From the IMG/VR virus record IMGVR_UViG_2541047837_000004: a stretch of 19,631 nucleotides of DNA. One strand, given 5' to 3'. Positions within the stretch are counted from its first letter, which is position 1. Each line of letters begins with the position of its first letter. The translations under genes and the position numbers were made by a program. The notes beneath the pieces are model-generated. The model did no database searches. It saw only the letters and a program-made list of their open reading frames with translations, and was not told the origin of the DNA. The stretch is from a virus. Taxonomy: Duplodnaviria > Heunggongvirae > Uroviricota > Caudoviricetes. Below, in pieces: positions 1 to 19,631 of this stretch.

Positions 1-318
1 ATGATGCAATCTGCGGGCATTGTCGTTAATGATGTTACTGTCACCTGGCGTAACGGGCACACAGCACTGCGCGATGCATCCTTCACAGTACCAAGTGGAT
101 CTATTGCCGCTCTGGTTGGGGTAAACGGTTCCGGAAAATCGACGTTGTTTAAAGCGATTATGGGATTTGTGCGTCTGACCAGCGGAAAGATATCTGTTCT
201 GGGTATTCCCACGCGACAGGCGCTACAGAAAAACCTGGTTGCCTACGTCCCTCAGTCAGAAGAGGTTGACTGGTCATTTCCTGTACTAGTGGAAGATGTG
301 GTGATGATGGGCCGCTAG
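1..318 (+). pseudogene. sitB: Mn/Fe ABC transporter ATP-binding protein SitB-like, 5' fragment (105 codons, then TAG)
   Basis: Translation begins [28 protein letters not shown] and contains Walker [10 protein letters not shown]; it stops after MMGR, whereas ABC ATPases of this family run to about 270 aa. Identity to SitB is from memory of the family. Confidence 0.65.
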
Positions 319-692
319 TCCACCAGCGCATGTGCCACACCATACTGAAATGCGAGACTGAAAAATTGCTGCGCCCACACATCCAGTCGGCTCCCCTCCA
401 TGTCGATATTTTCTGCATATTCCCTGATTTTTTCCGGCGTTTCCTCACTCAATACTGTCGGCTCTGCAAATATGCGCCCAATATTTTGTTTGATGCTTTC
501 TTCATACACAGGAAGTAGCGTAGCCACAGACAGGCGTTTTTTATAAGCGTCTTCATCTTCATTAGGCCATTTGGGGAGATAATTTTCCCCCTGCCTGCGC
601 ATTTCAAGCGTACCGCCCATCAATGCGTCGTTAATATCCCACGCCTCCAGCATATCGTTATAGTCGAGGTTGGGTGTTGATATATCAGCCAT
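315..692 (-). pseudogene. phage head-module protein, putative portal, N-terminal fragment (125 aa)
   Basis: ATG lies 2 nt after the terminase large subunit stop, the usual portal position. The ORF ends at TAG 317-315, overlapping the sitB TAG within CTAG. Portal identity is inferred from position only. Confidence 0.3.
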
Positions 693-694
693 AA

Positions 695-1996
695 TTAAAT
701 CCGAAGTGATGTGACTCTTCCGGTCGGTTTGACAATAGGGAATTGCTTAACGATGAAATAACCTCCGGCATCATTCGGGTGATCATTGCCAGATTTTTTA
801 TCAGGCTCCCCCTTATCATCCCAGACCTGTTGCTCCAGAGATTCGGCATATACCGGACAACGCTTCACATTAACTTTATAGCGACGCTCACCATTGGCAT
901 TGCAGAACATTGCATTCATTGAGTTAACGCGATCTTTTACTGGCGGGTTCGAGCTGTTCACCACAACGTTAAAACCAGCCTGCTTAAGCTGGGCTATATC
1001 CGTCGTACTTGCGTTACTTGATTTTCTGGAATCTCCGGAAGCATCTGGATAAATATAAATCTCCCTCACTTTCCGGTAATCATTCCCGTCATACAGCCAG
1101 AAGCGTTCTTTAATGATGCGGATCATATCCGGCGTATCGTAGGCATTGATGATTTCAGTTACCGCACATGGAAGCCCCAAACGCAGCACATGGACGATCC
1201 CCGCCATCTTTCCAACGTTAAAATCCATCCCAATATAAATCGGCTCCCCTGGCTGCTCCACTTCTTCGCAATTATTCAGTTTCCGGTCAAACTGATGGTA
1301 AACAGTACCACTTGTCAGGTTAGTAAACTGTCCTCGAAGATAGGCTTTAATCAGCTCTGGAGGGTATGATTCAAGAAGCGAAGGAATGTAATCTGCTGGC
1401 AGGTTCTTTTCATTATCGAAAGTAGATGCCTGCACCAGACCATACAGTGAGGCCAGCTCTGTTTTTTCACGCACGGCTTTAACAAACTGCTCGTAGACAA
1501 ATTTGAATCCTTCCGGCGTGGTTGTAACGTCAATACCGTTGCGAAGTCCATCAATCTTATAACGCATACGCGCAATTATCTTGCGCCACGCCGTTCTGGC
1601 TTTTTCCTTCGGCAAAATGTCCAGTTCATCCACCAGCGCATTACCAATTTTGAAACCGACGATCGTTTGTGGCTTCTCCATCGATCTGCAGATAGTGGTT
1701 CCCCGATACTGGCGTCCGTAATAAAAGTGAACCTCTTTATTTCCCTCATTAATTTTTACGTTCAATCCCCAGTCAGCAGCAACTTCTTCCACTGTAGGGT
1801 AAAAAATATCGCGAATTTGGGGATACGTTGGCGCAAAATATCCCTGATTTATACCTGGATGCTCCCAAATCCCCTTGCATATGCCGCCACACCCAACCCA
1901 TGTTTTGCCCGAGCCAAAACCAGCAATATAGGCTTTAAATTTATGGGGCATTGAAAGAAATCGCGCCTGAGGCACATTAAGCGTCGGAGAGATCAT
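695..1996 (-). CDS. phage terminase large subunit (ATPase/nuclease)
   Basis: Walker A motif AGFGSGKT near the N-terminus; about 433 aa. AAGGAG Shine-Dalgarno sits 9 nt upstream of the ATG at 1996; the ORF track start at 2005 is a GTG. Overlaps the small subunit stop by 20 nt. Confidence 0.8.
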   Translation of the reverse strand: MISPTLNVPQARFLSMPHKFKAYIAGFGSGKTWVGCGGICKGIWEHPGINQGYFAPTYPQIRDIFYPTVEEVAADWGLNVKINEGNKEVHFYYGRQYRGTTICRSMEKPQTIVGFKIGNALVDELDILPKEKARTAWRKIIARMRYKIDGLRNGIDVTTTPEGFKFVYEQFVKAVREKTELASLYGLVQASTFDNEKNLPADYIPSLLESYPPELIKAYLRGQFTNLTSGTVYHQFDRKLNNCEEVEQPGEPIYIGMDFNVGKMAGIVHVLRLGLPCAVTEIINAYDTPDMIRIIKERFWLYDGNDYRKVREIYIYPDASGDSRKSSNASTTDIAQLKQAGFNVVVNSSNPPVKDRVNSMNAMFCNANGERRYKVNVKRCPVYAESLEQQVWDDKGEPDKKSGNDHPNDAGGYFIVKQFPIVKPTGRVTSLRI

Positions 1997-3071
1997 CTTC
2001 ATCACTCCTTACTCTGGCATCAACCACATTAATATTGATCGCCACAGGCTGGGGATGTTCATTATCTTCCACCGTTTCGATCTCTTTGCGCAGCTTCTGG
2101 TTTTCCATTCTGCGTCGTTCAATTTCCAGTTCCTGTAGCCGCTTATCTGCACATAAAGCCCCGCCAGCAGAAAGCAAACGCAACAATTCACGCCGGGCGG
2201 CAGCCTTATCCTCCAGCAGGATCTCAACGCCGAATTTTCCGAGTTTTGCCCCTGCATATAATTGCCGCGCATCCCCATCAAGCAGAGTGGTATCAGCCAT
2301 ATAAAGCTGTCCCGTTCCCTCACCGCAGCACTTCGGGCAGTCCGGATTGGGTATGGCGTTATCAACAAAGCCGAGGCCTCCATATTCCGGTTCGGGTTTG
2401 CCATCTCTGGAAGCCTGCGCCGCTGCCTTGTCGAATTCTGCTATATCGCGCCACTGGTAGAGATGATTCTCGCCCCAGCAATAACGGCAGTTAACACGGC
2501 GAAATTGTGCAAGCTGATTGGGGTCGGCCAGGACAATAGCCATCAACTGACTCACTAGTAAATCCAGGTCTGCGGTATAGCGTTTCTGATACTGATTGCG
2601 GAAGTAGCTGATAGCGCGAAAAACCCTGGCATTTCTAAGCATACGACTGGCGTTGCTGTTAGCTGTCGCACCTTGCCCCTCATAACCGGCTAGTCGGTAC
2701 GCCTCTGTCGGCTTTTTACCCTGAGCAACAAGCATCGCAAACTTAGCCTGCTGGTCAGAAATGCCGAATTCATCGGGACAGAACGAAAATTCCTCCGCGT
2801 CGCCCTCATTCAGGCCCGCATCGAATACTGGCTTTTTTTCCTGAGATTTTTCGTTCCGCTTTTGTGCAGTCTGCGCAGATTTTTTCTGCGCACTTTTTTG
2901 CGCAGTTTTGCACATTTCTGTCTGCGCATTTTTCGGAGTTTTTTTGATGTAACGACGGGCTGTTGCGTAATTCAGTCCCCTTGCTTCACACCATGCCACC
3001 GGAGATATACCGGAGCGGGTGTATTCAGCAATATACTCCTGCTGCAACGCCCCCCAGTCCGGTCTGCTCAT
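1977..3071 (-). CDS. phage terminase small subunit (HTH N-domain, Cys-rich zinc-ribbon-like region)
   Basis: 364 aa immediately upstream of and overlapping the large subunit gene. N-terminal HTH-like segment, central segment typical of small terminase subunits (AKFAMLVAQGKKPTEAYRLAGYEG), and CRYCWGENH...CPKCCGEG cysteine cluster. AGGA Shine-Dalgarno upstream. Confidence 0.65.
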   Translation of the reverse strand: MSRPDWGALQQEYIAEYTRSGISPVAWCEARGLNYATARRYIKKTPKNAQTEMCKTAQKSAQKKSAQTAQKRNEKSQEKKPVFDAGLNEGDAEEFSFCPDEFGISDQQAKFAMLVAQGKKPTEAYRLAGYEGQGATANSNASRMLRNARVFRAISYFRNQYQKRYTADLDLLVSQLMAIVLADPNQLAQFRRVNCRYCWGENHLYQWRDIAEFDKAAAQASRDGKPEPEYGGLGFVDNAIPNPDCPKCCGEGTGQLYMADTTLLDGDARQLYAGAKLGKFGVEILLEDKAAARRELLRLLSAGGALCADKRLQELEIERRRMENQKLRKEIETVEDNEHPQPVAININVVDARVRSDEDDLSDA

Positions 3072-3074
3072 CAG

Positions 3075-3326
3075 TTAGTCCTGATTTTTATCCACCCTGA
3101 GTAGTTCGCGCAGAGCAAAGGCATCCCCTTTTCTGGCAAGCTTAAACAATGCCGCTCGTAACTCGGCTTCACCTTTCGCTCTGCCCTTACGGATGGCCGC
3201 ATAAAAATCTGTCATTGCTTCCCGATTTTCTTTCAGTCGGTTCAGATCAACATCCAGAACGTCAGCGATTTGTTGTGCAGTCATCCGGCACGCTGCCAGA
3301 GACTCGACTTTCGAATACGGAATCAT
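3075..3326 (-). CDS. small HTH-like protein (83 aa), function unknown
   Basis: ORF with GGGGGTGA Shine-Dalgarno 6 nt upstream of ATG 3326. Stop TAA lies 3 nt before the terS ATG. HTH-like segment MTAQQIADVLDVD. Overlaps the 3' end of the upstream gene by 65 nt. Confidence 0.4.
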   Translation of the reverse strand: MIPYSKVESLAACRMTAQQIADVLDVDLNRLKENREAMTDFYAAIRKGRAKGEAELRAALFKLARKGDAFALRELLRVDKNQD

Positions 3327-4194
3327 TTGTCACCCCCATTGATATGCAGGGTGTCTTCTTCCTGTATTTTTCGTGAAGGATTTTTACTGCAGCGTTGTTC
3401 CAGGTGACCTGATGGTGAATGCGTTTATGGCTGGCACCCATCAGTGAGATTTTTACGCACGACGGCGCATACATGACGGAGTAAAAACTTTTAACGTAGG
3501 TTCCGGAATCCAGATACAGCTCGGTCATTCCGCCGCTGTTTTTCTGCGTCTGTTTCTGCCCTAACTGGACAGCACCGATCGTCATAAACAATTCACCACA
3601 GCGACCGAGATTCGTGTACGTATTCACATCCTCGTTAATGCGCCCCATGAATGAGAACGGTCGATCAACCGAACAGATAAAGCTGTTCATTGCCTTGCGT
3701 TTCACCCACGAAGCATGGCCGCCATTGTCACCAAGAAAATCCCCGCCCTGCGACATAGCGATGGAAAGAGCAGGTATTGATTCGTAGTACGCCAGCATTT
3801 CAGAAAGGATCGCATCCAGTTTCCTTATCGGAAAATAGGCCTGGTCATAGTTGCGATCCACCCGAAACTGGAACTCGTGATAATCATCATCGAGCTGAAT
3901 GAAGTATTTACACCCGACCAGTTTTGCCAGGTCGAAACAGGCATTACGGGCGTAAAAAATTGAGCGGCGGTCACAGAAATTATCGGCTTCGTCAAAACGA
4001 CTGGCGATATCGGCTTTGGAAAACACCAGCACCTGTTCACCAAATTCAGCCATGTACTGATGCCGTGTCTTATCTTCATCATCAACAACGATAAAAATTT
4101 TCCCGGTATAGCCAGCACGACGCAACGTCCGGTAAGTCAGAACTTTGTCCGGTCGCCCGTGAGTCAGAATAAAGGCGCAAAAATCATCACGCAT
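3262..4194 (-). CDS. GT-A fold (GT2-like) glycosyltransferase-like protein, soluble
   Basis: Motifs FILTHGRPD and KIFIVVDDEDKT resemble the GT2 pattern (IIPTYNR ... EIIVVDDGS), followed by a DxD-like YFIQLDDDY. No obvious transmembrane segments. AGGAGGAGG Shine-Dalgarno before ATG 4194, which overlaps the ParB-like gene stop by 8 nt. Confidence 0.5.
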   Translation of the reverse strand: MRDDFCAFILTHGRPDKVLTYRTLRRAGYTGKIFIVVDDEDKTRHQYMAEFGEQVLVFSKADIASRFDEADNFCDRRSIFYARNACFDLAKLVGCKYFIQLDDDYHEFQFRVDRNYDQAYFPIRKLDAILSEMLAYYESIPALSIAMSQGGDFLGDNGGHASWVKRKAMNSFICSVDRPFSFMGRINEDVNTYTNLGRCGELFMTIGAVQLGQKQTQKNSGGMTELYLDSGTYVKSFYSVMYAPSCVKISLMGASHKRIHHQVTWNNAAVKILHEKYRKKTPCISMGVTNDSVFESRVSGSVPDDCTTNR

Positions 4195-4978
4195 ATTCCT
4201 CCTCCTCACCACCATGCATGATCTCCACCATGCGCTGCGTCATCCGGACAAATCCATTTTCAATAGCCTGCTGATAATCAATGATCACCAGCGCCGACTC
4301 CTCGAAAAAACACTGAATTTCAGCGGGGGCGTGAGCGTAATAGTCCGCAATTCTGCTGAAATTAAACACCGTGTGACGTTCTGCCGCACACAGGAGGAAT
4401 TTCTCAATATCAGGCTCAAGGGACGCCGAACGTATCCGGCTGATCAGCTCCTGAGTTTTCGTATCGTCGTACAGTTCACTGATATCCGGTTTACCGCCCG
4501 ACGGCTCATAAACAGGCGTATCAATTTTCGTCGTATACGGCTCCTCCTCATTTCCTGTACCGGGCAAAACATCCGTCAACAGTTCATCAATTTCTGTCGG
4601 GATGAAGCCTGTCAGGGAGACATCAAAATCAGCATTGATTAGGTCCGACAGCTCCATCCGCAACAGATCTTCATCCCAGCCAGCATTCATCGGCAGGCGA
4701 TTATCTGCCAGGCGGTACGCCTTTTTCTGCTCATCCGTCAGGCCAGACAGAACAATGACCGGAACAGAATCCATTTTGAGCATTTCAGCCGCCATAACAC
4801 GACCGTGACCCGCAATAATTTCGCCCTTTTCGTCAATCAGCACCGGATTAGTCCAGCCGAATTGCTTAATACTTTCTACCAGTTGTGCCACCTGCTCAGT
4901 ACTGTGCGTCCTGGCGTTGTGCGCATACGGTGACAATTCTTGTAATGGGCGATAGACTATCTTTAATTTCTCGCTCAT
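4187..4978 (-). CDS. ParB-like nuclease domain protein
   Basis: N-terminal ParB/Srx-like motifs (YAHNARTHS, VLIDEKGEIIAGHGRVMAA, VPVIVL); acidic C-terminus; 263 aa. Confidence 0.75.
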   Translation of the reverse strand: MSEKLKIVYRPLQELSPYAHNARTHSTEQVAQLVESIKQFGWTNPVLIDEKGEIIAGHGRVMAAEMLKMDSVPVIVLSGLTDEQKKAYRLADNRLPMNAGWDEDLLRMELSDLINADFDVSLTGFIPTEIDELLTDVLPGTGNEEEPYTTKIDTPVYEPSGGKPDISELYDDTKTQELISRIRSASLEPDIEKFLLCAAERHTVFNFSRIADYYAHAPAEIQCFFEESALVIIDYQQAIENGFVRMTQRMVEIMHGGEEEEYA

Positions 4979-5115
4979 ACAGCCTTGCTTTATGAATAAA
5001 ACGCACCCCAGCAGCCAGTGCTACTGGGGACTGAGGTGTTGCTGGTAAAGTTAGGTATTGGATCAATGAGTGAGTCAACATAATATTAAACTCACAATTA
5101 TAAATCAGCCATATA

Positions 5116-6573
5116 TTAGGAGCGCCAAAAAAAACCTGAAAACAATATAATAACAGGATAAATTTCAAGGCGACCAAGAATCATAGCTATGCACATTAAA
5201 CATTTTGCAATGTCATTAAGCACTCCGAATGACGATGCAGTAGCCCCAAAACCTAATCCCATATTATTAATACATGCAGCCACTGTTGCAAATGATGTAA
5301 GAAAATCATATCCCATACCATTTAACACCAGTATAAAAAACACCGTGAAGAGAGTATAAAGAAAAAAGAAACTCCATACAGACCTCATTACACGATCTGT
5401 AACTATCTTCCCTCCTACATTTACACTCAACAACGCTCTGGGATGAGAAAGCTGATTTATCTCGTGTTTGCTTTGTTTGAAAAGTATAAGAAATCGAAGT
5501 GACTTAATTCCACCACAAGTTGAACCTATACATCCCCCAAAGAAACTTGACAACAGCAAAAACACTATCGTGTGCGTGGGCCAACTTACATAATCCTGCG
5601 TAGCTAGACCATTATCAGTGAGCATGGAGCTGGCAAGAAAAAACGAATGAATAAAACTTCCATGCAAGTCATACATACCTATATGCCAGACCTGGAAAGA
5701 GGTAACAATGATCACCCCTAAGGCTATTAACAGAAAGAAACGAAGTTCAATATCTCTGATTAAAGGTTTTATCGTTTTCCTGCTAATAACAATATACCAA
5801 AGAGTGAAGTTGAAAGCCGATAGCAGGGAAAAAGAACCAGCCACCAGCTCAACCAAATAGTTATTAAAATATCCGATACTCTCGCTATGAGTTGAGAAAC
5901 CACCAAGCGAAACTGTGGAAATCCCGTGACAAATAGCATCAAACAAAGACATTCCTGCAAGTCTATAACAGACAATACAAGCAATACCTAATAAAGAATA
6001 AGTTATCCACAGTGTCCGTGACGTATCGGCCAGGCGGGGAGTGAGTTTGTCATCCTTAAATGGCCCCGGCATTTCTGACTGATAAAGCTTTGCACCACCA
6101 ATACCCAATAATGGCAATACAGCAACCGCCAGAACAATAACTCCTAAACCACCTATAAAATTTAACTGTGACCGATAGTACAAATATGCCCGAGGTAATG
6201 AACTAACATCATCAATTACAGTTGCTCCTGTTGTTGTTATTCCAGAAACCCCTTCAAACAGAGCATCAATGAACGTTAAATTAAGTTCTGAGTCAATCCA
6301 TAAAGGGAATGCACTAATAACAGAAAACAAAATCCAAAACATTACAATTATAATAAACCCATCACGGGTACGTAATTGAATGCCAGATTTCTTAGTTGTA
6401 TACCACGCTCCGCCACCAATGCAAAAAAATATAACGAAAGTTATAAAGAAAACGAACAGGCTTTTTTCTTTATAAAACAATGCTACAACCATTGGTGGCA
6501 ACATTGAAAGACTATAGAGCCAAACCAGGAACCCACACATATGAGTAACAACTCTTACATGAGATGTATTCAT
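5116..6573 (-). CDS. trkG: Trk system potassium uptake protein TrkG
   Basis: Polytopic membrane protein of about 485 aa from MNTSHVRVV, with repeated GGxG-type selectivity-like segments. The gene is markedly AT-rich relative to its flanks. Matches recalled Rac prophage TrkG. Confidence 0.9.
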   Translation of the reverse strand: MNTSHVRVVTHMCGFLVWLYSLSMLPPMVVALFYKEKSLFVFFITFVIFFCIGGGAWYTTKKSGIQLRTRDGFIIIVMFWILFSVISAFPLWIDSELNLTFIDALFEGVSGITTTGATVIDDVSSLPRAYLYYRSQLNFIGGLGVIVLAVAVLPLLGIGGAKLYQSEMPGPFKDDKLTPRLADTSRTLWITYSLLGIACIVCYRLAGMSLFDAICHGISTVSLGGFSTHSESIGYFNNYLVELVAGSFSLLSAFNFTLWYIVISRKTIKPLIRDIELRFFLLIALGVIIVTSFQVWHIGMYDLHGSFIHSFFLASSMLTDNGLATQDYVSWPTHTIVFLLLSSFFGGCIGSTCGGIKSLRFLILFKQSKHEINQLSHPRALLSVNVGGKIVTDRVMRSVWSFFFLYTLFTVFFILVLNGMGYDFLTSFATVAACINNMGLGFGATASSFGVLNDIAKCLMCIAMILGRLEIYPVIILFSGFFWRS

Positions 6574-6710
6574 ATCTAAATATTCTTTCAATTATAACCA
6601 CCTTGCTGCAATATTATGATTATACTGTATAAAATTTAACTCCTCTTAGATCTTACTTCACTGTTCCTTATGAAACAATCATCAAAATGAATCATATTGT
6701 AGTTAAGATT

Positions 6711-7175
6711 TTACTTTAAACACTGCTCGGTTATGTATTGCTGAGCACCTTCAAGTTGGGCCTGCATCATTACCAGTCGTTCCCGGAGGGTGAAATAATC
6801 CCGTTCAGCGGTGTCTGCCAGTCGGGGGGAGGCTGCATTATCCACGCCGGAGGCGGTGGTGGCTTCACGCACTGACTGATAGACTGCTTTGATGTGCAAC
6901 CGACGACGACCAGCGGCAACATCATCACGCAGAGCATCATTTTCAGCTTTCGCATCAGCTAACTCCTTCGTGTATTTTGCATCGAGCGCAGCAACATCAC
7001 GCTGACGCATCTGCATGTCAGTAATTGCCGCGTTCGCCAGCTTCAGTTCTCTGGCATTTTTGTCGCGCTGGGCTTTGTAGGTAATGGCGTTATCACGGTA
7101 ATGATTAACAGCCCATGACAGGCAGACGATGATGCAGATAACCAGAGCGGAGATAATCGCGGTTACTCTGTTCAT
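6711..7175 (-). CDS. rzpR: i-spanin Rz
   Basis: [38 protein letters not shown] closely resembles lambda Rz as recalled. ATG overlaps the endolysin stop (ATGA). Confidence 0.85.
6770..6955 (-). CDS. rzoR: o-spanin Rz1 lipoprotein (embedded in Rz, +1 frame)
   Basis: 61 aa, lipobox VVGC, proline-rich [16 protein letters not shown], lying wholly inside the Rz ORF in another frame. Confidence 0.8.
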
Positions 7176-7669
7176 TGCTGACCCCACAAACAGATTTCAC
7201 GCTCAATCTCACGACGAGTCATGAGACCTTTCCATTGCTTACCGCCAGCATATGTCCAGCGACGTAGCTGATCACATGCGCCTTTGATATCGCCCTGGTT
7301 TATTTTGCGAAGAAGCGTCGATGTTCTGAAATTGCCAGCACCCACGTTGTAAACGAATGAGTAAAGAGCGCCGCGCGTTGTTTCCGGTATATCGACTTTG
7401 ATGTACGGGTTAATTTGTCTGGCGACAGTGGCAAGGTCTTTATTCAAGAGTGTTTTGCATTCTGCTTTGGTATACGTTTTACCGAGCATGATGTCTTTTC
7501 CTGTATGCCCGTGACATACAGTCCATACACCAACAATATCTTTGTATGGTATGTAGCTGACACCTTCCAGACCATCGTTACCACTTGGGCCAGTGATTAA
7601 CACTGATGCTATAGCAATTGCTCCGCCACCAATAGCAGCAGCAACGACTTTTCGTAATGATGGAGGCAT
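7172..7669 (-). CDS. SAR endolysin (P21 R-like lysozyme)
   Basis: 165 aa with a Gly/Ala-rich N-terminal signal-anchor-release segment ([21 protein letters not shown]) and a lysozyme-like body; closely resembles phage 21 endolysin as recalled. Confidence 0.9.
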
Positions 7670-7884
7670 TATTCACCTCTCGCAGCCTTGCGCTTATCTT
7701 CTTTAATCTTGAAATAAAGGTTTGTCAGGTACGTCAGCAGGCCAAATACCAGACTACCCAGCACACCGATTGCAGCCCACTGTGACGGAGTTACTCTATC
7801 GAGCAACTGTAAAAACCAGTAGCCAGCACTGCCTGCGGAGGTGCCGTAGGCAATGCCTGTTGAAATTTTGTCCATGGATTTCAT
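7669..7884 (-). CDS. pinholin (S21-like) with dual-start motif
   Basis: [26 protein letters not shown]...: Met-Lys-Ser-Met dual start (ATG at 7884 and 7875) with GGAGGTGA Shine-Dalgarno; two transmembrane segments; 71/68 aa. Stop overlaps the endolysin ATG. Confidence 0.85.
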
Positions 7885-7980
7885 AGCCTCACCTCCGCAC
7901 GGAACGGATGGCATAGTTATTATGTGTAGGCTTTCAGACACATCAATCAGAGCCTTAATTGATATATATGCTGGAGACGA

Positions 7981-8010
7981 TGCAATATAAAAAGCTCGCC
8001 GTAGCGAGCT
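7981..8010 (-). terminator. intrinsic terminator downstream of lipoprotein gene 1
   Basis: Hairpin AGCTCGC-cgta-GCGAGCT at 7993-8010, followed on the minus strand by UUUUAUAUU. Confidence 0.45.
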
Positions 8011-8135
8011 AATAAAATGTATTTCTCTGATATTATATTTATTTGTATTAGCTCAGACTTGACATCACAGGTTTCGTATATAGAACATCATCAAATCTGT
8101 CAGTTTGCTATGAATGAGATATAGTAATTGAAGAG

Positions 8136-8531
8136 CTAACCTCGCATGTCAAAGCCAGATTTCTGAAAATCTCTGTAGACTTCCGGATTGTTGAAGGCCG
8201 GAAATTTGGCTTTATGAGCTGCGGACTTTATCGCTTCGCAATAGGCTTTATCACCGTTACTGGTAGATATTTTTAACGCCGTGCCATCCTGAGAGAATTC
8301 CATATGCAACCTGCATTTTTTCCCTTTCCAGTTATGCGGCTCATCAAGTTTGGCATTAATTGCAGCTCTGATTCCCCGCGCTTGCGCCCCCCATTCATCC
8401 TGATCATCCCAGCGTCCTGAACTGCAACTACCTGTAGCAGTAGTTTTGTGGCAATCTGAAGGGTGTAAAGGTGTGCATCCCGTAACAAAACCGACCCAAA
8501 AAGTCAACATAACGATTTTCTTTAATCCCAC
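8136..8531 (-). CDS. lipoprotein with TolA domain III-like C-terminal domain
   Basis: GTG start with GAGGAG Shine-Dalgarno; signal peptide MGLKKIVMLTFWVGFVTGC with lipobox and Thr at +2. C-terminus KKCRLHMEFSQDGTALKISTSNGDKAYCEAIKSAAHKAKFPAFNNPEVYRDFQ parallels the TolA C-terminal domain as recalled. Confidence 0.65.
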   Translation of the reverse strand: MGLKKIVMLTFWVGFVTGCTPLHPSDCHKTTATGSCSSGRWDDQDEWGAQARGIRAAINAKLDEPHNWKGKKCRLHMEFSQDGTALKISTSNGDKAYCEAIKSAAHKAKFPAFNNPEVYRDFQKSGFDMRG

Positions 8532-8681
8532 TTCTTGCTCCTCAATCCATTAAAATCTCAGCAATAGTAGTTGTTACGTCCGCCACTGGCTCAGAGCTGA
8601 CTATCCGCTAAATTTAGCTCAGTGCCGTAGCTGTGTCAGAACAAACCTAAGCCGAAACCGTTTATTACAAAACAATAAATA

Positions 8682-9110
8682 TCAGGGTTTAAAATCCAGC
8701 ACCCCATTTTGAAATACTTTATATACTTCCGGCGAAGGGGGGGCAGGTATATCAGCATTCTTTATCGCATTCATCGCTTCACGACATAAATCGAGGTCTC
8801 CACTTTCTCTTTTAACCTCCAGTAGAAGGCCATTCGGGGCCATATGCATTCTCAGTGTACACTCTTTTCCTGAATACTTACTCGCATCCCCGAACTGTTT
8901 TTCGATGGCGCTCTTGATTTGATGGGCATACAGACGGATATCCTCACTAACATCAGAAGTACGTTCAGATGAACTCACATACTGTGTCTCTATTGCTTTA
9001 TCGGAGTAATATGATGTACGGTCATGATAATTTGTCGATACAGCATCAGTGCACCCGATAATAATCCCACTAATAATCAACGTAAGAATTGATGCGCTAC
9101 GAAAACCCAT
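8682..9110 (-). CDS. lipoprotein with TolA domain III-like C-terminal domain
   Basis: Signal peptide with lipobox IIGC and Thr at +2. C-terminal 80 aa (QIKSAIEKQFGDASKYSGKECTLRMHMAPNGLLLEVKRESGDLDLCREAMNAIKNADIPAPPSPEVYKVFQNGVLDFKP) align residue for residue with recalled E. coli TolA C-terminus (...GKTCTLRIKLAPDGMLLDIKPEGGDPALCQAA...PPSQAVYEVFKNAPLDFKP). Confidence 0.75.
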   Translation of the reverse strand: MGFRSASILTLIISGIIIGCTDAVSTNYHDRTSYYSDKAIETQYVSSSERTSDVSEDIRLYAHQIKSAIEKQFGDASKYSGKECTLRMHMAPNGLLLEVKRESGDLDLCREAMNAIKNADIPAPPSPEVYKVFQNGVLDFKP

Positions 9111-9139
9111 TTTTCCTCACATATGTCATATAGTAAAGG

Positions 9140-9169
9140 ATTATATATACCGTTGTTTTGGACGCTCAA
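9140..9169 (-). promoter_or_regulatory. sigma70-like promoter for lipoprotein gene 2
   Basis: Minus strand reads TTGAGC, 18-nt spacer, TATAAT, about 25 nt upstream of the ATG at 9110, which has a GAGGAAAA Shine-Dalgarno. Confidence 0.35.
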
Positions 9170-9698
9170 ACAGCGAATCAGATCAAATAAAACGCACATT
9201 TGTTAACATTTACACAAAGTCTGCGTGGGATATTCTGAAAGAATATCCATAATGTGGAGAGAATCTATTGAAGTGCATGGTGCCGGGTGCCTCCCGGTGA
9301 ACAAAATGTTCGTGATACCTGTCGGCGACAGAAAAGGTTAATGGTATCACCCCACCGCACAGGGGGATTCACCATGCAGGAGTTTTCTTAGCAAACTCAC
9401 TGCGCGCCCGGCAACTCCCAACCACATAAAATGCGGAGTTTGTGGCATTTATGCATATAACTAGCAGGAATTATCTTAAAAAACTGATGTCGATCCGGAT
9501 TAAAAAGAAGCAGGTCATCATCAGATGACTGGAAAAAAGGAAAACAAAAAATACTCATCATACAGTTTTGATTGCAGGGATGAGCCTGCTATGCACAATA
9601 TGCAGAATATAAGCAAGATAAAAATATGCAGGCATATTATTTCGGATTTTGTTATTAACACAACCTTTTTAATAATCATTTGGCATACAATAAACCAG

Positions 9699-9727
9699 CC
9701 CAAAAAGAACCGCCTAAACAGGCGGTT
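9699..9727 (-). terminator. intrinsic terminator (second of a tandem pair)
   Basis: Stem AACCGCC-taaaca-GGCGGTT at 9708-9727, followed on the minus strand by CUUUUUGGG. Confidence 0.45.
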
Positions 9728-10047
9728 GGTCAATACAAAGGATGCTTCGTCTTTATTATAGTAATCTGAGGCGTCGGGTGTCTTGTATCAGACAACATAT
9801 TGTCCCGCTAAACAGCGAATTACAAACCACCCTGCAATGATCTCTCATCTCATTTTATATGAGTTGACGACATCAGGATAACGCATCATCAGCCCCTGCC
9901 AAGAAATATCAAAACTCCCGCCAGCAATGTGTTATCACAATATTGTAAAAAAAACACAGCACCGAAACTATAACTGGTCTCTGTTATAATTTGGAGCAGA
10001 AAGACCAGTTGCCCAATTAGCAGCATTCTCCCCTGCTTTCCTGACGT

Positions 10048-10075
10048 AAAAAAACCGCATTAAGCGGTTTTTTTA
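10048..10075. terminator. bidirectional intrinsic terminator
   Basis: AAAAAAACCGC-attaa-GCGGTTTTTTT: GC stem flanked by an A-run and a T-run, so it is functional on either strand. It lies about 80 nt downstream of the 153-aa ORF stop on the minus strand. Confidence 0.6.
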
Positions 10076-10154
10076 CGATGTCCATGTCTGCAATCCGCCT
10101 CGCGATACAGCTTTGCGAAGCATAGCAAAATTGAAGCAGTTTATACGTAAGAAA

Positions 10155-10616
10155 TCAAGCCATTTTCTCAGCGAATGATTCTCGCATGGGAATGTATAGC
10201 GCATACTCAGCAACGGCCAACCAATTAGCAATTCGCTTTTCGCATGTGCTAAAACACCACTCTGGGTGTGCATCATTTAGCAATTCAGCCATTTTGCGTT
10301 TGGTCATCCCCCGCCCCTCATACCGTTGCCGAAGGACGCTAATCAATCCTGGATGCTCTGCCAGCACCTCACTTATGACCCGATCAATACATAACGCCTC
10401 TGCATCAGTACAATGCGCCAGCCAGCTCTTTTGCTTACCGTTAATCATATCCCGCAAAAAAGCCTCAAGTTCAGACTTGTTCAGACCTGCTTTTTTCATC
10501 CTCCGGAGCGCCTCGTTAATTGCCGTTTTTGTCAGCTTTTTAGAGGCCAACAACTGGTTGAACATATTCCCCGTCTTTCCGGTAAACGGCTTGGACTGCA
10601 TCATCATGCGCATCAA
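10155..10616 (-). CDS. hypothetical protein, candidate late-gene regulator (Q-like by position only)
   Basis: Last ORF of the leftward early operon, directly upstream of the tandem terminators and the lysis region. Four Cys (C-x6-C, C-x4-C). Start is uncertain: Met codons at 10616, 10601 and 10565, the last with a purine-rich Shine-Dalgarno. Overlaps ydaT by 26-77 nt. Confidence 0.45.
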   Translation of the reverse strand: MMRMMMQSKPFTGKTGNMFNQLLASKKLTKTAINEALRRMKKAGLNKSELEAFLRDMINGKQKSWLAHCTDAEALCIDRVISEVLAEHPGLISVLRQRYEGRGMTKRKMAELLNDAHPEWCFSTCEKRIANWLAVAEYALYIPMRESFAEKMA

Positions 10617-10947
10617 TTGCCGTACTTAACGCTTCCTGCGCCGCCAGTAATGCACGGCGTTCCAGGGTATCGAAGATGCAGAGTCGGTGACGCAGCTCGC
10701 GCGGAAGGATTGCCAGAATTGCTGGGATCAGCTTCTGAATTTTTTCTCTTTGCGTTTTCGTTTCACCTTTCAACCAACGGTGATAGATATTCTGCTGATT
10801 GTTCCAGTCCTTGCCTGGAACCAGGGGCAATTCGCCGCCCCCCTGGCGCAGATATTCTTCAGTAATTGCATTGGCTACCCATGCCTGCCCTTTTTCGGCT
10901 GCTAGGGCAAACAACACTGATTCGATGTGCTCATGCTTGATTTTCAT
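10540..10947 (-). CDS. ydaT: Rac prophage protein YdaT
   Basis: MKIKHEHIESVLFALAAEKGQAWVANAITEEYLRQ... matches recalled Rac YdaT; immediately downstream of ydaS. Confidence 0.8.
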   Translation of the reverse strand: MKIKHEHIESVLFALAAEKGQAWVANAITEEYLRQGGGELPLVPGKDWNNQQNIYHRWLKGETKTQREKIQKLIPAILAILPRELRHRLCIFDTLERRALLAAQEALSTAIDAHDDAVQAVYRKDGEYVQPVVGL

Positions 10948-10969
10948 GAATCATTTGCCTCTTGATGTT

Positions 10970-11266
10970 TCAGGTATGATCAAATGAGGATTTGTTACTG
11001 TCATTTAGTTGCTTCACTGACATATTCTGCGAACAACATGCCGAACGTCGTAAATATGACCAGTCAATATCAGGACGAAGTTCTTCGCACAGAACCTCAC
11101 CTCTTGTTGCACGTTCAATTGCTGGACATCTCTCGGCAGGCAATTGACGTACCCCTTTGATCCATTGATTTACGCTTGGAGGTGATACACCTAAAAGCCT
11201 AGCCATTGCTGATTGCCCACCGACAACAGCACAAGCTTGCTTGAATGAATAGTTCTCATTTTTCAT
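10970..11266 (-). CDS. ydaS: Cro-like HTH regulator YdaS
   Basis: 98 aa, MKNENYSFKQACAVVGGQSAMARLLGVSPPSVNQWIKG (HTH); diverges from racR; TGGAG Shine-Dalgarno. Confidence 0.85.
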   Translation of the reverse strand: MKNENYSFKQACAVVGGQSAMARLLGVSPPSVNQWIKGVRQLPAERCPAIERATRGEVLCEELRPDIDWSYLRRSACCSQNMSVKQLNDSNKSSFDHT

Positions 11267-11292
11267 CGAATGAACTCCAAAAACACACAGAA

Positions 11293-11322
11293 ATATTAGG
11301 CGACGCCTAACGCAATTGTCAA
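11293..11322 (-). promoter_or_regulatory. PR-like promoter with palindromic operator (drives ydaS-ydaT)
   Basis: Minus strand reads TTGACA (11322-11317), 18-nt spacer, TAATAT (11298-11293). Perfect 15-bp palindrome TTAGGCGaCGCCTAA at 11296-11310 overlaps the spacer and -10. Confidence 0.4.
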
Positions 11323-11389
11323 TAGGCTGTGCCTAATGCGGTAAGGGTAGGGATTGCCTAATGTAATGCGCATAGGAGAATATTAAGCA

Positions 11390-11866
11390 ATGCTTAGTGG
11401 TAAAGACTTAGGCCGAGCGATAGAGCAGGCCATTAACAAAAAAATCGCATCGGGATCCGTCAAATCAAAGGCGGAGGTCGCACGCCACTTCAAAGTCCAA
11501 CCACCATCAATTTATGACTGGATTAAGAAAGGCTCTATAAGTAAAGATAAACTTCCAGAATTATGGCGTTTCTTTTCTGATGTTGTTGGTCCAGAGCATT
11601 GGGGGCTTAACGAATACCCCATACCAACCCCCACCAATTCAGATACAAAAAGTGAACTTTTAGATATAAACAACCTTTATCAAGCAGCCTCTGATGAAAT
11701 AAGAGCGATTGTAGCTTTCCTGTTATCTGGAAATGCTACAGAACCAGATTGGGTTGACCACGATGTTCGCGCCTACATAGCAGCGATGGAAATGAAAGTG
11801 GGTAAGTATCTGAAAGCTCTAGAATCTGAACGGAAAAGCCAGAACATCACAAAAACTGGAACTTAA
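11390..11866 (+). CDS. racR: Rac prophage repressor RacR
   Basis: 158 aa, MLSGKDLGRAIEQAINKKIASGSVKSKAEVARHFKVQPPSIYDWIKKG (HTH); AGGAG Shine-Dalgarno 10 nt upstream; divergent from ydaS. Confidence 0.9.
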   Translation: MLSGKDLGRAIEQAINKKIASGSVKSKAEVARHFKVQPPSIYDWIKKGSISKDKLPELWRFFSDVVGPEHWGLNEYPIPTPTNSDTKSELLDINNLYQAASDEIRAIVAFLLSGNATEPDWVDHDVRAYIAAMEMKVGKYLKALESERKSQNITKTGT

Positions 11867-11976
11867 ACTTATATGGTCTGACGGAAAACTCCTGGATTCC
11901 GTTATTTAACCCCCCCATCACTTTCTGCTGTCGCCATCACCTATTAGGTTACGCTCAAAACATTAGGCATAGCCTA

Positions 11977-12005
11977 TTGACAATCAATTAGGCATTACCT
12001 ATAGT
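11977..12005 (+). promoter_or_regulatory. PL-like promoter with operator-like motif (drives ydaG onward)
   Basis: TTGACA (11977-11982), 17-nt spacer containing ATTAGGCAT, TATAGT (12000-12005). It sits in a 24-bp element that is the inverted repeat, with one mismatch, of 11314-11337. Confidence 0.4.
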
Positions 12006-12174
12006 TCCAGCATACCACCCACCCCGCCCCACAGAACGCCGGGCAATACTTCGAGTTACCAGGCAGTGGTAAGGGGTTAAGTAGCCAGCCCGAGGCGTAT
12101 GAACATGACGGCGGGATTCAAATTTTGCAGTGCAGCAGTTAGTTCCGCCACCCGGCGTTAAGGGGAGAGATAAG

Positions 12175-12309
12175 ATGGTGCATTACGAAGTAGTTCAGTA
12201 TTTGATGGATTGTTGCGGTATCACTTACAACCAGGCTGTGCAGGCTTTACGCAGCAACGACTGGGATCTCTGGCAGGCAGAAGTCGCTATACGTAGCAAC
12301 AAGATGTGA
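12175..12309 (+). CDS. ydaG: small Rac protein YdaG (44 aa)
   Basis: ORF MVHYEVVQYLMDCCGITYNQAVQALRSNDWDLWQAEVAIRSNKM with GGGGAGAG Shine-Dalgarno; too short for the ORF track; matches recalled YdaG. Confidence 0.55.
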   Translation: MVHYEVVQYLMDCCGITYNQAVQALRSNDWDLWQAEVAIRSNKM

Positions 12310-12319
12310 GATTCGCAAA

Positions 12320-12475
12320 ATGCAAAAAATCGACCTCGGCAACAACGAATCCCTGGTGTGCGGCGTGTTCCCCAACCAGGATGGAACGTTCACTGCCATG
12401 ACGTATACCAAAAGCAAAACATTTAAAACCGAAACTGGTGCGCGCCGATGGTTGGAGAAGCACACAGTAAGCTAA
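12320..12475 (+). CDS. ydaF: small Rac protein YdaF (51 aa)
   Basis: ORF MQKIDLGNNESLVCGVFPNQDGTFTAMTYTKSKTFKTETGARRWLEKHTVS; stop is convergent with the sieB stop. Confidence 0.55.
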   Translation: MQKIDLGNNESLVCGVFPNQDGTFTAMTYTKSKTFKTETGARRWLEKHTVS

Positions 12476-12960
12476 CGATTAAAACGTCTACTCCTGCTGT
12501 TCCAGAATAACTTCATAAAATGGGAGTATTTTTCGGTGACGAGATAATAAGAACAGTTTGCGCTATCACTCTGATGTTGAATGATGCCCTTCCGTTCTAA
12601 TTTTTTCATAACCGGGTTACGGCAAGGAGAAGTGATAATAAGATTTCCTGTTTTAAGGAAATCTTTAAATACAGCGATTTCTTTCTCAGATAAACGAAGC
12701 AATACTCGTTGCTCTGGTAGTAATGAATAATGCTTTTGAATATGTGCTCGCAATCTTGAGAAGGAAATGGCGACCACGAAAGAAAAGGCAAAAACGATAA
12801 TCTGAAAGAGCCAAGGTATTTCAGTATAAGCATTGAATGCGACAGTAAACTCTTTCGGTATCAGCCAGAGAGTGAGACCAAAAATGATAATCGTATACAT
12901 AAGTCTTTCGAGTGGCTCGTTAGCAAAAAGTTTCAACAATGGAGTAAATACATCCAACAT
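12472..12960 (-). CDS. sieB: superinfection exclusion protein SieB
   Basis: 162 aa from MLDVFTPLLKLFANEPLERLMYTIIIFGLTLWLIPKEF, with an N-terminal membrane segment. The ORF track extends it upstream to 13083, but the recalled SieB starts at this internal Met. Confidence 0.85.
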   Translation of the reverse strand: MLDVFTPLLKLFANEPLERLMYTIIIFGLTLWLIPKEFTVAFNAYTEIPWLFQIIVFAFSFVVAISFSRLRAHIQKHYSLLPEQRVLLRLSEKEIAVFKDFLKTGNLIITSPCRNPVMKKLERKGIIQHQSDSANCSYYLVTEKYSHFMKLFWNSRSRRFNR

Positions 12961-13401
12961 ATCAATAACTCTCAACTGTAAGGGTATTGAAATGTTAACA
13001 CAAGCTCTCGCTGTAGGGGTATAGCCGAGACCACCGAAGCCCGGAGGTGGTGAAATAAAACCGGGCACAACACGAAGGCGCATTTCCGATATCCATAAAG
13101 AGTCGGTCTTGTCTGTTAAATTTAAATGGTGGGAGTGCGCCTCCGGTTGTAAATAACGACATTGCTGTGTGTAGTCCTGGCGGCATCAGTTTTTTTCTTG
13201 AAGTTCGGCTGATGTCCGCCCTTTTTAAAGTGAATTTTGTGATGCGGTGAATGCGGCTAAGCGCACGTGGCACAGTTAAAAGTCATGTTAGTCCTTATTG
13301 GTTTGGGTGGGAAAGCCGACTGTAATTGTTAACTGGTTGCAGTCACCTGGAGGCACCAGACACCGCATCAACAAAGTTCATTTGTAAAAATGGAGATAAT
13401 T

Positions 13402-13623
13402 ATGATTGCACATCACTTCGGAACTGATGAAATACCACGTCAGTGTGTGACTCCTGGCGATTATGTTCTTCATGAAGGCCGGACATATATTGCCTCGGCA
13501 AACAATATTAAAAAGCGAAAACTATATATTCGTAACCTGACCACAAAAACATGCATTACTGACCGCATGATTAAAGTCTTCCTCGGTCGTGATGGTTTAC
13601 CTGTAAAGGCGGAGTCATGGTGA
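13402..13623 (+). CDS. kilR: cell division inhibitor KilR
   Basis: 73 aa [40 protein letters not shown]...; GGAG Shine-Dalgarno 5 nt upstream of ATG 13402. Confidence 0.85.
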
Positions 13624-13793
13624 TGACTAAGAAAATAAAATGTGCTTACCACCTTTGCAAAAAAGACGTTGAAGAAAGCAAAGCTATTGAAAGAATGCTT
13701 CACTTCATGCACGGGATTTTATCAAAAGACGAACCGAGAAAATATTGCAGTGAAGCTTGTGCCGAAAAAGACCAGATGGCACATGAACTTTAA
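13623..13793 (+). CDS. ydaE: small Cys-rich Rac protein YdaE (56 aa)
   Basis: [59 protein letters not shown]; its ATG overlaps the kilR stop. Confidence 0.6.
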   Translation: MTKKIKCAYHLCKKDVEESKAIERMLHFMHGILSKDEPRKYCSEACAEKDQMAHEL

Positions 13794-13867
13794 TTAATTG
13801 ACTATTCGAAACTGAATTTATGCCAGAAATGGCAGGTATTCGCTCAACCTTAATTAAGGAGAAAAAC

Positions 13868-14143
13868 ATGATTACCAATTATGAAGCCACTGTTGTAACT
13901 ACCGATGACATTGTTCACGAGGTGAATCTGGAAGGAAAGCGCATTGGCTACGTAATTAAAACAGAAAATAAAGAAACCCCATTCACTGTGGTTGATATCG
14001 ATGGTCCATCAGGCAACGTAAAAACACTTGATGAAGGTGTCAAAAAAATGTGCCTGGTGCATATCGGAAAGAATCTGCCCGCAGAAAAAAAAGCCGAATT
14101 TCTGGCAACTCTAATTGCAATGAAATTAAAAGGTGAAATCTGA
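13868..14143 (+). CDS. racC: Rac prophage protein RacC
   Basis: 91 aa from MITNYEATVVTTDDIVHEVNLEGKR; AGGAG Shine-Dalgarno upstream. Confidence 0.8.
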   Translation: MITNYEATVVTTDDIVHEVNLEGKRIGYVIKTENKETPFTVVDIDGPSGNVKTLDEGVKKMCLVHIGKNLPAEKKAEFLATLIAMKLKGEI

Positions 14144-14148
14144 AAGAA

Positions 14149-14173
14149 ATAGCCTGCGTATGGCGCAGGCTAT
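14149..14173. other. GC-rich hairpin between racC and recE
   Basis: Perfect 10-bp inverted repeat ATAGCCTGCG-tatgg-CGCAGGCTAT beginning 6 nt after the racC stop. Confidence 0.4.
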
Positions 14174-14244
14174 GAACAGTGTGTATCCGGCAAGATCATT
14201 CACTGAACAAAACGAATTTTAATCTGAGTTGAGGTTAAAAAACA

Positions 14245-16845
14245 ATGAGCACAAAACCACTCTTCCTGTTACGGAAAGCGAAAAAATCATCCGGTGAACC
14301 TGACGTCGTCCTGTGGGCAAGCAACGATTTTGAATCGACCTGTGCCACTCTGGACTACCTGATCGTTAAGTCAGGTAAAAAACTGAGCAGCTATTTTAAA
14401 GCTGTTGCCACGAATTTTCCTGTCGTTAATGACCTGCCCGCTGAAGGTGAGATCGATTTTACCTGAAGTGAACGCTATCAACTCAGCAAAGACTCCATGA
14501 CATGGGAACTAAAACCGGGAGCAGCACCAGACAACGCTCACTATCAAGGCAATACCAACGTCAACGGCGAAGACATGACTGAGATTGAGGAGAATATGCT
14601 ACTCCCAATTTCTGGCCAGGAACTGCCCATTCGTTGGCTTGCTCAACACGGCAGCGAAAAACCGGTAACGCACGTTTCACGCGACGGACTCCAGGCATTA
14701 CACATTGCTCGGGCTGAAGAACTACCGGCTGTTACTGCCCTGGCTGTTTCCCACAAAACCAGCCTGCTCGACCCGCTGGAAATTCGCGAACTCCACAAAC
14801 TGGTTCGTGACACTGACAAAGTTTTCCCTAATCCTGGTAATTCAAACCTGGGACTGATAACTGCTTTTTTCGAAGCATACCTGAACGCTGACTACACCGA
14901 TCGAGGACTGCTGACAAAAGAGTGGATGAAGGGTAATCGTGTTTCACACATCACTCGCACGGCTTCCGGTGCTAATGCTGGCGGCGGAAACCTCACCGAT
15001 CGCGGCGAAGGTTTCGTACACGATCTGACGTCACTGGCGCGCGACGTAGCCACTGGCGTACTGGCCCGTTCAATGGATCTGGACATCTATAACCTTCATC
15101 CGGCACACGCTAAACGCATTGAGGAAATTATCGCTGAAAATAAACCGCCCTTTTCTGTTTTCCGCGACAAATTCATCACCATGCCTGGCGGGCTGGATTA
15201 TTCCCGCGCCATCGTGGTTGCGTCCGTAAAAGAAGCACCAATTGGGATCGAGGTCATCCCCGCGCACGTCACTGAATATCTGAACAAAGTACTGACTGAA
15301 ACCGATCATGCCAACCCTGATCCGGAAATCGTGGATATTGCCTGCGGTCGCTCCTCTGCCCCGATGCCGCAGCGAGTAACAGAAGAAGGAAAACAGGATG
15401 ATGAAGAAAAACCGCAACCATCTGGAACAACGGCAGTTGAACAGGGAGAGGCTGAAACAATGGAACCGGACGCAACTGAACATCATCAGGACACGCAGCC
15501 GCTGGATGCTCAGTCACAGGTAAATTCTGTTGATGCGAAATATCAGGAACTGCGGGCAGAACTCCATGAAGCCCGGAAAAACATTCCATCAAAAAATCCT
15601 GTCGATGCCGATAAATTGCTTGCTGCATCACGTGGTGAATTTGTTGACGGAATTAGCGACCCGAACGATCCGAAATGGGTAAAGGGGATCCAGACTCGCG
15701 ATTGTGTGTACCAGAACCAGCCAGAAACGGAAAAAACCAGCCCAGATATGAATCAACCTGAGCCAGTAGTGCAACAGGAACCGGAAATAGCCTGCAATGC
15801 CTGCGGCCAGACTGGCGGGGATAACTGCCCTGACTGTGGTGCGGTGATGGGCGACGCAACATACCAGGAAACATTCGATGAAGAGAGTCAGGTTGAAGCT
15901 AAGGAAAATGATCCGGAGGAAATGGAAGGCGCTGAACATCCGCACAATGAGAATGCTGGCAGCGATCCGCATCGCGATTGCAGTGATGAAACTGGCGAAG
16001 TCGCAGATCCCGTAATCGTAGAAGACATAGAGCCAGGTATTTATTACGGAATTTCGAATGAGAATTACCACGCGGGTCCCGGTATCAGTAAGTCTCAGCT
16101 CGATGACATTGCTGATACTCCGGCACTATATTTGTGGCGTAAAAATGCCCCCGTGGACACCACAAAGACAAAAACGCTCGATTTAGGAACTGCTTTCCAC
16201 TGCCGGGTACTTGAACCGGAAGAATTCAGTAACCGCTTTATCGTAGCACCTGAATTTAACCGCCGTACAAACGCCGGAAAAGAAGAAGAGAAAGCGTTTC
16301 TGATGGAATGCGCAAGCACAGGAAAAACGGTTATCACTGCGGAAGAAGGCCGGAAAATTGAACTCATGTATCAAAGCGTTATGGCTTTGCCGCTGGGGCA
16401 ATGGCTTGTTGAAAGCGCCGGACACGCTGAATCATCAATTTACTGGGAAGATCCTGAAACAGGAATTTTGTGTCGGTGCCGTCCGGACAAAATTATCCCT
16501 GAATTTCACTGGATCATGGACGTGAAAACTACGGCGGATATTCAACGATTCAAAACCGCTTATTACGACTACCGCTATCACGTTCAGGATGCATTCTACA
16601 GTGACGGTTATGAAGCACAGTTTGGAGTGCAGCCAACTTTCGTTTTTCTGGTTGCCAGCACAACTATTGAATGCGGACGTTATCCGGTTGAAATTTTCAT
16701 GATGGGCGAAGAAGCAAAACTGGCAGGTCAACAGGAATATCACCGCAATCTGCGAACCCTGTCTGACTGCCTGAATACCGATGAATGGCCAGCTATTAAG
16801 ACATTATCACTGCCCCGCTGGGCTAAGGAATATGCAAATGACTAA
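14245..16845 (+). pseudogene. recE: exodeoxyribonuclease VIII RecE, interrupted by in-frame TGA at 14464-14466 (codon 74)
   Basis: ORFs 14245-14466 and 14497-16845 are in the same frame with a single stop between them. The span is 867 codons, matching the 866-aa RecE length recalled for E. coli K-12. Confidence 0.8.
14497..16845 (+). CDS. recE: RecE C-terminal ORF (782 aa) retaining the exonuclease domain
   Basis: Longest intact ORF downstream of the nonsense codon. The C-terminal region ([22 protein letters not shown] ... DVKTT ...) is the nuclease domain. Stop overlaps the recT ATG. Confidence 0.6.
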
Positions 16846-17647
16846 GCAACCACCAATCGCAAAAGCCGATCTGCAAAAAACTCAGGGAAACCGTGCACCA
16901 GCAGCAGTTAAAAATAGCGACGTGATTAGTTTTATTAACCAGCCATCAATGAAAGAGCAACTGGCAGCAGCTCTTCCACGCCATATGACGGCTGAACGTA
17001 TGATCCGTATCGCCACCACAGAAATTCGTAAAGTTCCGGCGTTAGGAAACTGTGACACTATGAGTTTTGTCAGTGCGATCGTACAGTGTTCACAGCTCGG
17101 ACTTGAGCCAGGTAGCGCCCTCGGTCATGCATATTTACTGCCTTTTGGTAATAAAAACGAAAAGAGCGGTAAAAAGAACGTTCAGCTAATCATTGGCTAT
17201 CGCGGCATGATTGATCTGGCTCGCCGTTCTGGTCAAATCGCCAGCCTGTCAGCCCGTGTTGTCCGTGAAGGTGACGAGTTTAGCTTCGAATTTGGCCTTG
17301 ATGAAAAGTTAATACACCGCCCGGGAGAAAACGAAGATGCCCCGGTTACCCACGTCTATGCTGTCGCAAGACTGAAAGACGGAGGTACTCAGTTTGAAGT
17401 TATGACGCGCAAACAGATTGAGCTGGTGCGCAGCCTGAGTAAAGCTGGTAATAACGGGCCGTGGGTAACTCACTGGGAAGAAATGGCAAAGAAAACGGCT
17501 ATTCGTCGCCTGTTCAAATATCTGCCCGTATCAATTGAGATCCAGCGTGCAGTATCAATGGATGAAAAGGAACCACTGACAATCGATCCTGCAGATTCCT
17601 CTGTATTAACCGGGGAATACAGTGTAATCGATAATTCAGAGGAATAA
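16838..17647 (+). CDS. recT: recombinase RecT (single-strand annealing protein)
   Basis: 269 aa from [18 protein letters not shown]; matches recalled RecT. The ORF track start at 16781 is an upstream in-frame ATG inside recE. Confidence 0.95.
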
Positions 17648-17703
17648 TTCAGCCTGGCGGTGTAATGCACCGCCAACTTGAAATATTTTTTATGAGAAAA
17701 ATT

Positions 17704-17898
17704 ATGAGATATGACAATGTTAAACCATGTCCATTTTGTGGTTGTCCATCAGTAACGGTGAAAGCCATTTCAGGATATTACCGAGCGAAGTGTAACGGAT
17801 GCGAATCCCGAACCGGTTATGGTGGAAGTGAAAAAGAAGCACTCGAAAGATGGAATAAACGAACCACTGGAAATAATAATGGAGGTGTTCATGTATAA
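17704..17898 (+). CDS. ralR: restriction alleviation protein RalR (Lar)
   Basis: 64 aa MRYDNVKPCPFCGCPSVTVKAISGYYRAKCNGCESRTGYGGSEKEALERWNKR, with four-Cys zinc-ribbon-like spacing. Confidence 0.85.
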   Translation: MRYDNVKPCPFCGCPSVTVKAISGYYRAKCNGCESRTGYGGSEKEALERWNKRTTGNNNGGVHV

Positions 17899-18100
17899 AA
17901 TTACCGCCACTATTGAAAAGGAAGGTGGCACTCCTACTAACTGGACAAGATATTCAAAATCTAAACTAACGAAATCAGAATGCGAAAAAATGCTCTCAGG
18001 TAAAAAAGAAGCAGGCGTTTCCAGAGAGCAGAAAGTAAAACTGATAAATTTTAATTGCGAGAAACTTCAGTCCTCGAGAATTGCATTGTATTCAAATTAA
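17891..18100 (+). CDS. ydaC: Rac prophage protein YdaC
   Basis: 69 aa from MYKITATIEKEGGTPTNWTRYSK; GGAGG Shine-Dalgarno; overlaps the ralR stop by 8 nt. Confidence 0.8.
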   Translation: MYKITATIEKEGGTPTNWTRYSKSKLTKSECEKMLSGKKEAGVSREQKVKLINFNCEKLQSSRIALYSN

Positions 18101-18178
18101 AACTTCATAGCTGATTATTAATAATCAACATCGGGCGTCAATTTCAGTCTAACATTGGCGCCTGCCAGAGGTGATGCG

Positions 18179-18394
18179 ATGGCACAAGTAATCTTTAATG
18201 AAGAGTGGATGGTTGAATACGGCCTGATGCTTCGCACTGGTCTGGGGGCCAGACAAATTGAAGCATACCGCCAGAACTGTTGGGTGGAGGGCTTCCACTT
18301 CAAACGAGTATCTCCTTTAGGTAAGCCAGACAGCAAACGAGGGATTATCTGGTACAACTATCCAAAGATAAATCAGTTTATCAAAGACTCATGA
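18179..18394 (+). CDS. xisR: excisionase XisR (YdaQ)
   Basis: 71 aa from [35 protein letters not shown]; GAGGTGA Shine-Dalgarno; stop lies 1 nt before the intR ATG. Confidence 0.85.
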
Positions 18395-18395
18395 T

Positions 18396-19631
18396 ATGTC
18401 TAAATTACCAACAGGTGTCGAGATTAGAGGTAGATACATTCGCATCTGGTTCATGTTTCGAGGAAAACGATGTCGGGAAACATTAAAAGGCTGGGAGATT
18501 ACAAACAGTAATATTAAAAAGGCCGGAAATTTAAGAGCGCTGATAGTTCATGAAATAAACTCCGGTGAATTTGAGTATTTAAGACGTTTTCCCCAGTCCA
18601 GCACTGGGGCAAAAATGGTGACAACGAGAGTCATAAAAACGTTCGGAGAGCTTTGTGATATCTGGACAAAAATTAAAGAGACAGAGTTAACAACAAACAC
18701 AATGAAGAAAACGAAATCACAATTAAAAACACTCAGAATAATAATTTGTGAAAGTACCCCGATATCACATATTCGTTATAGCGATATCTTAAACTACCGG
18801 AATGAACTGCTGCATGGAGAAACGCTTTACCTGGATAATCCAAGATCCAACAAAAAAGGAAGAACCGTGCGCACAGTTGATAACTATATCGCCCTGCTCT
18901 GTTCGCTGTTGCGTTTTGCGTATCAGTCGGGATTTATATCAACCAAACCATTTGAAGGAGTAAAAAAATTACAGCGAAACAGAATAAAGCCTGATCCGTT
19001 ATCTAAAACAGAATTCAATGCATTAATGGAAAGTGAAAAAGGACAGAGCCAGAACTTGTGGAAATTTGCCGTTTACTCAGGACTTCGTCACGGGGAACTG
19101 GCAGCTCTGGCGTGGGAGGATGTGGATCTCGAAAAGGGAATAGTGAATGTCAGAAGAAACCTGACGATACTTGATATGTTCGGTCCCCCAAAAACAAATG
19201 CCGGGATCCGAACAGTAACACTACTGCAGCCTGCTCTTGAAGCACTGAAGGAGCAATACAAACTGACCGGGCATCATCGCAAAAGCGAAATCACCTTTTA
19301 TCATCGGGAGTACGGCAGAACCGAAAAGCAAAAACTGCATTTTGTTTTCATGCCCAGGGTGTGTAACGGAAAACAAAAACCTTATTACTCGGTAAGCAGT
19401 TTGGGGGCAAGGTGGAATGCAGCAGTAAAACGTGCTGGTATTCGCCGCCGTAATCCGTACCATACGCGGCATACTTTTGCCTGCTGGCTGTTGACGGCAG
19501 GAGCGAACCCGGCATTTATAGCCAGCCAAATGGGGCATGAAACTGCGCAGATGGTGTATGAAATTTACGGTATGTGGATTGATGACATGAACGACGAACA
19601 GATAGCCATGTTGAATGCGCGGTTATCGTAG
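18396..19631 (+). CDS. intR: tyrosine integrase IntR
   Basis: 411 aa; C-terminal catalytic signature (HTRHTFACWLL ... VYEIYG); matches recalled Rac IntR. Ends at the window edge, so no att site is included. Confidence 0.95.
   Translation: MSKLPTGVEIRGRYIRIWFMFRGKRCRETLKGWEITNSNIKKAGNLRALIVHEINSGEFEYLRRFPQSSTGAKMVTTRVIKTFGELCDIWTKIKETELTTNTMKKTKSQLKTLRIIICESTPISHIRYSDILNYRNELLHGETLYLDNPRSNKKGRTVRTVDNYIALLCSLLRFAYQSGFISTKPFEGVKKLQRNRIKPDPLSKTEFNALMESEKGQSQNLWKFAVYSGLRHGELAALAWEDVDLEKGIVNVRRNLTILDMFGPPKTNAGIRTVTLLQPALEALKEQYKLTGHHRKSEITFYHREYGRTEKQKLHFVFMPRVCNGKQKPYYSVSSLGARWNAAVKRAGIRRRNPYHTRHTFACWLLTAGANPAFIASQMGHETAQMVYEIYGMWIDDMNDEQIAMLNARLS

Follow-up and report, generated by a model that had tools for sequence, protein, structure and literature searches.

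A 24-kb deletion joined truncated sitB and portal genes beside a Chi site in a Rac-type prophage of Escherichia coli

Two convergent genes that are both cut short and that share the four bases in which they stop raise the question of which event truncated them, and of what placed its boundaries. Such a pair lies at the start of the window analysed here, a viral DNA stretch of 19,631 nucleotides, where a sitB-like ORF on the plus strand (MMQSAG...VVMMGR) faces a portal-like ORF on the minus strand (MADIST...AHALVD). The initial annotation had placed the stop of the former after 105 codons at TAG 316-318 and that of the latter at TAG 317-315, and had read both as the two strands of one CTAG; the ORF coordinates agree on all three points (Table 1). 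It had missed the nature of the window as a whole, which is a defective Rac prophage. Positions 789517-809147 of the complete LR-64-2 genome differ from the window at 2 of 19,631 bases, and the RefSeq annotation of this near-identical sequence shows the hallmarks of Rac: integration on the ttcA side, with ttcA directly after intR, the intR/xisR pair and the recET-racC-kilR-sieB-racR-ydaST-trkG set. The genes run in the order sitB', portal', terL, terS, a TAGT-like glycosyltransferase gene, ynaK', trkG, the lysis genes, racR/ydaS/ydaT, sieB, kilR, racC, recE, recT, ralR, rcbA, xisR and intR. A second deletion of 5.6 kb in this prophage has taken away the replication genes.

Profile comparisons indicated that both ORFs are fragments. 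The sitB ORF aligned with the first 105 of 274 positions in the SitB model NCBIfam NF011630 (manganese/iron ABC transporter ATP-binding protein) with 216.9 bits and thus did not reach the curated cut-off of 393 bits, while the intact SitB of E. coli 042 (275 aa) matched positions 1-273 with 589.6 bits. Similarly, Pfam ABC_tran was covered at positions 1-70 of 137 only. The fragment carries Walker A (GVNGSGKST), whereas the LSGGQ signature and the Walker B motif (ILLDEP) of 042 SitB come after residue 105 and have been lost from the window, which leaves the motif set incomplete. The ORF is a remnant of the SitB family and no functional member of it. The 125-aa portal ORF covered positions 7-130 of the 493 positions of phrog_145 (E 1.4e-44), compared with positions 7-481 (E 2.5e-165) for an intact relative of 468 aa that carries PF13264 (DUF4055). 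It occupies the place of a portal gene directly downstream of terL but its homology is not full-length, and it too is best classed as a remnant. In LR-64-2, RefSeq labels both genes as 'incomplete; partial in the middle of a contig'.

The shared stop has a simple origin. The join sits in the TA of a tyrosine codon (TAT) in both genes, Tyr106 of sitB and Tyr126 of the portal gene, and both ORFs stop in TAG because a C precedes the TA in each gene, so that the opposite strand supplies G as the third base. Once the join falls on a TA that fills codon positions 1-2 in the two genes, both become stops with a chance of about 1 in 4. The double stop is a by-product of the join and no signal in itself.

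Table 1. Features of the window around the sitB-portal junction.
Feature	Coordinates	Strand	Remarks
Defective Rac prophage	1..19631		Whole window, from sitB' to the end of intR
sitB' pseudogene	1..318	+	Codons 1-105 of the 275-codon gene for the SitB ATP-binding subunit, plus junction-created TAG
CTAG created by the join	315..318	.	Stop codon of both truncated ORFs
portal' pseudogene	315..692	-	Codons 1-125 of the 468-codon portal protein gene (DUF4055 / phrog_145), plus junction-created TAG
Deletion junction	316..317	.	2-bp TA microhomology; 24,380 bp missing relative to 042 (record 1558165-1582544, +/- 2 shared bases)
Chi site 5'-GCTGGTGG-3'	320..327	-	Exact octamer just inside the retained portal DNA
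Large terminase subunit gene	695..1996	-	Intact; immediately upstream of the portal remnant
Second Chi site	1630-1637	-	Within the large terminase gene
Small terminase subunit gene	1977..3071	-	Intact

A single deletion truncating both genes had been proposed from the letters of the window, together with an alignment of its flanks to intact relatives as a check. We carried out this alignment against the sit-bearing prophage of E. coli 042 (NC_017626.1), and it upheld the proposal. Window positions 1-317 correspond to sitB and positions 316-1000 to the portal gene, with 99.7-100% identity over both junction arms and an overlap of two bases (TA), where the breakpoint was placed. The order in 042 is the intact one, portal...tail fibre-sitDCBA-uspF, and the window has lost from it the remainder of the portal gene, the whole set of head, tail and tail-fibre genes, sitD, sitC and sitB codons 106-275. 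The predicted loss of the remaining sit operon, together with the head and tail genes distal to the portal N-terminus, was thereby borne out, with sitA staying intact. Full-length portal genes (at least 80% of the length) are present in 730 of the 755 portal-carrying complete genomes. We consider a deletion of 24,380 bp inside a Rac-type prophage to be the best explanation of the junction, with a probability of roughly 90%. No observation speaks against the deletion itself; the account also includes a role for Chi, which we hold only tentatively, at slightly less than even odds.

The prophage before this event was of the Rac type, inserted at ttcA, with sitABCD as cargo at its far end, and the deletion fused portal codon 125 to sitB codon 105, in antisense, through the 2-bp TA microhomology. 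In the comparison of the window with 042, sitB sequence passes directly into portal sequence and neither an IS element nor a longer repeat was found at the junction. The two sides have TA in common, without identity on either side of it, which lies within the 1-9 nt of microhomology-mediated end joining. Homologous recombination of the RecA or RecET type uses tens of shared bases, against 2 bp here, and no IS abuts the junction, as it would in an IS-mediated adjacent deletion. We infer that illegitimate, microhomology-mediated joining of processed DNA ends made the join, either by RecBCD/LigA-dependent alternative end joining or by microhomology-primed replication restart.

Apart from two properties of its portal endpoint, this event is ordinary prophage decay. 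The endpoint lies beside a Chi site and it is recurrent, neither of which had been seen in the initial annotation. Specifically, at least two other, independent deletions, in different prophage lineages and with different partners, end at the same portal base. Class A is the window junction, in which the partner is sitB, joined via TA. In class B (L008, L012 and L136), which belongs to a prophage lineage about 95% identical, a 2,055-bp deletion leads into a minor-head gene (ATTA/AAGGCG). Class C, in a prophage near bioA of E. coli BKQWHE, joins the portal gene to a tail-fibre gene through CTA (ACTA/ACGGGA). Class B was found by a look-up of the exact 125-aa product, which returns only deletions with the same endpoint, while class C was found independently by BLAST; a look-up of the TerL context returned only intact prophages. 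When homology to 042 was followed in about 150 loci, it stopped at 54 positions, among which the portal one was the only position with a Chi and the only one with three continuations. A discontinuity within the 400 nt around the portal Chi occurred in 7 complete genomes, and LR-64-2, BKQWHE, EA13 and I3 were identified among the matches listed; EA13 and I3 account for the only other truncations of this gene stretch that were inspected among complete genomes, and there the portal remnant borders on IS1 at different positions. Three candidates for further junction classes from a 20-nt pattern scan of metagenomes (L030, L041 and L051) were discarded as chance matches, since the sequence upstream of them bears no relation to the portal gene.

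The Chi octamer beside this endpoint, which is exact, was present in 126 of 126 intact portal loci. Portal-derived DNA in the window ends 2-4 nt 3' of it (ACTA), and in all three deletion classes the lost DNA lies on its 3' side, that is, the side from which RecBCD recognises Chi. The microhomology of 2-3 nt leaves the portal ends at 1-4 or 2-4 nt past Chi, so that the retained ends (ACTA or ATTA) reach at most 4 nt beyond it. Purified RecBCD cuts 4-6 nt 3' of Chi, with positions mapped at 4, 5 and 6 nt (Taylor, Amundsen and Smith 2016, PMC5041463), and the retained ends are compatible with such a cut. An endpoint placed at random in the 50-kb prophage would land 2-6 nt 3' of a Chi in the right orientation with a probability of about 5e-4; this argument concerns one site, at which the Chi was noticed post hoc. 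The 042 prophage has five top-strand Chi sites, all facing the same way as this one, and no bottom-strand Chi.

If Chi was responsible, RecBCD would have entered at a break within the DNA that is now gone, moved in the direction of the terminase genes and recognised Chi at 327-320, leaving a 3' end ...GCTGGTGGACTA-3' whose terminal TA could pair with the TA at the other end. Such a course would also explain the two other deletions at the same base with differing far ends. That Chi-limited RecBCD resection set the phage-side endpoint, with microhomology joining to follow, seems to us just short of an even bet. More speculative is the stronger statement that the portal endpoint marks where RecBCD cut in vivo, at Chi+4, and that end joining has preserved this mark in natural E. 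coli on at least three separate occasions; this we find somewhat less likely. Several observations bear on these estimates. Most intact portals contain a further correctly oriented Chi 468 bp deeper in the lost DNA, and a few also one at +61, which RecBCD arriving from afar would meet first and which therefore count against the Chi at 327-320. Nucleotides 5-7 of the 3' flank of the portal Chi are T, C and C, and flanks of this kind reduced Chi nicking in vitro (PMC5041463). A literature search retrieved no paper linking Chi to deletion endpoints or junctions.

With nearly even odds as well, the deletion may be real and the Chi coincidental, the portal TA being hot through a TA-biased (YTA/TC) break-and-join process or through a mini-palindrome. 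The bias itself is clear. Of 17 related junction classes, 8 use TA or CTA microhomology (P about 4e-8), as do 4 of 13 when recurrent sites are collapsed (P about 8e-4). Among 12 unique TA-type ends, TC comes next on the lost side in 6 (P about 4e-4). Furthermore, there are recurrent endpoints without a Chi, namely a CTAG in terS with three classes and 042 position 1554064 with two classes. The use of TA and the TC that tends to follow it point to a sequence-biased process independent of Chi. No truncations were found at the +468 portal Chi or at the terL Chi among 92 and 77 loci, respectively (from IMG/VR and elsewhere), but these samples were small, and with the hot spot itself truncated in only 1 of 71 IMG/VR loci the comparison has no power. 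On the other hand, the prophage has 212 YTATC sites and yet the portal one was used three times, exactly 4 nt 3' of Chi (chance about 5e-4), with the Chi side retained and the other side dropped in all three events. As for the mini-palindrome, the breakpoints do lie in the loop of GTGGA-CTA-TCCAC, although the regional fold is not unusual (z = -0.56), for which reason we rejected an explanation by hairpins or secondary structure. A 5-bp stem is far below the known length of palindromes that are cleaved in vivo.

The deletions could also be the work of a mobile element that left no trace, such as a TA-specific transposase of IS630/Tc1-mariner type, but we regard this as improbable. TA is found at the join in all six junctions of the two TA hot spots, one of which lies at CTAG. 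This tetranucleotide is the preferred target of IS630, and the 50-kb prophage contains only 14 copies of it where 194 would be expected. However, no IS or IS end was found at any of these junctions, or inserted at these sites in the roughly 130 intact or rearranged loci covered; the IS1 truncations in EA13 and I3 retain their IS and use other positions; the lost segments do not share terminal inverted repeats; and an insertion followed by precise loss would be needed in each lineage.

Another account of the recurrence, a shade less credible still, is that selection favoured exactly this N-terminal portal fragment of 125 aa, which might act, for instance, as a decoy when other phages superinfect. 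All three classes stop immediately (TAG, TAA and TAA) and yield the same 125-aa product, two sequence variants of which were found on 85 and 70 contigs. Nevertheless, three immediate stops have a chance of about 1 in 8 once the join is at the TA of the TAT codon, and the retrieval of class B through the exact product biases the set towards identical products. Selection would also be expected to leave nonsense and frameshift fragments of many lengths, none of which appeared among the cluster members listed, and it cannot supply identical nucleotide endpoints.

Very little remains in favour of aberrant site-specific recombination, by Rac Int/Xis or a phage invertase, or of homologous recombination between repeats. 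Serine recombinases use a 2-bp crossover, which the join would fit, and intR and xisR are intact in the prophage. Against this, the parental sites share TA alone, the partner sites of classes A, B and C have no common recognition sequence, a distance of 19 kb separates the junction from the att end, and the annotation of the 042 prophage contains no invertase gene. Similarly, the partner sites gave no support to invertase sites, to an IS630 target or to a DnaA-box-like sequence (TTATCCACG) in the class B lineage, all of which we had considered as candidates.

The alternative of an assembly, cloning or construction artefact, which the initial annotation had left standing, retains a negligible probability: the exact junction was found in only 1 of 5,426 complete E. 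coli genomes and in none of the scanned metagenome and species-representative collections, but the window and LR-64-2 represent at least two agreeing assemblies, the sitB junction is shared by about 21 of 24 contigs inspected, which stem from NCBI isolates, an ENA metagenome and Logan runs and cover different projects, sequencing types and assemblers, and lineage-specific secondary deletions adjoin it. These contigs come from the 133 blocks in which the 125-aa product occurs in a public-assembly index. The additional secondary deletions beside the junction, at loci L007 and L009, give it a history. The junction is inherited within an E. coli lineage.

After the deletion, the prophage is no longer able to make particles and this copy of the Sit transporter is dead. 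On its own, the junction is one more case of prophage decay, which explains why this lineage has a Rac remnant that cannot package DNA and a chromosomal sit operon that no longer works. For annotation, and where sit is scored as a virulence marker, it is relevant that sitA is intact here and the transporter is not. If the observations hold, three independent deletions at one base 4 nt past Chi, together with the TA bias, would matter to research on recombination and genome reduction, and would suggest that end-processing enzymes, and not chance, decide where deletions in E. coli begin and end. Were a role of Chi general, it would fix one deletion boundary, and the far boundary would float since few Chi sites face the other way. 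Combined with the YTA/TC bias, this would amount to a sequence rule for the breakage of prophages and dispensable DNA in genome decay, and it would constitute natural evidence on the position of the RecBCD cut in living cells. A synonymous change of GCGCTGGTGGAC to GCACTCGTCGAC would abolish the Chi octamer and keep the coding of A-L-V-D.

Comparison with known systems places the window among the Rac prophages. It shares with Rac of E. coli K-12 the ttcA site as well as intR, xisR, ralR, recET, racC, kilR, sieB, racR, ydaS/T, trkG and ynaK, and both are defective remnants shaped by internal deletions. The K-12 prophage has undergone different deletions, retains its tail-fibre genes and is not known to carry sit genes. 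In contrast, the remnant in the window keeps terS, terL and 125 portal codons, and everything beyond them up to sitB has been lost in a single event. The Rac-like prophage of 042 represents the full structure, intR...terS-terL-portal-head-tail-tail fibre-sitDCBA-uspF, and matches the window flanks at 98-100% identity; it is from this structure that the 24,380 bp are absent. The sitABCD operon has been described as a prophage moron in LF82, where the sit-bearing prophage is Perceval (PMC9928086); our literature search found no paper that treats both sitABCD and the Rac prophage.

The portal truncations of EA13 and I3 resemble the window in the loss from head to tail genes and in the N-terminal portal stump beside uspF-proximal DNA. 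These deletions are IS1-mediated and keep the IS1, with endpoints 27 nt before and 92 nt after Chi+4, whereas the window junction is free of IS. As to the joining step, an alternative end joining that depends on RecBCD and LigA is known in E. coli (Chayot et al. 2010, as cited in PMC12714560). As far as that citation describes it, the window junction is alike in being IS-free, in its microhomology of 2-3 bp and in the kilobases of resection that would have preceded it. Finally, the Chi-dependent nicking by RecBCD (PMC5041463) involves the same octamer in the same orientation to the lost DNA, and the retained end, at most 4 nt past Chi, corresponds to the shortest mapped cut. The normal outcome of this reaction is RecA loading and faithful homologous repair, whereas here it would have been a deletion.

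The initial annotation held that the truncated sitB and portal ORFs meet at one CTAG, as would be left by a deletion or illegitimate recombination that removed the rest of the sit operon with the phage head and tail genes. To place the breakpoint, the window was aligned to the intact Rac-like prophage of E. coli 042 (NC_017626.1), which is ordered ttcA-intR...terS-terL-portal (468 aa)-minor head-scaffold-capsid...tape measure-gpJ-lom-tail fibres-sitD-sitC-sitB (275 aa)-sitA-uspF. Positions 1-317 aligned to sitB and positions 316-1000 to the portal gene; the alignments overlapped by 2 bases (TA), with 24,380 bp of 042 between them. The parental sites, ...GGGCCGC-TA-TGGGCAC at Tyr106 of sitB and ...GGTGGAC-TA-TCCACGG at Tyr126 of the portal gene (both sense), share TA and nothing more. 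One deletion junction therefore truncates both genes, and the segment between the breakpoints in 042 carries head genes, tail genes, sitD and sitC, as had been proposed. Compared with 042, 24 annotated genes are wholly gone, together with parts of two. The convergence on one CTAG was exact: positions 305-327 read ...ATGGGCCGCTAGTCCACCAGCGC..., and the two strands of the CTAG at 315-318 form the stop codons of both ORFs. Since both retained ends are C-TA, each strand reads TA followed by G and the double stop is a mechanical outcome. The sitB' ORF corresponds to SitB residues 1-105 (NF011630 positions 1-105 of 274; 216.9 bits versus a 393-bit cut-off), and its product keeps Walker A while the signature motif and Walker B are absent. 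The portal' ORF is the N-terminal quarter of the portal protein (phrog_145 positions 7-130 of 493, E 1.4e-44). The junction itself is an ordinary deletion scar in a decaying prophage.

Features around the junction and upstream of terS (window coordinates)
Feature	Position	Strand	Remarks
sitB' ORF	1-318	+	105 codons; stop TAG 316-318
portal' ORF	692-315	-	125 codons; stop TAG 317-315
Chi at the portal endpoint	327-320	-	5'-GCTGGTGG-3'
Other Chi	1630-1637, 5841-5848	-	
terL	695-1996		intact; portal' directly downstream
terS	1977-3071		intact; near portal', with terL
Glycosyltransferase gene beside ParB/Srx-like gene	3262-4215 and 4187-4978	-	upstream of terS

The window differed from the complete genome of E. 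coli LR-64-2 (NZ_AP027595.1, 789517-809147) at 2 of 19,631 positions, 5032 (T/G) and 14466 (A/G). Its source is thus either a very close relative or the same clone in a different assembly. RefSeq lists in this stretch sitB (partial), DUF4055 (partial), terL, terS, two hypothetical genes, ynaK (partial), trkG, lysis genes, TolA-like genes, a DUF1133 remnant, ydaT, ydaS, racR, sieB, kilR, racC, recE, recT, ralR, rcbA, xisR and intR, flanked by sitA-uspF-ompN on one side and ttcA on the other; the junction is thus already marked there as two partial genes. Judged by this gene set and its flanks, the window is a complete defective Rac prophage, from the cargo end (sit) to the integrase. A second internal deletion (~10575-10581; ~5.6 kb versus 042, microhomology AAG) fused the DUF1133 remnant to ydaT and removed ydaU, ydaV and their neighbours queH, hokD, DUF1367 and DUF1364, so that prophage replication genes were lost too. 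For positions 7896-10096 the 042 prophage has no counterpart; the LR-64-2 annotation gives a TolA C-terminal-domain protein there and, in partial form, a tolA-like gene. Lying between lysis genes and DUF1133 remnant, this stretch looks like a swapped-in module. The cargo end of Rac-like prophages is highly variable: in APEC O1 (NC_008563.1, 1513719-1521584), cdtABC (cytolethal distending toxin IV), an omptin gene and an integrase remnant lie between the tail fibres and uspF, and of sit only a frameshifted permease remnant is left.

Among 5,426 complete genomes, LR-64-2 alone carried the junction. An index of public assemblies lists the exact 125-aa portal' product in 133 blocks, and the protein is also on record from E. 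coli HVH 209. In about 21 of 24 contigs read, it was followed by the 105-aa sitB stump, sitA, uspF and ompN; junction-bearing contigs came from NCBI isolates, an ENA metagenome assembly and Logan run assemblies. The join was GGACTAGCGGCCC in all ~21 loci with the sitB junction, and its recurrence in separate assemblies and in LR-64-2 excludes the assembly artefact initially considered. Two loci (L007 and L009) combine it with differing extra deletions upstream, indicating that the junction is older than some of the diversification.

At the break, the minus strand reads GCTGGTGG-AC-TA and then sitB-derived DNA. Portal DNA continues for 2-4 nt beyond the 3' end of Chi; the lost DNA lay on that 3' side, and RecBCD recognises Chi when it arrives from there. 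The purified enzyme cuts 4-6 nt 3' of the octamer, mostly 3' of nucleotides 4, 5 and 6 (PMC5041463). All five Chi in the 50-kb 042 prophage share this orientation, and a random endpoint would fall 2-6 nt 3' of one of the five with a probability of ~5e-4, a figure that concerns one site noticed post hoc. We give a role of Chi at the portal endpoint a probability of roughly 0.45. A second correctly oriented Chi lies 468 bp into the lost DNA in most intact portal genes (at +61 in a few), and no truncations were seen at the neighbouring portal Chi or the terL Chi in samples too small to carry weight (92 and 77 loci). The portal Chi is followed by T, C and C at nt 5-7, and such flanks lowered nicking in vitro (PMC5041463). 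A palindrome with a 5-bp stem, GTGGA-CTA-TCCAC, holds the breakpoints in its loop; the fold of the region was unremarkable (z = -0.56). In the window as a whole, all three Chi lie on the minus strand, a number reached in 4 of 200 shuffles, with 0.5 expected by chance.

The same portal endpoint was used by other deletions. Besides the sitB/portal deletion (class A), class B (L008, L012 and the IMG/VR locus L136) joins GGTGGATTA|AAGGCG through TA. The 2,055 bp missing from it extend almost to the end of the minor-head gene, and its prophage lineage shares only ~95% identity with 042; it came from a look-up able to return the same endpoint only. Class C comes from a bioA-adjacent prophage in the complete BKQWHE genome and joins GGTGGACTA|ACGGGA, with CTA in common, to a tail-fibre gene, which strain WAT has in intact form. 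Class C encodes the second common variant of the 125-aa product, present on 70 contigs. A 3' end ...GCTGGTGGA(C/T)TA-3' would fit the sequences of all three classes. When ~150 related loci were surveyed, their homology with 042 ended at 54 distinct positions, among which the portal endpoint alone had Chi within the last 20 nt and alone had three different continuations. Three complete genomes carried the left side of the portal site and lacked the right. Of these, LR-64-2 and BKQWHE break at Chi+4 with no IS, and in the third, EA13, the portal gene abuts IS1 27 nt before that position. In strain I3 it abuts IS1 92 nt after the Chi+4 position; the EA13 and I3 truncations are IS1-mediated deletions at the same locus. 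Past IS1, both E. coli strains continue with ydfK-ynaM-uspF, with no sit genes. In a related prophage, a product of 1,262 aa (P0010) has ~396 N-terminal portal residues fused in frame to the tail-tip protein J, a further large head-to-tail deletion with a different endpoint.

Other features are not explained by Chi. In a catalogue of 15-17 IS-free deletion junctions in Rac-like prophages, TA or CTA was found at 8 of 17 junction classes (~3.5% expected), and of the 12 unique TA-type ends, 6 had TC at the start of the lost side (9.6% expected; strand with its 3' end at the junction). A CTAG in terS (2690-2693; 042 record 1555787-1555790), one of only 14 in the 042 prophage versus 194 expected, was the right endpoint of three deletion classes (L058, L126 and L007), each joined via TA or CTA to a left partner of its own in the ParB-like and TAGT genes. 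This site is a near-palindrome, ACCGAC-TA-GCCGGT, with no Chi near it. Another recurrent endpoint without Chi is 042 position 1554064 (...CCCTTGA|) in the ParB-like gene, the left endpoint of L121 and L128, with microhomology GA and right partners 1.5 kb apart. These recurrent non-Chi endpoints and the TA and TC biases argue that a sequence-biased cutting or joining step is at work, to which Chi may merely add at the portal site. The glycosyltransferase gene upstream of terS matches the TET-associated family (PF20691, E 3.8e-35), and its ParB/Srx-like neighbour is ynaK, truncated in the window. Seven different deletions in related loci (L007, L009, L026, L058, L121, L126 and L128) all lose the PF20691 gene together with the 5' portion of terS, with 042 1554377-1555496 as the common interval. 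Selection against the module might account for this, as might a local source of breaks, for example a pac site.

Defective Rac prophages and deletion-made pseudogenes are well established, as are Chi-directed RecBCD cutting and microhomology end joining, and sit genes are known prophage cargo (PMC9928086). No report of natural deletion endpoints fixed at Chi+4 was found in the searchable literature, whose coverage is partial, and we claim no priority. The recurrent Chi-adjacent endpoint and the TA bias represent a moderately interesting lead. If Chi acts here, a double-strand end would form in the morphogenesis or cargo region and be resected by RecBCD towards the terminase genes until the portal Chi is recognised, leaving a RecA-loadable 3' tail that ends at Chi+4. 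This tail, rather than invading a homologue, would pair through its terminal TA with a TA of the second processed end or of a gap further along, and the join would be filled and ligated. The far end would not be fixed because the prophage has no Chi facing the other way, which matches one fixed endpoint with three differing far endpoints. Microhomology-primed restart would leave the same scar. Among known processes, the Chi-directed route resembles the alternative end joining of E. coli that depends on RecBCD and LigA, as cited in PMC12714560.

Follow-up and report, generated by a model that had tools for sequence, protein, structure and literature searches.

A translationally coupled TAGT glycosyltransferase and ParB-domain partner form a widespread two-gene module of tailed viruses that may glycosylate phage DNA

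The TAGT family of glycosyltransferases (TET-associated glycosyltransferase; Pfam PF20691) has the T2/T6 beta-glucosyl-HMC-alpha-glucosyltransferase among its members, with the base-J glucosyltransferase and GREB1 as relatives; the linkage of TAGT to ParB-like genes is said to have been described first, probably, by Iyer et al. in 2013. The T-even enzyme, the founding phage member of the family, extends alpha-glucosyl-5hmC, which is made by a dCMP hydroxymethylase and an alpha-glucosyltransferase. The phage GT-A DNA glycosyltransferases associated with 5mYOX and ThyS, and the base-J glucosyltransferase of trypanosomes (JGT), act on 5hmC or 5hmU supplied by a neighbour. “Solitary” TAGT genes, accompanied by neither a hydroxymethylase nor another glycosyltransferase, occur in 288 of 753 genomes (PMC13216743), and about 65% of phage glycosyltransferase contigs have no base-hydroxylating neighbour (bioRxiv 10.1101/2023.12.21.572611).

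Thymine dioxygenases acting on double-stranded DNA, for their part, require phage ParB homologues as activators (PMC13229309), and ParB homologues have been noted in DNA-hypermodification clusters (PMC13229309; PMC8256090). In the 5mYOX176/ParB176 system (O'Toole et al., PNAS 2026, PMC13229309), a base-modifying enzyme sits beside a short ParB homologue composed of a nucleotide-binding domain (NBD), a helix-helix segment, a disordered linker of ~50 residues and a C-terminal domain (CTD), with no DNA-binding domain, and loci of this type often lie near terminase and glycosyltransferase genes. In a second arrangement, typically found as prophage genes (PMC12704722), ParB_N is fused to an N6_N4_Mtase DNA methyltransferase (phrog_498; PADLOC MTase_II). 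GREB1 is a large eukaryotic (animal) protein with no ParB-like partner, reported to O-GlcNAcylate ER-alpha (PMC7968844), and the GtrA/B/C systems combine a membrane-anchored GT2 enzyme with a GtrA flippase and GtrC near the attachment site.

The window analysed here, the whole 19,631-nucleotide stretch of virus record IMGVR_UViG_2541047837_000004, comes from a defective Rac-type E. coli prophage and carries, on its minus strand just upstream of the terminase genes, a ParB-like gene followed by a TAGT gene. An earlier note had described the two as co-oriented with a small HTH gene and the terminase genes, which is the case, and as a pair not yet characterised. As far as the literature shows, this holds for experiment, but both families had already been named. 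The features are as follows.

4187..4978, minus strand: full-length ynaK-type gene, 263 aa, with a ParB/Srx nucleotide-binding domain and a TAGT-coupled C-terminal module (ORF; Pfam ParB_N; phrog_620, 1.3e-90; RefSeq)
4577..4978, minus strand: predicted ParB-type nucleotide-binding domain (residues 1-95) and helix-helix segment (residues 103-134) (AF2, Foldseek, profiles)
4502..4537, minus strand: linear motif Y148-T-T-K-I-D-T-P-V-Y157-E-P in an acidic, predicted-disordered linker (conservation; pLDDT ~30)
4214..4465, minus strand: helical C-terminal domain, residues 172-255 (conservation; profile searches)
4187..4206, minus strand: coupling junction, with the Shine-Dalgarno AGGAGGAGG at 4206..4198, the transferase ATG at 4194..4192 and the partner TGA at 4189..4187 (direct reading)
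3262..4194, minus strand: TAGT-family GT-A glycosyltransferase, 310 aa (Pfam PF20691; phrog_842; AF2; Foldseek; RefSeq WP_001204028.1)
3883..3891, minus strand: DDD (D102-D104), the DxD-type metal and nucleotide-sugar motif (invariant alignment columns)
695..3326, minus strand: packaging genes downstream, comprising a small TerS-like HTH ORF (3326..3075; phrog_309), TerS (3071..1977) and TerL (2005..695) (Pfam Terminase_2, Terminase_6N, Terminase_6C)
5006..5029, minus strand: intrinsic-terminator-like hairpin closing the trkG moron (10-bp stem, 7 GC pairs, tail TGCGTTTTAT)

The junction between the two genes reads GGTGAGGAGGAGGAATATGCGTGATG on the minus strand. The stop codon of the partner falls within ATGCGTGA, which gives the 8-nt overlap of the 263-aa and 310-aa genes, and AGGAGGAGG, embedded in the partner's coding sequence as the earlier note had it, stands 3 nt before the transferase ATG. 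A 317-aa form of the transferase could begin at a second in-frame ATG at 4215; RefSeq and phage records annotate the 310-aa form. Because ATGCGTGA also marks the junction in relatives at 72-80% identity, and ATG...TGA overlaps recur in distant ones (Lactobacillus, Porphyromonas and haloarchaeal viruses), the coupling is conserved and not a product of chance. On the other side of the pair, the hairpin at the end of trkG lies 28 nt upstream of the ParB-like ATG, and the transferase gene is ~14 kb from the integrase, in the late operon. Considering this terminator together with the late-operon position, it can be argued that the pair is expressed only during lytic growth. The trkG block itself has a GC content of 37-39%, compared with ~49% in its flanks.

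By family and predicted fold, the 310-aa protein is a soluble GT-A glycosyltransferase and a clear TAGT member. Its match to PF20691 (E 3.4e-35; 122.3 bits vs a cut-off of 27.5) runs over protein residues 8-222 and profile positions 4-205 of 205, its match to phrog_842 reaches 6.3e-104, and the homology of its domain to that of GREB1 is the basis of its RefSeq name, “GREB1-related protein”. The successive motifs ILTHGRPD, IFIVVDDEDKT and LDDDY, on which the GT-A assignment was originally made, are borne out in ORF 4194..3262; R14 and N187-E-D189 are invariant in the alignments along with the DDD triplet, in agreement with the R...DDD...EDY/F motif of phage DNA GT-A enzymes and JGT (bioRxiv 10.1101/2023.12.21.572611), with which the GT-A fold is also shared. 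The AF2 model has pLDDT >90 in its N-terminal half and low confidence in its C-terminal half. All top Foldseek hits in the PDB are GT-A enzymes, among them glycogenin, collagen galactosyltransferase and the glycocin S-glycosyltransferases SunS and ThuS, and against viral structures it gives TAGT-domain proteins. Pfam family, PHROG label, solubility, a length of ~280-310 aa and occurrence in tailed phages are all held in common with the T2/T6 enzyme, although the T-even proteins are too distant to be among the tblastn matches at 1e-5, and the hydroxymethylase and alpha-glucosyltransferase that prepare their substrate are absent here and in complete relatives.

Neither protein of the pair contains a 19-residue window above 1.25 on the Kyte-Doolittle scale, and thus neither has a transmembrane segment, which upholds the distinction drawn earlier between the transferase and the membrane GtrB enzymes. 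A prophage-encoded GT-A enzyme might still bring to mind lysogenic conversion or superinfection exclusion through cell-surface glycosylation (O-antigen, teichoic acid) of the Gtr or TarP type, the more so as TarP is a top solved structural neighbour of phage GT-A enzymes (bioRxiv 10.1101/2023.12.21.572611). We regard this as highly improbable: the pair has no GtrA or GtrC partner, is not beside the integrase, is separated from the upstream moron by a terminator, and is present in the strictly lytic phages c5 and pv27 as well as in hosts with unrelated envelopes, including archaea. GtrB-like surface modification in particular is contradicted by the anatomy of the locus (no transmembrane segment, no gtrA/gtrC, late operon).

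The N-terminal part of the 263-aa protein is, as modelled, a ParB-type nucleotide-binding switch fold. RefSeq lists the protein as “ynaK: ParB/Srx family N-terminal domain-containing protein”, and ParB_N (PF02195) matches it at 29.3 bits vs a cut-off of 26.3. The motifs IIAGHGR and VPVIVL, previously read as ParB/Srx-type, are indeed in place in ORF 4978..4187; box II is AGHGR, in which R60, the GxxR arginine of the ParB NBD fold, is invariant. AF2 confidence is good over the ParB domain and the helix-helix region (pLDDT 75-92), and the best Foldseek matches of the domain are ParB-CDP (6sdk), MxParB (7bnr, CTPgS), Noc (7nfu), PadC (6ryk), KorB, Srx and SerK, with MxParB, Noc and PadC also among the PDB neighbours on the ParB176 side. 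The AF2 model agrees with the ParB176-type succession of domains; in contrast to 5mYOX176/ParB176, the enzyme here is a glycosyltransferase, there is no dioxygenase, and the C-terminal domain alone can accompany the enzyme. Residues 3-141 match phrog_498 at 9e-51, and PADLOC MTase_II aligns through its N-terminus with residues 10-144 (1.7e-38), so that ~140 N-terminal residues are homologous to the methyltransferase fusions. In those fusions the effector is covalently attached, whereas here it is a separate, translationally coupled glycosyltransferase, presumably held through a dedicated C-terminal module.

Two words of the earlier description, “nuclease” and “DNA-binding”, find no support. 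Searches of Pfam, NCBIfam and Foldseek gave no nuclease family or fold for the partner, no HTH or other recognisable DNA-binding domain was found in it or in any relative checked, and it is strongly acidic (pI 4.5, net charge -25), as are the relatives checked (pI 4.25-4.7). A canonical partition ParB (ParABS) was considered and rejected: TIGR00180 scores 38 bits vs a cut-off of 58.45 and covers the N-domain only, there is no HTH, the window contains no parA, and the protein is acidic.

The conserved TAGT partner is not the ParB domain but the C-terminal ~120 residues, which we present here as a new and, as far as can be told, previously undescribed domain. It carries the linear motif, whose consensus among relatives is YTxK(I/V)xxPxYEP and whose positions are conserved among 161 diverse sequences (Y148 in 159/161, T/S149 in 157/161, K151 in 143/159, P155 in 158/160, Y157 in 160/161 and P159 in 135/161). 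The helical domain that follows has invariant or near-invariant R201 (161/161), H202, A211, Y214, E226, S228 and D234 (160/160). No family in Pfam, NCBIfam or PADLOC corresponds to the module, ParB_N being the only Pfam match of the protein; the module profile found no solved relative among PDB sequences (best E 0.086), and in phage records it found no T-even phage. The C-terminal half of the AF2 model is of low confidence, in the partner as in the transferase, because the alignments are shallow. At E<=1e-3 the profile collects 1187 cluster representatives, in every one of which the module is C-terminal. The ParB domain, on the other hand, is dispensable: stand-alone modules of 128-153 aa exist (e.g., Vibrio phage pv27 CDS0328, L086 and P0386, with at least 12 genome loci), and the module is without a ParB domain in at least 15% of loci.

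The earlier note had named lack of co-occurrence in other genomes as part of what would count against its proposal; the pair was present in every locus examined, over more than 10 phyla. The C-terminal module directly precedes a TAGT gene in 28/28 phage records. Among GTDB species-level loci with sequence beyond the stop of the module gene, a TAGT gene lies downstream on the same strand in 77/77, and in 73 of these the genes abut or overlap. It is next in 5/5 further metagenomic representatives with a Pfam-annotated downstream gene; on two more metagenomic contigs, outside this count, the downstream gene is unannotated and cut by the contig end. Hosts include Proteobacteria, Firmicutes, Actinobacteria, Bacteroidota, Verrucomicrobiota, Patescibacteria, haloarchaea and Methanosphaera, a diversity that came to light in the GTDB scan and the search of representative proteins, as the viral-contig locus search gave mostly near-identical E. 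coli prophages. A large and coherent part of the solitary TAGT genes can thus be placed in one defined two-gene module with an obligate partner domain.

These data bear directly on the idea of two unrelated functions, with a ParB-like nuclease or partition/packaging factor serving the terminase and the transferase being an independent moron. Genes with a ParB domain only do stand alone before terminases, as in Yersinia phage vB_YpM_39, and “ParB-like nuclease” is a legacy annotation. We give this idea hardly any credence, however, given the co-occurrence in 28/28, 77/77 and 5/5 loci, the overlap between the stop codon of one gene and the start codon of the other, the occurrence of the module without a ParB domain but never, in loci with readable downstream sequence, without a TAGT gene, and the searches that found no nuclease motif or fold. 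Chance adjacency was likewise rejected, being contradicted by the co-occurrence data.

The cassette lies between replication/recombination genes and the terminase; in pv27 and L098 it is within the replication module, and in L094 it is beside PAPS-reductase, B12-radical-SAM and QueD genes. Its contexts are DNA-related, with no capsid or tail clusters around it. No enzyme producing a hydroxymethyl-pyrimidine accompanies the pair. No TET/JBP dioxygenase or thymidylate-synthase-like gene was found among the ORFs of the window, and the complete genomes of the Rac-type phage 666R9 (38.7 kb) and of phage c5 (31.8 kb) likewise contain neither, all unassigned CDS of c5 being 210 aa or shorter; the paper on Vibrio phage pv27 makes no mention of hydroxymethyl bases. 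Nor are these families among the 25 listed for 259 neighbour genes (133 downstream and 126 upstream, from 80 loci), where the unlisted families have one member each. The locus differs in this respect from those of the 5mYOX- and ThyS-linked enzymes and JGT, since no supplier is found in the cassette, nor genome-wide in small complete genomes. As no enzyme making one travels with the cassette, the acceptor is probably not the usual 5-hydroxymethyl-pyrimidine, and as the cassette is spread over hosts with unrelated envelopes, between which it is 40-45% identical, the acceptor should be either universal or self-supplied; both proteins are cytoplasmic.

Nucleotides and RNA are universal acceptors, and an anti-defence role would follow if the transferase glycosylated some host factor or small molecule, for instance RNA, NAD/ADP-ribose or a nucleotide-derived immune signal, and the ParB-type domain were its nucleotide-binding part. 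ParB/Srx-fold domains have ATP, CTP or GTP as ligands, and they include small-molecule enzymes such as sulfiredoxin and serine kinase (PMC12704722); the T6 enzyme of the TAGT family takes a sugar hydroxyl as acceptor (PMC13216743); and the partner has no DNA-binding domain. Even so, an anti-defence function seems very unlikely to us, in that PADLOC gives no match for the transferase, genes of this kind are usually early and not first in a packaging operon, and there is no precedent. Moreover, at least 15% of loci do without the ParB domain, which rules it out as the substrate-binding part.

A self-supplied acceptor would instead be a protein. The transferase may O-glycosylate its own partner at Tyr or Thr of the YTxK...PxYEP motif, or it may glycosylate a protein of the virion or of packaging, the partner being a substrate or carrier and not a DNA adaptor, in analogy with glycogenin, which modifies Tyr, SunS, which acts on a peptide, and GREB1, with ER-alpha as its reported target; since the acceptor would be self-supplied, no base-hydroxylating enzyme would be needed. 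In keeping with this, the motif retains its hydroxyls (Y148, T/S149 and Y157) within an acidic stretch predicted to be disordered, and the candidate substrate is always encoded together with the enzyme, even where the ParB domain is missing, which is the usual enzyme-substrate pattern. Glycogenin, collagen galactosyltransferase, SunS and ThuS are among the structural neighbours, and GREB1 is a reported protein O-GlcNAc transferase (PMC7968844). Additionally, some loci have a ~320-aa radical-SAM gene after the transferase (9 of 133 neighbour genes), which is weakly similar to twitch/SPASM peptide maturases, but also to MoaA, QueE, NrdG and viperin, these similarities being generic and far below family cut-offs. 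Opposed to a protein target are the helical domain, conserved at R201 and D234 beyond the needs of a mere substrate, the sharing of the ParB module with DNA methyltransferases, the DNA-related contexts, never capsid or tail clusters, and the want of an evident biological role for a glycosylated ParB-like protein. On balance we consider a protein target somewhat unlikely, and if it proved right, the pair would represent a new, packaging-linked form of protein glycosylation in viruses.

The leading reading is DNA modification: a two-subunit, late-expressed glycosylation module, widespread in tailed viruses, that most likely places a sugar on phage DNA around the time of packaging, a proposal that we favour while putting it at somewhat less than an even chance. 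The 310-aa protein would be the catalytic subunit, a GT-A transferase of the TAGT/base-J-GT/GREB1 family that depends on a metal and an NDP-sugar, and the 263-aa protein its obligate partner, the C-terminal module of which may bind, activate or complete the transferase. The ParB-type N-domain, fused to phage DNA methyltransferases elsewhere and standing alone before terminases in other phages, would be an accessory module that ties the enzyme to replicated phage DNA near packaging time. Translational coupling could fix the proportion of the subunits, whose genes a Q-antiterminated late transcript would carry directly ahead of TerS and TerL, and the sugar would be added after replication, in a sparse or site-specific manner rather than throughout. 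A DNA target is favoured by the T2/T6 beta-glucosyl-HMC-alpha-glucosyltransferase, a TAGT-type enzyme that acts on DNA (PMC13216743), and by the phage GT-A enzymes and JGT, which do likewise (bioRxiv 10.1101/2023.12.21.572611). The obligate pairing, the ParB and helix-helix module shared with DNA methyltransferase fusions, the precedent of the ParB-dependent thymine dioxygenases and the DNA-related gene contexts also speak for the proposed module. Against it stand the acidic partner with no DNA-binding domain and the lack of an available hydroxyl-bearing base, together with phage phiJL001, which has a solitary T6-like transferase and DNA that is cut normally by restriction enzymes (PMC4276943), and GREB1 as a family relative reported to glycosylate protein (PMC7968844). 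If DNA is the target, the acceptor chemistry would be new, and ParB-assisted modification would extend from dioxygenases and methyltransferases to glycosyltransferases.

A bolder form of the DNA reading, which we find doubtful, is that the module and TAGT together constitute a self-sufficient system of DNA glycosylation without prior base hydroxylation, the sugar going directly onto a canonical base or a DNA end; the ParB-type domain may guide the enzyme to DNA being packaged, and the linked radical-SAM protein may tailor the sugar in some lineages. We know of no precedent for the direct glycosylation of a canonical base. Were it to occur, it would be a new kind of DNA modification, shared by archaeal viruses and those of more than ten bacterial phyla, temperate and lytic alike, and carried by roughly one-sixth to one-third of the E. 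coli sequenced.

Rac-type prophages, inducible in some cases, bring the module within reach of E. coli K-12-type genetics. Both genes are under purifying selection, as judged from dN/dS values among E. coli prophage variants of 0.07-0.27 (transferase) and 0.07 (partner).

First, the gene pair and its coupling are much as the earlier note had read them: both open reading frames, their 8-nt overlap and the embedded Shine-Dalgarno are present on the minus strand, the protein motifs quoted for both products are found as claimed, and the 310-aa protein has no membrane segment, nor has its 263-aa partner.

4978..4187, minus strand: partner ORF, 263 aa; RefSeq "ynaK: ParB/Srx family N-terminal domain-containing protein"
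4194..3262, minus strand: transferase ORF, 310 aa; RefSeq "GREB1-related protein"
4206..4198, minus strand: Shine-Dalgarno AGGAGGAGG, before the transferase start

The two ORFs meet in the sequence GAGGAGGAGGAATATGCGTGA, and because the junction ATGCGTGA is identical in relatives that are only 72-80% identical, their overlap is not a product of chance. ATG...TGA overlaps of 4-17 nt occur in Lactobacillus, Porphyromonas, Nocardia and haloarchaeal viruses, and dN/dS values of 0.07-0.27 for both genes within E. coli prophages indicate purifying selection. By its profile match the transferase is a clear member of the TET-associated glycosyltransferase (TAGT) family, Pfam PF20691 (122 bits vs a cut-off of 27.5), and it is a match to PHROG 842, whose label comes from the T2/T6 beta-glucosyl-HMC-alpha-glucosyltransferase. 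The AF2 model of the transferase, predicted with confidence over its N-terminal half, hits GT-A glycosyltransferases exclusively when compared with solved structures, and TAGT-domain proteins when compared with viral models, so that the glycosyltransferase fold proposed earlier is borne out. R14, D102-D104 and N187/D189, invariant in the alignments, fit the R...DDD...ED motif of phage DNA GT-A enzymes and the base-J glucosyltransferase. The ~20-aa C-terminal tail of the E. coli transferase (3262-3330, minus strand) extends over the start of the following gene, is not conserved, being absent from homologues of 284-295 aa, and looks like a read-through extension.

Second, the conserved core of the pair is the C-terminal module of the partner, not its ParB domain. 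Of the "nuclease-like DNA-binding protein" described previously, the ParB_N domain stands, above the Pfam threshold, and the model matches CTP/CDP-bound ParB, Noc, PadC, KorB, sulfiredoxin and a serine kinase; neither nuclease activity nor DNA binding is supported, since profile and fold comparisons revealed no HTH and nothing nuclease-like and the protein, with a net charge of -25 and a pI of 4.5, has a strong acidity that its counterparts from five other viruses share. The ParB module at the N-terminus is an interchangeable part: homologues of it form the N-terminal end of phage ParB-DNA methyltransferase fusions (9e-51 and 1.7e-38; for the fusions, see PMC12704722), and it is also found alone before terminases. 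When the partner sequence was split, its residues 141-262 proved to lie before the transferase in every case, including those with no ParB domain found, and they stand alone as a 139-aa protein in Vibrio phage pv27 and a 134-aa protein in the IMG/VR locus L086. This module has no relative in Pfam, NCBIfam or PDB. When its profile was scanned with full HMMER against 1.84 billion representatives, 1187 clusters matched, always at the C-terminal end of proteins that are either 128-200 aa or about 250-310 aa long, the longer ones having an N-domain of ParB type that is in some cases very divergent. Across 161 diverse sequences, a near-invariant linear motif, Y148-[TS]-x-K-[IV]-x-x-P-x-Y157-E-P, is followed by a helical domain that conserves R201 (161/161), D234 (160/160), H202, Y214, E226 and S228.

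The pair is itself a conserved unit, and the co-occurrence check found it in every sample. By tblastn, the two genes again stand side by side, in unchanged order, and immediately precede the terminase in Rac-type E. coli phages, phages of Lactobacillus delbrueckii and L. gasseri, Nocardia phage NTR1, a Porphyromonas phage and the haloarchaeal virus HHTV-2. A TAGT gene adjoins the module in 28/28 phage records and in 5/5 metagenomic representatives with a Pfam-annotated downstream gene (in two further ones that gene is unannotated and cut by the contig end), and follows it in 77/77 species-level GTDB loci whose sequence continues past the module gene's stop, abutting or overlapping it in 73; the hosts of these loci span more than 10 phyla, plus Methanosphaera.

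Third, the function we favour, with confidence a little short of even, is that phage DNA is glycosylated after replication, at about the time of packaging, and that the partner serves as activator or adaptor. The two proteins would form a two-subunit unit in fixed ratio, TAGT being the catalytic subunit and the obligate acidic partner contributing the C-terminal module as its conserved part. Thymine dioxygenases have been shown to need phage ParB homologues laid out in this way in order to act on dsDNA (PMC13229309), and DNA is the target of characterised TAGT-type enzymes (PMC13216743). DNA is favoured because of these two precedents, the methyltransferase-type ParB module, and an acceptor that must be universal or self-supplied, since the cassette occurs in hosts with unrelated envelopes. 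The remaining readings (small-molecule anti-defence, surface modification, chance adjacency) either have a lower probability or are contradicted. The weak point of the DNA reading is the acceptor. In the window, the small complete genomes and the neighbour families listed, we found no source of hydroxymethyl-pyrimidines and no TET/JBP or thymidylate-synthase-like genes. We know of no precedent for direct glycosylation of a canonical base. A solitary T6-like transferase is present in at least one phage whose DNA stays restriction-sensitive (PMC4276943). The main rival, which we consider rather unlikely, is protein glycosylation by the transferase, in the simplest case on the conserved Tyr/Thr motif of the partner itself; it would account for the strict pairing and the missing hydroxylase, and it fits both the reported protein substrate of GREB1 (PMC7968844) and the presence of glycogenin and SunS among the structural neighbours.

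The first two positions downstream of the transferase are mostly taken by genes for terminase subunits (of 133 genes, about 31 hit TerL and 7 TerS), and upstream lie replication and recombination genes and some DNA methyltransferases; in large phages the pair sits inside the replication module. A ~320-aa radical-SAM gene, weakly resembling twitch/SPASM, MoaA and viperin-type enzymes, recurs directly after the TAGT gene, often overlapping it (9/133 neighbour genes scanned), mostly in Clostridia prophages. A few loci have an extra ~280-aa gene between the partner and TAGT genes, overlapping both.

Radical-SAM gene, by search locus: L092:1262-2230, L120:7215-8174, L145:8050-9006, L163:7210-8169 and others
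Extra ~280-aa gene, by search locus: L130:5883-6719, L145:6344-7195, L154:6341-7174

Some neighbourhoods contain a second TAGT, and two extra TAGT-domain genes were matched in a scanned set that includes these ~280-aa genes among others; if the latter are TAGTs, they would be tandem transferases, possibly with a disaccharide product. Occasional sugar-nucleotide enzymes lie downstream (UDP-galactopyranose mutase, cytidylyltransferase) or upstream (epimerase, nucleotidyltransferase). In the phage contig L094 (354-9011) the cassette directly follows B12-binding radical-SAM and PAPS-reductase-like genes, with QueD (PTPS) and type IV CRISPR-like Csf genes further upstream.

Both gene families are already known by name; that ParB genes are linked to DNA-modification genes has been pointed out in PMC13229309 and, according to PMC8256090, by Aravind and co-workers, and "solitary" TAGTs are a recognised open problem (PMC13216743). 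Our literature search found no description of a strict TAGT-partner module, of a partner defined by a novel C-terminal domain rather than ParB, of the stand-alone form of that domain or of the recurrent radical-SAM extension, and no experimental test of the pair, whose appeal is chiefly that E. coli allows it to be tested directly.

Finally, a defective E. coli prophage of the Rac type makes up the window, and in it the cassette is an intact relic, not necessarily in use. The 2.2 kb around the pair are 99-100% identical to chromosomal DNA in 1619/5426 complete E. coli genomes, with at least 80% of that length covered in 867 of the 1619.

Plus strand: intR, recT, recE, racR-like gene
Minus strand: sieB, ydaS, Q-like antiterminator, holin, lysozyme, Rz, trkG
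Minus strand: partner gene, transferase gene, small TerS-like ORF, TerS, TerL, truncated portal gene
5116-6591, minus strand: trkG, low-GC moron between the lysis genes and the partner gene
5006-5029, minus strand: strong terminator-like hairpin 3' of trkG, 28 nt before the partner ATG
692..315: portal remnant, 125 aa left, the prophage being cut off inside the portal gene
1..318: SitB ABC-transporter ATPase fragment, 105 aa, abutting the portal remnant

The element is defective because all head and tail genes are missing from the window and the portal is truncated. The trkG block has a GC content of 37-39% vs about 49% in its flanks; the hairpin fits expression of the pair from the antiterminated late transcript only and should insulate it from trkG transcription in lysogens. 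The small HTH gene (3075-3326, minus strand), of which RefSeq calls a shorter, 69-aa form, has no Pfam match; its PHROG match (8e-23) is to the interior of a terminase-small-subunit family, at positions 145-218 of 319, and the gene may represent a DNA-binding piece detached from TerS. Two paralogous small proteins, encoded in low-GC DNA upstream of the lysis genes (8136-8531 and 8682-9110, both minus strand), have lipoprotein-type signal sequences (…VTGC, …IIGC) and match the Pfam TolA C-terminal domain at 1e-14 and 2e-23; they may act as decoys against Tol-dependent phage or colicin entry.

Follow-up and report, generated by a model that had tools for sequence, protein, structure and literature searches.

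The window analysed here, 19,631 nucleotides of a tailed phage genome (IMG/VR record IMGVR_UViG_2541047837_000004), holds a pair of small genes in a degraded Rac-like prophage, flanked there by a Q-like gene and by the gene for the holin. Both lie on the minus strand and encode predicted lipoprotein precursors of 142 aa (8682..9110) and 131 aa (8136..8531), and both are complete open reading frames at the positions given by the original prediction. The 142-aa frame begins with ATG behind a GAGG Shine-Dalgarno sequence, and the 131-aa frame begins with GTG behind a GAGGAG ribosome-binding site. Plasmid homologues of the latter have ATG in place of GTG at the same codon, while the RefSeq start for this gene is the internal Met8.

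A moron locus between Q and the lysis genes

Upstream of the pair lies the Q-like gene (10155..10616, minus strand; DUF1133 of the YdaW type by Pfam), which is N-terminally truncated and listed as "missing N-terminus" in RefSeq. Behind it come two terminator-like hairpins (10048-10074, 9708-9727) and an element resembling the STnc100 sRNA (9221..9407, minus strand; 86.6 bits against an Rfam gathering score of 47). This element precedes the 142-aa gene by 110 nt and adjoins 142-type genes in other phage loci too. Downstream, an intrinsic-terminator-like hairpin with T-run (7993..8010, minus strand) separates the 131-aa gene from a minus-strand lysis cassette (6711..7941; PF04971, PF00959, PF03245) composed of a P21-type holin (7669-7941, RefSeq essD), a lysozyme (7172-7669, rrrD), and Rz (6711-7187, rzpD). 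The GC content is 0.40-0.46 at the locus compared to 0.47-0.53 in its flanks.

It had been proposed that each of the two genes has its own promoter-like or terminator element. One good terminator-like hairpin does follow the 131-aa gene, and promoter-like hexamers precede both genes: A sigma-70-like candidate (TTGAGC-18-TATAAT, 10/12 matches; 9140..9169, minus strand) ends 30 nt ahead of the start codon of the 142-aa gene, and a weaker one (CTGACA-17-TAAATT, 9/12, not above chance; 8611..8639, minus strand) lies upstream of the 131-aa gene. However, scanning the region returned 11 sites against 7.2 +/- 2.4 in shuffled sequence, so that promoter-like hexamers are no evidence on their own. Given the truncation of the Q-like gene, expression of the pair in this window is putative at most.

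The arrangement recurs well beyond this window. IMG/VR contains 78 viral contigs with these genes, and at 60 viral loci with the 142-aa type the gene order is a Q-like gene, the 142-aa gene, optionally the 131-aa gene, and then the holin or NanS-p, irrespective of several Q types and several lysis cassettes. On scaffolds resembling Stx phages, the 142-aa type occupies the exact position of stx, with the tRNA genes preceding it and STnc100 and AsxR following. Of the suggestion that the pair sits where lambdoid phages carry stx or bor, the stx position (from Q to S) is thus right and the bor position is not, which we take to be downstream of Rz. Placement as a moron of lambdoid phages in the Q-to-S locus is supported by these comparisons.

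Both proteins contain a TolA domain III fold

The C-terminal parts of both proteins match domain III of TolA (TolAIII) far above chance. The domain covers residues 55-142 of the larger protein (8685..8948, minus strand) and residues 44-131 of the smaller one (8139..8402, minus strand), and the Pfam profile PF06519, which has a gathering cut-off of 25 bits, aligns to them with 82.6 bits (E 2.4e-23, profile positions 4-96 of 96) and 54.6 bits (E 1.3e-14, positions 10-92 of 96), respectively. Phmmer searches against the TolAIII chains 1s62, 3qdp, 2x9a, and 1tol of the PDB gave E values of 5e-28 and 5e-9. Without any gap, the 142-aa protein shares 52 of 88 residues (59%) with positions 334-421 of E. 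coli TolA, including the terminal LDFKP, and the 131-aa protein shares 27 of 88 (31%); residues Cys363 and Cys388 of TolA have an aligned cysteine in both. This bears out the earlier view that the larger protein ends in a copy of TolA domain III with both cysteines and LDFKP, and that its smaller neighbor is more diverged while keeping the same cysteines.

Structure comparison agrees with the profile searches. Foldseek aligned the AlphaFold model of the 142-aa protein, which is of moderate confidence (domain pLDDT ~75), to 2x9a_B with a TM score of 0.84 and an rmsd of 1.9 Å and the model of the 131-aa protein to 3qdp with a TM score of 0.90 and an rmsd of 1.1 Å; the top matches of both models were all TolAIII. 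The proteins have the Pfam domain, the disulfide cysteine pair, and the fold (helix, short helix, two strands, two helices, and C-terminal strand) in common with E. coli TolA domain III as represented by PDB entries 1S62, 3QDP, 1TOL, 2X9A, and 3QDR.

The two edge strands of the domain are conserved to different degrees. In the 142-aa protein, strands beta2 and beta3 read LLEVKR and GVLDFKP compared to LLDIKP and APLDFKP in TolA, while those of the 131-aa protein are ALKIST and SGFDMRG. On TolA, the backbone amides of D418 and K420 contact g3p, ColN, and TolB with side-chain identity being secondary (PMC4339652), and the site of ColA comprises residues 375-380 (PMC3365938). We adopted a proline-free edge strand at 418/420 as the criterion for beta3 from the former study; neither protein has a proline at these positions, and the FDMR strand of the 131-aa protein is likewise proline-free.

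Neither protein can be a full-length TolA, given that they comprise only 142 and 131 aa without the domain I anchor or the long helical domain II and are encoded in a prophage outside the tolQRA-tolB-pal operon. Their scores with the full-length TolA model NF007065 (107.8 and 53.7 bits) are below its cut-off of 213. With TIGR02794, the 142-aa protein scores 75.6 bits and exceeds the cut-off of 59.45 but aligns only at model positions 265-362, and the 131-aa protein stays below it (47.2 bits).

Predicted anchoring in the outer membrane

Unlike TolA, both proteins carry a lipoprotein signal that predicts anchoring in the outer membrane without energization by TolQR. Reading the translations confirmed what had been noted about a signal peptide, a lipobox, and threonine at +2 in each: The 142-aa precursor has a signal peptide of residues 1-19 (9051..9110, minus strand) with the lipobox I17-I18-G19-C20 (9051-9062) followed by Thr21, and the 131-aa precursor has the signal peptide MGLKKIVMLTFWVGF from its GTG start (8475..8531, minus strand) with the lipobox V16-T17-G18-C19 (8475-8486) followed by Thr20. 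Inspected by eye, the two signals MGFRSASILTLIISGIIIGC and MGLKKIVMLTFWVGFVTGC show a charged n-region (R4 or K4K5) and a hydrophobic h-region preceding the lipobox.

The lipobox, defined here as [LVI][ASTVI][GAS]C, is conserved in the alignments of both families, and G19-C20-T21 is invariant across the aligned alleles of the 142-aa protein. We also considered a sample of short representatives in which the best 150 yielded 75 complete proteins with M or V start and 105-165 aa in length; 55 of these 75 have a lipobox, and aspartate at +2 occurs in none of the 55. It is well established in E. coli that aspartate at this position is the Lol-avoidance signal and that lipoproteins with another residue there are sent to the outer membrane. 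Judged by these signals, predicted outer-membrane targeting is a trait of the family, and we infer that both window proteins, with their non-Asp +2 residue, are lipidated and sorted to this membrane.

The segments that connect lipid anchor and domain are different in kind. In the 142-aa protein, a linker of ca. 34 residues (8949..9050, minus strand) is predicted to be disordered and evolves faster than the domain; the AlphaFold model has a pLDDT of <50 over residues 1-52. The 131-aa protein instead has a family-specific mature N-terminus, TPLHPSDCHKTTATGSCSSGRWDDQDEWG (8388..8474, minus strand), that includes two additional cysteines and belongs to a region modeled with low confidence (residues 1-40). 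Alignment columns P21-G48 of this family are invariant, and the mature N-terminus is nearly so across genera (PLHPSxCHKTTATGSCSSGRWDDQDEWG). The invariant motif of this family, SSGRWDDQDEWG, resembles the TolB box of colicins, DG(S/T)GWSSE...W, only weakly, since its tryptophan spacing is 6 compared to 7 and the Asp-Gly core is absent; mimicry of this box would be speculation.

Two separate families under purifying selection

Although described as paralogous in the original prediction, the genes are paralogs at the level of the superfamily and not a close pair. Their domains, which have 25 of 88 residues (28%) in common, fall into separate families, and host TolA is closer to the 142-aa protein than its 131-aa neighbor is. 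A tandem or local duplication can be discounted in view of this low identity, the differing distributions of the families, and the frequent occurrence of the 142-aa gene without the 131-aa gene. At 59% identity to TolA, the larger gene also cannot have been captured recently from E. coli, and a word-indexed search for a donor with the domain of the 142-aa protein alone retrieved its own family but no full-length TolA that was closer.

Purifying selection acts on both genes. For the 142-aa gene, dN/dS is 0.36 (0.49 in the N-terminal part vs. 0.25 in the domain), and for the 131-aa gene it is 0.08-0.12. These values bear on the alternative that the larger frame is a 3' fragment of tolA acquired by a phage and the smaller one a decaying copy, i.e., non-functional debris. 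RefSeq indeed lists the 142-aa gene as a pseudogene ("tolA, incomplete, missing N-terminus"), the prophage around it is degraded, and some alleles of this gene (P0010, P0036) are frameshifted close to the C-terminus. However, both frames are complete and have ribosome-binding sites and lipoprotein signals of their own, alleles of the 142-aa protein across a range of 65-91% identity retain the open frame with lipobox and domain, dN/dS is well below 1 even in the N-terminal part, and the genes are present in the intact phage mEp460 as well as on the 78 viral contigs mentioned above. We thus regard debris as a very improbable explanation and the pseudogene label as contradicted by conservation and dN/dS. 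The locus exposes a systematic annotation error by which such genes are labeled as tolA pseudogenes or given truncated starts.

Related genes on prophages and plasmids of Enterobacterales

The gene pair was found in 771 of 5426 complete E. coli genomes (ca. 14%), while the locus is deleted in the Rac prophage of E. coli K-12; among deposited phages, mEp460_ev081 alone carries the genes. Beyond this shared occurrence, the 142-aa family is restricted to prophages of Escherichia and Shigella, and the 131-aa family (365 clusters at 90% identity) is found throughout the Enterobacterales on plasmids, in prophages, and, in several genera, within chromosomal islets. Around 600 plasmids in PLSDB have a gene of the latter family, including I-complex resistance plasmids and pO157, where it is located beside psiB, psiA, and hok. 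On I-complex plasmids with MPF_I pili, a gene whose product is 87% identical to the 131-aa protein follows nikA-nikB at a distance of 67 nt.

A third lipoprotein with TolAIII is encoded by IncF plasmids of Klebsiella, and cloacin-type ColRNAI plasmids of Klebsiella encode a lipoprotein TolAIII together with a TonB C-terminal domain bearing a signal peptide beside the bacteriocin operon. The TolAIII gene of these Col plasmids overlaps the gene of the TonB domain by 4 nt and adjoins the operon for bacteriocin, immunity, and lysis. Like the window proteins, the Klebsiella proteins of both plasmid types combine lipobox, linker, and TolAIII on mobile elements, but they form a different subfamily with the lipobox LTAC or ITAC, the C-terminal end LDFRP or LDFRL, and 39-48% identity to the 142-aa protein or to TolA. 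In the literature, TolAIII of the cloacin plasmid is mentioned as an annotation only (PMC10269471).

Some of these contexts could suggest that the 131-aa family serves a specific partner in the conjugation or envelope biology of mobile elements, unrelated to capture of any invader, e.g., by modulating mating-pair formation or entry exclusion through its invariant N-terminal motif and TolA-like fold. Such a role would match the nearly invariant mature N-terminus, the very low dN/dS, the position directly behind the relaxase operon of I-complex plasmids, and a DsbC-like gene that adjoins the homologue on Klebsiella IncF plasmids. Yet the same gene is also found in prophage moron loci and plasmid-free chromosomal contexts, and its motif is only weakly like the colicin TolB box, so we consider this quite unlikely.

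A possible decoy for Tol-dependent invaders

Group A colicins and filamentous phages both enter by way of TolA domain III, which is also the point at which the Tol-Pal system delivers force. We favor the reading, to which we would give almost an even chance, that the two lipoproteins are tethered to the outer membrane and act there as decoys for Tol-dependent colicins and for filamentous phages. After export and attachment of lipid to Cys20 or Cys19, each would be delivered by Lol to the inner face of the outer membrane, where a flexible tether of 25-35 residues would hold a free TolA domain III fold presenting the edge strands that Tol-dependent invaders need on real TolA. There, beta3 is used by g3p-N1 of filamentous phages, colicin N, and the N-terminus of TolB, and beta2 is used by colicin A. 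The decoy would be anchored in the wrong membrane and, because it has no TolA domains I and II, would not couple to the TolQR motor, so that a captured ligand would be held unproductively at the outer membrane; the carrier cell would then be tolerant to group A colicins and pilus-specific filamentous phages. Given that parasitic ligands bind TolA much more tightly than TolB does (Kd of 1 µM for ColN-TolA vs. 40 µM for TolA-TolB), decoy in moderate amounts should trap invaders with little damage to Tol-Pal.

In this reading, we infer ligand binding, expression in the lysogen, and a protective phenotype. A function in decoy or exclusion would fit the retained edge strand beta3, on which g3p, ColN, and TolB rely, and it would equally fit the carriage of such genes on I-complex, F-type conjugative, and bacteriocin plasmids, in one case together with a secreted TonB domain. 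Filamentous phages with a g3p that docks on TolAIII (PDB 1tol, 2x9a) use F and I pili as receptors. Overall, the genomic contexts point to a benefit for the host cell over a role in lysis.

Several features fit the decoy reading less well. In the 131-aa family, identity to TolAIII is only 31% and the side chains of beta2 and beta3 are altered, yet its extreme conservation across genera and invariant cysteine motif suggest a single conserved partner instead of a mimic that serves many ligands. Simple mimicry also fails to account for the diverged beta2/beta3 surface and the invariant N-terminal motif of the 131-aa protein. In addition, a decoy that competes for TolB could be costly, and the location of the genes in the late operon, directly ahead of the holin, makes expression in the lytic phase equally plausible.

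This location also invites a reading, likewise raised in the original prediction as modulation of the envelope, in which the tethered TolAIII mainly titrates the N-terminus of TolB at the outer membrane and weakens the mobilization of Pal; expressed from the late operon of a phage, it would loosen the outer membrane and, through vesiculation or leakage, aid lysis or the release of phage or cargo. Periplasmic TolAIII is said to raise vesicle output. Defects in tol-pal cause blebbing and vesicles (PMC7391070), the TolB-binding beta3 site is kept, and in all 60 viral loci with the 142-aa type (60/60) the genes lie downstream of Q and point the same way as holin, endolysin, and Rz, which directly follow them. 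On the other hand, a weakened outer membrane would be of no obvious benefit to the conjugative plasmids that encode an 87%-identical protein or to the chromosomal islets with homologues, the affinity of TolA for TolB is weak (40 µM), and the terminator-like hairpin between the genes and the holin is the layout of a moron and not of a lysis gene. Furthermore, canonical lysis cassettes function without such a gene, which is absent from lambda and from DLP12 of E. coli K-12. Modulation of Tol-Pal therefore seems unlikely to us as the main function.

Precedents for blocking entry at the envelope

The decoy reading has a close parallel in the laboratory. Free TolAIII in the periplasm of wild-type E. 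coli reportedly causes tolerance to colicins and Ff phages and a leaky envelope, and both free TolAIII and the C-terminal domain of TonB have reportedly been exported to the periplasm from laboratory constructs. In these constructs, the uncoupled hub domain competes with the native protein, with colicin and phage tolerance plus leakiness or vesicles as the reported outcomes. The mechanism is the same as the one proposed here, but the constructs are artificial, soluble, and over-expressed, whereas the window proteins are natural, predicted to be lipid-anchored, under purifying selection, and borne by mobile elements. Compared to TolA itself, the 131-aa protein additionally stands out by its diverged edge strands and extra conserved N-terminal motif.

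Among natural systems, Llp of T5, Cor of phi80, N15, and mEp167, TraT of F, and Bor of lambda are small outer-membrane lipoproteins encoded as accessory genes of mobile elements that keep competitors out at the envelope or change the cell surface in some other way. The target bound by Llp and Cor is the receptor FhuA. We know of no copy of a host import-hub domain in Llp, Cor, TraT, or Bor, and scans with Pfam, PHROG, and PADLOC revealed no sequence relation of the window proteins to this group. PADLOC defense models gave no match at E <= 0.1 for either protein, and the corresponding PHROG 5772 is labeled "unknown function". In the searchable literature, we found no functional study of these proteins; a TraDIS paper on I-complex plasmids contains neither "TolA" nor a mention of the gene downstream of nikB.

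Implications

In a reading as copies of the host's two energy-transducing hub domains, TolA domain III and the C-terminal domain of TonB, the carriers comprise lambdoid prophages, conjugative plasmids (I-complex and F-type), and bacteriocin plasmids (Col-type).

More broadly, mobile elements of Enterobacterales may carry outer-membrane-tethered or secreted copies of TolA domain III, on some plasmids combined with the C-terminal domain of TonB, as import decoys that would confer broad tolerance to colicins and, in the case of plasmids encoding pili, would shield the host from filamentous phages exploiting these pili. We put this generalization forward tentatively, as a possibility clearly short of an even chance. 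The locus described here suggests that the block of entry by free TolAIII is used in nature, in lipid-anchored form and on several kinds of mobile elements. If true, hub-domain decoys, i.e., mimicry of an uptake hub, would be a new principle of defense against phages and bacteriocins that is absent from current defense catalogues, and part of the widespread natural tolerance to colicins among E. coli isolates might be explained. They would then also bear on the use of colicins or filamentous phages against plasmid-bearing pathogens and could provide natural tools for tuning Tol-Pal and vesicle production.

Two misannotated genes for putative lipoproteins with a TolA domain III module

The two minus-strand ORFs of the original prediction were found where it had placed them, i.e., a 142-aa gene at window 8682-9110(-) with an ATG start and the Shine-Dalgarno sequence GAGG and a 131-aa gene at 8136-8531(-) with a GTG start and GAGGAG. 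The GTG start is supported because plasmid homologues show ATG at the same codon. Both translated precursors begin with a short charged n-region and a hydrophobic stretch followed by a lipobox, MGFRSASILTLIISGIIIG-C20-T in the 142-aa and MGLKKIVMLTFWVGFVTG-C19-T in the 131-aa protein, and each reads as a putative lipoprotein with threonine after the cysteine. Annotation errors on both gene families are systematic: RefSeq starts the 131-aa gene at the internal Met8, whereby the n-region is lost, and treats the 142-aa gene as a pseudogene of tolA, "missing N-terminus" (NZ_AP027595.1, 10237-10611 and 10783-11043, equivalent to window 8136-8510 and 8682-8942), while the annotated start of plasmid copies of the 131-aa family lies 12 codons too early.

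The resemblance of both proteins to the C-terminal domain III of TolA (TolAIII; E. coli TolA 334-421) is true homology. The 142-aa and 131-aa proteins score 82.6 and 54.6 bits against Pfam family PF06519 (cut-off 25), match the TolAIII chains of PDB entries 1s62, 3qdp, 2x9a, and 1tol in phmmer searches with E-values of 5e-28 and 5e-9, and align to the E. coli domain ungapped with 52/88 (59%) and 27/88 (31%) identical residues. Cys363 and Cys388 of TolA are retained in both, and the 142-aa protein also shares its C-terminal LDFKP. AlphaFold models of the domain (pLDDT about 75 for the 142-aa and above 90 for the 131-aa protein) show the TolAIII order of helix, short helix, two strands, two helices, and final strand. 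Their top Foldseek matches are exclusively solved TolAIII structures (best TM 0.84 at rmsd 1.9 Å and TM 0.90 at 1.1 Å, respectively), with TonB C-terminal domains well behind. In both models the first 40-52 residues are of low confidence, as would suit a flexible tether. The proteins are not orthologues of TolA: both miss the NF007065 equivalog cut-off and align to full-length TolA models over only the last 80-100 positions, and, while TolA has a membrane anchor and helical domain II, they lack both and carry a lipoprotein signal instead.

The setting in Rac-like prophages and Stx-phage-like scaffolds

The window is identical in sequence to the degraded Rac-like prophage found in E. coli LR-64-2. 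Its gene order starts with intR, recET, racR, ydaS, ydaT, and a truncated DUF1133 Q-like gene; a non-coding stretch of about 1 kb follows, in which there are terminator-like hairpins and a match to Rfam STnc100. Then come the two lipoprotein genes, another terminator-like hairpin, a P21-type holin, lysozyme, Rz, and trkG. The lipoprotein region has a GC content slightly below its flanks, and each gene is preceded by promoter-like hexamers of a kind not enriched over shuffled sequences. At ≥80% coverage, this 1.5-kb segment occurs in 771 of 5426 complete E. coli genomes, and phage mEp460_ev081 carries it between Q and holin. In K-12 MG1655, Rac (1422752-1425239) runs from ydaW (DUF1133) directly to the rzpR remnant and trkG, having lost the two lipoprotein genes as well as holin and endolysin, all of them still present in the window's variant, which is probably why the lipoprotein genes escaped study; unlike K-12 Rac, the window's variant has lost ydaU and ydaV.

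At 78 IMG/VR loci, the 142-aa type is always co-oriented with and downstream of a Q gene (DUF1133 or Antiterm type), and its other flank holds either the 131-aa gene and lysis cassette or NanS-p and holin. On Stx-phage-like scaffolds, the 142-aa type comes after the tRNA genes and ahead of STnc100 and AsxR, a position that is the stx slot. The proposed moron locus therefore holds for stx but not for bor, which lies beyond Rz.

The STnc100 sRNA match (window 9221-9407(-); 86.6 bits, gathering score 47) is separated from the 142-aa gene, which follows it, by 110 nt. Other phage loci have it just downstream of the 142-type gene (L063, where it adjoins AsxR, and L081, which has two copies) or upstream (L002), so that the Q-to-S moron region seems to include it as a conserved element. 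Elsewhere in the window, a 317-aa ORF with a Pfam TAGT (TET-associated glycosyltransferase) domain (3262-4215(-); E 4e-35) adjoins a ParB_N-like ORF (4187-4978(-)) between trkG and the terminase genes, and this pair may be the remnant of a phage DNA-hypermodification module. The antitoxin sRNA RalA of the RalR/RalA type I toxin-antitoxin system (17897-18075(-); 225 bits) is expected for Rac.

Two separate families under selection

The proteins had been called paralogous, which holds at superfamily level only: their TolAIII domains share only 25/88 residues and the 142-aa type frequently occurs without a 131-aa neighbour. Local duplication is thus rejected, and the genes are two separate families side by side. 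Alleles of the 142-aa gene with as little as 65% identity preserve the ORF with both the G-C-T core of its lipobox and its domain, and comparison with a 66%-identical allele gives a dN/dS of 0.36 overall, 0.25 for the domain, and 0.49 for signal plus linker. For the 131-aa gene, comparisons with copies on pO157 and an IncK plasmid and in Citrobacter, Enterobacter, and Serratia give a dN/dS of 0.08-0.12. Such values indicate that both ORFs are functional genes and contradict, together with their conservation, a reading as pseudogene debris, which we consider highly improbable.

In the 131-aa family, the N-terminal part of the mature protein (PLHPSxCHKTTATGSCSSGRWDDQDEWG; window 8388-8474(-)) contains two extra cysteines. 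Its conservation matches or exceeds that of the TolAIII domain, with next to no variation among Escherichia, Citrobacter, Enterobacter, Klebsiella, and Serratia, so that it is more than a tether. Together with the extreme conservation of the family, this motif may point to a separate role for the 131-aa family with a partner specific to it, though we regard this as rather unlikely. The motif resembles the colicin TolB box only weakly.

A widespread family on mobile elements

Copies 87% identical to the 131-aa protein are encoded on about 600 PLSDB plasmids, and complete E. coli genomes hold 526 plasmid places with such copies. On IncI1 and IncK/Z plasmids (I-complex, MPF_I), the gene (7004-7435 in L021/L022, 4965-5396 in L024) lies 67 nt 3' of the nikA-nikB relaxase operon in the same orientation and is therefore probably co-transcribed with it; a TraDIS study of I-complex plasmids makes no mention of a gene downstream of nikB. 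The pO157 copy is located past psiB, psiA, and hok, and Klebsiella IncFIB/FII plasmids carry a third lipoprotein TolAIII beside a DsbC-like gene. Cloacin-type ColRNAI plasmids of 10-12 kb, common in K. pneumoniae, encode a 123-aa lipoprotein TolAIII and a 121-aa TonB C-terminal domain with signal peptide in genes overlapping by 4 nt (NZ_CP028788.2, 5908-6641), adjoining a colicin-like tRNase, immunity, and lysis operon. On Citrobacter, Enterobacter, and Serratia chromosomes, members of the 131-aa family stand as inserts of one gene each at unrelated places, once at the edge of an integrated element and, in Serratia marcescens (L017/L018, 6001-8736), directly upstream of GmrSD-like and HEPN-domain genes in a neighbourhood like a defence island.

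When 1.84 billion representatives were scanned in full with HMMER, 629 relatives emerged. Of the 150 best, 75 are complete proteins of 105-165 aa (starting with M or V), and 55 of these have a lipobox, none with Asp at +2. Nearly all contexts examined are mobile or accessory. Stand-alone TolAIII with a predicted lipid anchor thus forms a diverse, widespread, and apparently unstudied family.

A possible decoy for Tol-dependent invaders

Periplasmic TolAIII makes wild-type cells tolerant to colicins and Ff phages as well as leaky, and the periplasmic TonB C-terminal domain blocks TonB-dependent uptake. A TolAIII copy hung from the outer membrane and unlinked to TolQR should bind such ligands at their point of emergence and keep them there unproductively. 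According to published structures and mutagenesis, β3 of TolAIII (415-421) is extended by a strand from filamentous-phage g3p-N1, colicin N, or the N-terminus of TolB; this depends on the backbone amides of D418 and K420, and which side chains are present matters less (PMC4339652). Colicin A adds to the opposite edge, β2 (375-380) (PMC3365938). At these sites the 142-aa protein has GVLDFKP and LLEVKR, and the 131-aa protein has SGFDMRG and ALKIST, the latter two being strand-compatible and free of proline at key positions. In a minority of 142-aa alleles (P0010, P0036), a frameshift close to the 3' end puts unrelated sequence in place of the last ~17-20 residues, among them the β3 strand LDFKP; such natural variants would be without the proposed binding edge.

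The same biochemistry could instead titrate TolB and loosen the outer membrane in the late phase, and the position of the genes just upstream of the holin favours such a Tol-Pal modulator. However, near-identical copies reside on plasmids and chromosomes, and a terminator-like hairpin separates the genes from the holin, so that we find this role unlikely. Moreover, TolAIII binds colicin N and g3p at about 1 µM and TolB at about 40 µM, and a modest amount of decoy would thus favour capture of invaders over disruption of Tol-Pal. Plasmids with F and I pili carry these genes, and these pili serve as receptors for phages with a g3p that docks on TolAIII (PDB 1tol, 2x9a). Together with the TolA/TonB pair on a bacteriocin plasmid, which would be decoys for both import hubs, this is best fitted by a protective role. 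Exclusion of Tol-dependent invaders by a decoy is our first-ranked reading, tentatively held and a little short of an even chance.

While the TolAIII domain and its annotation are already known, our literature search found no description of the lipoprotein architecture, the two-family structure, the spread over prophages, conjugative plasmids, and Col plasmids, or the decoy hypothesis. As K-12 offers a natural null background for this locus and the assays are simple, a bench test is worthwhile.

Follow-up and report, generated by a model that had tools for sequence, protein, structure and literature searches.

A defective Rac-type prophage of Escherichia coli carries a deletion-truncated DUF1133 (Q-type) gene and a conserved candidate late promoter-terminator cassette

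The analysed window, a 19,631-nt stretch of DNA from IMG/VR virus record IMGVR_UViG_2541047837_000004, is a decayed Rac-type prophage of E. coli and is 100% identical to E. coli LR-64-2. We consider it highly probable that the region downstream of its ydaT gene represents the broken late-gene switch of this defective prophage, in which a Q gene was truncated by a deletion and the promoter-terminator cassette behind it was left as an orphan. All coordinates below are those of the window.

The gene remnant lies within an open reading frame of 153 codons (10155-10616, minus strand; TTG start in the ORF list). The initial annotation could not assign this ORF to a family and proposed profile searches against antiterminator Q families. 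Such searches give a clear assignment: the ORF matches Pfam DUF1133 (PF06576; E-value 8.8e-78, 260.2 bits, cut-off 23.1) and PHROG 753, "anti-termination protein Q-like" (E-value 3e-56). Both matches start well inside the profiles. The DUF1133 match spans only positions 39-175 of 176, and ORF residues 14-151 correspond to positions 43-184 of 189 in PHROG 753. The gene name "antitermination protein Q" is used in GenBank phage records, e.g. Rac-SA53, where the homologous gene is labelled q, and vB_EcoS-673R7. A further candidate for a DUF1133 gene, K-12 ydfU of the Qin prophage, was dropped, as its record says just "protein YdfU" and lends no support.

DUF1133 is connected to the antiterminator of phage 21 by several comparisons. 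The two Pfam models cross-match: a 192-aa DUF1133 protein scores 46.7 bits against PF06530 (the Q21/Q933W family, gathering score 26 bits), a full-length E. coli DUF1133 allele reaches 26.1 bits and the window ORF 23.9 bits, while Q21-type proteins in return exceed the DUF1133 cut-off. A DUF1133 profile finds the Q21 chains 6p18_P and 6jnx_P in the PDB (E-value 9e-7) in a collinear match (positions 19-39 with 11-31 and 94-180 with 56-154), and it reaches Q21-type proteins at an E-value of 6.5e-6 in a search of 1.84 billion representatives. Alignment of the same profile to one PF06530 protein with hhalign returned a probability of 3.8%, a value that is uninformative with a single-sequence target. 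In a Foldseek search with an AF2 model, the nine top PDB matches are all Q21 chains (E-value ~1e-2, probability 1.0) and the next match has an E-value >2.7. TM-scores to Q21 are 0.46-0.60 for this model, which is poor overall (pLDDT 58.7), falls below 50 in its N-terminal half and is confident only at residues 100-176. Q21/Q933W (PDB 6P18, 6P19, 6JNX) provides both a collinear match over nearly the whole length and the only PDB match to the predicted fold. Its genome position and its gene-promoter-terminator layout are also those of DUF1133 loci. The families differ in about 30 extra residues of DUF1133 proteins, inserted after the conserved N-terminal helix and ahead of the body, at the site of the segment that forms torus helix H2 in Q21. 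Profiles, predicted fold and layout together place DUF1133 in the phage 21 Q (Q21/Q933W) superfamily as a divergent member, and DUF1133 proteins would be expected to act as antiterminators.

The four cysteines of the ORF, correctly described in the initial annotation as two pairs (residues 69, 76, 121 and 125), have CX6C and CX3C spacing, and one could expect a zinc-finger regulator, given that lambda Q has a zinc site. We regard this as almost certainly wrong. The family alignment A1, which covers six genera, has no invariant Cys column; members from Providencia, Edwardsiella and Klebsiella have L, I, A, Y or H at these positions, which leaves the zinc-finger idea with no support. Moreover, Q21, the homologue with a solved structure, is described as a DNA binder of the helix-turn[loop]-helix type.

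Alignment to full-length alleles establishes that the ORF retains only codons 41-180 and the stop codon of a 180-aa protein (10155-10577, minus strand). The first 13 codons (LMRMMMQSKPFTG; 10578-10616, minus strand) are out-of-frame ydaT coding sequence and contain no part of Q. The junction was defined by sense-strand comparison of the window with a ydaT parent (L002) and a Q parent (L068). It falls in an AAG at 10575-10577 (minus strand) that is common to ydaT (...CCGGAAAG/CGCATT) and Q (...GGCGGTAAG/ACGGGG) and fuses ydaT codon 124 to Q codon 41. A breakpoint at 10571/10575 with a 3-nt filler was also considered and proved an artefact of comparison with a GRSG allele; the GKTG allele of L068 places the junction in the AAG. 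Relative to an intact Rac-type prophage (L015, positions 14273-20909), 6,637 bp are missing, including the O-like and DnaC-like replication genes and the nin-type genes.

The same event shaped the neighbouring gene. The ydaT ORF (10540-10947, minus strand), which encodes the regulator at the CII position, was identified by the Pfam YdaT_toxin model (E-value 6e-11) and by comparison with the 140-aa YdaT of EC2001. Its first 124 codons are native; the last 11 (DGEYVQPVVGL) are foreign and come from Q DNA translated in a different frame. The ydaT ORF shares 77 nt with the 153-aa ORF. This overlap had been pointed out before, as had the lack of a replication gene, and the window annotation indeed has nothing O/P-like or DnaC-like in the interval from ydaT to the ORF. 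Both are consequences of the single 6.6-kb deletion and not of genome design. The early rightward operon of intact relatives starts with ydaS (at the Cro position) and ydaT, continues with O-like/DnaC-like and then nin-type genes and ends with the gene for the 180-aa DUF1133 protein. In L015, Rac-SA53 and vB_EcoS-673R7 the DUF1133 gene closes this operon, with the late promoter directly behind it and the lysis genes beyond. L015 has the nin-type genes DUF1367 and DUF1364 ahead of the DUF1133 gene and contains no second Q gene. The window shares the racR-ydaS-ydaT immunity region, recET, intR at ttcA and trkG with the Rac prophage of E. coli K-12 and with Rac-SA53. Its decay differs from that of K-12 Rac and full-size Rac: one deletion took the 5' end of Q with the replication and nin genes, and a second, which reaches sitB, removed head and tail genes as well.

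Residues 1-40, which the window copy lacks, include the most conserved N-terminal block of the family. Complete DUF1133 proteins are ~176-192 aa long and carry a ...W..G.L.MWGRW... block that is missing from the window ORF together with the most conserved residues of the family (W23, G26, L28, M30, W31, G32, R33 and W34). The counterparts of this block in the alignment with Q21 are helix H1 and the linker from H1 to H2, both of which form part of the "torus" at the RNA exit channel (bioRxiv 10.1101/651190). On direct reading of the sequence, neither the TTG nor the ATG starts of the ORF have a suitably spaced Shine-Dalgarno. PGAP annotates the locus as a pseudogene ("DUF1133 family protein, incomplete, missing N-terminus"). 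Judged from its sequence, this reading frame of 153 codons is a 5'-truncated pseudogene that has probably lost its function. A truncated Q of this kind is an ordinary prophage remnant and is already annotated as such. A 150-aa "partial" protein (P0058, 322 members) was a candidate for the same truncation and turned out to be a contig-edge fragment starting at WGRW.

One could still ask whether the truncated ORF is expressed. In that case its product might act as a dominant-negative "anti-Q" that keeps the DNA-binding body, lacks the N-terminal helix and fills the Q-binding site while leaving the polymerase unmodified, so that a superinfecting Rac-type phage would be unable to activate the late cassette in trans. 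Translation could start at ATGs of the ORF or at an internal Met (ORF residue 18, M45 of the full-length protein). The latter has GGGG four bases upstream; the upstream starts have no ribosome-binding site. The frame is open to the natural stop, and the retained residues 41-180 cover the region aligned to Q21 56-154, including the helix-turn[loop]-helix; yet the ORF sits inside the RacR-repressed ydaS-ydaT operon and carries the PGAP pseudogene call. The identical junction is found in E. coli FDAARGOS_1337 and is thus kept in two diverged lineages. However, among 5,426 complete E. coli genomes just 2 carry it, which gives no sign of selection, and recombination downstream of the junction explains its persistence equally well. 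Taken together, we consider an "anti-Q" role very unlikely and return to the broken switch as the preferred reading.

The second part of this switch lies immediately behind the ORF. We read from the sequence a candidate late promoter, equivalent to PR' (10130-10158, minus strand), with a -35 TTGATT (10158-10153) that overlaps the TGA stop codon of the ORF (10157-10155), a 17-nt spacer and a -10 TTCAAT (10135-10130). A consensus promoter scan missed it because the -10 in the window lacks the key A at position 2. Versions with canonical hexamers (e.g. TTGACA-16-TAGTAT) follow the DUF1133 genes of Providencia, Edwardsiella, Xenorhabdus, Yersinia and Serratia, and the spacer between -35 and -10 is semi-conserved among relatives (TTACg.A.AAAcT). 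Past the -10, by 5 nt in the window and by 4-7 nt in relatives, sits the -10-like hexamer TATGCT (10119-10124, minus strand). Of the 46 complete DUF1133 loci compared, 38 contain the family consensus, TAnGCT, in the interval from -40 to +90 around the stop codon. Given its position, the hexamer is a candidate sigma-dependent pause element; alternatively, it may itself be the real -10 (TGcTATGCT).

The predicted transcript from this promoter is a short leader RNA with a hairpin at each end. The 5' hairpin (GCUUCGC ... GCGAGGC) folds from 10097-10121 (minus strand). In about 31 of 37 family leaders, the first 34 nt adopt as their minimum-energy fold a hairpin that begins at the G of TAnGCT, and the hairpin stems differ in sequence among them. 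From Escherichia to Proteus and Yersinia, the GCT of the hexamer opens a covarying 5' hairpin of a ~75-nt leader, an observation taken up again below. The leader would end at the intrinsic terminator AAAAAAACCGCTTAATGCGGTTTTTTT (10048-10074), the equivalent of tR', which lies 80 nt past the ORF stop. With an A-run on one flank and a T-run on the other, it is bidirectional by sequence, in agreement with the initial annotation. An 83-nt RNA containing it folds at -30.6 kcal/mol (z-score -4.5, 0 of 200 shuffles as good). A consensus terminator scan did not report it because the stem rule absorbs the T-run. Homology to L068 stops at 10047, so that the terminator marks the end of the Q module. In other species, an intrinsic terminator follows the stop by 37-125 nt at 42 of 46 complete DUF1133 genes, and the hexamer and the terminator occur in this order at 36 of the 46 loci. 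The promoter-terminator cassette is conserved across Enterobacterales and, to judge from the elements above, is intact in the window. The lambdoid Q layout seen by the initial annotation accordingly holds for the Q-type family, the position and the cassette; the gene is a pseudogene rather than an intact Q, and the arrangement around it owes its present form to a deletion, not to genome design.

This conservation also bears on the possibility that DUF1133 is a nin-region DNA-binding regulator of another kind and that the 10048-10074 hairpin is a plain terminator of the early rightward operon. The similarity of DUF1133 to Q21 is remote, and our literature search found no experimental test of the family and no report of antitermination by any DUF1133 protein. 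In some Salmonella prophages a second, canonical PF06530 gene lies upstream, so the DUF1133 protein may not be the sole late regulator in every phage. However, profile, reciprocal Pfam and fold evidence all tie the family to Q21, and intact Rac-type phages have no other Q candidate before their lysis genes. Besides, a plain terminator needs no promoter, whereas distant genera have one with good -35 and -10 elements between the stop codon and the terminator. We find this alternative very unlikely.

By analogy with Q21, which recognises an element of two 8-bp subsites and binds DNA via a helix-turn[loop]-helix, an intact DUF1133 protein would bind DNA at the late promoter right after its own gene and load onto RNA polymerase paused just past initiation. 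The loaded polymerase would then read through the terminator ~75 nt downstream, and readthrough may go on past further terminators into the moron and lysis genes. We looked in the cassette for a Q-binding element, i.e. a direct repeat like the two Q21 subsites, and did not find one. In the window, an illegitimate deletion at the AAG microhomology took away the replication genes along with the first 40 residues of Q. The cassette remains with no cognate activator encoded here, and its transcripts should stop at 10048.

A similar logic operates at lambda PR', where a promoter after Q, a -10-like hexamer at the transcript start and a short terminated leader (6S RNA, ending at tR') precede the lysis genes. 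The lambda leader is 194 nt long and that of the window ~75 nt. The antiterminators themselves belong to unrelated families, lambda Q being a PF03589 protein with a zinc site. In Salmonella Gifsy-1, the antQ gene is immediately followed by isrK, a 77-nt terminated RNA with partial readthrough (PMC4825925). The predicted leader of the window (10121-10048) gives a full-length weak match to isrK (RF01394) over the 5' hairpin and the terminator. At 21.6 bits against a gathering score of 50, and with other terminator-ended families scoring alike, the leader was rejected as an isrK homologue. Salmonella DUF1133 loci yielded no isrK that reaches the gathering score, and Gifsy-1 AntQ (STM2617) belongs to the Q82 family (PF06323, 396 bits), unlike DUF1133. 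The resemblance is one of architecture only, an analogy and not homology.

On the plus strand, an 8-bp inverted repeat (9973-10009; arms 9973-9980 and 10002-10009) surrounds an extended -10, TGtTATAAT (9982-9990). This is the repeat and -10 element of the initial annotation, a few bases off the position given there. It has no -35, and the consensus scan did not call it. The bidirectional leader terminator faces this convergent extended -10. A predicted plus-strand RNA from it to the terminator would be ~78 nt long; its fold (z-score -5.9) is mostly owed to the terminator, and it matches no Rfam family at threshold. A joint reading of these elements supposes that DUF1133 has a loading signal of its own and that the plus-strand transcript is an antisense small RNA, and, separately, that truncated Q is a dominant-negative site-blocker. 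It builds on the hexamer-hairpin arrangement described above, and we consider it unlikely. If true, an antisense small RNA ending at the leader terminator could add an RNA layer to late-gene control.

Further downstream on the minus strand, the scan called a promoter-like site, AAGACA-18-TATAAT (9784-9755), and a second terminator, AACCGCCTGTTTAGGCGGTTCTTTTT (9727-9702), which together span 9702-9784. The latter had been noted in the initial annotation; its hairpin has an unexceptional fold (z-score -1.7). Tandem terminators past the late promoter are also found in three relatives (L031, L039 and L052). The spacer at 9400-10047, which holds both of these elements, is specific to this prophage and has no match among 50,697 phage records, its ORFs (9525-9761 on the plus strand; 9521-9733, 9397-9561 and 9889-10026 on the minus strand) have no PHROG match, and a tRNA search of the region found none.

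Overall, the puzzling ORF at the Q position and the missing replication genes before it both go back to a single deletion that scarred a cryptic prophage. By itself, the LR-64-2 prophage should be capable of neither replication nor switching on its lysis genes. For biology at large the importance is small, and the reference annotation already flags the pseudogene. At the level of the family, the label "DUF1133" hides a branch of Q21 antiterminators, as seen in sequence, fold, position and cassette, and its annotation could be upgraded. The late cassette of Rac-type phages is strongly conserved and would give a fourth experimental Q system, one with an enlarged "torus" segment.

The initial annotation could assign no family to the 153-aa ORF that starts with TTG, lies on the minus strand at 10155–10616 and, as reported there, overlaps the ydaT ORF (10540–10947), by 77 nt. 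We found that it matches Pfam DUF1133 (E-value 8.8e–78) and, bearing out the suggested profile search against antiterminator Q families, PHROGs family phrog_753, "anti-termination protein Q-like" (E-value 3e–56); the match to PF06530, the family of the phage 21 Q protein (Q21), is weaker (23.9 bits, below the cut-off of 26). The DUF1133 profile (23 members) matches the Q21 structures 6p18_P and 6jnx_P (E-value 9e–7), collinearly (residues 19–39 with 11–31 and 94–180 with 56–154), DUF1133 proteins having an insertion of ∼30 residues that separates the N-terminal helix from the body. Among 1.84 billion representative proteins, this profile reaches Q21-type proteins (E-value 6.5e–6) that pass the DUF1133 cut-off. 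Conversely, a DUF1133 protein of 192 aa scores 46.7 bits with PF06530, above its cut-off, and the full-length E. coli Q allele scores 26.1 bits against the cut-off of 26. An AlphaFold model of a full-length DUF1133 protein is weak (pLDDT 58.7 overall, with a weak N-terminal half and good residues 100–176); Q21 chains nonetheless make up its top nine PDB matches (E-value ∼1e–2), and no other match falls below an E-value of 2.7. Together, the profiles and the model point to DUF1133 as a branch of the Q21 superfamily. GenBank phage records (Rac-SA53, vB_EcoS-673R7 and others) already name the DUF1133 protein "antitermination protein Q"; we found no published experimental test of its activity. The four cysteines noted earlier are present in two pairs (residues 69, 76, 121 and 125). 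A zinc site, as in the proposed zinc-finger families, is unlikely, because these pairs are not conserved within the family. The representative search also returned two proteins of 366–379 aa (P0232 and P0238) with an HNH_3 endonuclease domain and a C-terminal DUF1133/Q21-like domain, a fusion unexpected for an antiterminator fold. Salmonella enterica prophages (L008–L010; 1025–1549 and 5001–5543) carry two Q21-superfamily genes each: the first, a canonical PF06530 gene, encodes 174 aa and has a plain terminator directly 3′; the other is the DUF1133 gene, which precedes the lysis genes and has two tRNA genes downstream.

Window positions 9300–11300 match the chromosome of E. coli LR-64-2 (NZ_AP027595.1) with 100% identity; there, RefSeq annotates a Rac-type prophage with the order intR, xisR, rcbA, ralR, recT, recE, racC, ydaE, kilR, sieB, ydaF, racR, ydaS, ydaT, the DUF1133 gene, two TolA-C-terminal-domain genes, essD, rrrD, rzpD, trkG, ynaK′ and terminase genes, and at its end a fusion of portal-gene and sitB fragments. 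In the window, all genes treated here are on the minus strand. All family-profile matches of the 153-aa ORF begin at profile position 39–43, PGAP labels the CDS "incomplete, missing N-terminus", and full-length Q alleles have 180 aa. In the nearly intact relative from isolate F163 (L015), positions 4017–14272 align with window 316–10571 (99.3%) and positions 20910–21288 with window 10575–10953, hence 6,637 bp are missing from the window. The missing segment runs from the 3′ end of ydaT to the 5′ end of Q and contains an O-like gene, ydaV (DnaC-like), DUF1627, DUF977, hok, DUF1367 and DUF1364. In agreement with the initial annotation, ORF, Pfam and RefSeq data place no O/P-like or DnaC-like gene between ydaT and the 153-aa ORF. 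The alignments show that one deletion truncated Q and took out the replication genes; it also accounts for the "missing replication module".

Comparison with L068, which has a closer Q allele, and L002, where ydaT is intact, places the crossover in an AAG common to both parents (10575–10577). Residues 1–13 of the ORF are ydaT DNA read in another frame and residue 14 is K41 of Q; YdaT retains 124 of its 140 residues, followed by a new 11-residue tail. The lost Q segment includes the most conserved block of the family (W23, G26, L28 and M30–W34), which in the profile alignment corresponds to Q21 helix H1 and the H1–H2 linker, elements that help to build the "torus" threaded by nascent RNA (bioRxiv 10.1101/651190). 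Since, besides this N-terminal truncation, sequence inspection found no usable ribosome-binding site 5′ of the upstream start codons, the ORF is best read as a pseudogene.

Of 5,426 complete E. coli genomes, 2 carry the ydaT::Q junction. In the second, FDAARGOS_1337 (L067, 2131–2923), the junction is identical, but the Q remnant is only 88.5% identical and the late region differs, which implies recombination downstream of an inherited junction scar; the late genes of FDAARGOS_1337 include a lambda-family holin and a GH24 lysozyme. In E. coli EC2001 (L002, 7684–8562), a shortened DUF1367 gene comes immediately after the intact ydaT, and Q is full length; this is another, independent decay route in which replication genes were again deleted. 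At window 1–692, a sitB fragment (1–315) is joined to a portal-gene (DUF4055) fragment (318–692). This fusion implies a second deletion that took head and tail genes with adjacent chromosome, leaving the prophage with defects at either end of its late region.

The lambdoid Q layout proposed initially holds for the kinds of element (Q gene, late promoter, terminator), but the gene itself is the deletion-truncated pseudogene. On the minus strand, a candidate –35 TTGATT (10158–10153) overlaps the TGA stop of the Q remnant and is followed after 17 nt by a candidate –10 TTCAAT (10135–10130), which has no A at position 2 and escaped the promoter scan. The –10-like hexamer TATGCT (10124–10119) lies five bases past it, and TGcTATGCT could instead be an extended –10. 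A predicted leader hairpin GCUUCGC…GCGAGGC (10121–10097) precedes the first terminator, AAAAAAACCGCTTAATGCGGTTTTTTT (10048–10074), 80 nt past the ORF stop; its symmetry makes it bidirectional by sequence (RNA –30.6 kcal/mol, z-score –4.5), and the consensus scan missed it only through a stem rule absorbing the T-run. From 51 loci of other species, the 46 with a complete DUF1133 gene were analysed. An intrinsic terminator lies 37–125 nt past the stop codon in 42 of these, TAnGCT is present in 38, and both occur in the right order in 36. Providencia, Edwardsiella, Xenorhabdus, Yersinia and Serratia loci have canonical promoter hexamers (e.g. TTGACA-16-TAGTAT). The first 34 nt of the leader form a hairpin starting at the G of TAnGCT in ∼31 of 37 cases, with stems that vary by lineage (GCUUCGC/GCGAGGC, GCUCGG/CUGAGC and GCUGUG/CACAG in loci L016–L066 and window 10097–10124). 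Because the stems differ, TAnGCT with its GCT opening the 5′ hairpin may be a selected RNA or DNA element. The cassette is intact in the window and conserved, and shares the gene–promoter–pause–terminator layout of described Q systems, the pause here being predicted from sequence. We recognised no Q-binding element in the window cassette. A weak match of the predicted leader to isrK (21.6 bits) reflects only architectural likeness; the Q gene adjoining isrK in Gifsy-1 is Q82-type.

The Q module ends at the bidirectional terminator: different Q alleles lose homology exactly there (window 10047). The 937-bp spacer beyond (9111–10047) belongs to a different mosaic module, and its matches to sequenced phages are confined to the distal part. 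That part, matching mostly Stx1 phages, gives a strong match to the STnc100 prophage sRNA family (RF02076; 9221–9407, minus strand; 86.6 bits, gathering score 47), located 110 nt 5′ of the first TolA-like gene. The second minus-strand terminator described initially was called by the scan as a hairpin at 9702–9727, preceded by promoter-like AAGACA-18-TATAAT; tandem terminators 3′ of the late promoter also occur in relatives L031, L039 and L052. The plus-strand CTGGTCT…TTATAAT…AGACCAG element is likewise real, with 8-bp arms (9973–9980 and 10002–10009) enclosing an extended –10 TGtTATAAT (9982–9990) that faces the bidirectional terminator and could give an RNA of ∼78 nt converging on the late leader. 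We found no –35 or Rfam family for this element (9973–10075), no counterparts of it or of the second terminator in sequenced phages, and no family match for the small ORFs of the spacer. Two paralogous, lipoprotein-like TolA-C-terminal-domain genes (8682–9110 and 8136–8531, minus strand; PF06519; phrog_5772, function unknown) occupy the moron slot between Q and holin, near promoter-like TTGAGC-18-TATAAT (9169–9140, minus strand), and may influence phage or colicin entry that depends on TolA.

Overall, the finding is an ordinary one with an existing explanation, the family being already named Q-like in both PHROGs and GenBank. Only two points are mildly new: DUF1133 can be linked firmly to Q21, and the cassette downstream of DUF1133 genes is strikingly conserved.

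Follow-up and report, generated by a model that had tools for sequence, protein, structure and literature searches.

The racR repressor gene of the Rac prophage lies between two outward-facing copies of one operator/promoter module: an established early promoter on the ydaS side and a predicted PL-type promoter on the other

The stretch of DNA analysed here (19,631 nt; hereafter the window) is a Rac prophage of E. coli. From Rac come RecET recombineering, the division inhibitor KilR, the YdaS and YdaT toxins and the RalRA toxin-antitoxin pair. The racR gene is essential in K-12. Region 10900-12500 of the window is 100% identical to strain LR-64-2, and at least 80% of this region is present in 552 complete genomes. 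Comparison of segment 10575-14131 with K-12 MG1655 revealed five substitutions, none of them in an operator or a promoter hexamer, and hence results published for K-12 carry over directly to the sequences of the window. The features around racR that are relevant here are listed below; the gene identities given in the original prediction (racR, ydaS, ydaT and, to the right, ydaG) agree with the ORF list and the annotation.

10540-10947, minus strand: ydaT, CII-like (annotation)
10970-11266, minus strand: ydaS, Cro-like HTH regulator, first gene of the leftward operon (ORF list and annotation)
11390-11866, plus strand: racR, 158-aa repressor (ORF list and annotation)
11879-11904, plus strand: weak hairpin followed by UUAUUUAA, a possible but uncertain racR terminator (RNA fold)
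12175-12309, plus strand: ydaG, first gene of the rightward operon (annotation)
12320-12475, plus strand: ydaF, Pfam DUF1391 (annotation)

To the right of ydaF follow sieB (minus strand) and then kilR, ydaE, racC, recE and further genes on the plus strand. YdaS matches the Pfam families YdaS_toxin (2.6e-31) and P22_Cro (3.4e-9). RacR has an N-terminal HTH domain, detected as a weak HTH match, and gave no Peptidase_S24 match in Pfam; in an alignment of RacR homologues the DNA-binding region is invariant across residues 1-73. Folding of the 101-nt stretch 11860-11960, which surrounds the weak hairpin behind racR, was not significant when compared with shuffled sequences (z = -1.3).

The racR and ydaS genes are divergently oriented and separated by 123 bp, and four sites of the form TAGGC-N3-GCCTA are located inside this gap. 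Together with the leftward promoter they make up the left module and its flank:

11293-11322, minus strand: promoter PydaST, with -35 TTGACA at 11317-11322, an 18-nt spacer and -10 TAATAT at 11293-11298 (promoter scan and publications)
11297-11309: operator O1, TAGGCGACGCCTA, core of the palindrome at 11296-11310; spans the PydaST spacer and -10
11323-11335: operator O2, TAGGCTGTGCCTA, directly adjoining the PydaST -35
11348-11360: third left operator, TAGGGATTGCCTA, one mismatch, over the racR promoters
11384-11396: fourth left operator, TAAGCAATGCTTA, two mismatches; its N3 spacer contains the racR ATG

That this left element is a promoter/operator is an experimentally established fact, already known for K-12. 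Binding of RacR to the 123-bp racR-ydaS intergenic region was described together with its GCCTAA/TTAGGC repeats (Krishnamurthi et al. 2017, PMC5700373), and four inverted repeats were later reported in the same region (Mruk laboratory 2023, PMC11014345). Primer extension mapped a single start site for ydaS, served by TTGACA/TAATAT hexamers (Mruk laboratory 2022, PMC9638921); mutation of the TAATAT -10 abolished PydaST activity (PMC9638921), and mutagenesis of both the -10 and the -35 has been published (PMC9638921, PMC11879457). PydaST is a strong promoter of about 25,000 Miller units that is repressed some 16-fold by YdaS (PMC11879457). RacR produced a DNase I footprint on the ATTAGGC repeats of the four TAGGC-N3-GCCTA sites, in which the PydaST region (O1) was protected first, and from this footprint the half-site ATTAGGC and operators of the form T/ATAGGC-n3-GCCTAT/A were derived (PMC9638921). 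The operator that overlaps the racR start codon has also been published (PMC9638921). The mapped start, the RacR footprint and the repression by YdaS (PMC9638921, PMC11879457) bear out, for the ydaS side, the original proposal of an operator through which RacR and/or YdaS could control an early operon.

Analysis of the motif over the entire window indicated that it is not confined to this intergenic region. The operator unit can be written as TAGGC-N3-GCCTA (13 bp). Perfect copies occur three times in the window, at 11297, 11323 and 11964, all of them within the two sites that flank racR (0.02 expected); copies with one mismatch are found at 11348 and 11989, and one with two mismatches at 11384, over the racR ATG. 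Another copy with a single mismatch, at 7847, can be put down to chance (0.6 expected). In line with the clustering proposed originally, seven of the nine occurrences of TTAGGC/GCCTAA in the 19.6-kb window fall within 11290-12010 (binomial P = 3e-9). The perfect 15-bp palindrome TTAGGCGACGCCTAA is indeed present at 11296-11310, over the leftward promoter, where it spans the PydaST spacer and -10. The two sites are, in addition, connected by an inverted repeat with the following arms:

11315-11338: left arm, comprising O2 plus the -35 of PydaST
11961-11984: right arm, comprising OL2 plus the -35 of the rightward promoter

The left arm is the 24-mer ATTGTCAATAGGCTGTGCCTAATG, and its reverse complement forms the right arm with one mismatch, a C/T difference in the central N3. 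The repeat had been proposed with this single mismatch and this right arm, both of which we found, and with a left arm at 11314-11337, which is one base off. A repeat search extended the pair to 35 nt at 83% identity. It is the sole 24-nt inverted repeat with at most one mismatch and arms within 2 kb of each other in the whole window; an inverted repeat of such quality was found in none of 200 shuffled sequences, and its analytic expectation is 1e-5.

The right-hand site is composed of the following elements:

11945-11957: degenerate operator-like element, TAGGTTACGCTCA, three mismatches, 19 bp from OL2; function doubtful
11964-11976: operator OL2, TAGGCATAGCCTA, perfect; adjoins the -35 of the rightward promoter
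11977-12005, plus strand: predicted PL-like promoter, with -35 TTGACA at 11977-11982, a 17-nt spacer and -10 TATAGT at 12000-12005 (promoter scan, 11/12)
11989-12001: operator OL1, TAGGCATTACCTA, one mismatch; spans the spacer and overlaps the -10

Thus, past racR a cluster of operators interleaves at the sequence level with an outward-facing TTGACA-17-TATAGT promoter, whose start site is predicted near position 12012. In MG1655 this right module (11964-12005) corresponds to 1419626-1419667. Both right-hand sites fit the published RacR motif, an inverted repeat with a 3-nt spacer, with no mismatch at 11964-11976 and one at 11989-12001; in Escherichia the mismatched half of OL1 reads ACCTA or TCCTA in place of GCCTA. 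The element at 11945-11957 was considered as a third right-hand operator. It has two mismatches in E. ruysiae, but only its left half is conserved in Escherichia, it is absent elsewhere and its 19-bp spacing is odd, and we regard it as doubtful.

A scan of region 10900-12500 for promoters gave as its best two matches the plus-strand promoter at 11977-12005 (TTGACA-17-TATAGT, 11/12) and the minus-strand promoter at 11322-11293 (TTGACA-18-TAATAT, 10/12). These are exactly the outward TTGACA hexamers, with TAATAT on the left and TATAGT on the right, that had been pointed out beforehand. When the reverse complement of the left site is aligned with the right site the two modules appear as copies of one another, each 38-39 nt long: the left one reads TAGGCACAGCCTA|TTGACA|ATTGCG|TTAGGCGTCGCC[TAATAT] and the right one TAGGCATAGCCTA|TTGACA|ATCAA|TTAGGCATTACC[TATAGT]. 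On both sides an operator is followed without a gap by TTGACA, then by 5-6 nt and by a second operator that overlaps the -10 with its 3' half, and the GCCTA|TTGACA abutment is identical on the two sides.

The right-hand module was also examined in a comparative survey. Loci of RacR relatives were collected from reference genomes and viral contigs, and 335 loci were scanned for the 32-position module with at most four mismatches. RacR-type recognition regions were defined by the pattern SI[YH]DWI.KGSI[SA]K, giving 40 distinct repressors, one of which (locus L184) was counted in after inspection. These repressors came from Escherichia, Mixta, Morganella, Proteus, Klebsiella, Achromobacter, Pigmentiphaga and viral contigs; for the module-bearing lineages (Escherichia, Mixta, Morganella, Proteus, Achromobacter and Pigmentiphaga) protein identity is 57-75%. 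An outward-facing module was present downstream of 38 of the 40 repressors, with 0-2 mismatches in the 32 positions, and its distance from the stop codon of the repressor ranges between 62 bp and 2.7 kb. One exception is a Klebsiella homologue (L008) that has no module within 3 kb downstream; for the other, the contig ends 597 bp past the repressor stop. Among 74 control loci without a RacR-type recognition region, together about 545 kb, the module was not found once. The controls include some 65 repressors that have a different N-terminus but an S24 C-terminal domain sharing 61-87% identity with that of the RacR-type repressor from Achromobacter. The presence of modules with the RacR-type domain and their absence from these S24-homologous controls shows that the module follows the DNA-binding domain, and not the remainder of the protein or the phage backbone. 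As a separate observation, one control locus (L230) has an identical twin arrangement in which another repeat, GTTTAGT, is used.

Across the 44 distinct downstream and 56 distinct upstream modules obtained in this way, very little variation is seen in the half-sites, in the -35 or in the T-A-n-n-n-T of the -10, and the N3 spacers and the linker between the -35 and the operator vary freely. This pattern fits what is expected for contacts with a protein and with polymerase, and misfits RNA hairpins. A reading of the palindromes as hairpins that terminate racR or an antisense sieB transcript, instead of as protein sites, would find some support in the terminator scan, which flagged 11976-11964 and 11311-11295 (minus strand) with 5-7 bp stems and T-rich tails. 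The stems are short, however, and such terminator matches are as numerous in shuffled sequences; more than 40 variants keep the sequence of the half-sites, with no compensatory change, while the loop (N3) is free; the same sequences at the left site are footprinted by RacR (PMC9638921); and the sites co-vary with the DNA-binding domain of the repressor. We consider hairpins of this kind extremely improbable, and the terminator reading was rejected on the basis of scan counts at the shuffle level and of half-sites that are fixed across variants.

Further information on the extent of the regulatory unit was obtained from heteroimmune prophages, which delimit the following two features:

10954-12012: immunity cassette, comprising ydaS, the left operator cluster, racR and the right operator/promoter
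12008-12174, plus strand: conserved untranslated leader of the rightward operon, common to heteroimmune prophages

E. coli ECONIH4 (L337) has a Rac-like prophage that matches the window at 93.7% identity to the left of 10953 and at 99.7% to the right, starting from 12013; in place of 10954-12012 it contains a repressor/Cro pair of unrelated sequence. The repressor and Cro-like genes have here been exchanged as one cassette together with the operators and promoters on both sides. The right boundary, 12012/12013, is located seven bases past the -10, at the predicted start. The incoming cassette has an operator of its own, ATGTACT..AGTACAT with 24-bp spacing, between its regulators and just upstream of the junction. 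A break near 12011-12020 is likewise found in other heteroimmune prophages (O104:H4, O145:H28 and phages Evi and 640R1). Since the ECONIH4 swap ends at 12012/12013, the right promoter/operator is inherited together with racR as an immunity determinant and the leader is not.

These boundaries are also relevant to the question whether the right-hand operators might serve RacR solely as an anchor for long-range co-operation, with no promoter at this position and the rightward genes driven from elsewhere. Lambda OL likewise serves OR by looping, and RacR is an octamer in solution (PMC11014345), both of which would suit such a role. Against it, the right-hand site contains an 11/12 sigma-70 match in the same register as the proven PydaST, 44 module variants from different bacterial orders retain its -35 and -10, and the heteroimmune cassette boundary falls exactly at the predicted start. 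Moreover, the plus strand downstream of the right module contains no promoter match of equal quality, the best one (10/12) being located well inside the operon. Altogether, a pure anchor function is highly unlikely. A terminator scan of the plus strand from 12000 to 19631 gave nothing above chance.

Published transcript data are in agreement with a RacR-controlled promoter to the right of racR. Upon RacR depletion, ydaG, ydaF, ydaE and racC go up about 40-fold and ydaC, kilR and ralA more than 70-fold (PMC6765115), and xisR and intR rise about 100-fold when RacR is lowered (PMC11014345). Overall, expression of ydaG, ydaF, kilR, ydaE, racC, recE, recT, ralR, xisR and intR increases 40-100-fold (PMC6765115, PMC11014345, bioRxiv 2026.09.06.749655). 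In principle, derepression of the rightward genes on loss of RacR could be indirect, for instance via YdaS or YdaT.

The same data speak against the view that the right-hand module is a decaying leftover of a cryptic prophage that is disused in the genome of the window. Rac is defective, OL1 has a mismatch and the window shows other signs of mosaicism, as this view would have it. A relic is nevertheless very improbable, given that the operators and hexamers of the right module are identical to those of K-12 and intact in hundreds of Rac copies, that the exact 55-nt right module is common to 129 fetched loci, and that expression of the rightward genes is off in the presence of RacR and strongly induced in its absence (bioRxiv 2026.09.06.749655, PMC11014345, PMC6765115).

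The main protein at the right-hand site could also be the Cro-like YdaS instead of RacR. Besides the YdaS-mediated repression of PydaST in Rac mentioned above (PMC11879457), this is favored by prophage CP-933P, in which promoter PL933P is regulated by both PaaR2 and YdaS (PMC8630535), and by the presence of ydaS-like genes beside every RacR-type repressor examined. Repressor and Cro-like gene are always co-inherited, and the comparative data therefore cannot tell which of the two binds. YdaS, however, is not detectably expressed in the lysogen (PMC5700373), in which the rightward genes are nonetheless silent, and the right-hand operators are an exact match to the motif of the published RacR footprint. 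A leading role for YdaS at this site is therefore unlikely, with a small chance of being correct. RacR and YdaS probably share sites in the manner of CI and Cro, which would make action of YdaS a complement to that of RacR and not a true alternative. By analogy with CP-933P, YdaS is likely to act at the right-hand site.

From the identity of the motif and the RacR-dependent transcript levels we infer that RacR binds the right cluster (11964-12001), that the promoter there is active and that transcription starts near 12012. Our main conclusion, to which we assign a probability of roughly 85%, is that the early-left (PL-type) promoter of Rac is located at 11964-12005, that RacR represses it directly through two operators and that it is mirror-symmetric to the proven PydaST. 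The right element is a well-supported new instance, with a predicted promoter, of a textbook arrangement.

The mechanism that we propose is as follows. The racR gene is placed between two copies of one regulatory module that point outwards in opposite directions. RacR dimers on the two operators of a module would cover its -35, spacer and -10, and RNA polymerase would be shut out. The left module, PydaST, is the PR analogue and drives the Cro-like ydaS and the CII-like ydaT, and the right module would be the PL analogue, driving ydaG-ydaF-kilR-ydaE-racC-recET on to xisR-intR. The two weaker left operators (11348 and 11384), which lie over the racR promoters, provide autoregulation of racR. When RacR falls both strong promoters would fire together, and the ydaST toxins, KilR, RecET and the excision genes would all be induced at once. 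A RacR-repressed PL-type promoter, as predicted here, would be a direct cause of the co-induction of kilR, recET, ralR and xisR/intR with ydaST.

RacR control of kilR, recET and xisR/intR has been treated in recent work as an unexplained regulon effect, and a RacR-controlled promoter at 11964-12005 would offer a direct mechanism for that effect and for the octamer. The RacR literature that we found (PMC5700373, PMC9638921, PMC11014345, PMC11879457, PMC6765115, Bindal et al. 2017) mentions no RacR site or promoter downstream of racR; a mention before 2000 (Conter et al. 1996, sbcA papers) or an entry in EcoCyc or RegulonDB is possible. The right-hand operators share with the published intergenic ones the half-site ATTAGGC and the arrangement as an inverted repeat; they differ in location, as PMC5700373, PMC9638921 and PMC11014345 place all sites in the intergenic region and at the racR start. 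The predicted right promoter is also a ready target for the construction of strains with controlled recET or kilR expression.

The original prediction likened the locus to lambda OR/OL. Shared operator geometry, conservation with the RacR-type domain, the cassette swap and the 40-100-fold derepression argue that this analogy holds, the left side having been tested experimentally and the right side being supported by sequence geometry, conservation, cassette swap and depletion transcripts. As in lambda, the repressor gene is located between two early promoters that point outwards, and several copies of a single palindromic operator overlap each of them; one side begins with a Cro-like gene, and recombination, kil and excision genes are found on the other; and the whole unit can be exchanged as an immunity cassette, like OL/PL in lambda hybrids. 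Several features are different. The Rac operator is the 13-bp TAGGC-N3-GCCTA, spaced at 25-26 bp, whereas lambda operators are 17 bp long, and Rac has four left sites and two clear right ones as compared to three and three in lambda. The right operators are 98 bp from racR, and the two clusters are about 650-690 bp apart versus 2.3 kb in lambda. RacR, a reported octamer in solution (PMC11014345), lacks the S24 autocleavage domain, and its induction therefore cannot be RecA-stimulated autocleavage. Finally, Rfam scans did not reveal an N gene or a nut site in Rac, which instead has a 165-nt leader at the predicted start. For specialists this biology will be no surprise: it is the ordinary lambdoid design of OR/PR plus OL/PL, half of it known and half new.

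A closer relative in terms of layout is CP-933P of E. coli O157:H7. This prophage has the same gene order (repressor and divergent ydaS-ydaT), an octameric repressor (PaaR2) and promoters PR933P, PRM933P and PL933P, the last being a PL-type promoter beyond the repressor operon, with PR-identical hexamers and repeated operators. Reporter assays showed that both PaaR2 and YdaS repress PL933P, which has operators OL1-3 and the same hexamers as PR933P (Jurenas et al. 2021, PMC8630535), whereas the right-hand promoter of Rac is predicted from its sequence. Other differences are an operator of the GTTTAGTAA type, a repressor with a DNA-binding specificity other than that of RacR, and a toxin-antitoxin pair between the repressor and PL.

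Size-exclusion chromatography identified RacR as an octamer in solution without DNA (PMC11014345), which has been read as four dimers on the four adjacent left-hand repeats (PMC11014345). The centre-to-centre distance is 641 bp for O2 and OL2 and 692 bp for O1 and OL1; among homologues the distance between the left and right clusters ranges from about 0.6 to more than 3 kb. That a RacR octamer links the two clusters is possible, at odds that we put a little below even. An octamer of this kind may bridge the left cluster and the right-hand pair in a loop of about 650 bp around racR, which would join both early promoters and racR autoregulation in one switch. Burkholderiales homologues with the same DNA-binding domain and operators carry S24 (1e-13 to 4e-15). 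This raises the possibility that a portable immunity unit is made up of the RacR DNA-binding domain together with its twin modules, and that in Enterobacterales this unit is joined to a non-cleavable oligomerisation domain, in Burkholderiales to an SOS-cleavable S24 domain. It may further be that the leader is a cis-acting RNA, one that could control elongation or Rho termination of the early-left operon; a Rho entry site and a cis-acting antiterminator are two hypotheses for it. We put forward the combination of octamer loop, portable immunity unit and cis-acting leader only tentatively, and judge it somewhat more likely to be wrong than right.

The leader begins at the predicted +1 of the rightward promoter. 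Several phages and over 2,300 genome records of E. coli contain it behind unrelated repressors, at 85-99% conservation, and its 124 distinct variants contain long invariant runs. The single-sequence fold gave z = -1.8. RNAalifold on 8 sequences and on 110 distinct variants predicted pairs of which most never vary and five show double changes; almost all predicted pairings being invariant, covariation neither supports nor refutes a structure. Rfam returned no family at the operator sites or the leader, either for the whole window at gathering thresholds or for 11850-12400 at E up to 10, and the only matches in the window, RalA and STnc100, are located elsewhere. The leader had no similarity to the HK022 early region/put in blastn-short and nhmmer searches, and no second, putR-like copy of it was found elsewhere in the window. 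Over the first 30 nt of the leader C is abundant and G scarce (17 C to 4 G). In K-12, the last 50 nt of the leader, and only these, are also present in the Qin prophage, upstream of ydfA.

Comparison of the window with the locus fetched from E. coli ECONIH4 (L337) revealed an exact swap of the immunity cassette, spanning positions 10954-12012, between Rac prophages that are otherwise near-identical. The right edge of the swapped cassette coincides with the predicted transcription start of the rightward promoter, and its left edge is the ydaS/ydaT junction, which adjoins the YdaT box. This box, which as published overlaps the start codon of ydaT, lies inside a 30-nt patch (10924-10953) that is 97% conserved in every heteroimmune relative examined, these being related prophages with an unrelated repressor. 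The elements next to the two edges are:

10934-10951, published YdaT box (TTGATTTTCATGAATCAT), inside the conserved patch
12008-12174, plus strand, untranslated leader of 165 nt, with its 5' end at the start site predicted for the rightward promoter

The leader recurs, 85-99% conserved, in over 2,300 genome records of E. coli as well as in the phages Evi, Tritos, 640R1 and pPE4. The repressors encoded upstream of it are mutually unrelated, and include DicA-like and cI-like proteins as well as RacR. Its 5' end is C-rich, with 17 C and 4 G among the first 30 nt. An Rfam search of the leader gave no match, comparison with put of HK022 showed no similarity, and covariation that would support a fold was nearly absent despite the strong sequence conservation. 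In Rac, the leader is followed by ydaG and then by ydaF. YdaG (44 aa; 12175-12306, plus strand) matches a UBA-like Pfam domain (UBA_4, E = 3e-5, above the curated cut-off). In the heteroimmune relatives annotated in RefSeq (O104:H4, O145:H28), a DUF1391 gene directly follows the leader, with no ydaG in between.

Repressors in which the DNA-binding domain of RacR is joined to a Peptidase_S24 domain of the LexA/CI type occur in Achromobacter, Pigmentiphaga and related viral contigs. These fusions were found at the following loci:

L010, 3001-4098
L011, 3001-3906
L178-L190

Their DNA-binding domain is about 75% identical to that of RacR over 77 aa, and the operator of the RacR loci, TAGGC-N3-GCCTA, is also present there. 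At several of these loci additional genes, occupying 0.4-2.7 kb, separate the repressor from the outward promoter, a position that corresponds to that of rexAB in lambda.

Two RacR-type loci were unusual. The locus of Klebsiella sp. R390 (L008), with three left-hand operators, is the only full-length one that has left-hand operators yet lacks an outward module (two operators and a promoter) within 3 kb downstream; this prophage may be truncated or rearranged. The other lies on a contig of 5.2 kb (JARKOR010000130.1) that was assigned to a 'Candidatus Nanosynbacter' bin, and its RacR shares 100% identity with that of E. coli; most likely, this is an E. coli contig mis-binned into that metagenome-assembled genome.

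RNA annotations and Rfam hits map to the following positions of the window:

13129-13226, plus strand, KilS small RNA upstream of kilR (MG1655 annotation, mapped by coordinates)
9221-9407, minus strand, STnc100 (Rfam)
17897-18075, minus strand, RalA antitoxin RNA (Rfam)

Finally, the match between the window and MG1655, followed leftwards, ends at position 10575, within ydaT, and YdaT is 135 aa long in the window versus 141 aa in K-12. Therefore, this Rac copy is mosaic relative to K-12 on the side of the replication genes.

Follow-up and report, generated by a model that had tools for sequence, protein, structure and literature searches.

The stretch of DNA analysed here, hereafter the window, is 19,631 bases long and is colinear with positions 789517-809147 of the Escherichia coli LR-64-2 record (NZ_AP027595.1), from which it departs by two substitutions, at positions 5032 and 14466. 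The former is intergenic, with T in the window and G in LR-64-2; the latter falls in recE. In the LR-64-2 record, the region begins with a truncated sitB and a truncated portal gene followed by the terminase genes, trkG, a lysis cassette, ydaT/ydaS/racR and sieB, and continues with kilR, ydaE, racC, recE, recT, ralR, rcbA, xisR and intR. This Rac remnant counts five pseudogenes, and replication, head and tail modules are absent from the annotation of the colinear region. The window is a decayed 19.6-kb Rac prophage remnant of E. coli.

The recE frame of the window is nearly identical to K-12 recE across its full length and displays the racC-recE-recT synteny in which recT overlaps the recE stop. 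When the frame is repaired at its premature stop, the protein carries the two domains of Rac RecE, the Exonuc_VIII N-terminal domain (PF06630) at residues 2-178 and the PD-(D/E)XK nuclease domain (PF12684) at residues 615-850. The gene, its length and its neighbours (racC-recE-recT-ralR-rcbA-xisR-intR) are those of recE from the Rac prophage of E. coli K-12 (b1350; WP_000105143.1 / WP_000105139.1), and the differences reside in codon 74, which is TGG in K-12 and TGA in the window, and in residue 455 of the MG1655 protein. The features of the locus are collected in Table 1.

Table 1. Features of the interrupted recE locus, in window coordinates.
Feature	Position	Strand	Basis and remarks
recE (exodeoxyribonuclease VIII) frame, pseudogene here	14245..16845	+	867 codons, 1 internal stop; 1 nt from intact WP_000105139.1 alleles
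N-terminal ORF, 73 aa; first 72 of the 203 positions of the Exonuc_VIII N-terminal domain	14245..14466	+	ORF list and Pfam; exact peptide named 'exodeoxyribonuclease 8, partial' on 62 contigs
Former Dcm site CCTGG, now CCTGA	14462..14466	+	Dcm-site map of recE
Premature TGA, codon 74, ancestral TGG (Trp)	14464..14466	+	changed base 14466, G to A
+1-frame mini-ORF: GTG, 9 codons and TGA (14498-14500); stop overlaps ATG85 as ATGA	14468..14500	+	sequence; possible termination-reinitiation relay
Downstream ORF, 782 aa, from Met85; possible restart product	14497..16845	+	ORF list; Pfam: PF06630 (remainder) and PF12684
ATG118 (14596-14598) with GAGGAG upstream, spacing 3 nt; putative alternative start	14587..14598	+	-9.3 kcal/mol, 1st percentile of gene positions
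C-terminal PD-(D/E)XK nuclease domain, RecE residues 615-850, intact	16087..16794	+	PF12684, E = 4e-28; identical to intact alleles
recT	16838..17647	+	start overlaps recE stop by 8 nt (16838-16845); LR-64-2 annotation and sequence

Direct reading of positions 14461-14472 gives ACC TGA AGT GAA. Translation of the whole frame encounters one stop besides the natural one at its end, namely at codon 74, so that 73 codons are open before the interruption and 793 after it. The ORF list divides recE at the same place, into 14245-14466 (73 aa) and 14497-16845 (782 aa). The position of the stop and the resulting split are therefore as described in a previous sequence-only reading of this DNA, which had also taken the 867 codons to represent the 866-aa RecE plus its stop and the lesion to be a single change from TGG to TGA.

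Comparison with intact alleles bears out both of these latter proposals. The 2,601-nt recE frame was matched in 1,623 complete E. coli genomes (coverage of at least 80%). In four genomes listed at 100.0%, RecE is annotated as an intact protein of 866 aa (WP_000105139.1), and base-by-base comparison with these four strains reveals one difference, at 14466, where the window has A and the strains have G (2,600 of 2,601 nt identical). Two differences separate the window from MG1655 (2,599 of 2,601 nt identical), the second being located at position 15608 and affecting residue 455, Ala in the RecE of the window and Asp in that of MG1655. The sequence-only reading had envisaged that reference alleles might also carry TGA and be annotated from a downstream start; the intact references read TGG and are annotated over the full 866 aa. 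A long open frame around one stop, one nucleotide away from annotated intact genes, denotes a disrupted gene and no chance pattern. The uninterrupted 866-codon ORF of a functional recE is lost through TGA at codon 74, and an in-frame stop that intact close homologues lack, in a frame otherwise preserved, is what NCBI PGAP designates as a pseudogene by internal stop. The recE of the window is a pseudogene through one nonsense SNP and should be annotated as one pseudogene, not as two genes.

The distribution of this allele was examined in complete genomes and in public assemblies. A 61-mer centred on 14466 has matches in 1,680 complete genomes, none of them at 100%; none of the 1,680 carries A at 14466, and codon 74 is TGG, rarely TAG, throughout. 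A 31-mer containing the A of 14466 had no match in IMG/VR. Scaffold KE700922.1 of assembly GCA_000459235.1 could be compared with the window over 15,387 bases; all of them agree, 5032T and 14466A among them. The TGA allele is thus already present in public data, and this identity identifies the window, on sequence grounds, as the Rac region of GCA_000459235.1 or of a clone thereof. A mutation planted in silico, or added later as an artefact, was considered and rejected because the public scaffold carries both private SNPs over the same bases. A sequencing or assembly error would require that the isolate has TGG and that A at 14466 was miscalled in the consensus. The privacy of the allele with respect to the complete genomes would fit such an error, as would the facts that the sole matching record, GCA_000459235.1, is probably the window's own source and that another lesion of codon 74, a 1-bp deletion described below, is probably an error itself. 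However, the change is a substitution and no homopolymer indel, the source scaffold is free of other anomalies in the 15.4 kb that were compared, the KE700922.1 contig is reported in two samples and an identical TGA was found independently in assembly GCA_001617095.1, making the change biologically plausible. The nature of the change, a substitution in a scaffold that is clean elsewhere, and the independent TGA render an error very unlikely.

Exact matches to the 73-aa peptide were retrieved from 121 index blocks and 62 contigs of public assemblies. In ten public loci encoding this peptide that were inspected, codon 74 is TAG in seven, TGA in two and affected by a 1-bp deletion in one. The two TGA loci belong to the source assembly GCA_000459235.1 and to GCA_001617095.1, whose recE haplotype has 20 differences from that of the window, including a 9-bp deletion, and whose prophage architecture is different. 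The assembly that carries the 1-bp deletion (locus L022) contains many split genes, and the deletion probably reflects an error of that assembly. Apart from the error-prone L022, all carriers have an unbroken downstream ORF, 782 aa long, or 779 aa in locus L021 where an in-frame 9-bp deletion occurred; this preservation could mean either that the mutations are recent or that the C-terminal part is kept by selection.

The frequency of TAG at codon 74 has a likely origin in DNA methylation. Dcm methylates the inner cytosine of its site and deamination of this base produces T:G mismatches in CTWGG/CCWGG (PMC2715241). In the CCTGG that overlaps codon 74, the bottom-strand 5-methylcytosine pairs with G14465, not with G14466, and the expected hotspot product is therefore TAG; the location of the codon within this site accounts for the recurrence of the amber allele. 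Further Dcm sites of recE where deamination gives an amber codon are found at Q125, Q150 and Q541. All ten nonsense truncations accessible by transition between codons 74 and 227 are present as exact peptides in public data, some of them maybe as contig-end partials. Among these ten sites, the exact truncation peptides of the three Dcm-type sites were encountered on 62, 32 and 27 contigs and those of the seven non-Dcm targets on 9, 17, 14, 11, 1, 25 and 11 (exact one-sided Mann-Whitney p = 0.008), in counts where contigs are not independent events and some short peptides may be partial sequences from contig ends. Of the 1,680 complete genomes, 5 have W74-TAG; they belong to two strain groups (EC12/15/18 and XH987/989), and PGAP labels their recE as a pseudogene with 'internal stop'. 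The 61-mer allele searches detected Q150-TAG in one complete genome and no full-length exact match for Q125-TAG among complete genomes, while the controls W87-TAG and W131-TAG, as well as the W74-TGA of the window, were found in none. These counts are consistent with a Dcm hotspot and, being small (0-5), speak for the direction only. The TAG alleles reside on recE haplotypes that differ from that of the window at 0-18 positions and are associated with three kinds of immunity region, a diversity which argues for several independent origins; other E. coli strains have, by this comparison, lost codon 74 independently.

It could be supposed that the mutation of the window is itself a product of this deamination hotspot. 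The change is a transition, G to A, inside the CCTGG that contains TGG74, and G14466A destroys this Dcm site; moreover, the Dcm-type stops are the most frequent truncations in public contigs (the others reach 1-25) and, in complete genomes, W74-TAG and Q150-TAG were recovered where each non-Dcm control was not. The mutated base is nevertheless the wrong one, as 14466 lies opposite the outer, unmethylated cytosine and the methylated inner cytosine lies opposite 14465. In addition, TGA accounts for about 2 of about 24 contigs read (2 of the 10 inspected loci), a share comparable to the per-path counts at non-Dcm Trp codons. Given the non-hotspot base and this share, the TGA of the window behaves like a background transition. 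Dcm deamination was accordingly rejected as its cause, for which we give it scant probability, and retained for the TAG alleles. The recE pseudogenes with TAG at codon 74 (EC12/15/18, XH987/989 and many drafts) resemble that of the window by the codon affected, the split into 73 and 782 aa and the PGAP 'internal stop' label; they differ in carrying G14465A, the amber change expected from Dcm deamination, whereas the window carries G14466A, an opal change at the adjacent unmethylated position. Amber hotspots at Dcm sites were described in lacI (Coulondre et al. 1978; Lieb 1991; both as cited in PMC2715241), and the same mechanism is proposed here for the recurrent recE TAG at codons 74, 125 and 150 in CCWGG. 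These hotspots do not explain the TGA of the window, and the evidence for recE differs from that for lacI in consisting of database counts, not of mutation rates.

At the protein level, PF06630 is broken off by the premature stop at position 72 of its 203-position profile. The 782-aa ORF holds the whole nuclease domain (PF12684 at ORF residues 531-766), and the 8-nt overlap between the recT ATG at 16838 and the recE TAA at 16843-16845 is intact; the sequence-only reading had correctly noticed both features. The function of the N-terminal domain of RecE is unknown according to a review, which also reports that the nuclease domain alone (residues 564-866) genetically replaces RecE and that the full-length protein chiefly boosts linear-linear recombination (PMC11611040). 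A C-terminal fragment starting at aa 588 achieves with recT a recombination efficiency equal to that of lambda Red (PMC3945230). The earlier suggestion of nuclease activity in a possible restart product thus agrees with the literature as far as the activity of such a fragment is concerned and is less well served by the first candidate start, ATG85, which essentially lacks Shine-Dalgarno pairing. Expression is a further consideration. In MG1655, recET is normally completely repressed, and its activity requires sbcA mutations or capture by lambda (PMC3945230). The truncated RecE engineered for RecET recombineering (from aa 588 or 602) and sbcA-activated recE show that the loss of the N-terminal part is compatible with exonuclease activity and recombination alongside RecT; these constructs and alleles possess their own promoter and start codon, whereas the truncated product of the window would depend on inefficient restart in a silent operon. 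A literature search for truncated recE of the Rac prophage in connection with sbcA found no paper.

If the operon were derepressed, most ribosomes would release the 73-aa fragment at UGA74, and a proportion of approximately 1-2% or lower might decode this codon as Trp with tRNA-Trp. Since the original codon specified Trp, this readthrough would rebuild wild-type RecE. K-12 possesses a weak RF2 variant (Thr246); termination at UGA is usually more efficient in natural isolates, which for this reason probably read through less than K-12. In K-12 reporters, UGA decoding by Trp-tRNA-Trp in competition with RF2 reaches about 2% at 37 C, or about 4% when the temperature is 25 C (PMC10570021).

Another small fraction of ribosomes might restart at ATG85 or at ATG118 and produce an N-terminally shortened, nuclease-competent RecE. 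An in-frame start within a few tens of nucleotides does exist, as ATG85 (14497) is located 30 nt past the TGA, and the +1-frame mini-ORF terminating in ATGA on this codon is a possible termination-reinitiation relay. Anti-Shine-Dalgarno pairing at ATG85 amounts to -0.9 kcal/mol, essentially none, compared with -6.7 for the native recE start and -6.0 for recT. Pairing is strong at ATG118, a candidate alternative internal start, but the spacing of 3 nt is short; ATG560 (15922) displays a Shine-Dalgarno-like setting similar to that of ATG118. All these features are present in intact alleles too, which indicates that none of them evolved for restart.

Translation of recT might suffer as well. With little translation over approximately 2.4 kb of the mRNA, recT would become subject to Rho-dependent polarity, against which the physical overlap of the two genes is no protection because coupling requires ribosomes arriving at the overlap. 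Between about 14700 and 14830, the sense strand is rich in C (0.33-0.36) and poor in G (0.17-0.21), a composition that weakly fits Rho loading on untranslated RNA. Inside recE, promoter-like sites number 3 against 5.0 +/- 2.4 in shuffled sequences, and terminator-like sites 9 against 5.1 +/- 2.3, neither number standing clearly above its shuffled mean.

A rival reading takes the allele for a hypomorph and not a null, one that still supplies useful RecE activity, by reinitiation or by UGA-to-Trp readthrough, and is tolerated or even favoured. The anatomy of the locus is compatible with such a restart or readthrough hypomorph, considering the intact nuclease domain and recT overlap, the proximity of ATG85 and its mini-ORF, the pairing at ATG118, the insertion of the original residue by readthrough, the known function of truncated RecE with RecT and a downstream ORF unbroken in all carriers but L022. 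On the other hand, the two nearest starts are deficient in pairing or in spacing, the restart features are shared with intact alleles, natural isolates usually stop more efficiently at UGA than K-12, the operon is silent in a repressed prophage and recent mutations would in any case leave the downstream ORF unbroken. We consider a hypomorph unlikely.

Programmed recoding, in which UGA would specify selenocysteine or serve as a regulated readthrough site, has nothing in its favour beyond the codon being UGA. This codon is not conserved (0 of 1,680 complete genomes), orthologues having TGG or rarely TAG. No stable SECIS-like hairpin was found 3' of the UGA, the fold of 14464-14530 (67 nt) reaching -8 kcal/mol (z = +0.81 relative to shuffles), and no Rfam family matched the recE stop at gathering score. 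Selenocysteine and programmed readthrough were ruled out on these grounds, with a negligible residual probability.

The reading we retain is that a spontaneous, neutral G14466A mutation has, very probably, turned recE into a pseudogene within the silent and decaying Rac prophage of one E. coli lineage, represented by GCA_000459235.1. The G:C-to-A:T transition at 14466 converts Trp74 (TGG) into UGA, and the change is most likely selectively neutral in a heavily decayed, non-inducible Rac remnant where recET is normally repressed. As recET is repressed and the prophage defective, the phenotype in this strain is likely to be small or nil. Codon 74 could also be viewed as a selected, recurrent off-switch for full-length RecE, the loss of the N-terminal part being favoured, for instance, by a lower toxicity upon accidental Rac derepression, and restart or readthrough keeping a basal RecET, in which case the TGA of the window would be one more hit; we hold this to be highly improbable. 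Events of this kind are common and already known, and PGAP already treats the sister alleles as pseudogenes.

Under the neutral reading, the SNP carries little weight in itself and adds one more decay step to a cryptic prophage. An sbcA-type activation of Rac in this lineage would probably not give full-length RecE, the form reported to boost linear-linear recombination. Beyond this lineage, recE offers a natural read-out of amber hotspots at Dcm sites (codons 74, 125, 150 and 541) that can be quantified across large genome collections. Codon 74 itself, located in a Dcm site, has repeatedly become amber across E. coli, and the opal codon of the window is a neighbouring, non-hotspot change.

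Besides the premature stop at recE codon 74, the window differs from the colinear genome of E. coli strain LR-64-2 (NZ_AP027595.1) by a single second substitution, T instead of G at position 5032, which changes GGAGG to TGAGG on the plus strand. The T is common to the window and the public assembly GCA_000459235.1, and was found in none of the 1,507 complete genomes matching the 61-mer around this position.

The recE gene carries three more Dcm sites, each CCAGG, at 14617, 14692 and 15865, where deamination of 5-methylcytosine would convert a CAG codon into amber (Q125, Q150 and Q541, respectively). The exact truncation peptides expected from Q125* and Q150* are encountered in 32 and 27 public contigs, and the Q150 TAG codon is present in one complete genome, that of strain CUPF12. 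At residue 455 (window position 15608), the window and its four closest strains encode Ala (GCC), whereas RecE of K-12 MG1655 has Asp (GAC). In one locus encoding the 73-aa RecE peptide, L022 (GCA_053109915.1, 10001-15383), recE is broken into three pieces, recT is shortened and the integrase gene is split. These disruptions suggest indel errors of long-read sequencing; the 1-bp deletion of this locus at codon 74 should therefore not be tallied as a natural allele.

A mini-ORF in the +1 frame begins 2 nt downstream of the premature stop and terminates on ATG85, the first in-frame ATG after that stop, in an ATGA overlap, an arrangement typical of classic translational coupling. It is probably fortuitous here, because intact recE alleles carry the mini-ORF as well.

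Features of the window discussed in the text
Feature	Position	Strand or frame	Remarks
truncated sitB	1-315		iron/manganese transporter
truncated portal-like gene	318-692		DUF4055
substitution	5032		intergenic, between trkG and the ynaK pseudogene
TolA C-terminal-domain ORFs (two, neighbouring)	8136-8531, 8682-9110	(-)	from annotation
STnc100 sRNA	9221-9407	(-)	Rfam match, 86.6 bits (gathering score 47)
mini-ORF	14468-14500	+1 frame	ten codons, GTG...TGA
RalA	17897-18075	(-)	full-length Rfam match, 225 bits

On the left, the Rac remnant ends in a junction between truncated sitB and the truncated portal-like gene (1-692). Neither the ydaU/V/W replication genes nor any head or tail gene is present in the prophage, whose other pseudogenes are ynaK, a tolA-like gene and DUF1133. 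The pair of TolA-like ORFs, one of which the RefSeq record of LR-64-2 lists as a pseudogene, adjoins the lysis cassette and constitutes unusual prophage cargo. According to the same annotation, the STnc100 match sits within a 1.2-kb gene-free interval (8943-10154). RalA, the sRNA that serves as antitoxin to RalR in a type I toxin-antitoxin pair, is an already known feature and is intact in the window; it runs antisense across rcbA, with one end adjoining ralR.
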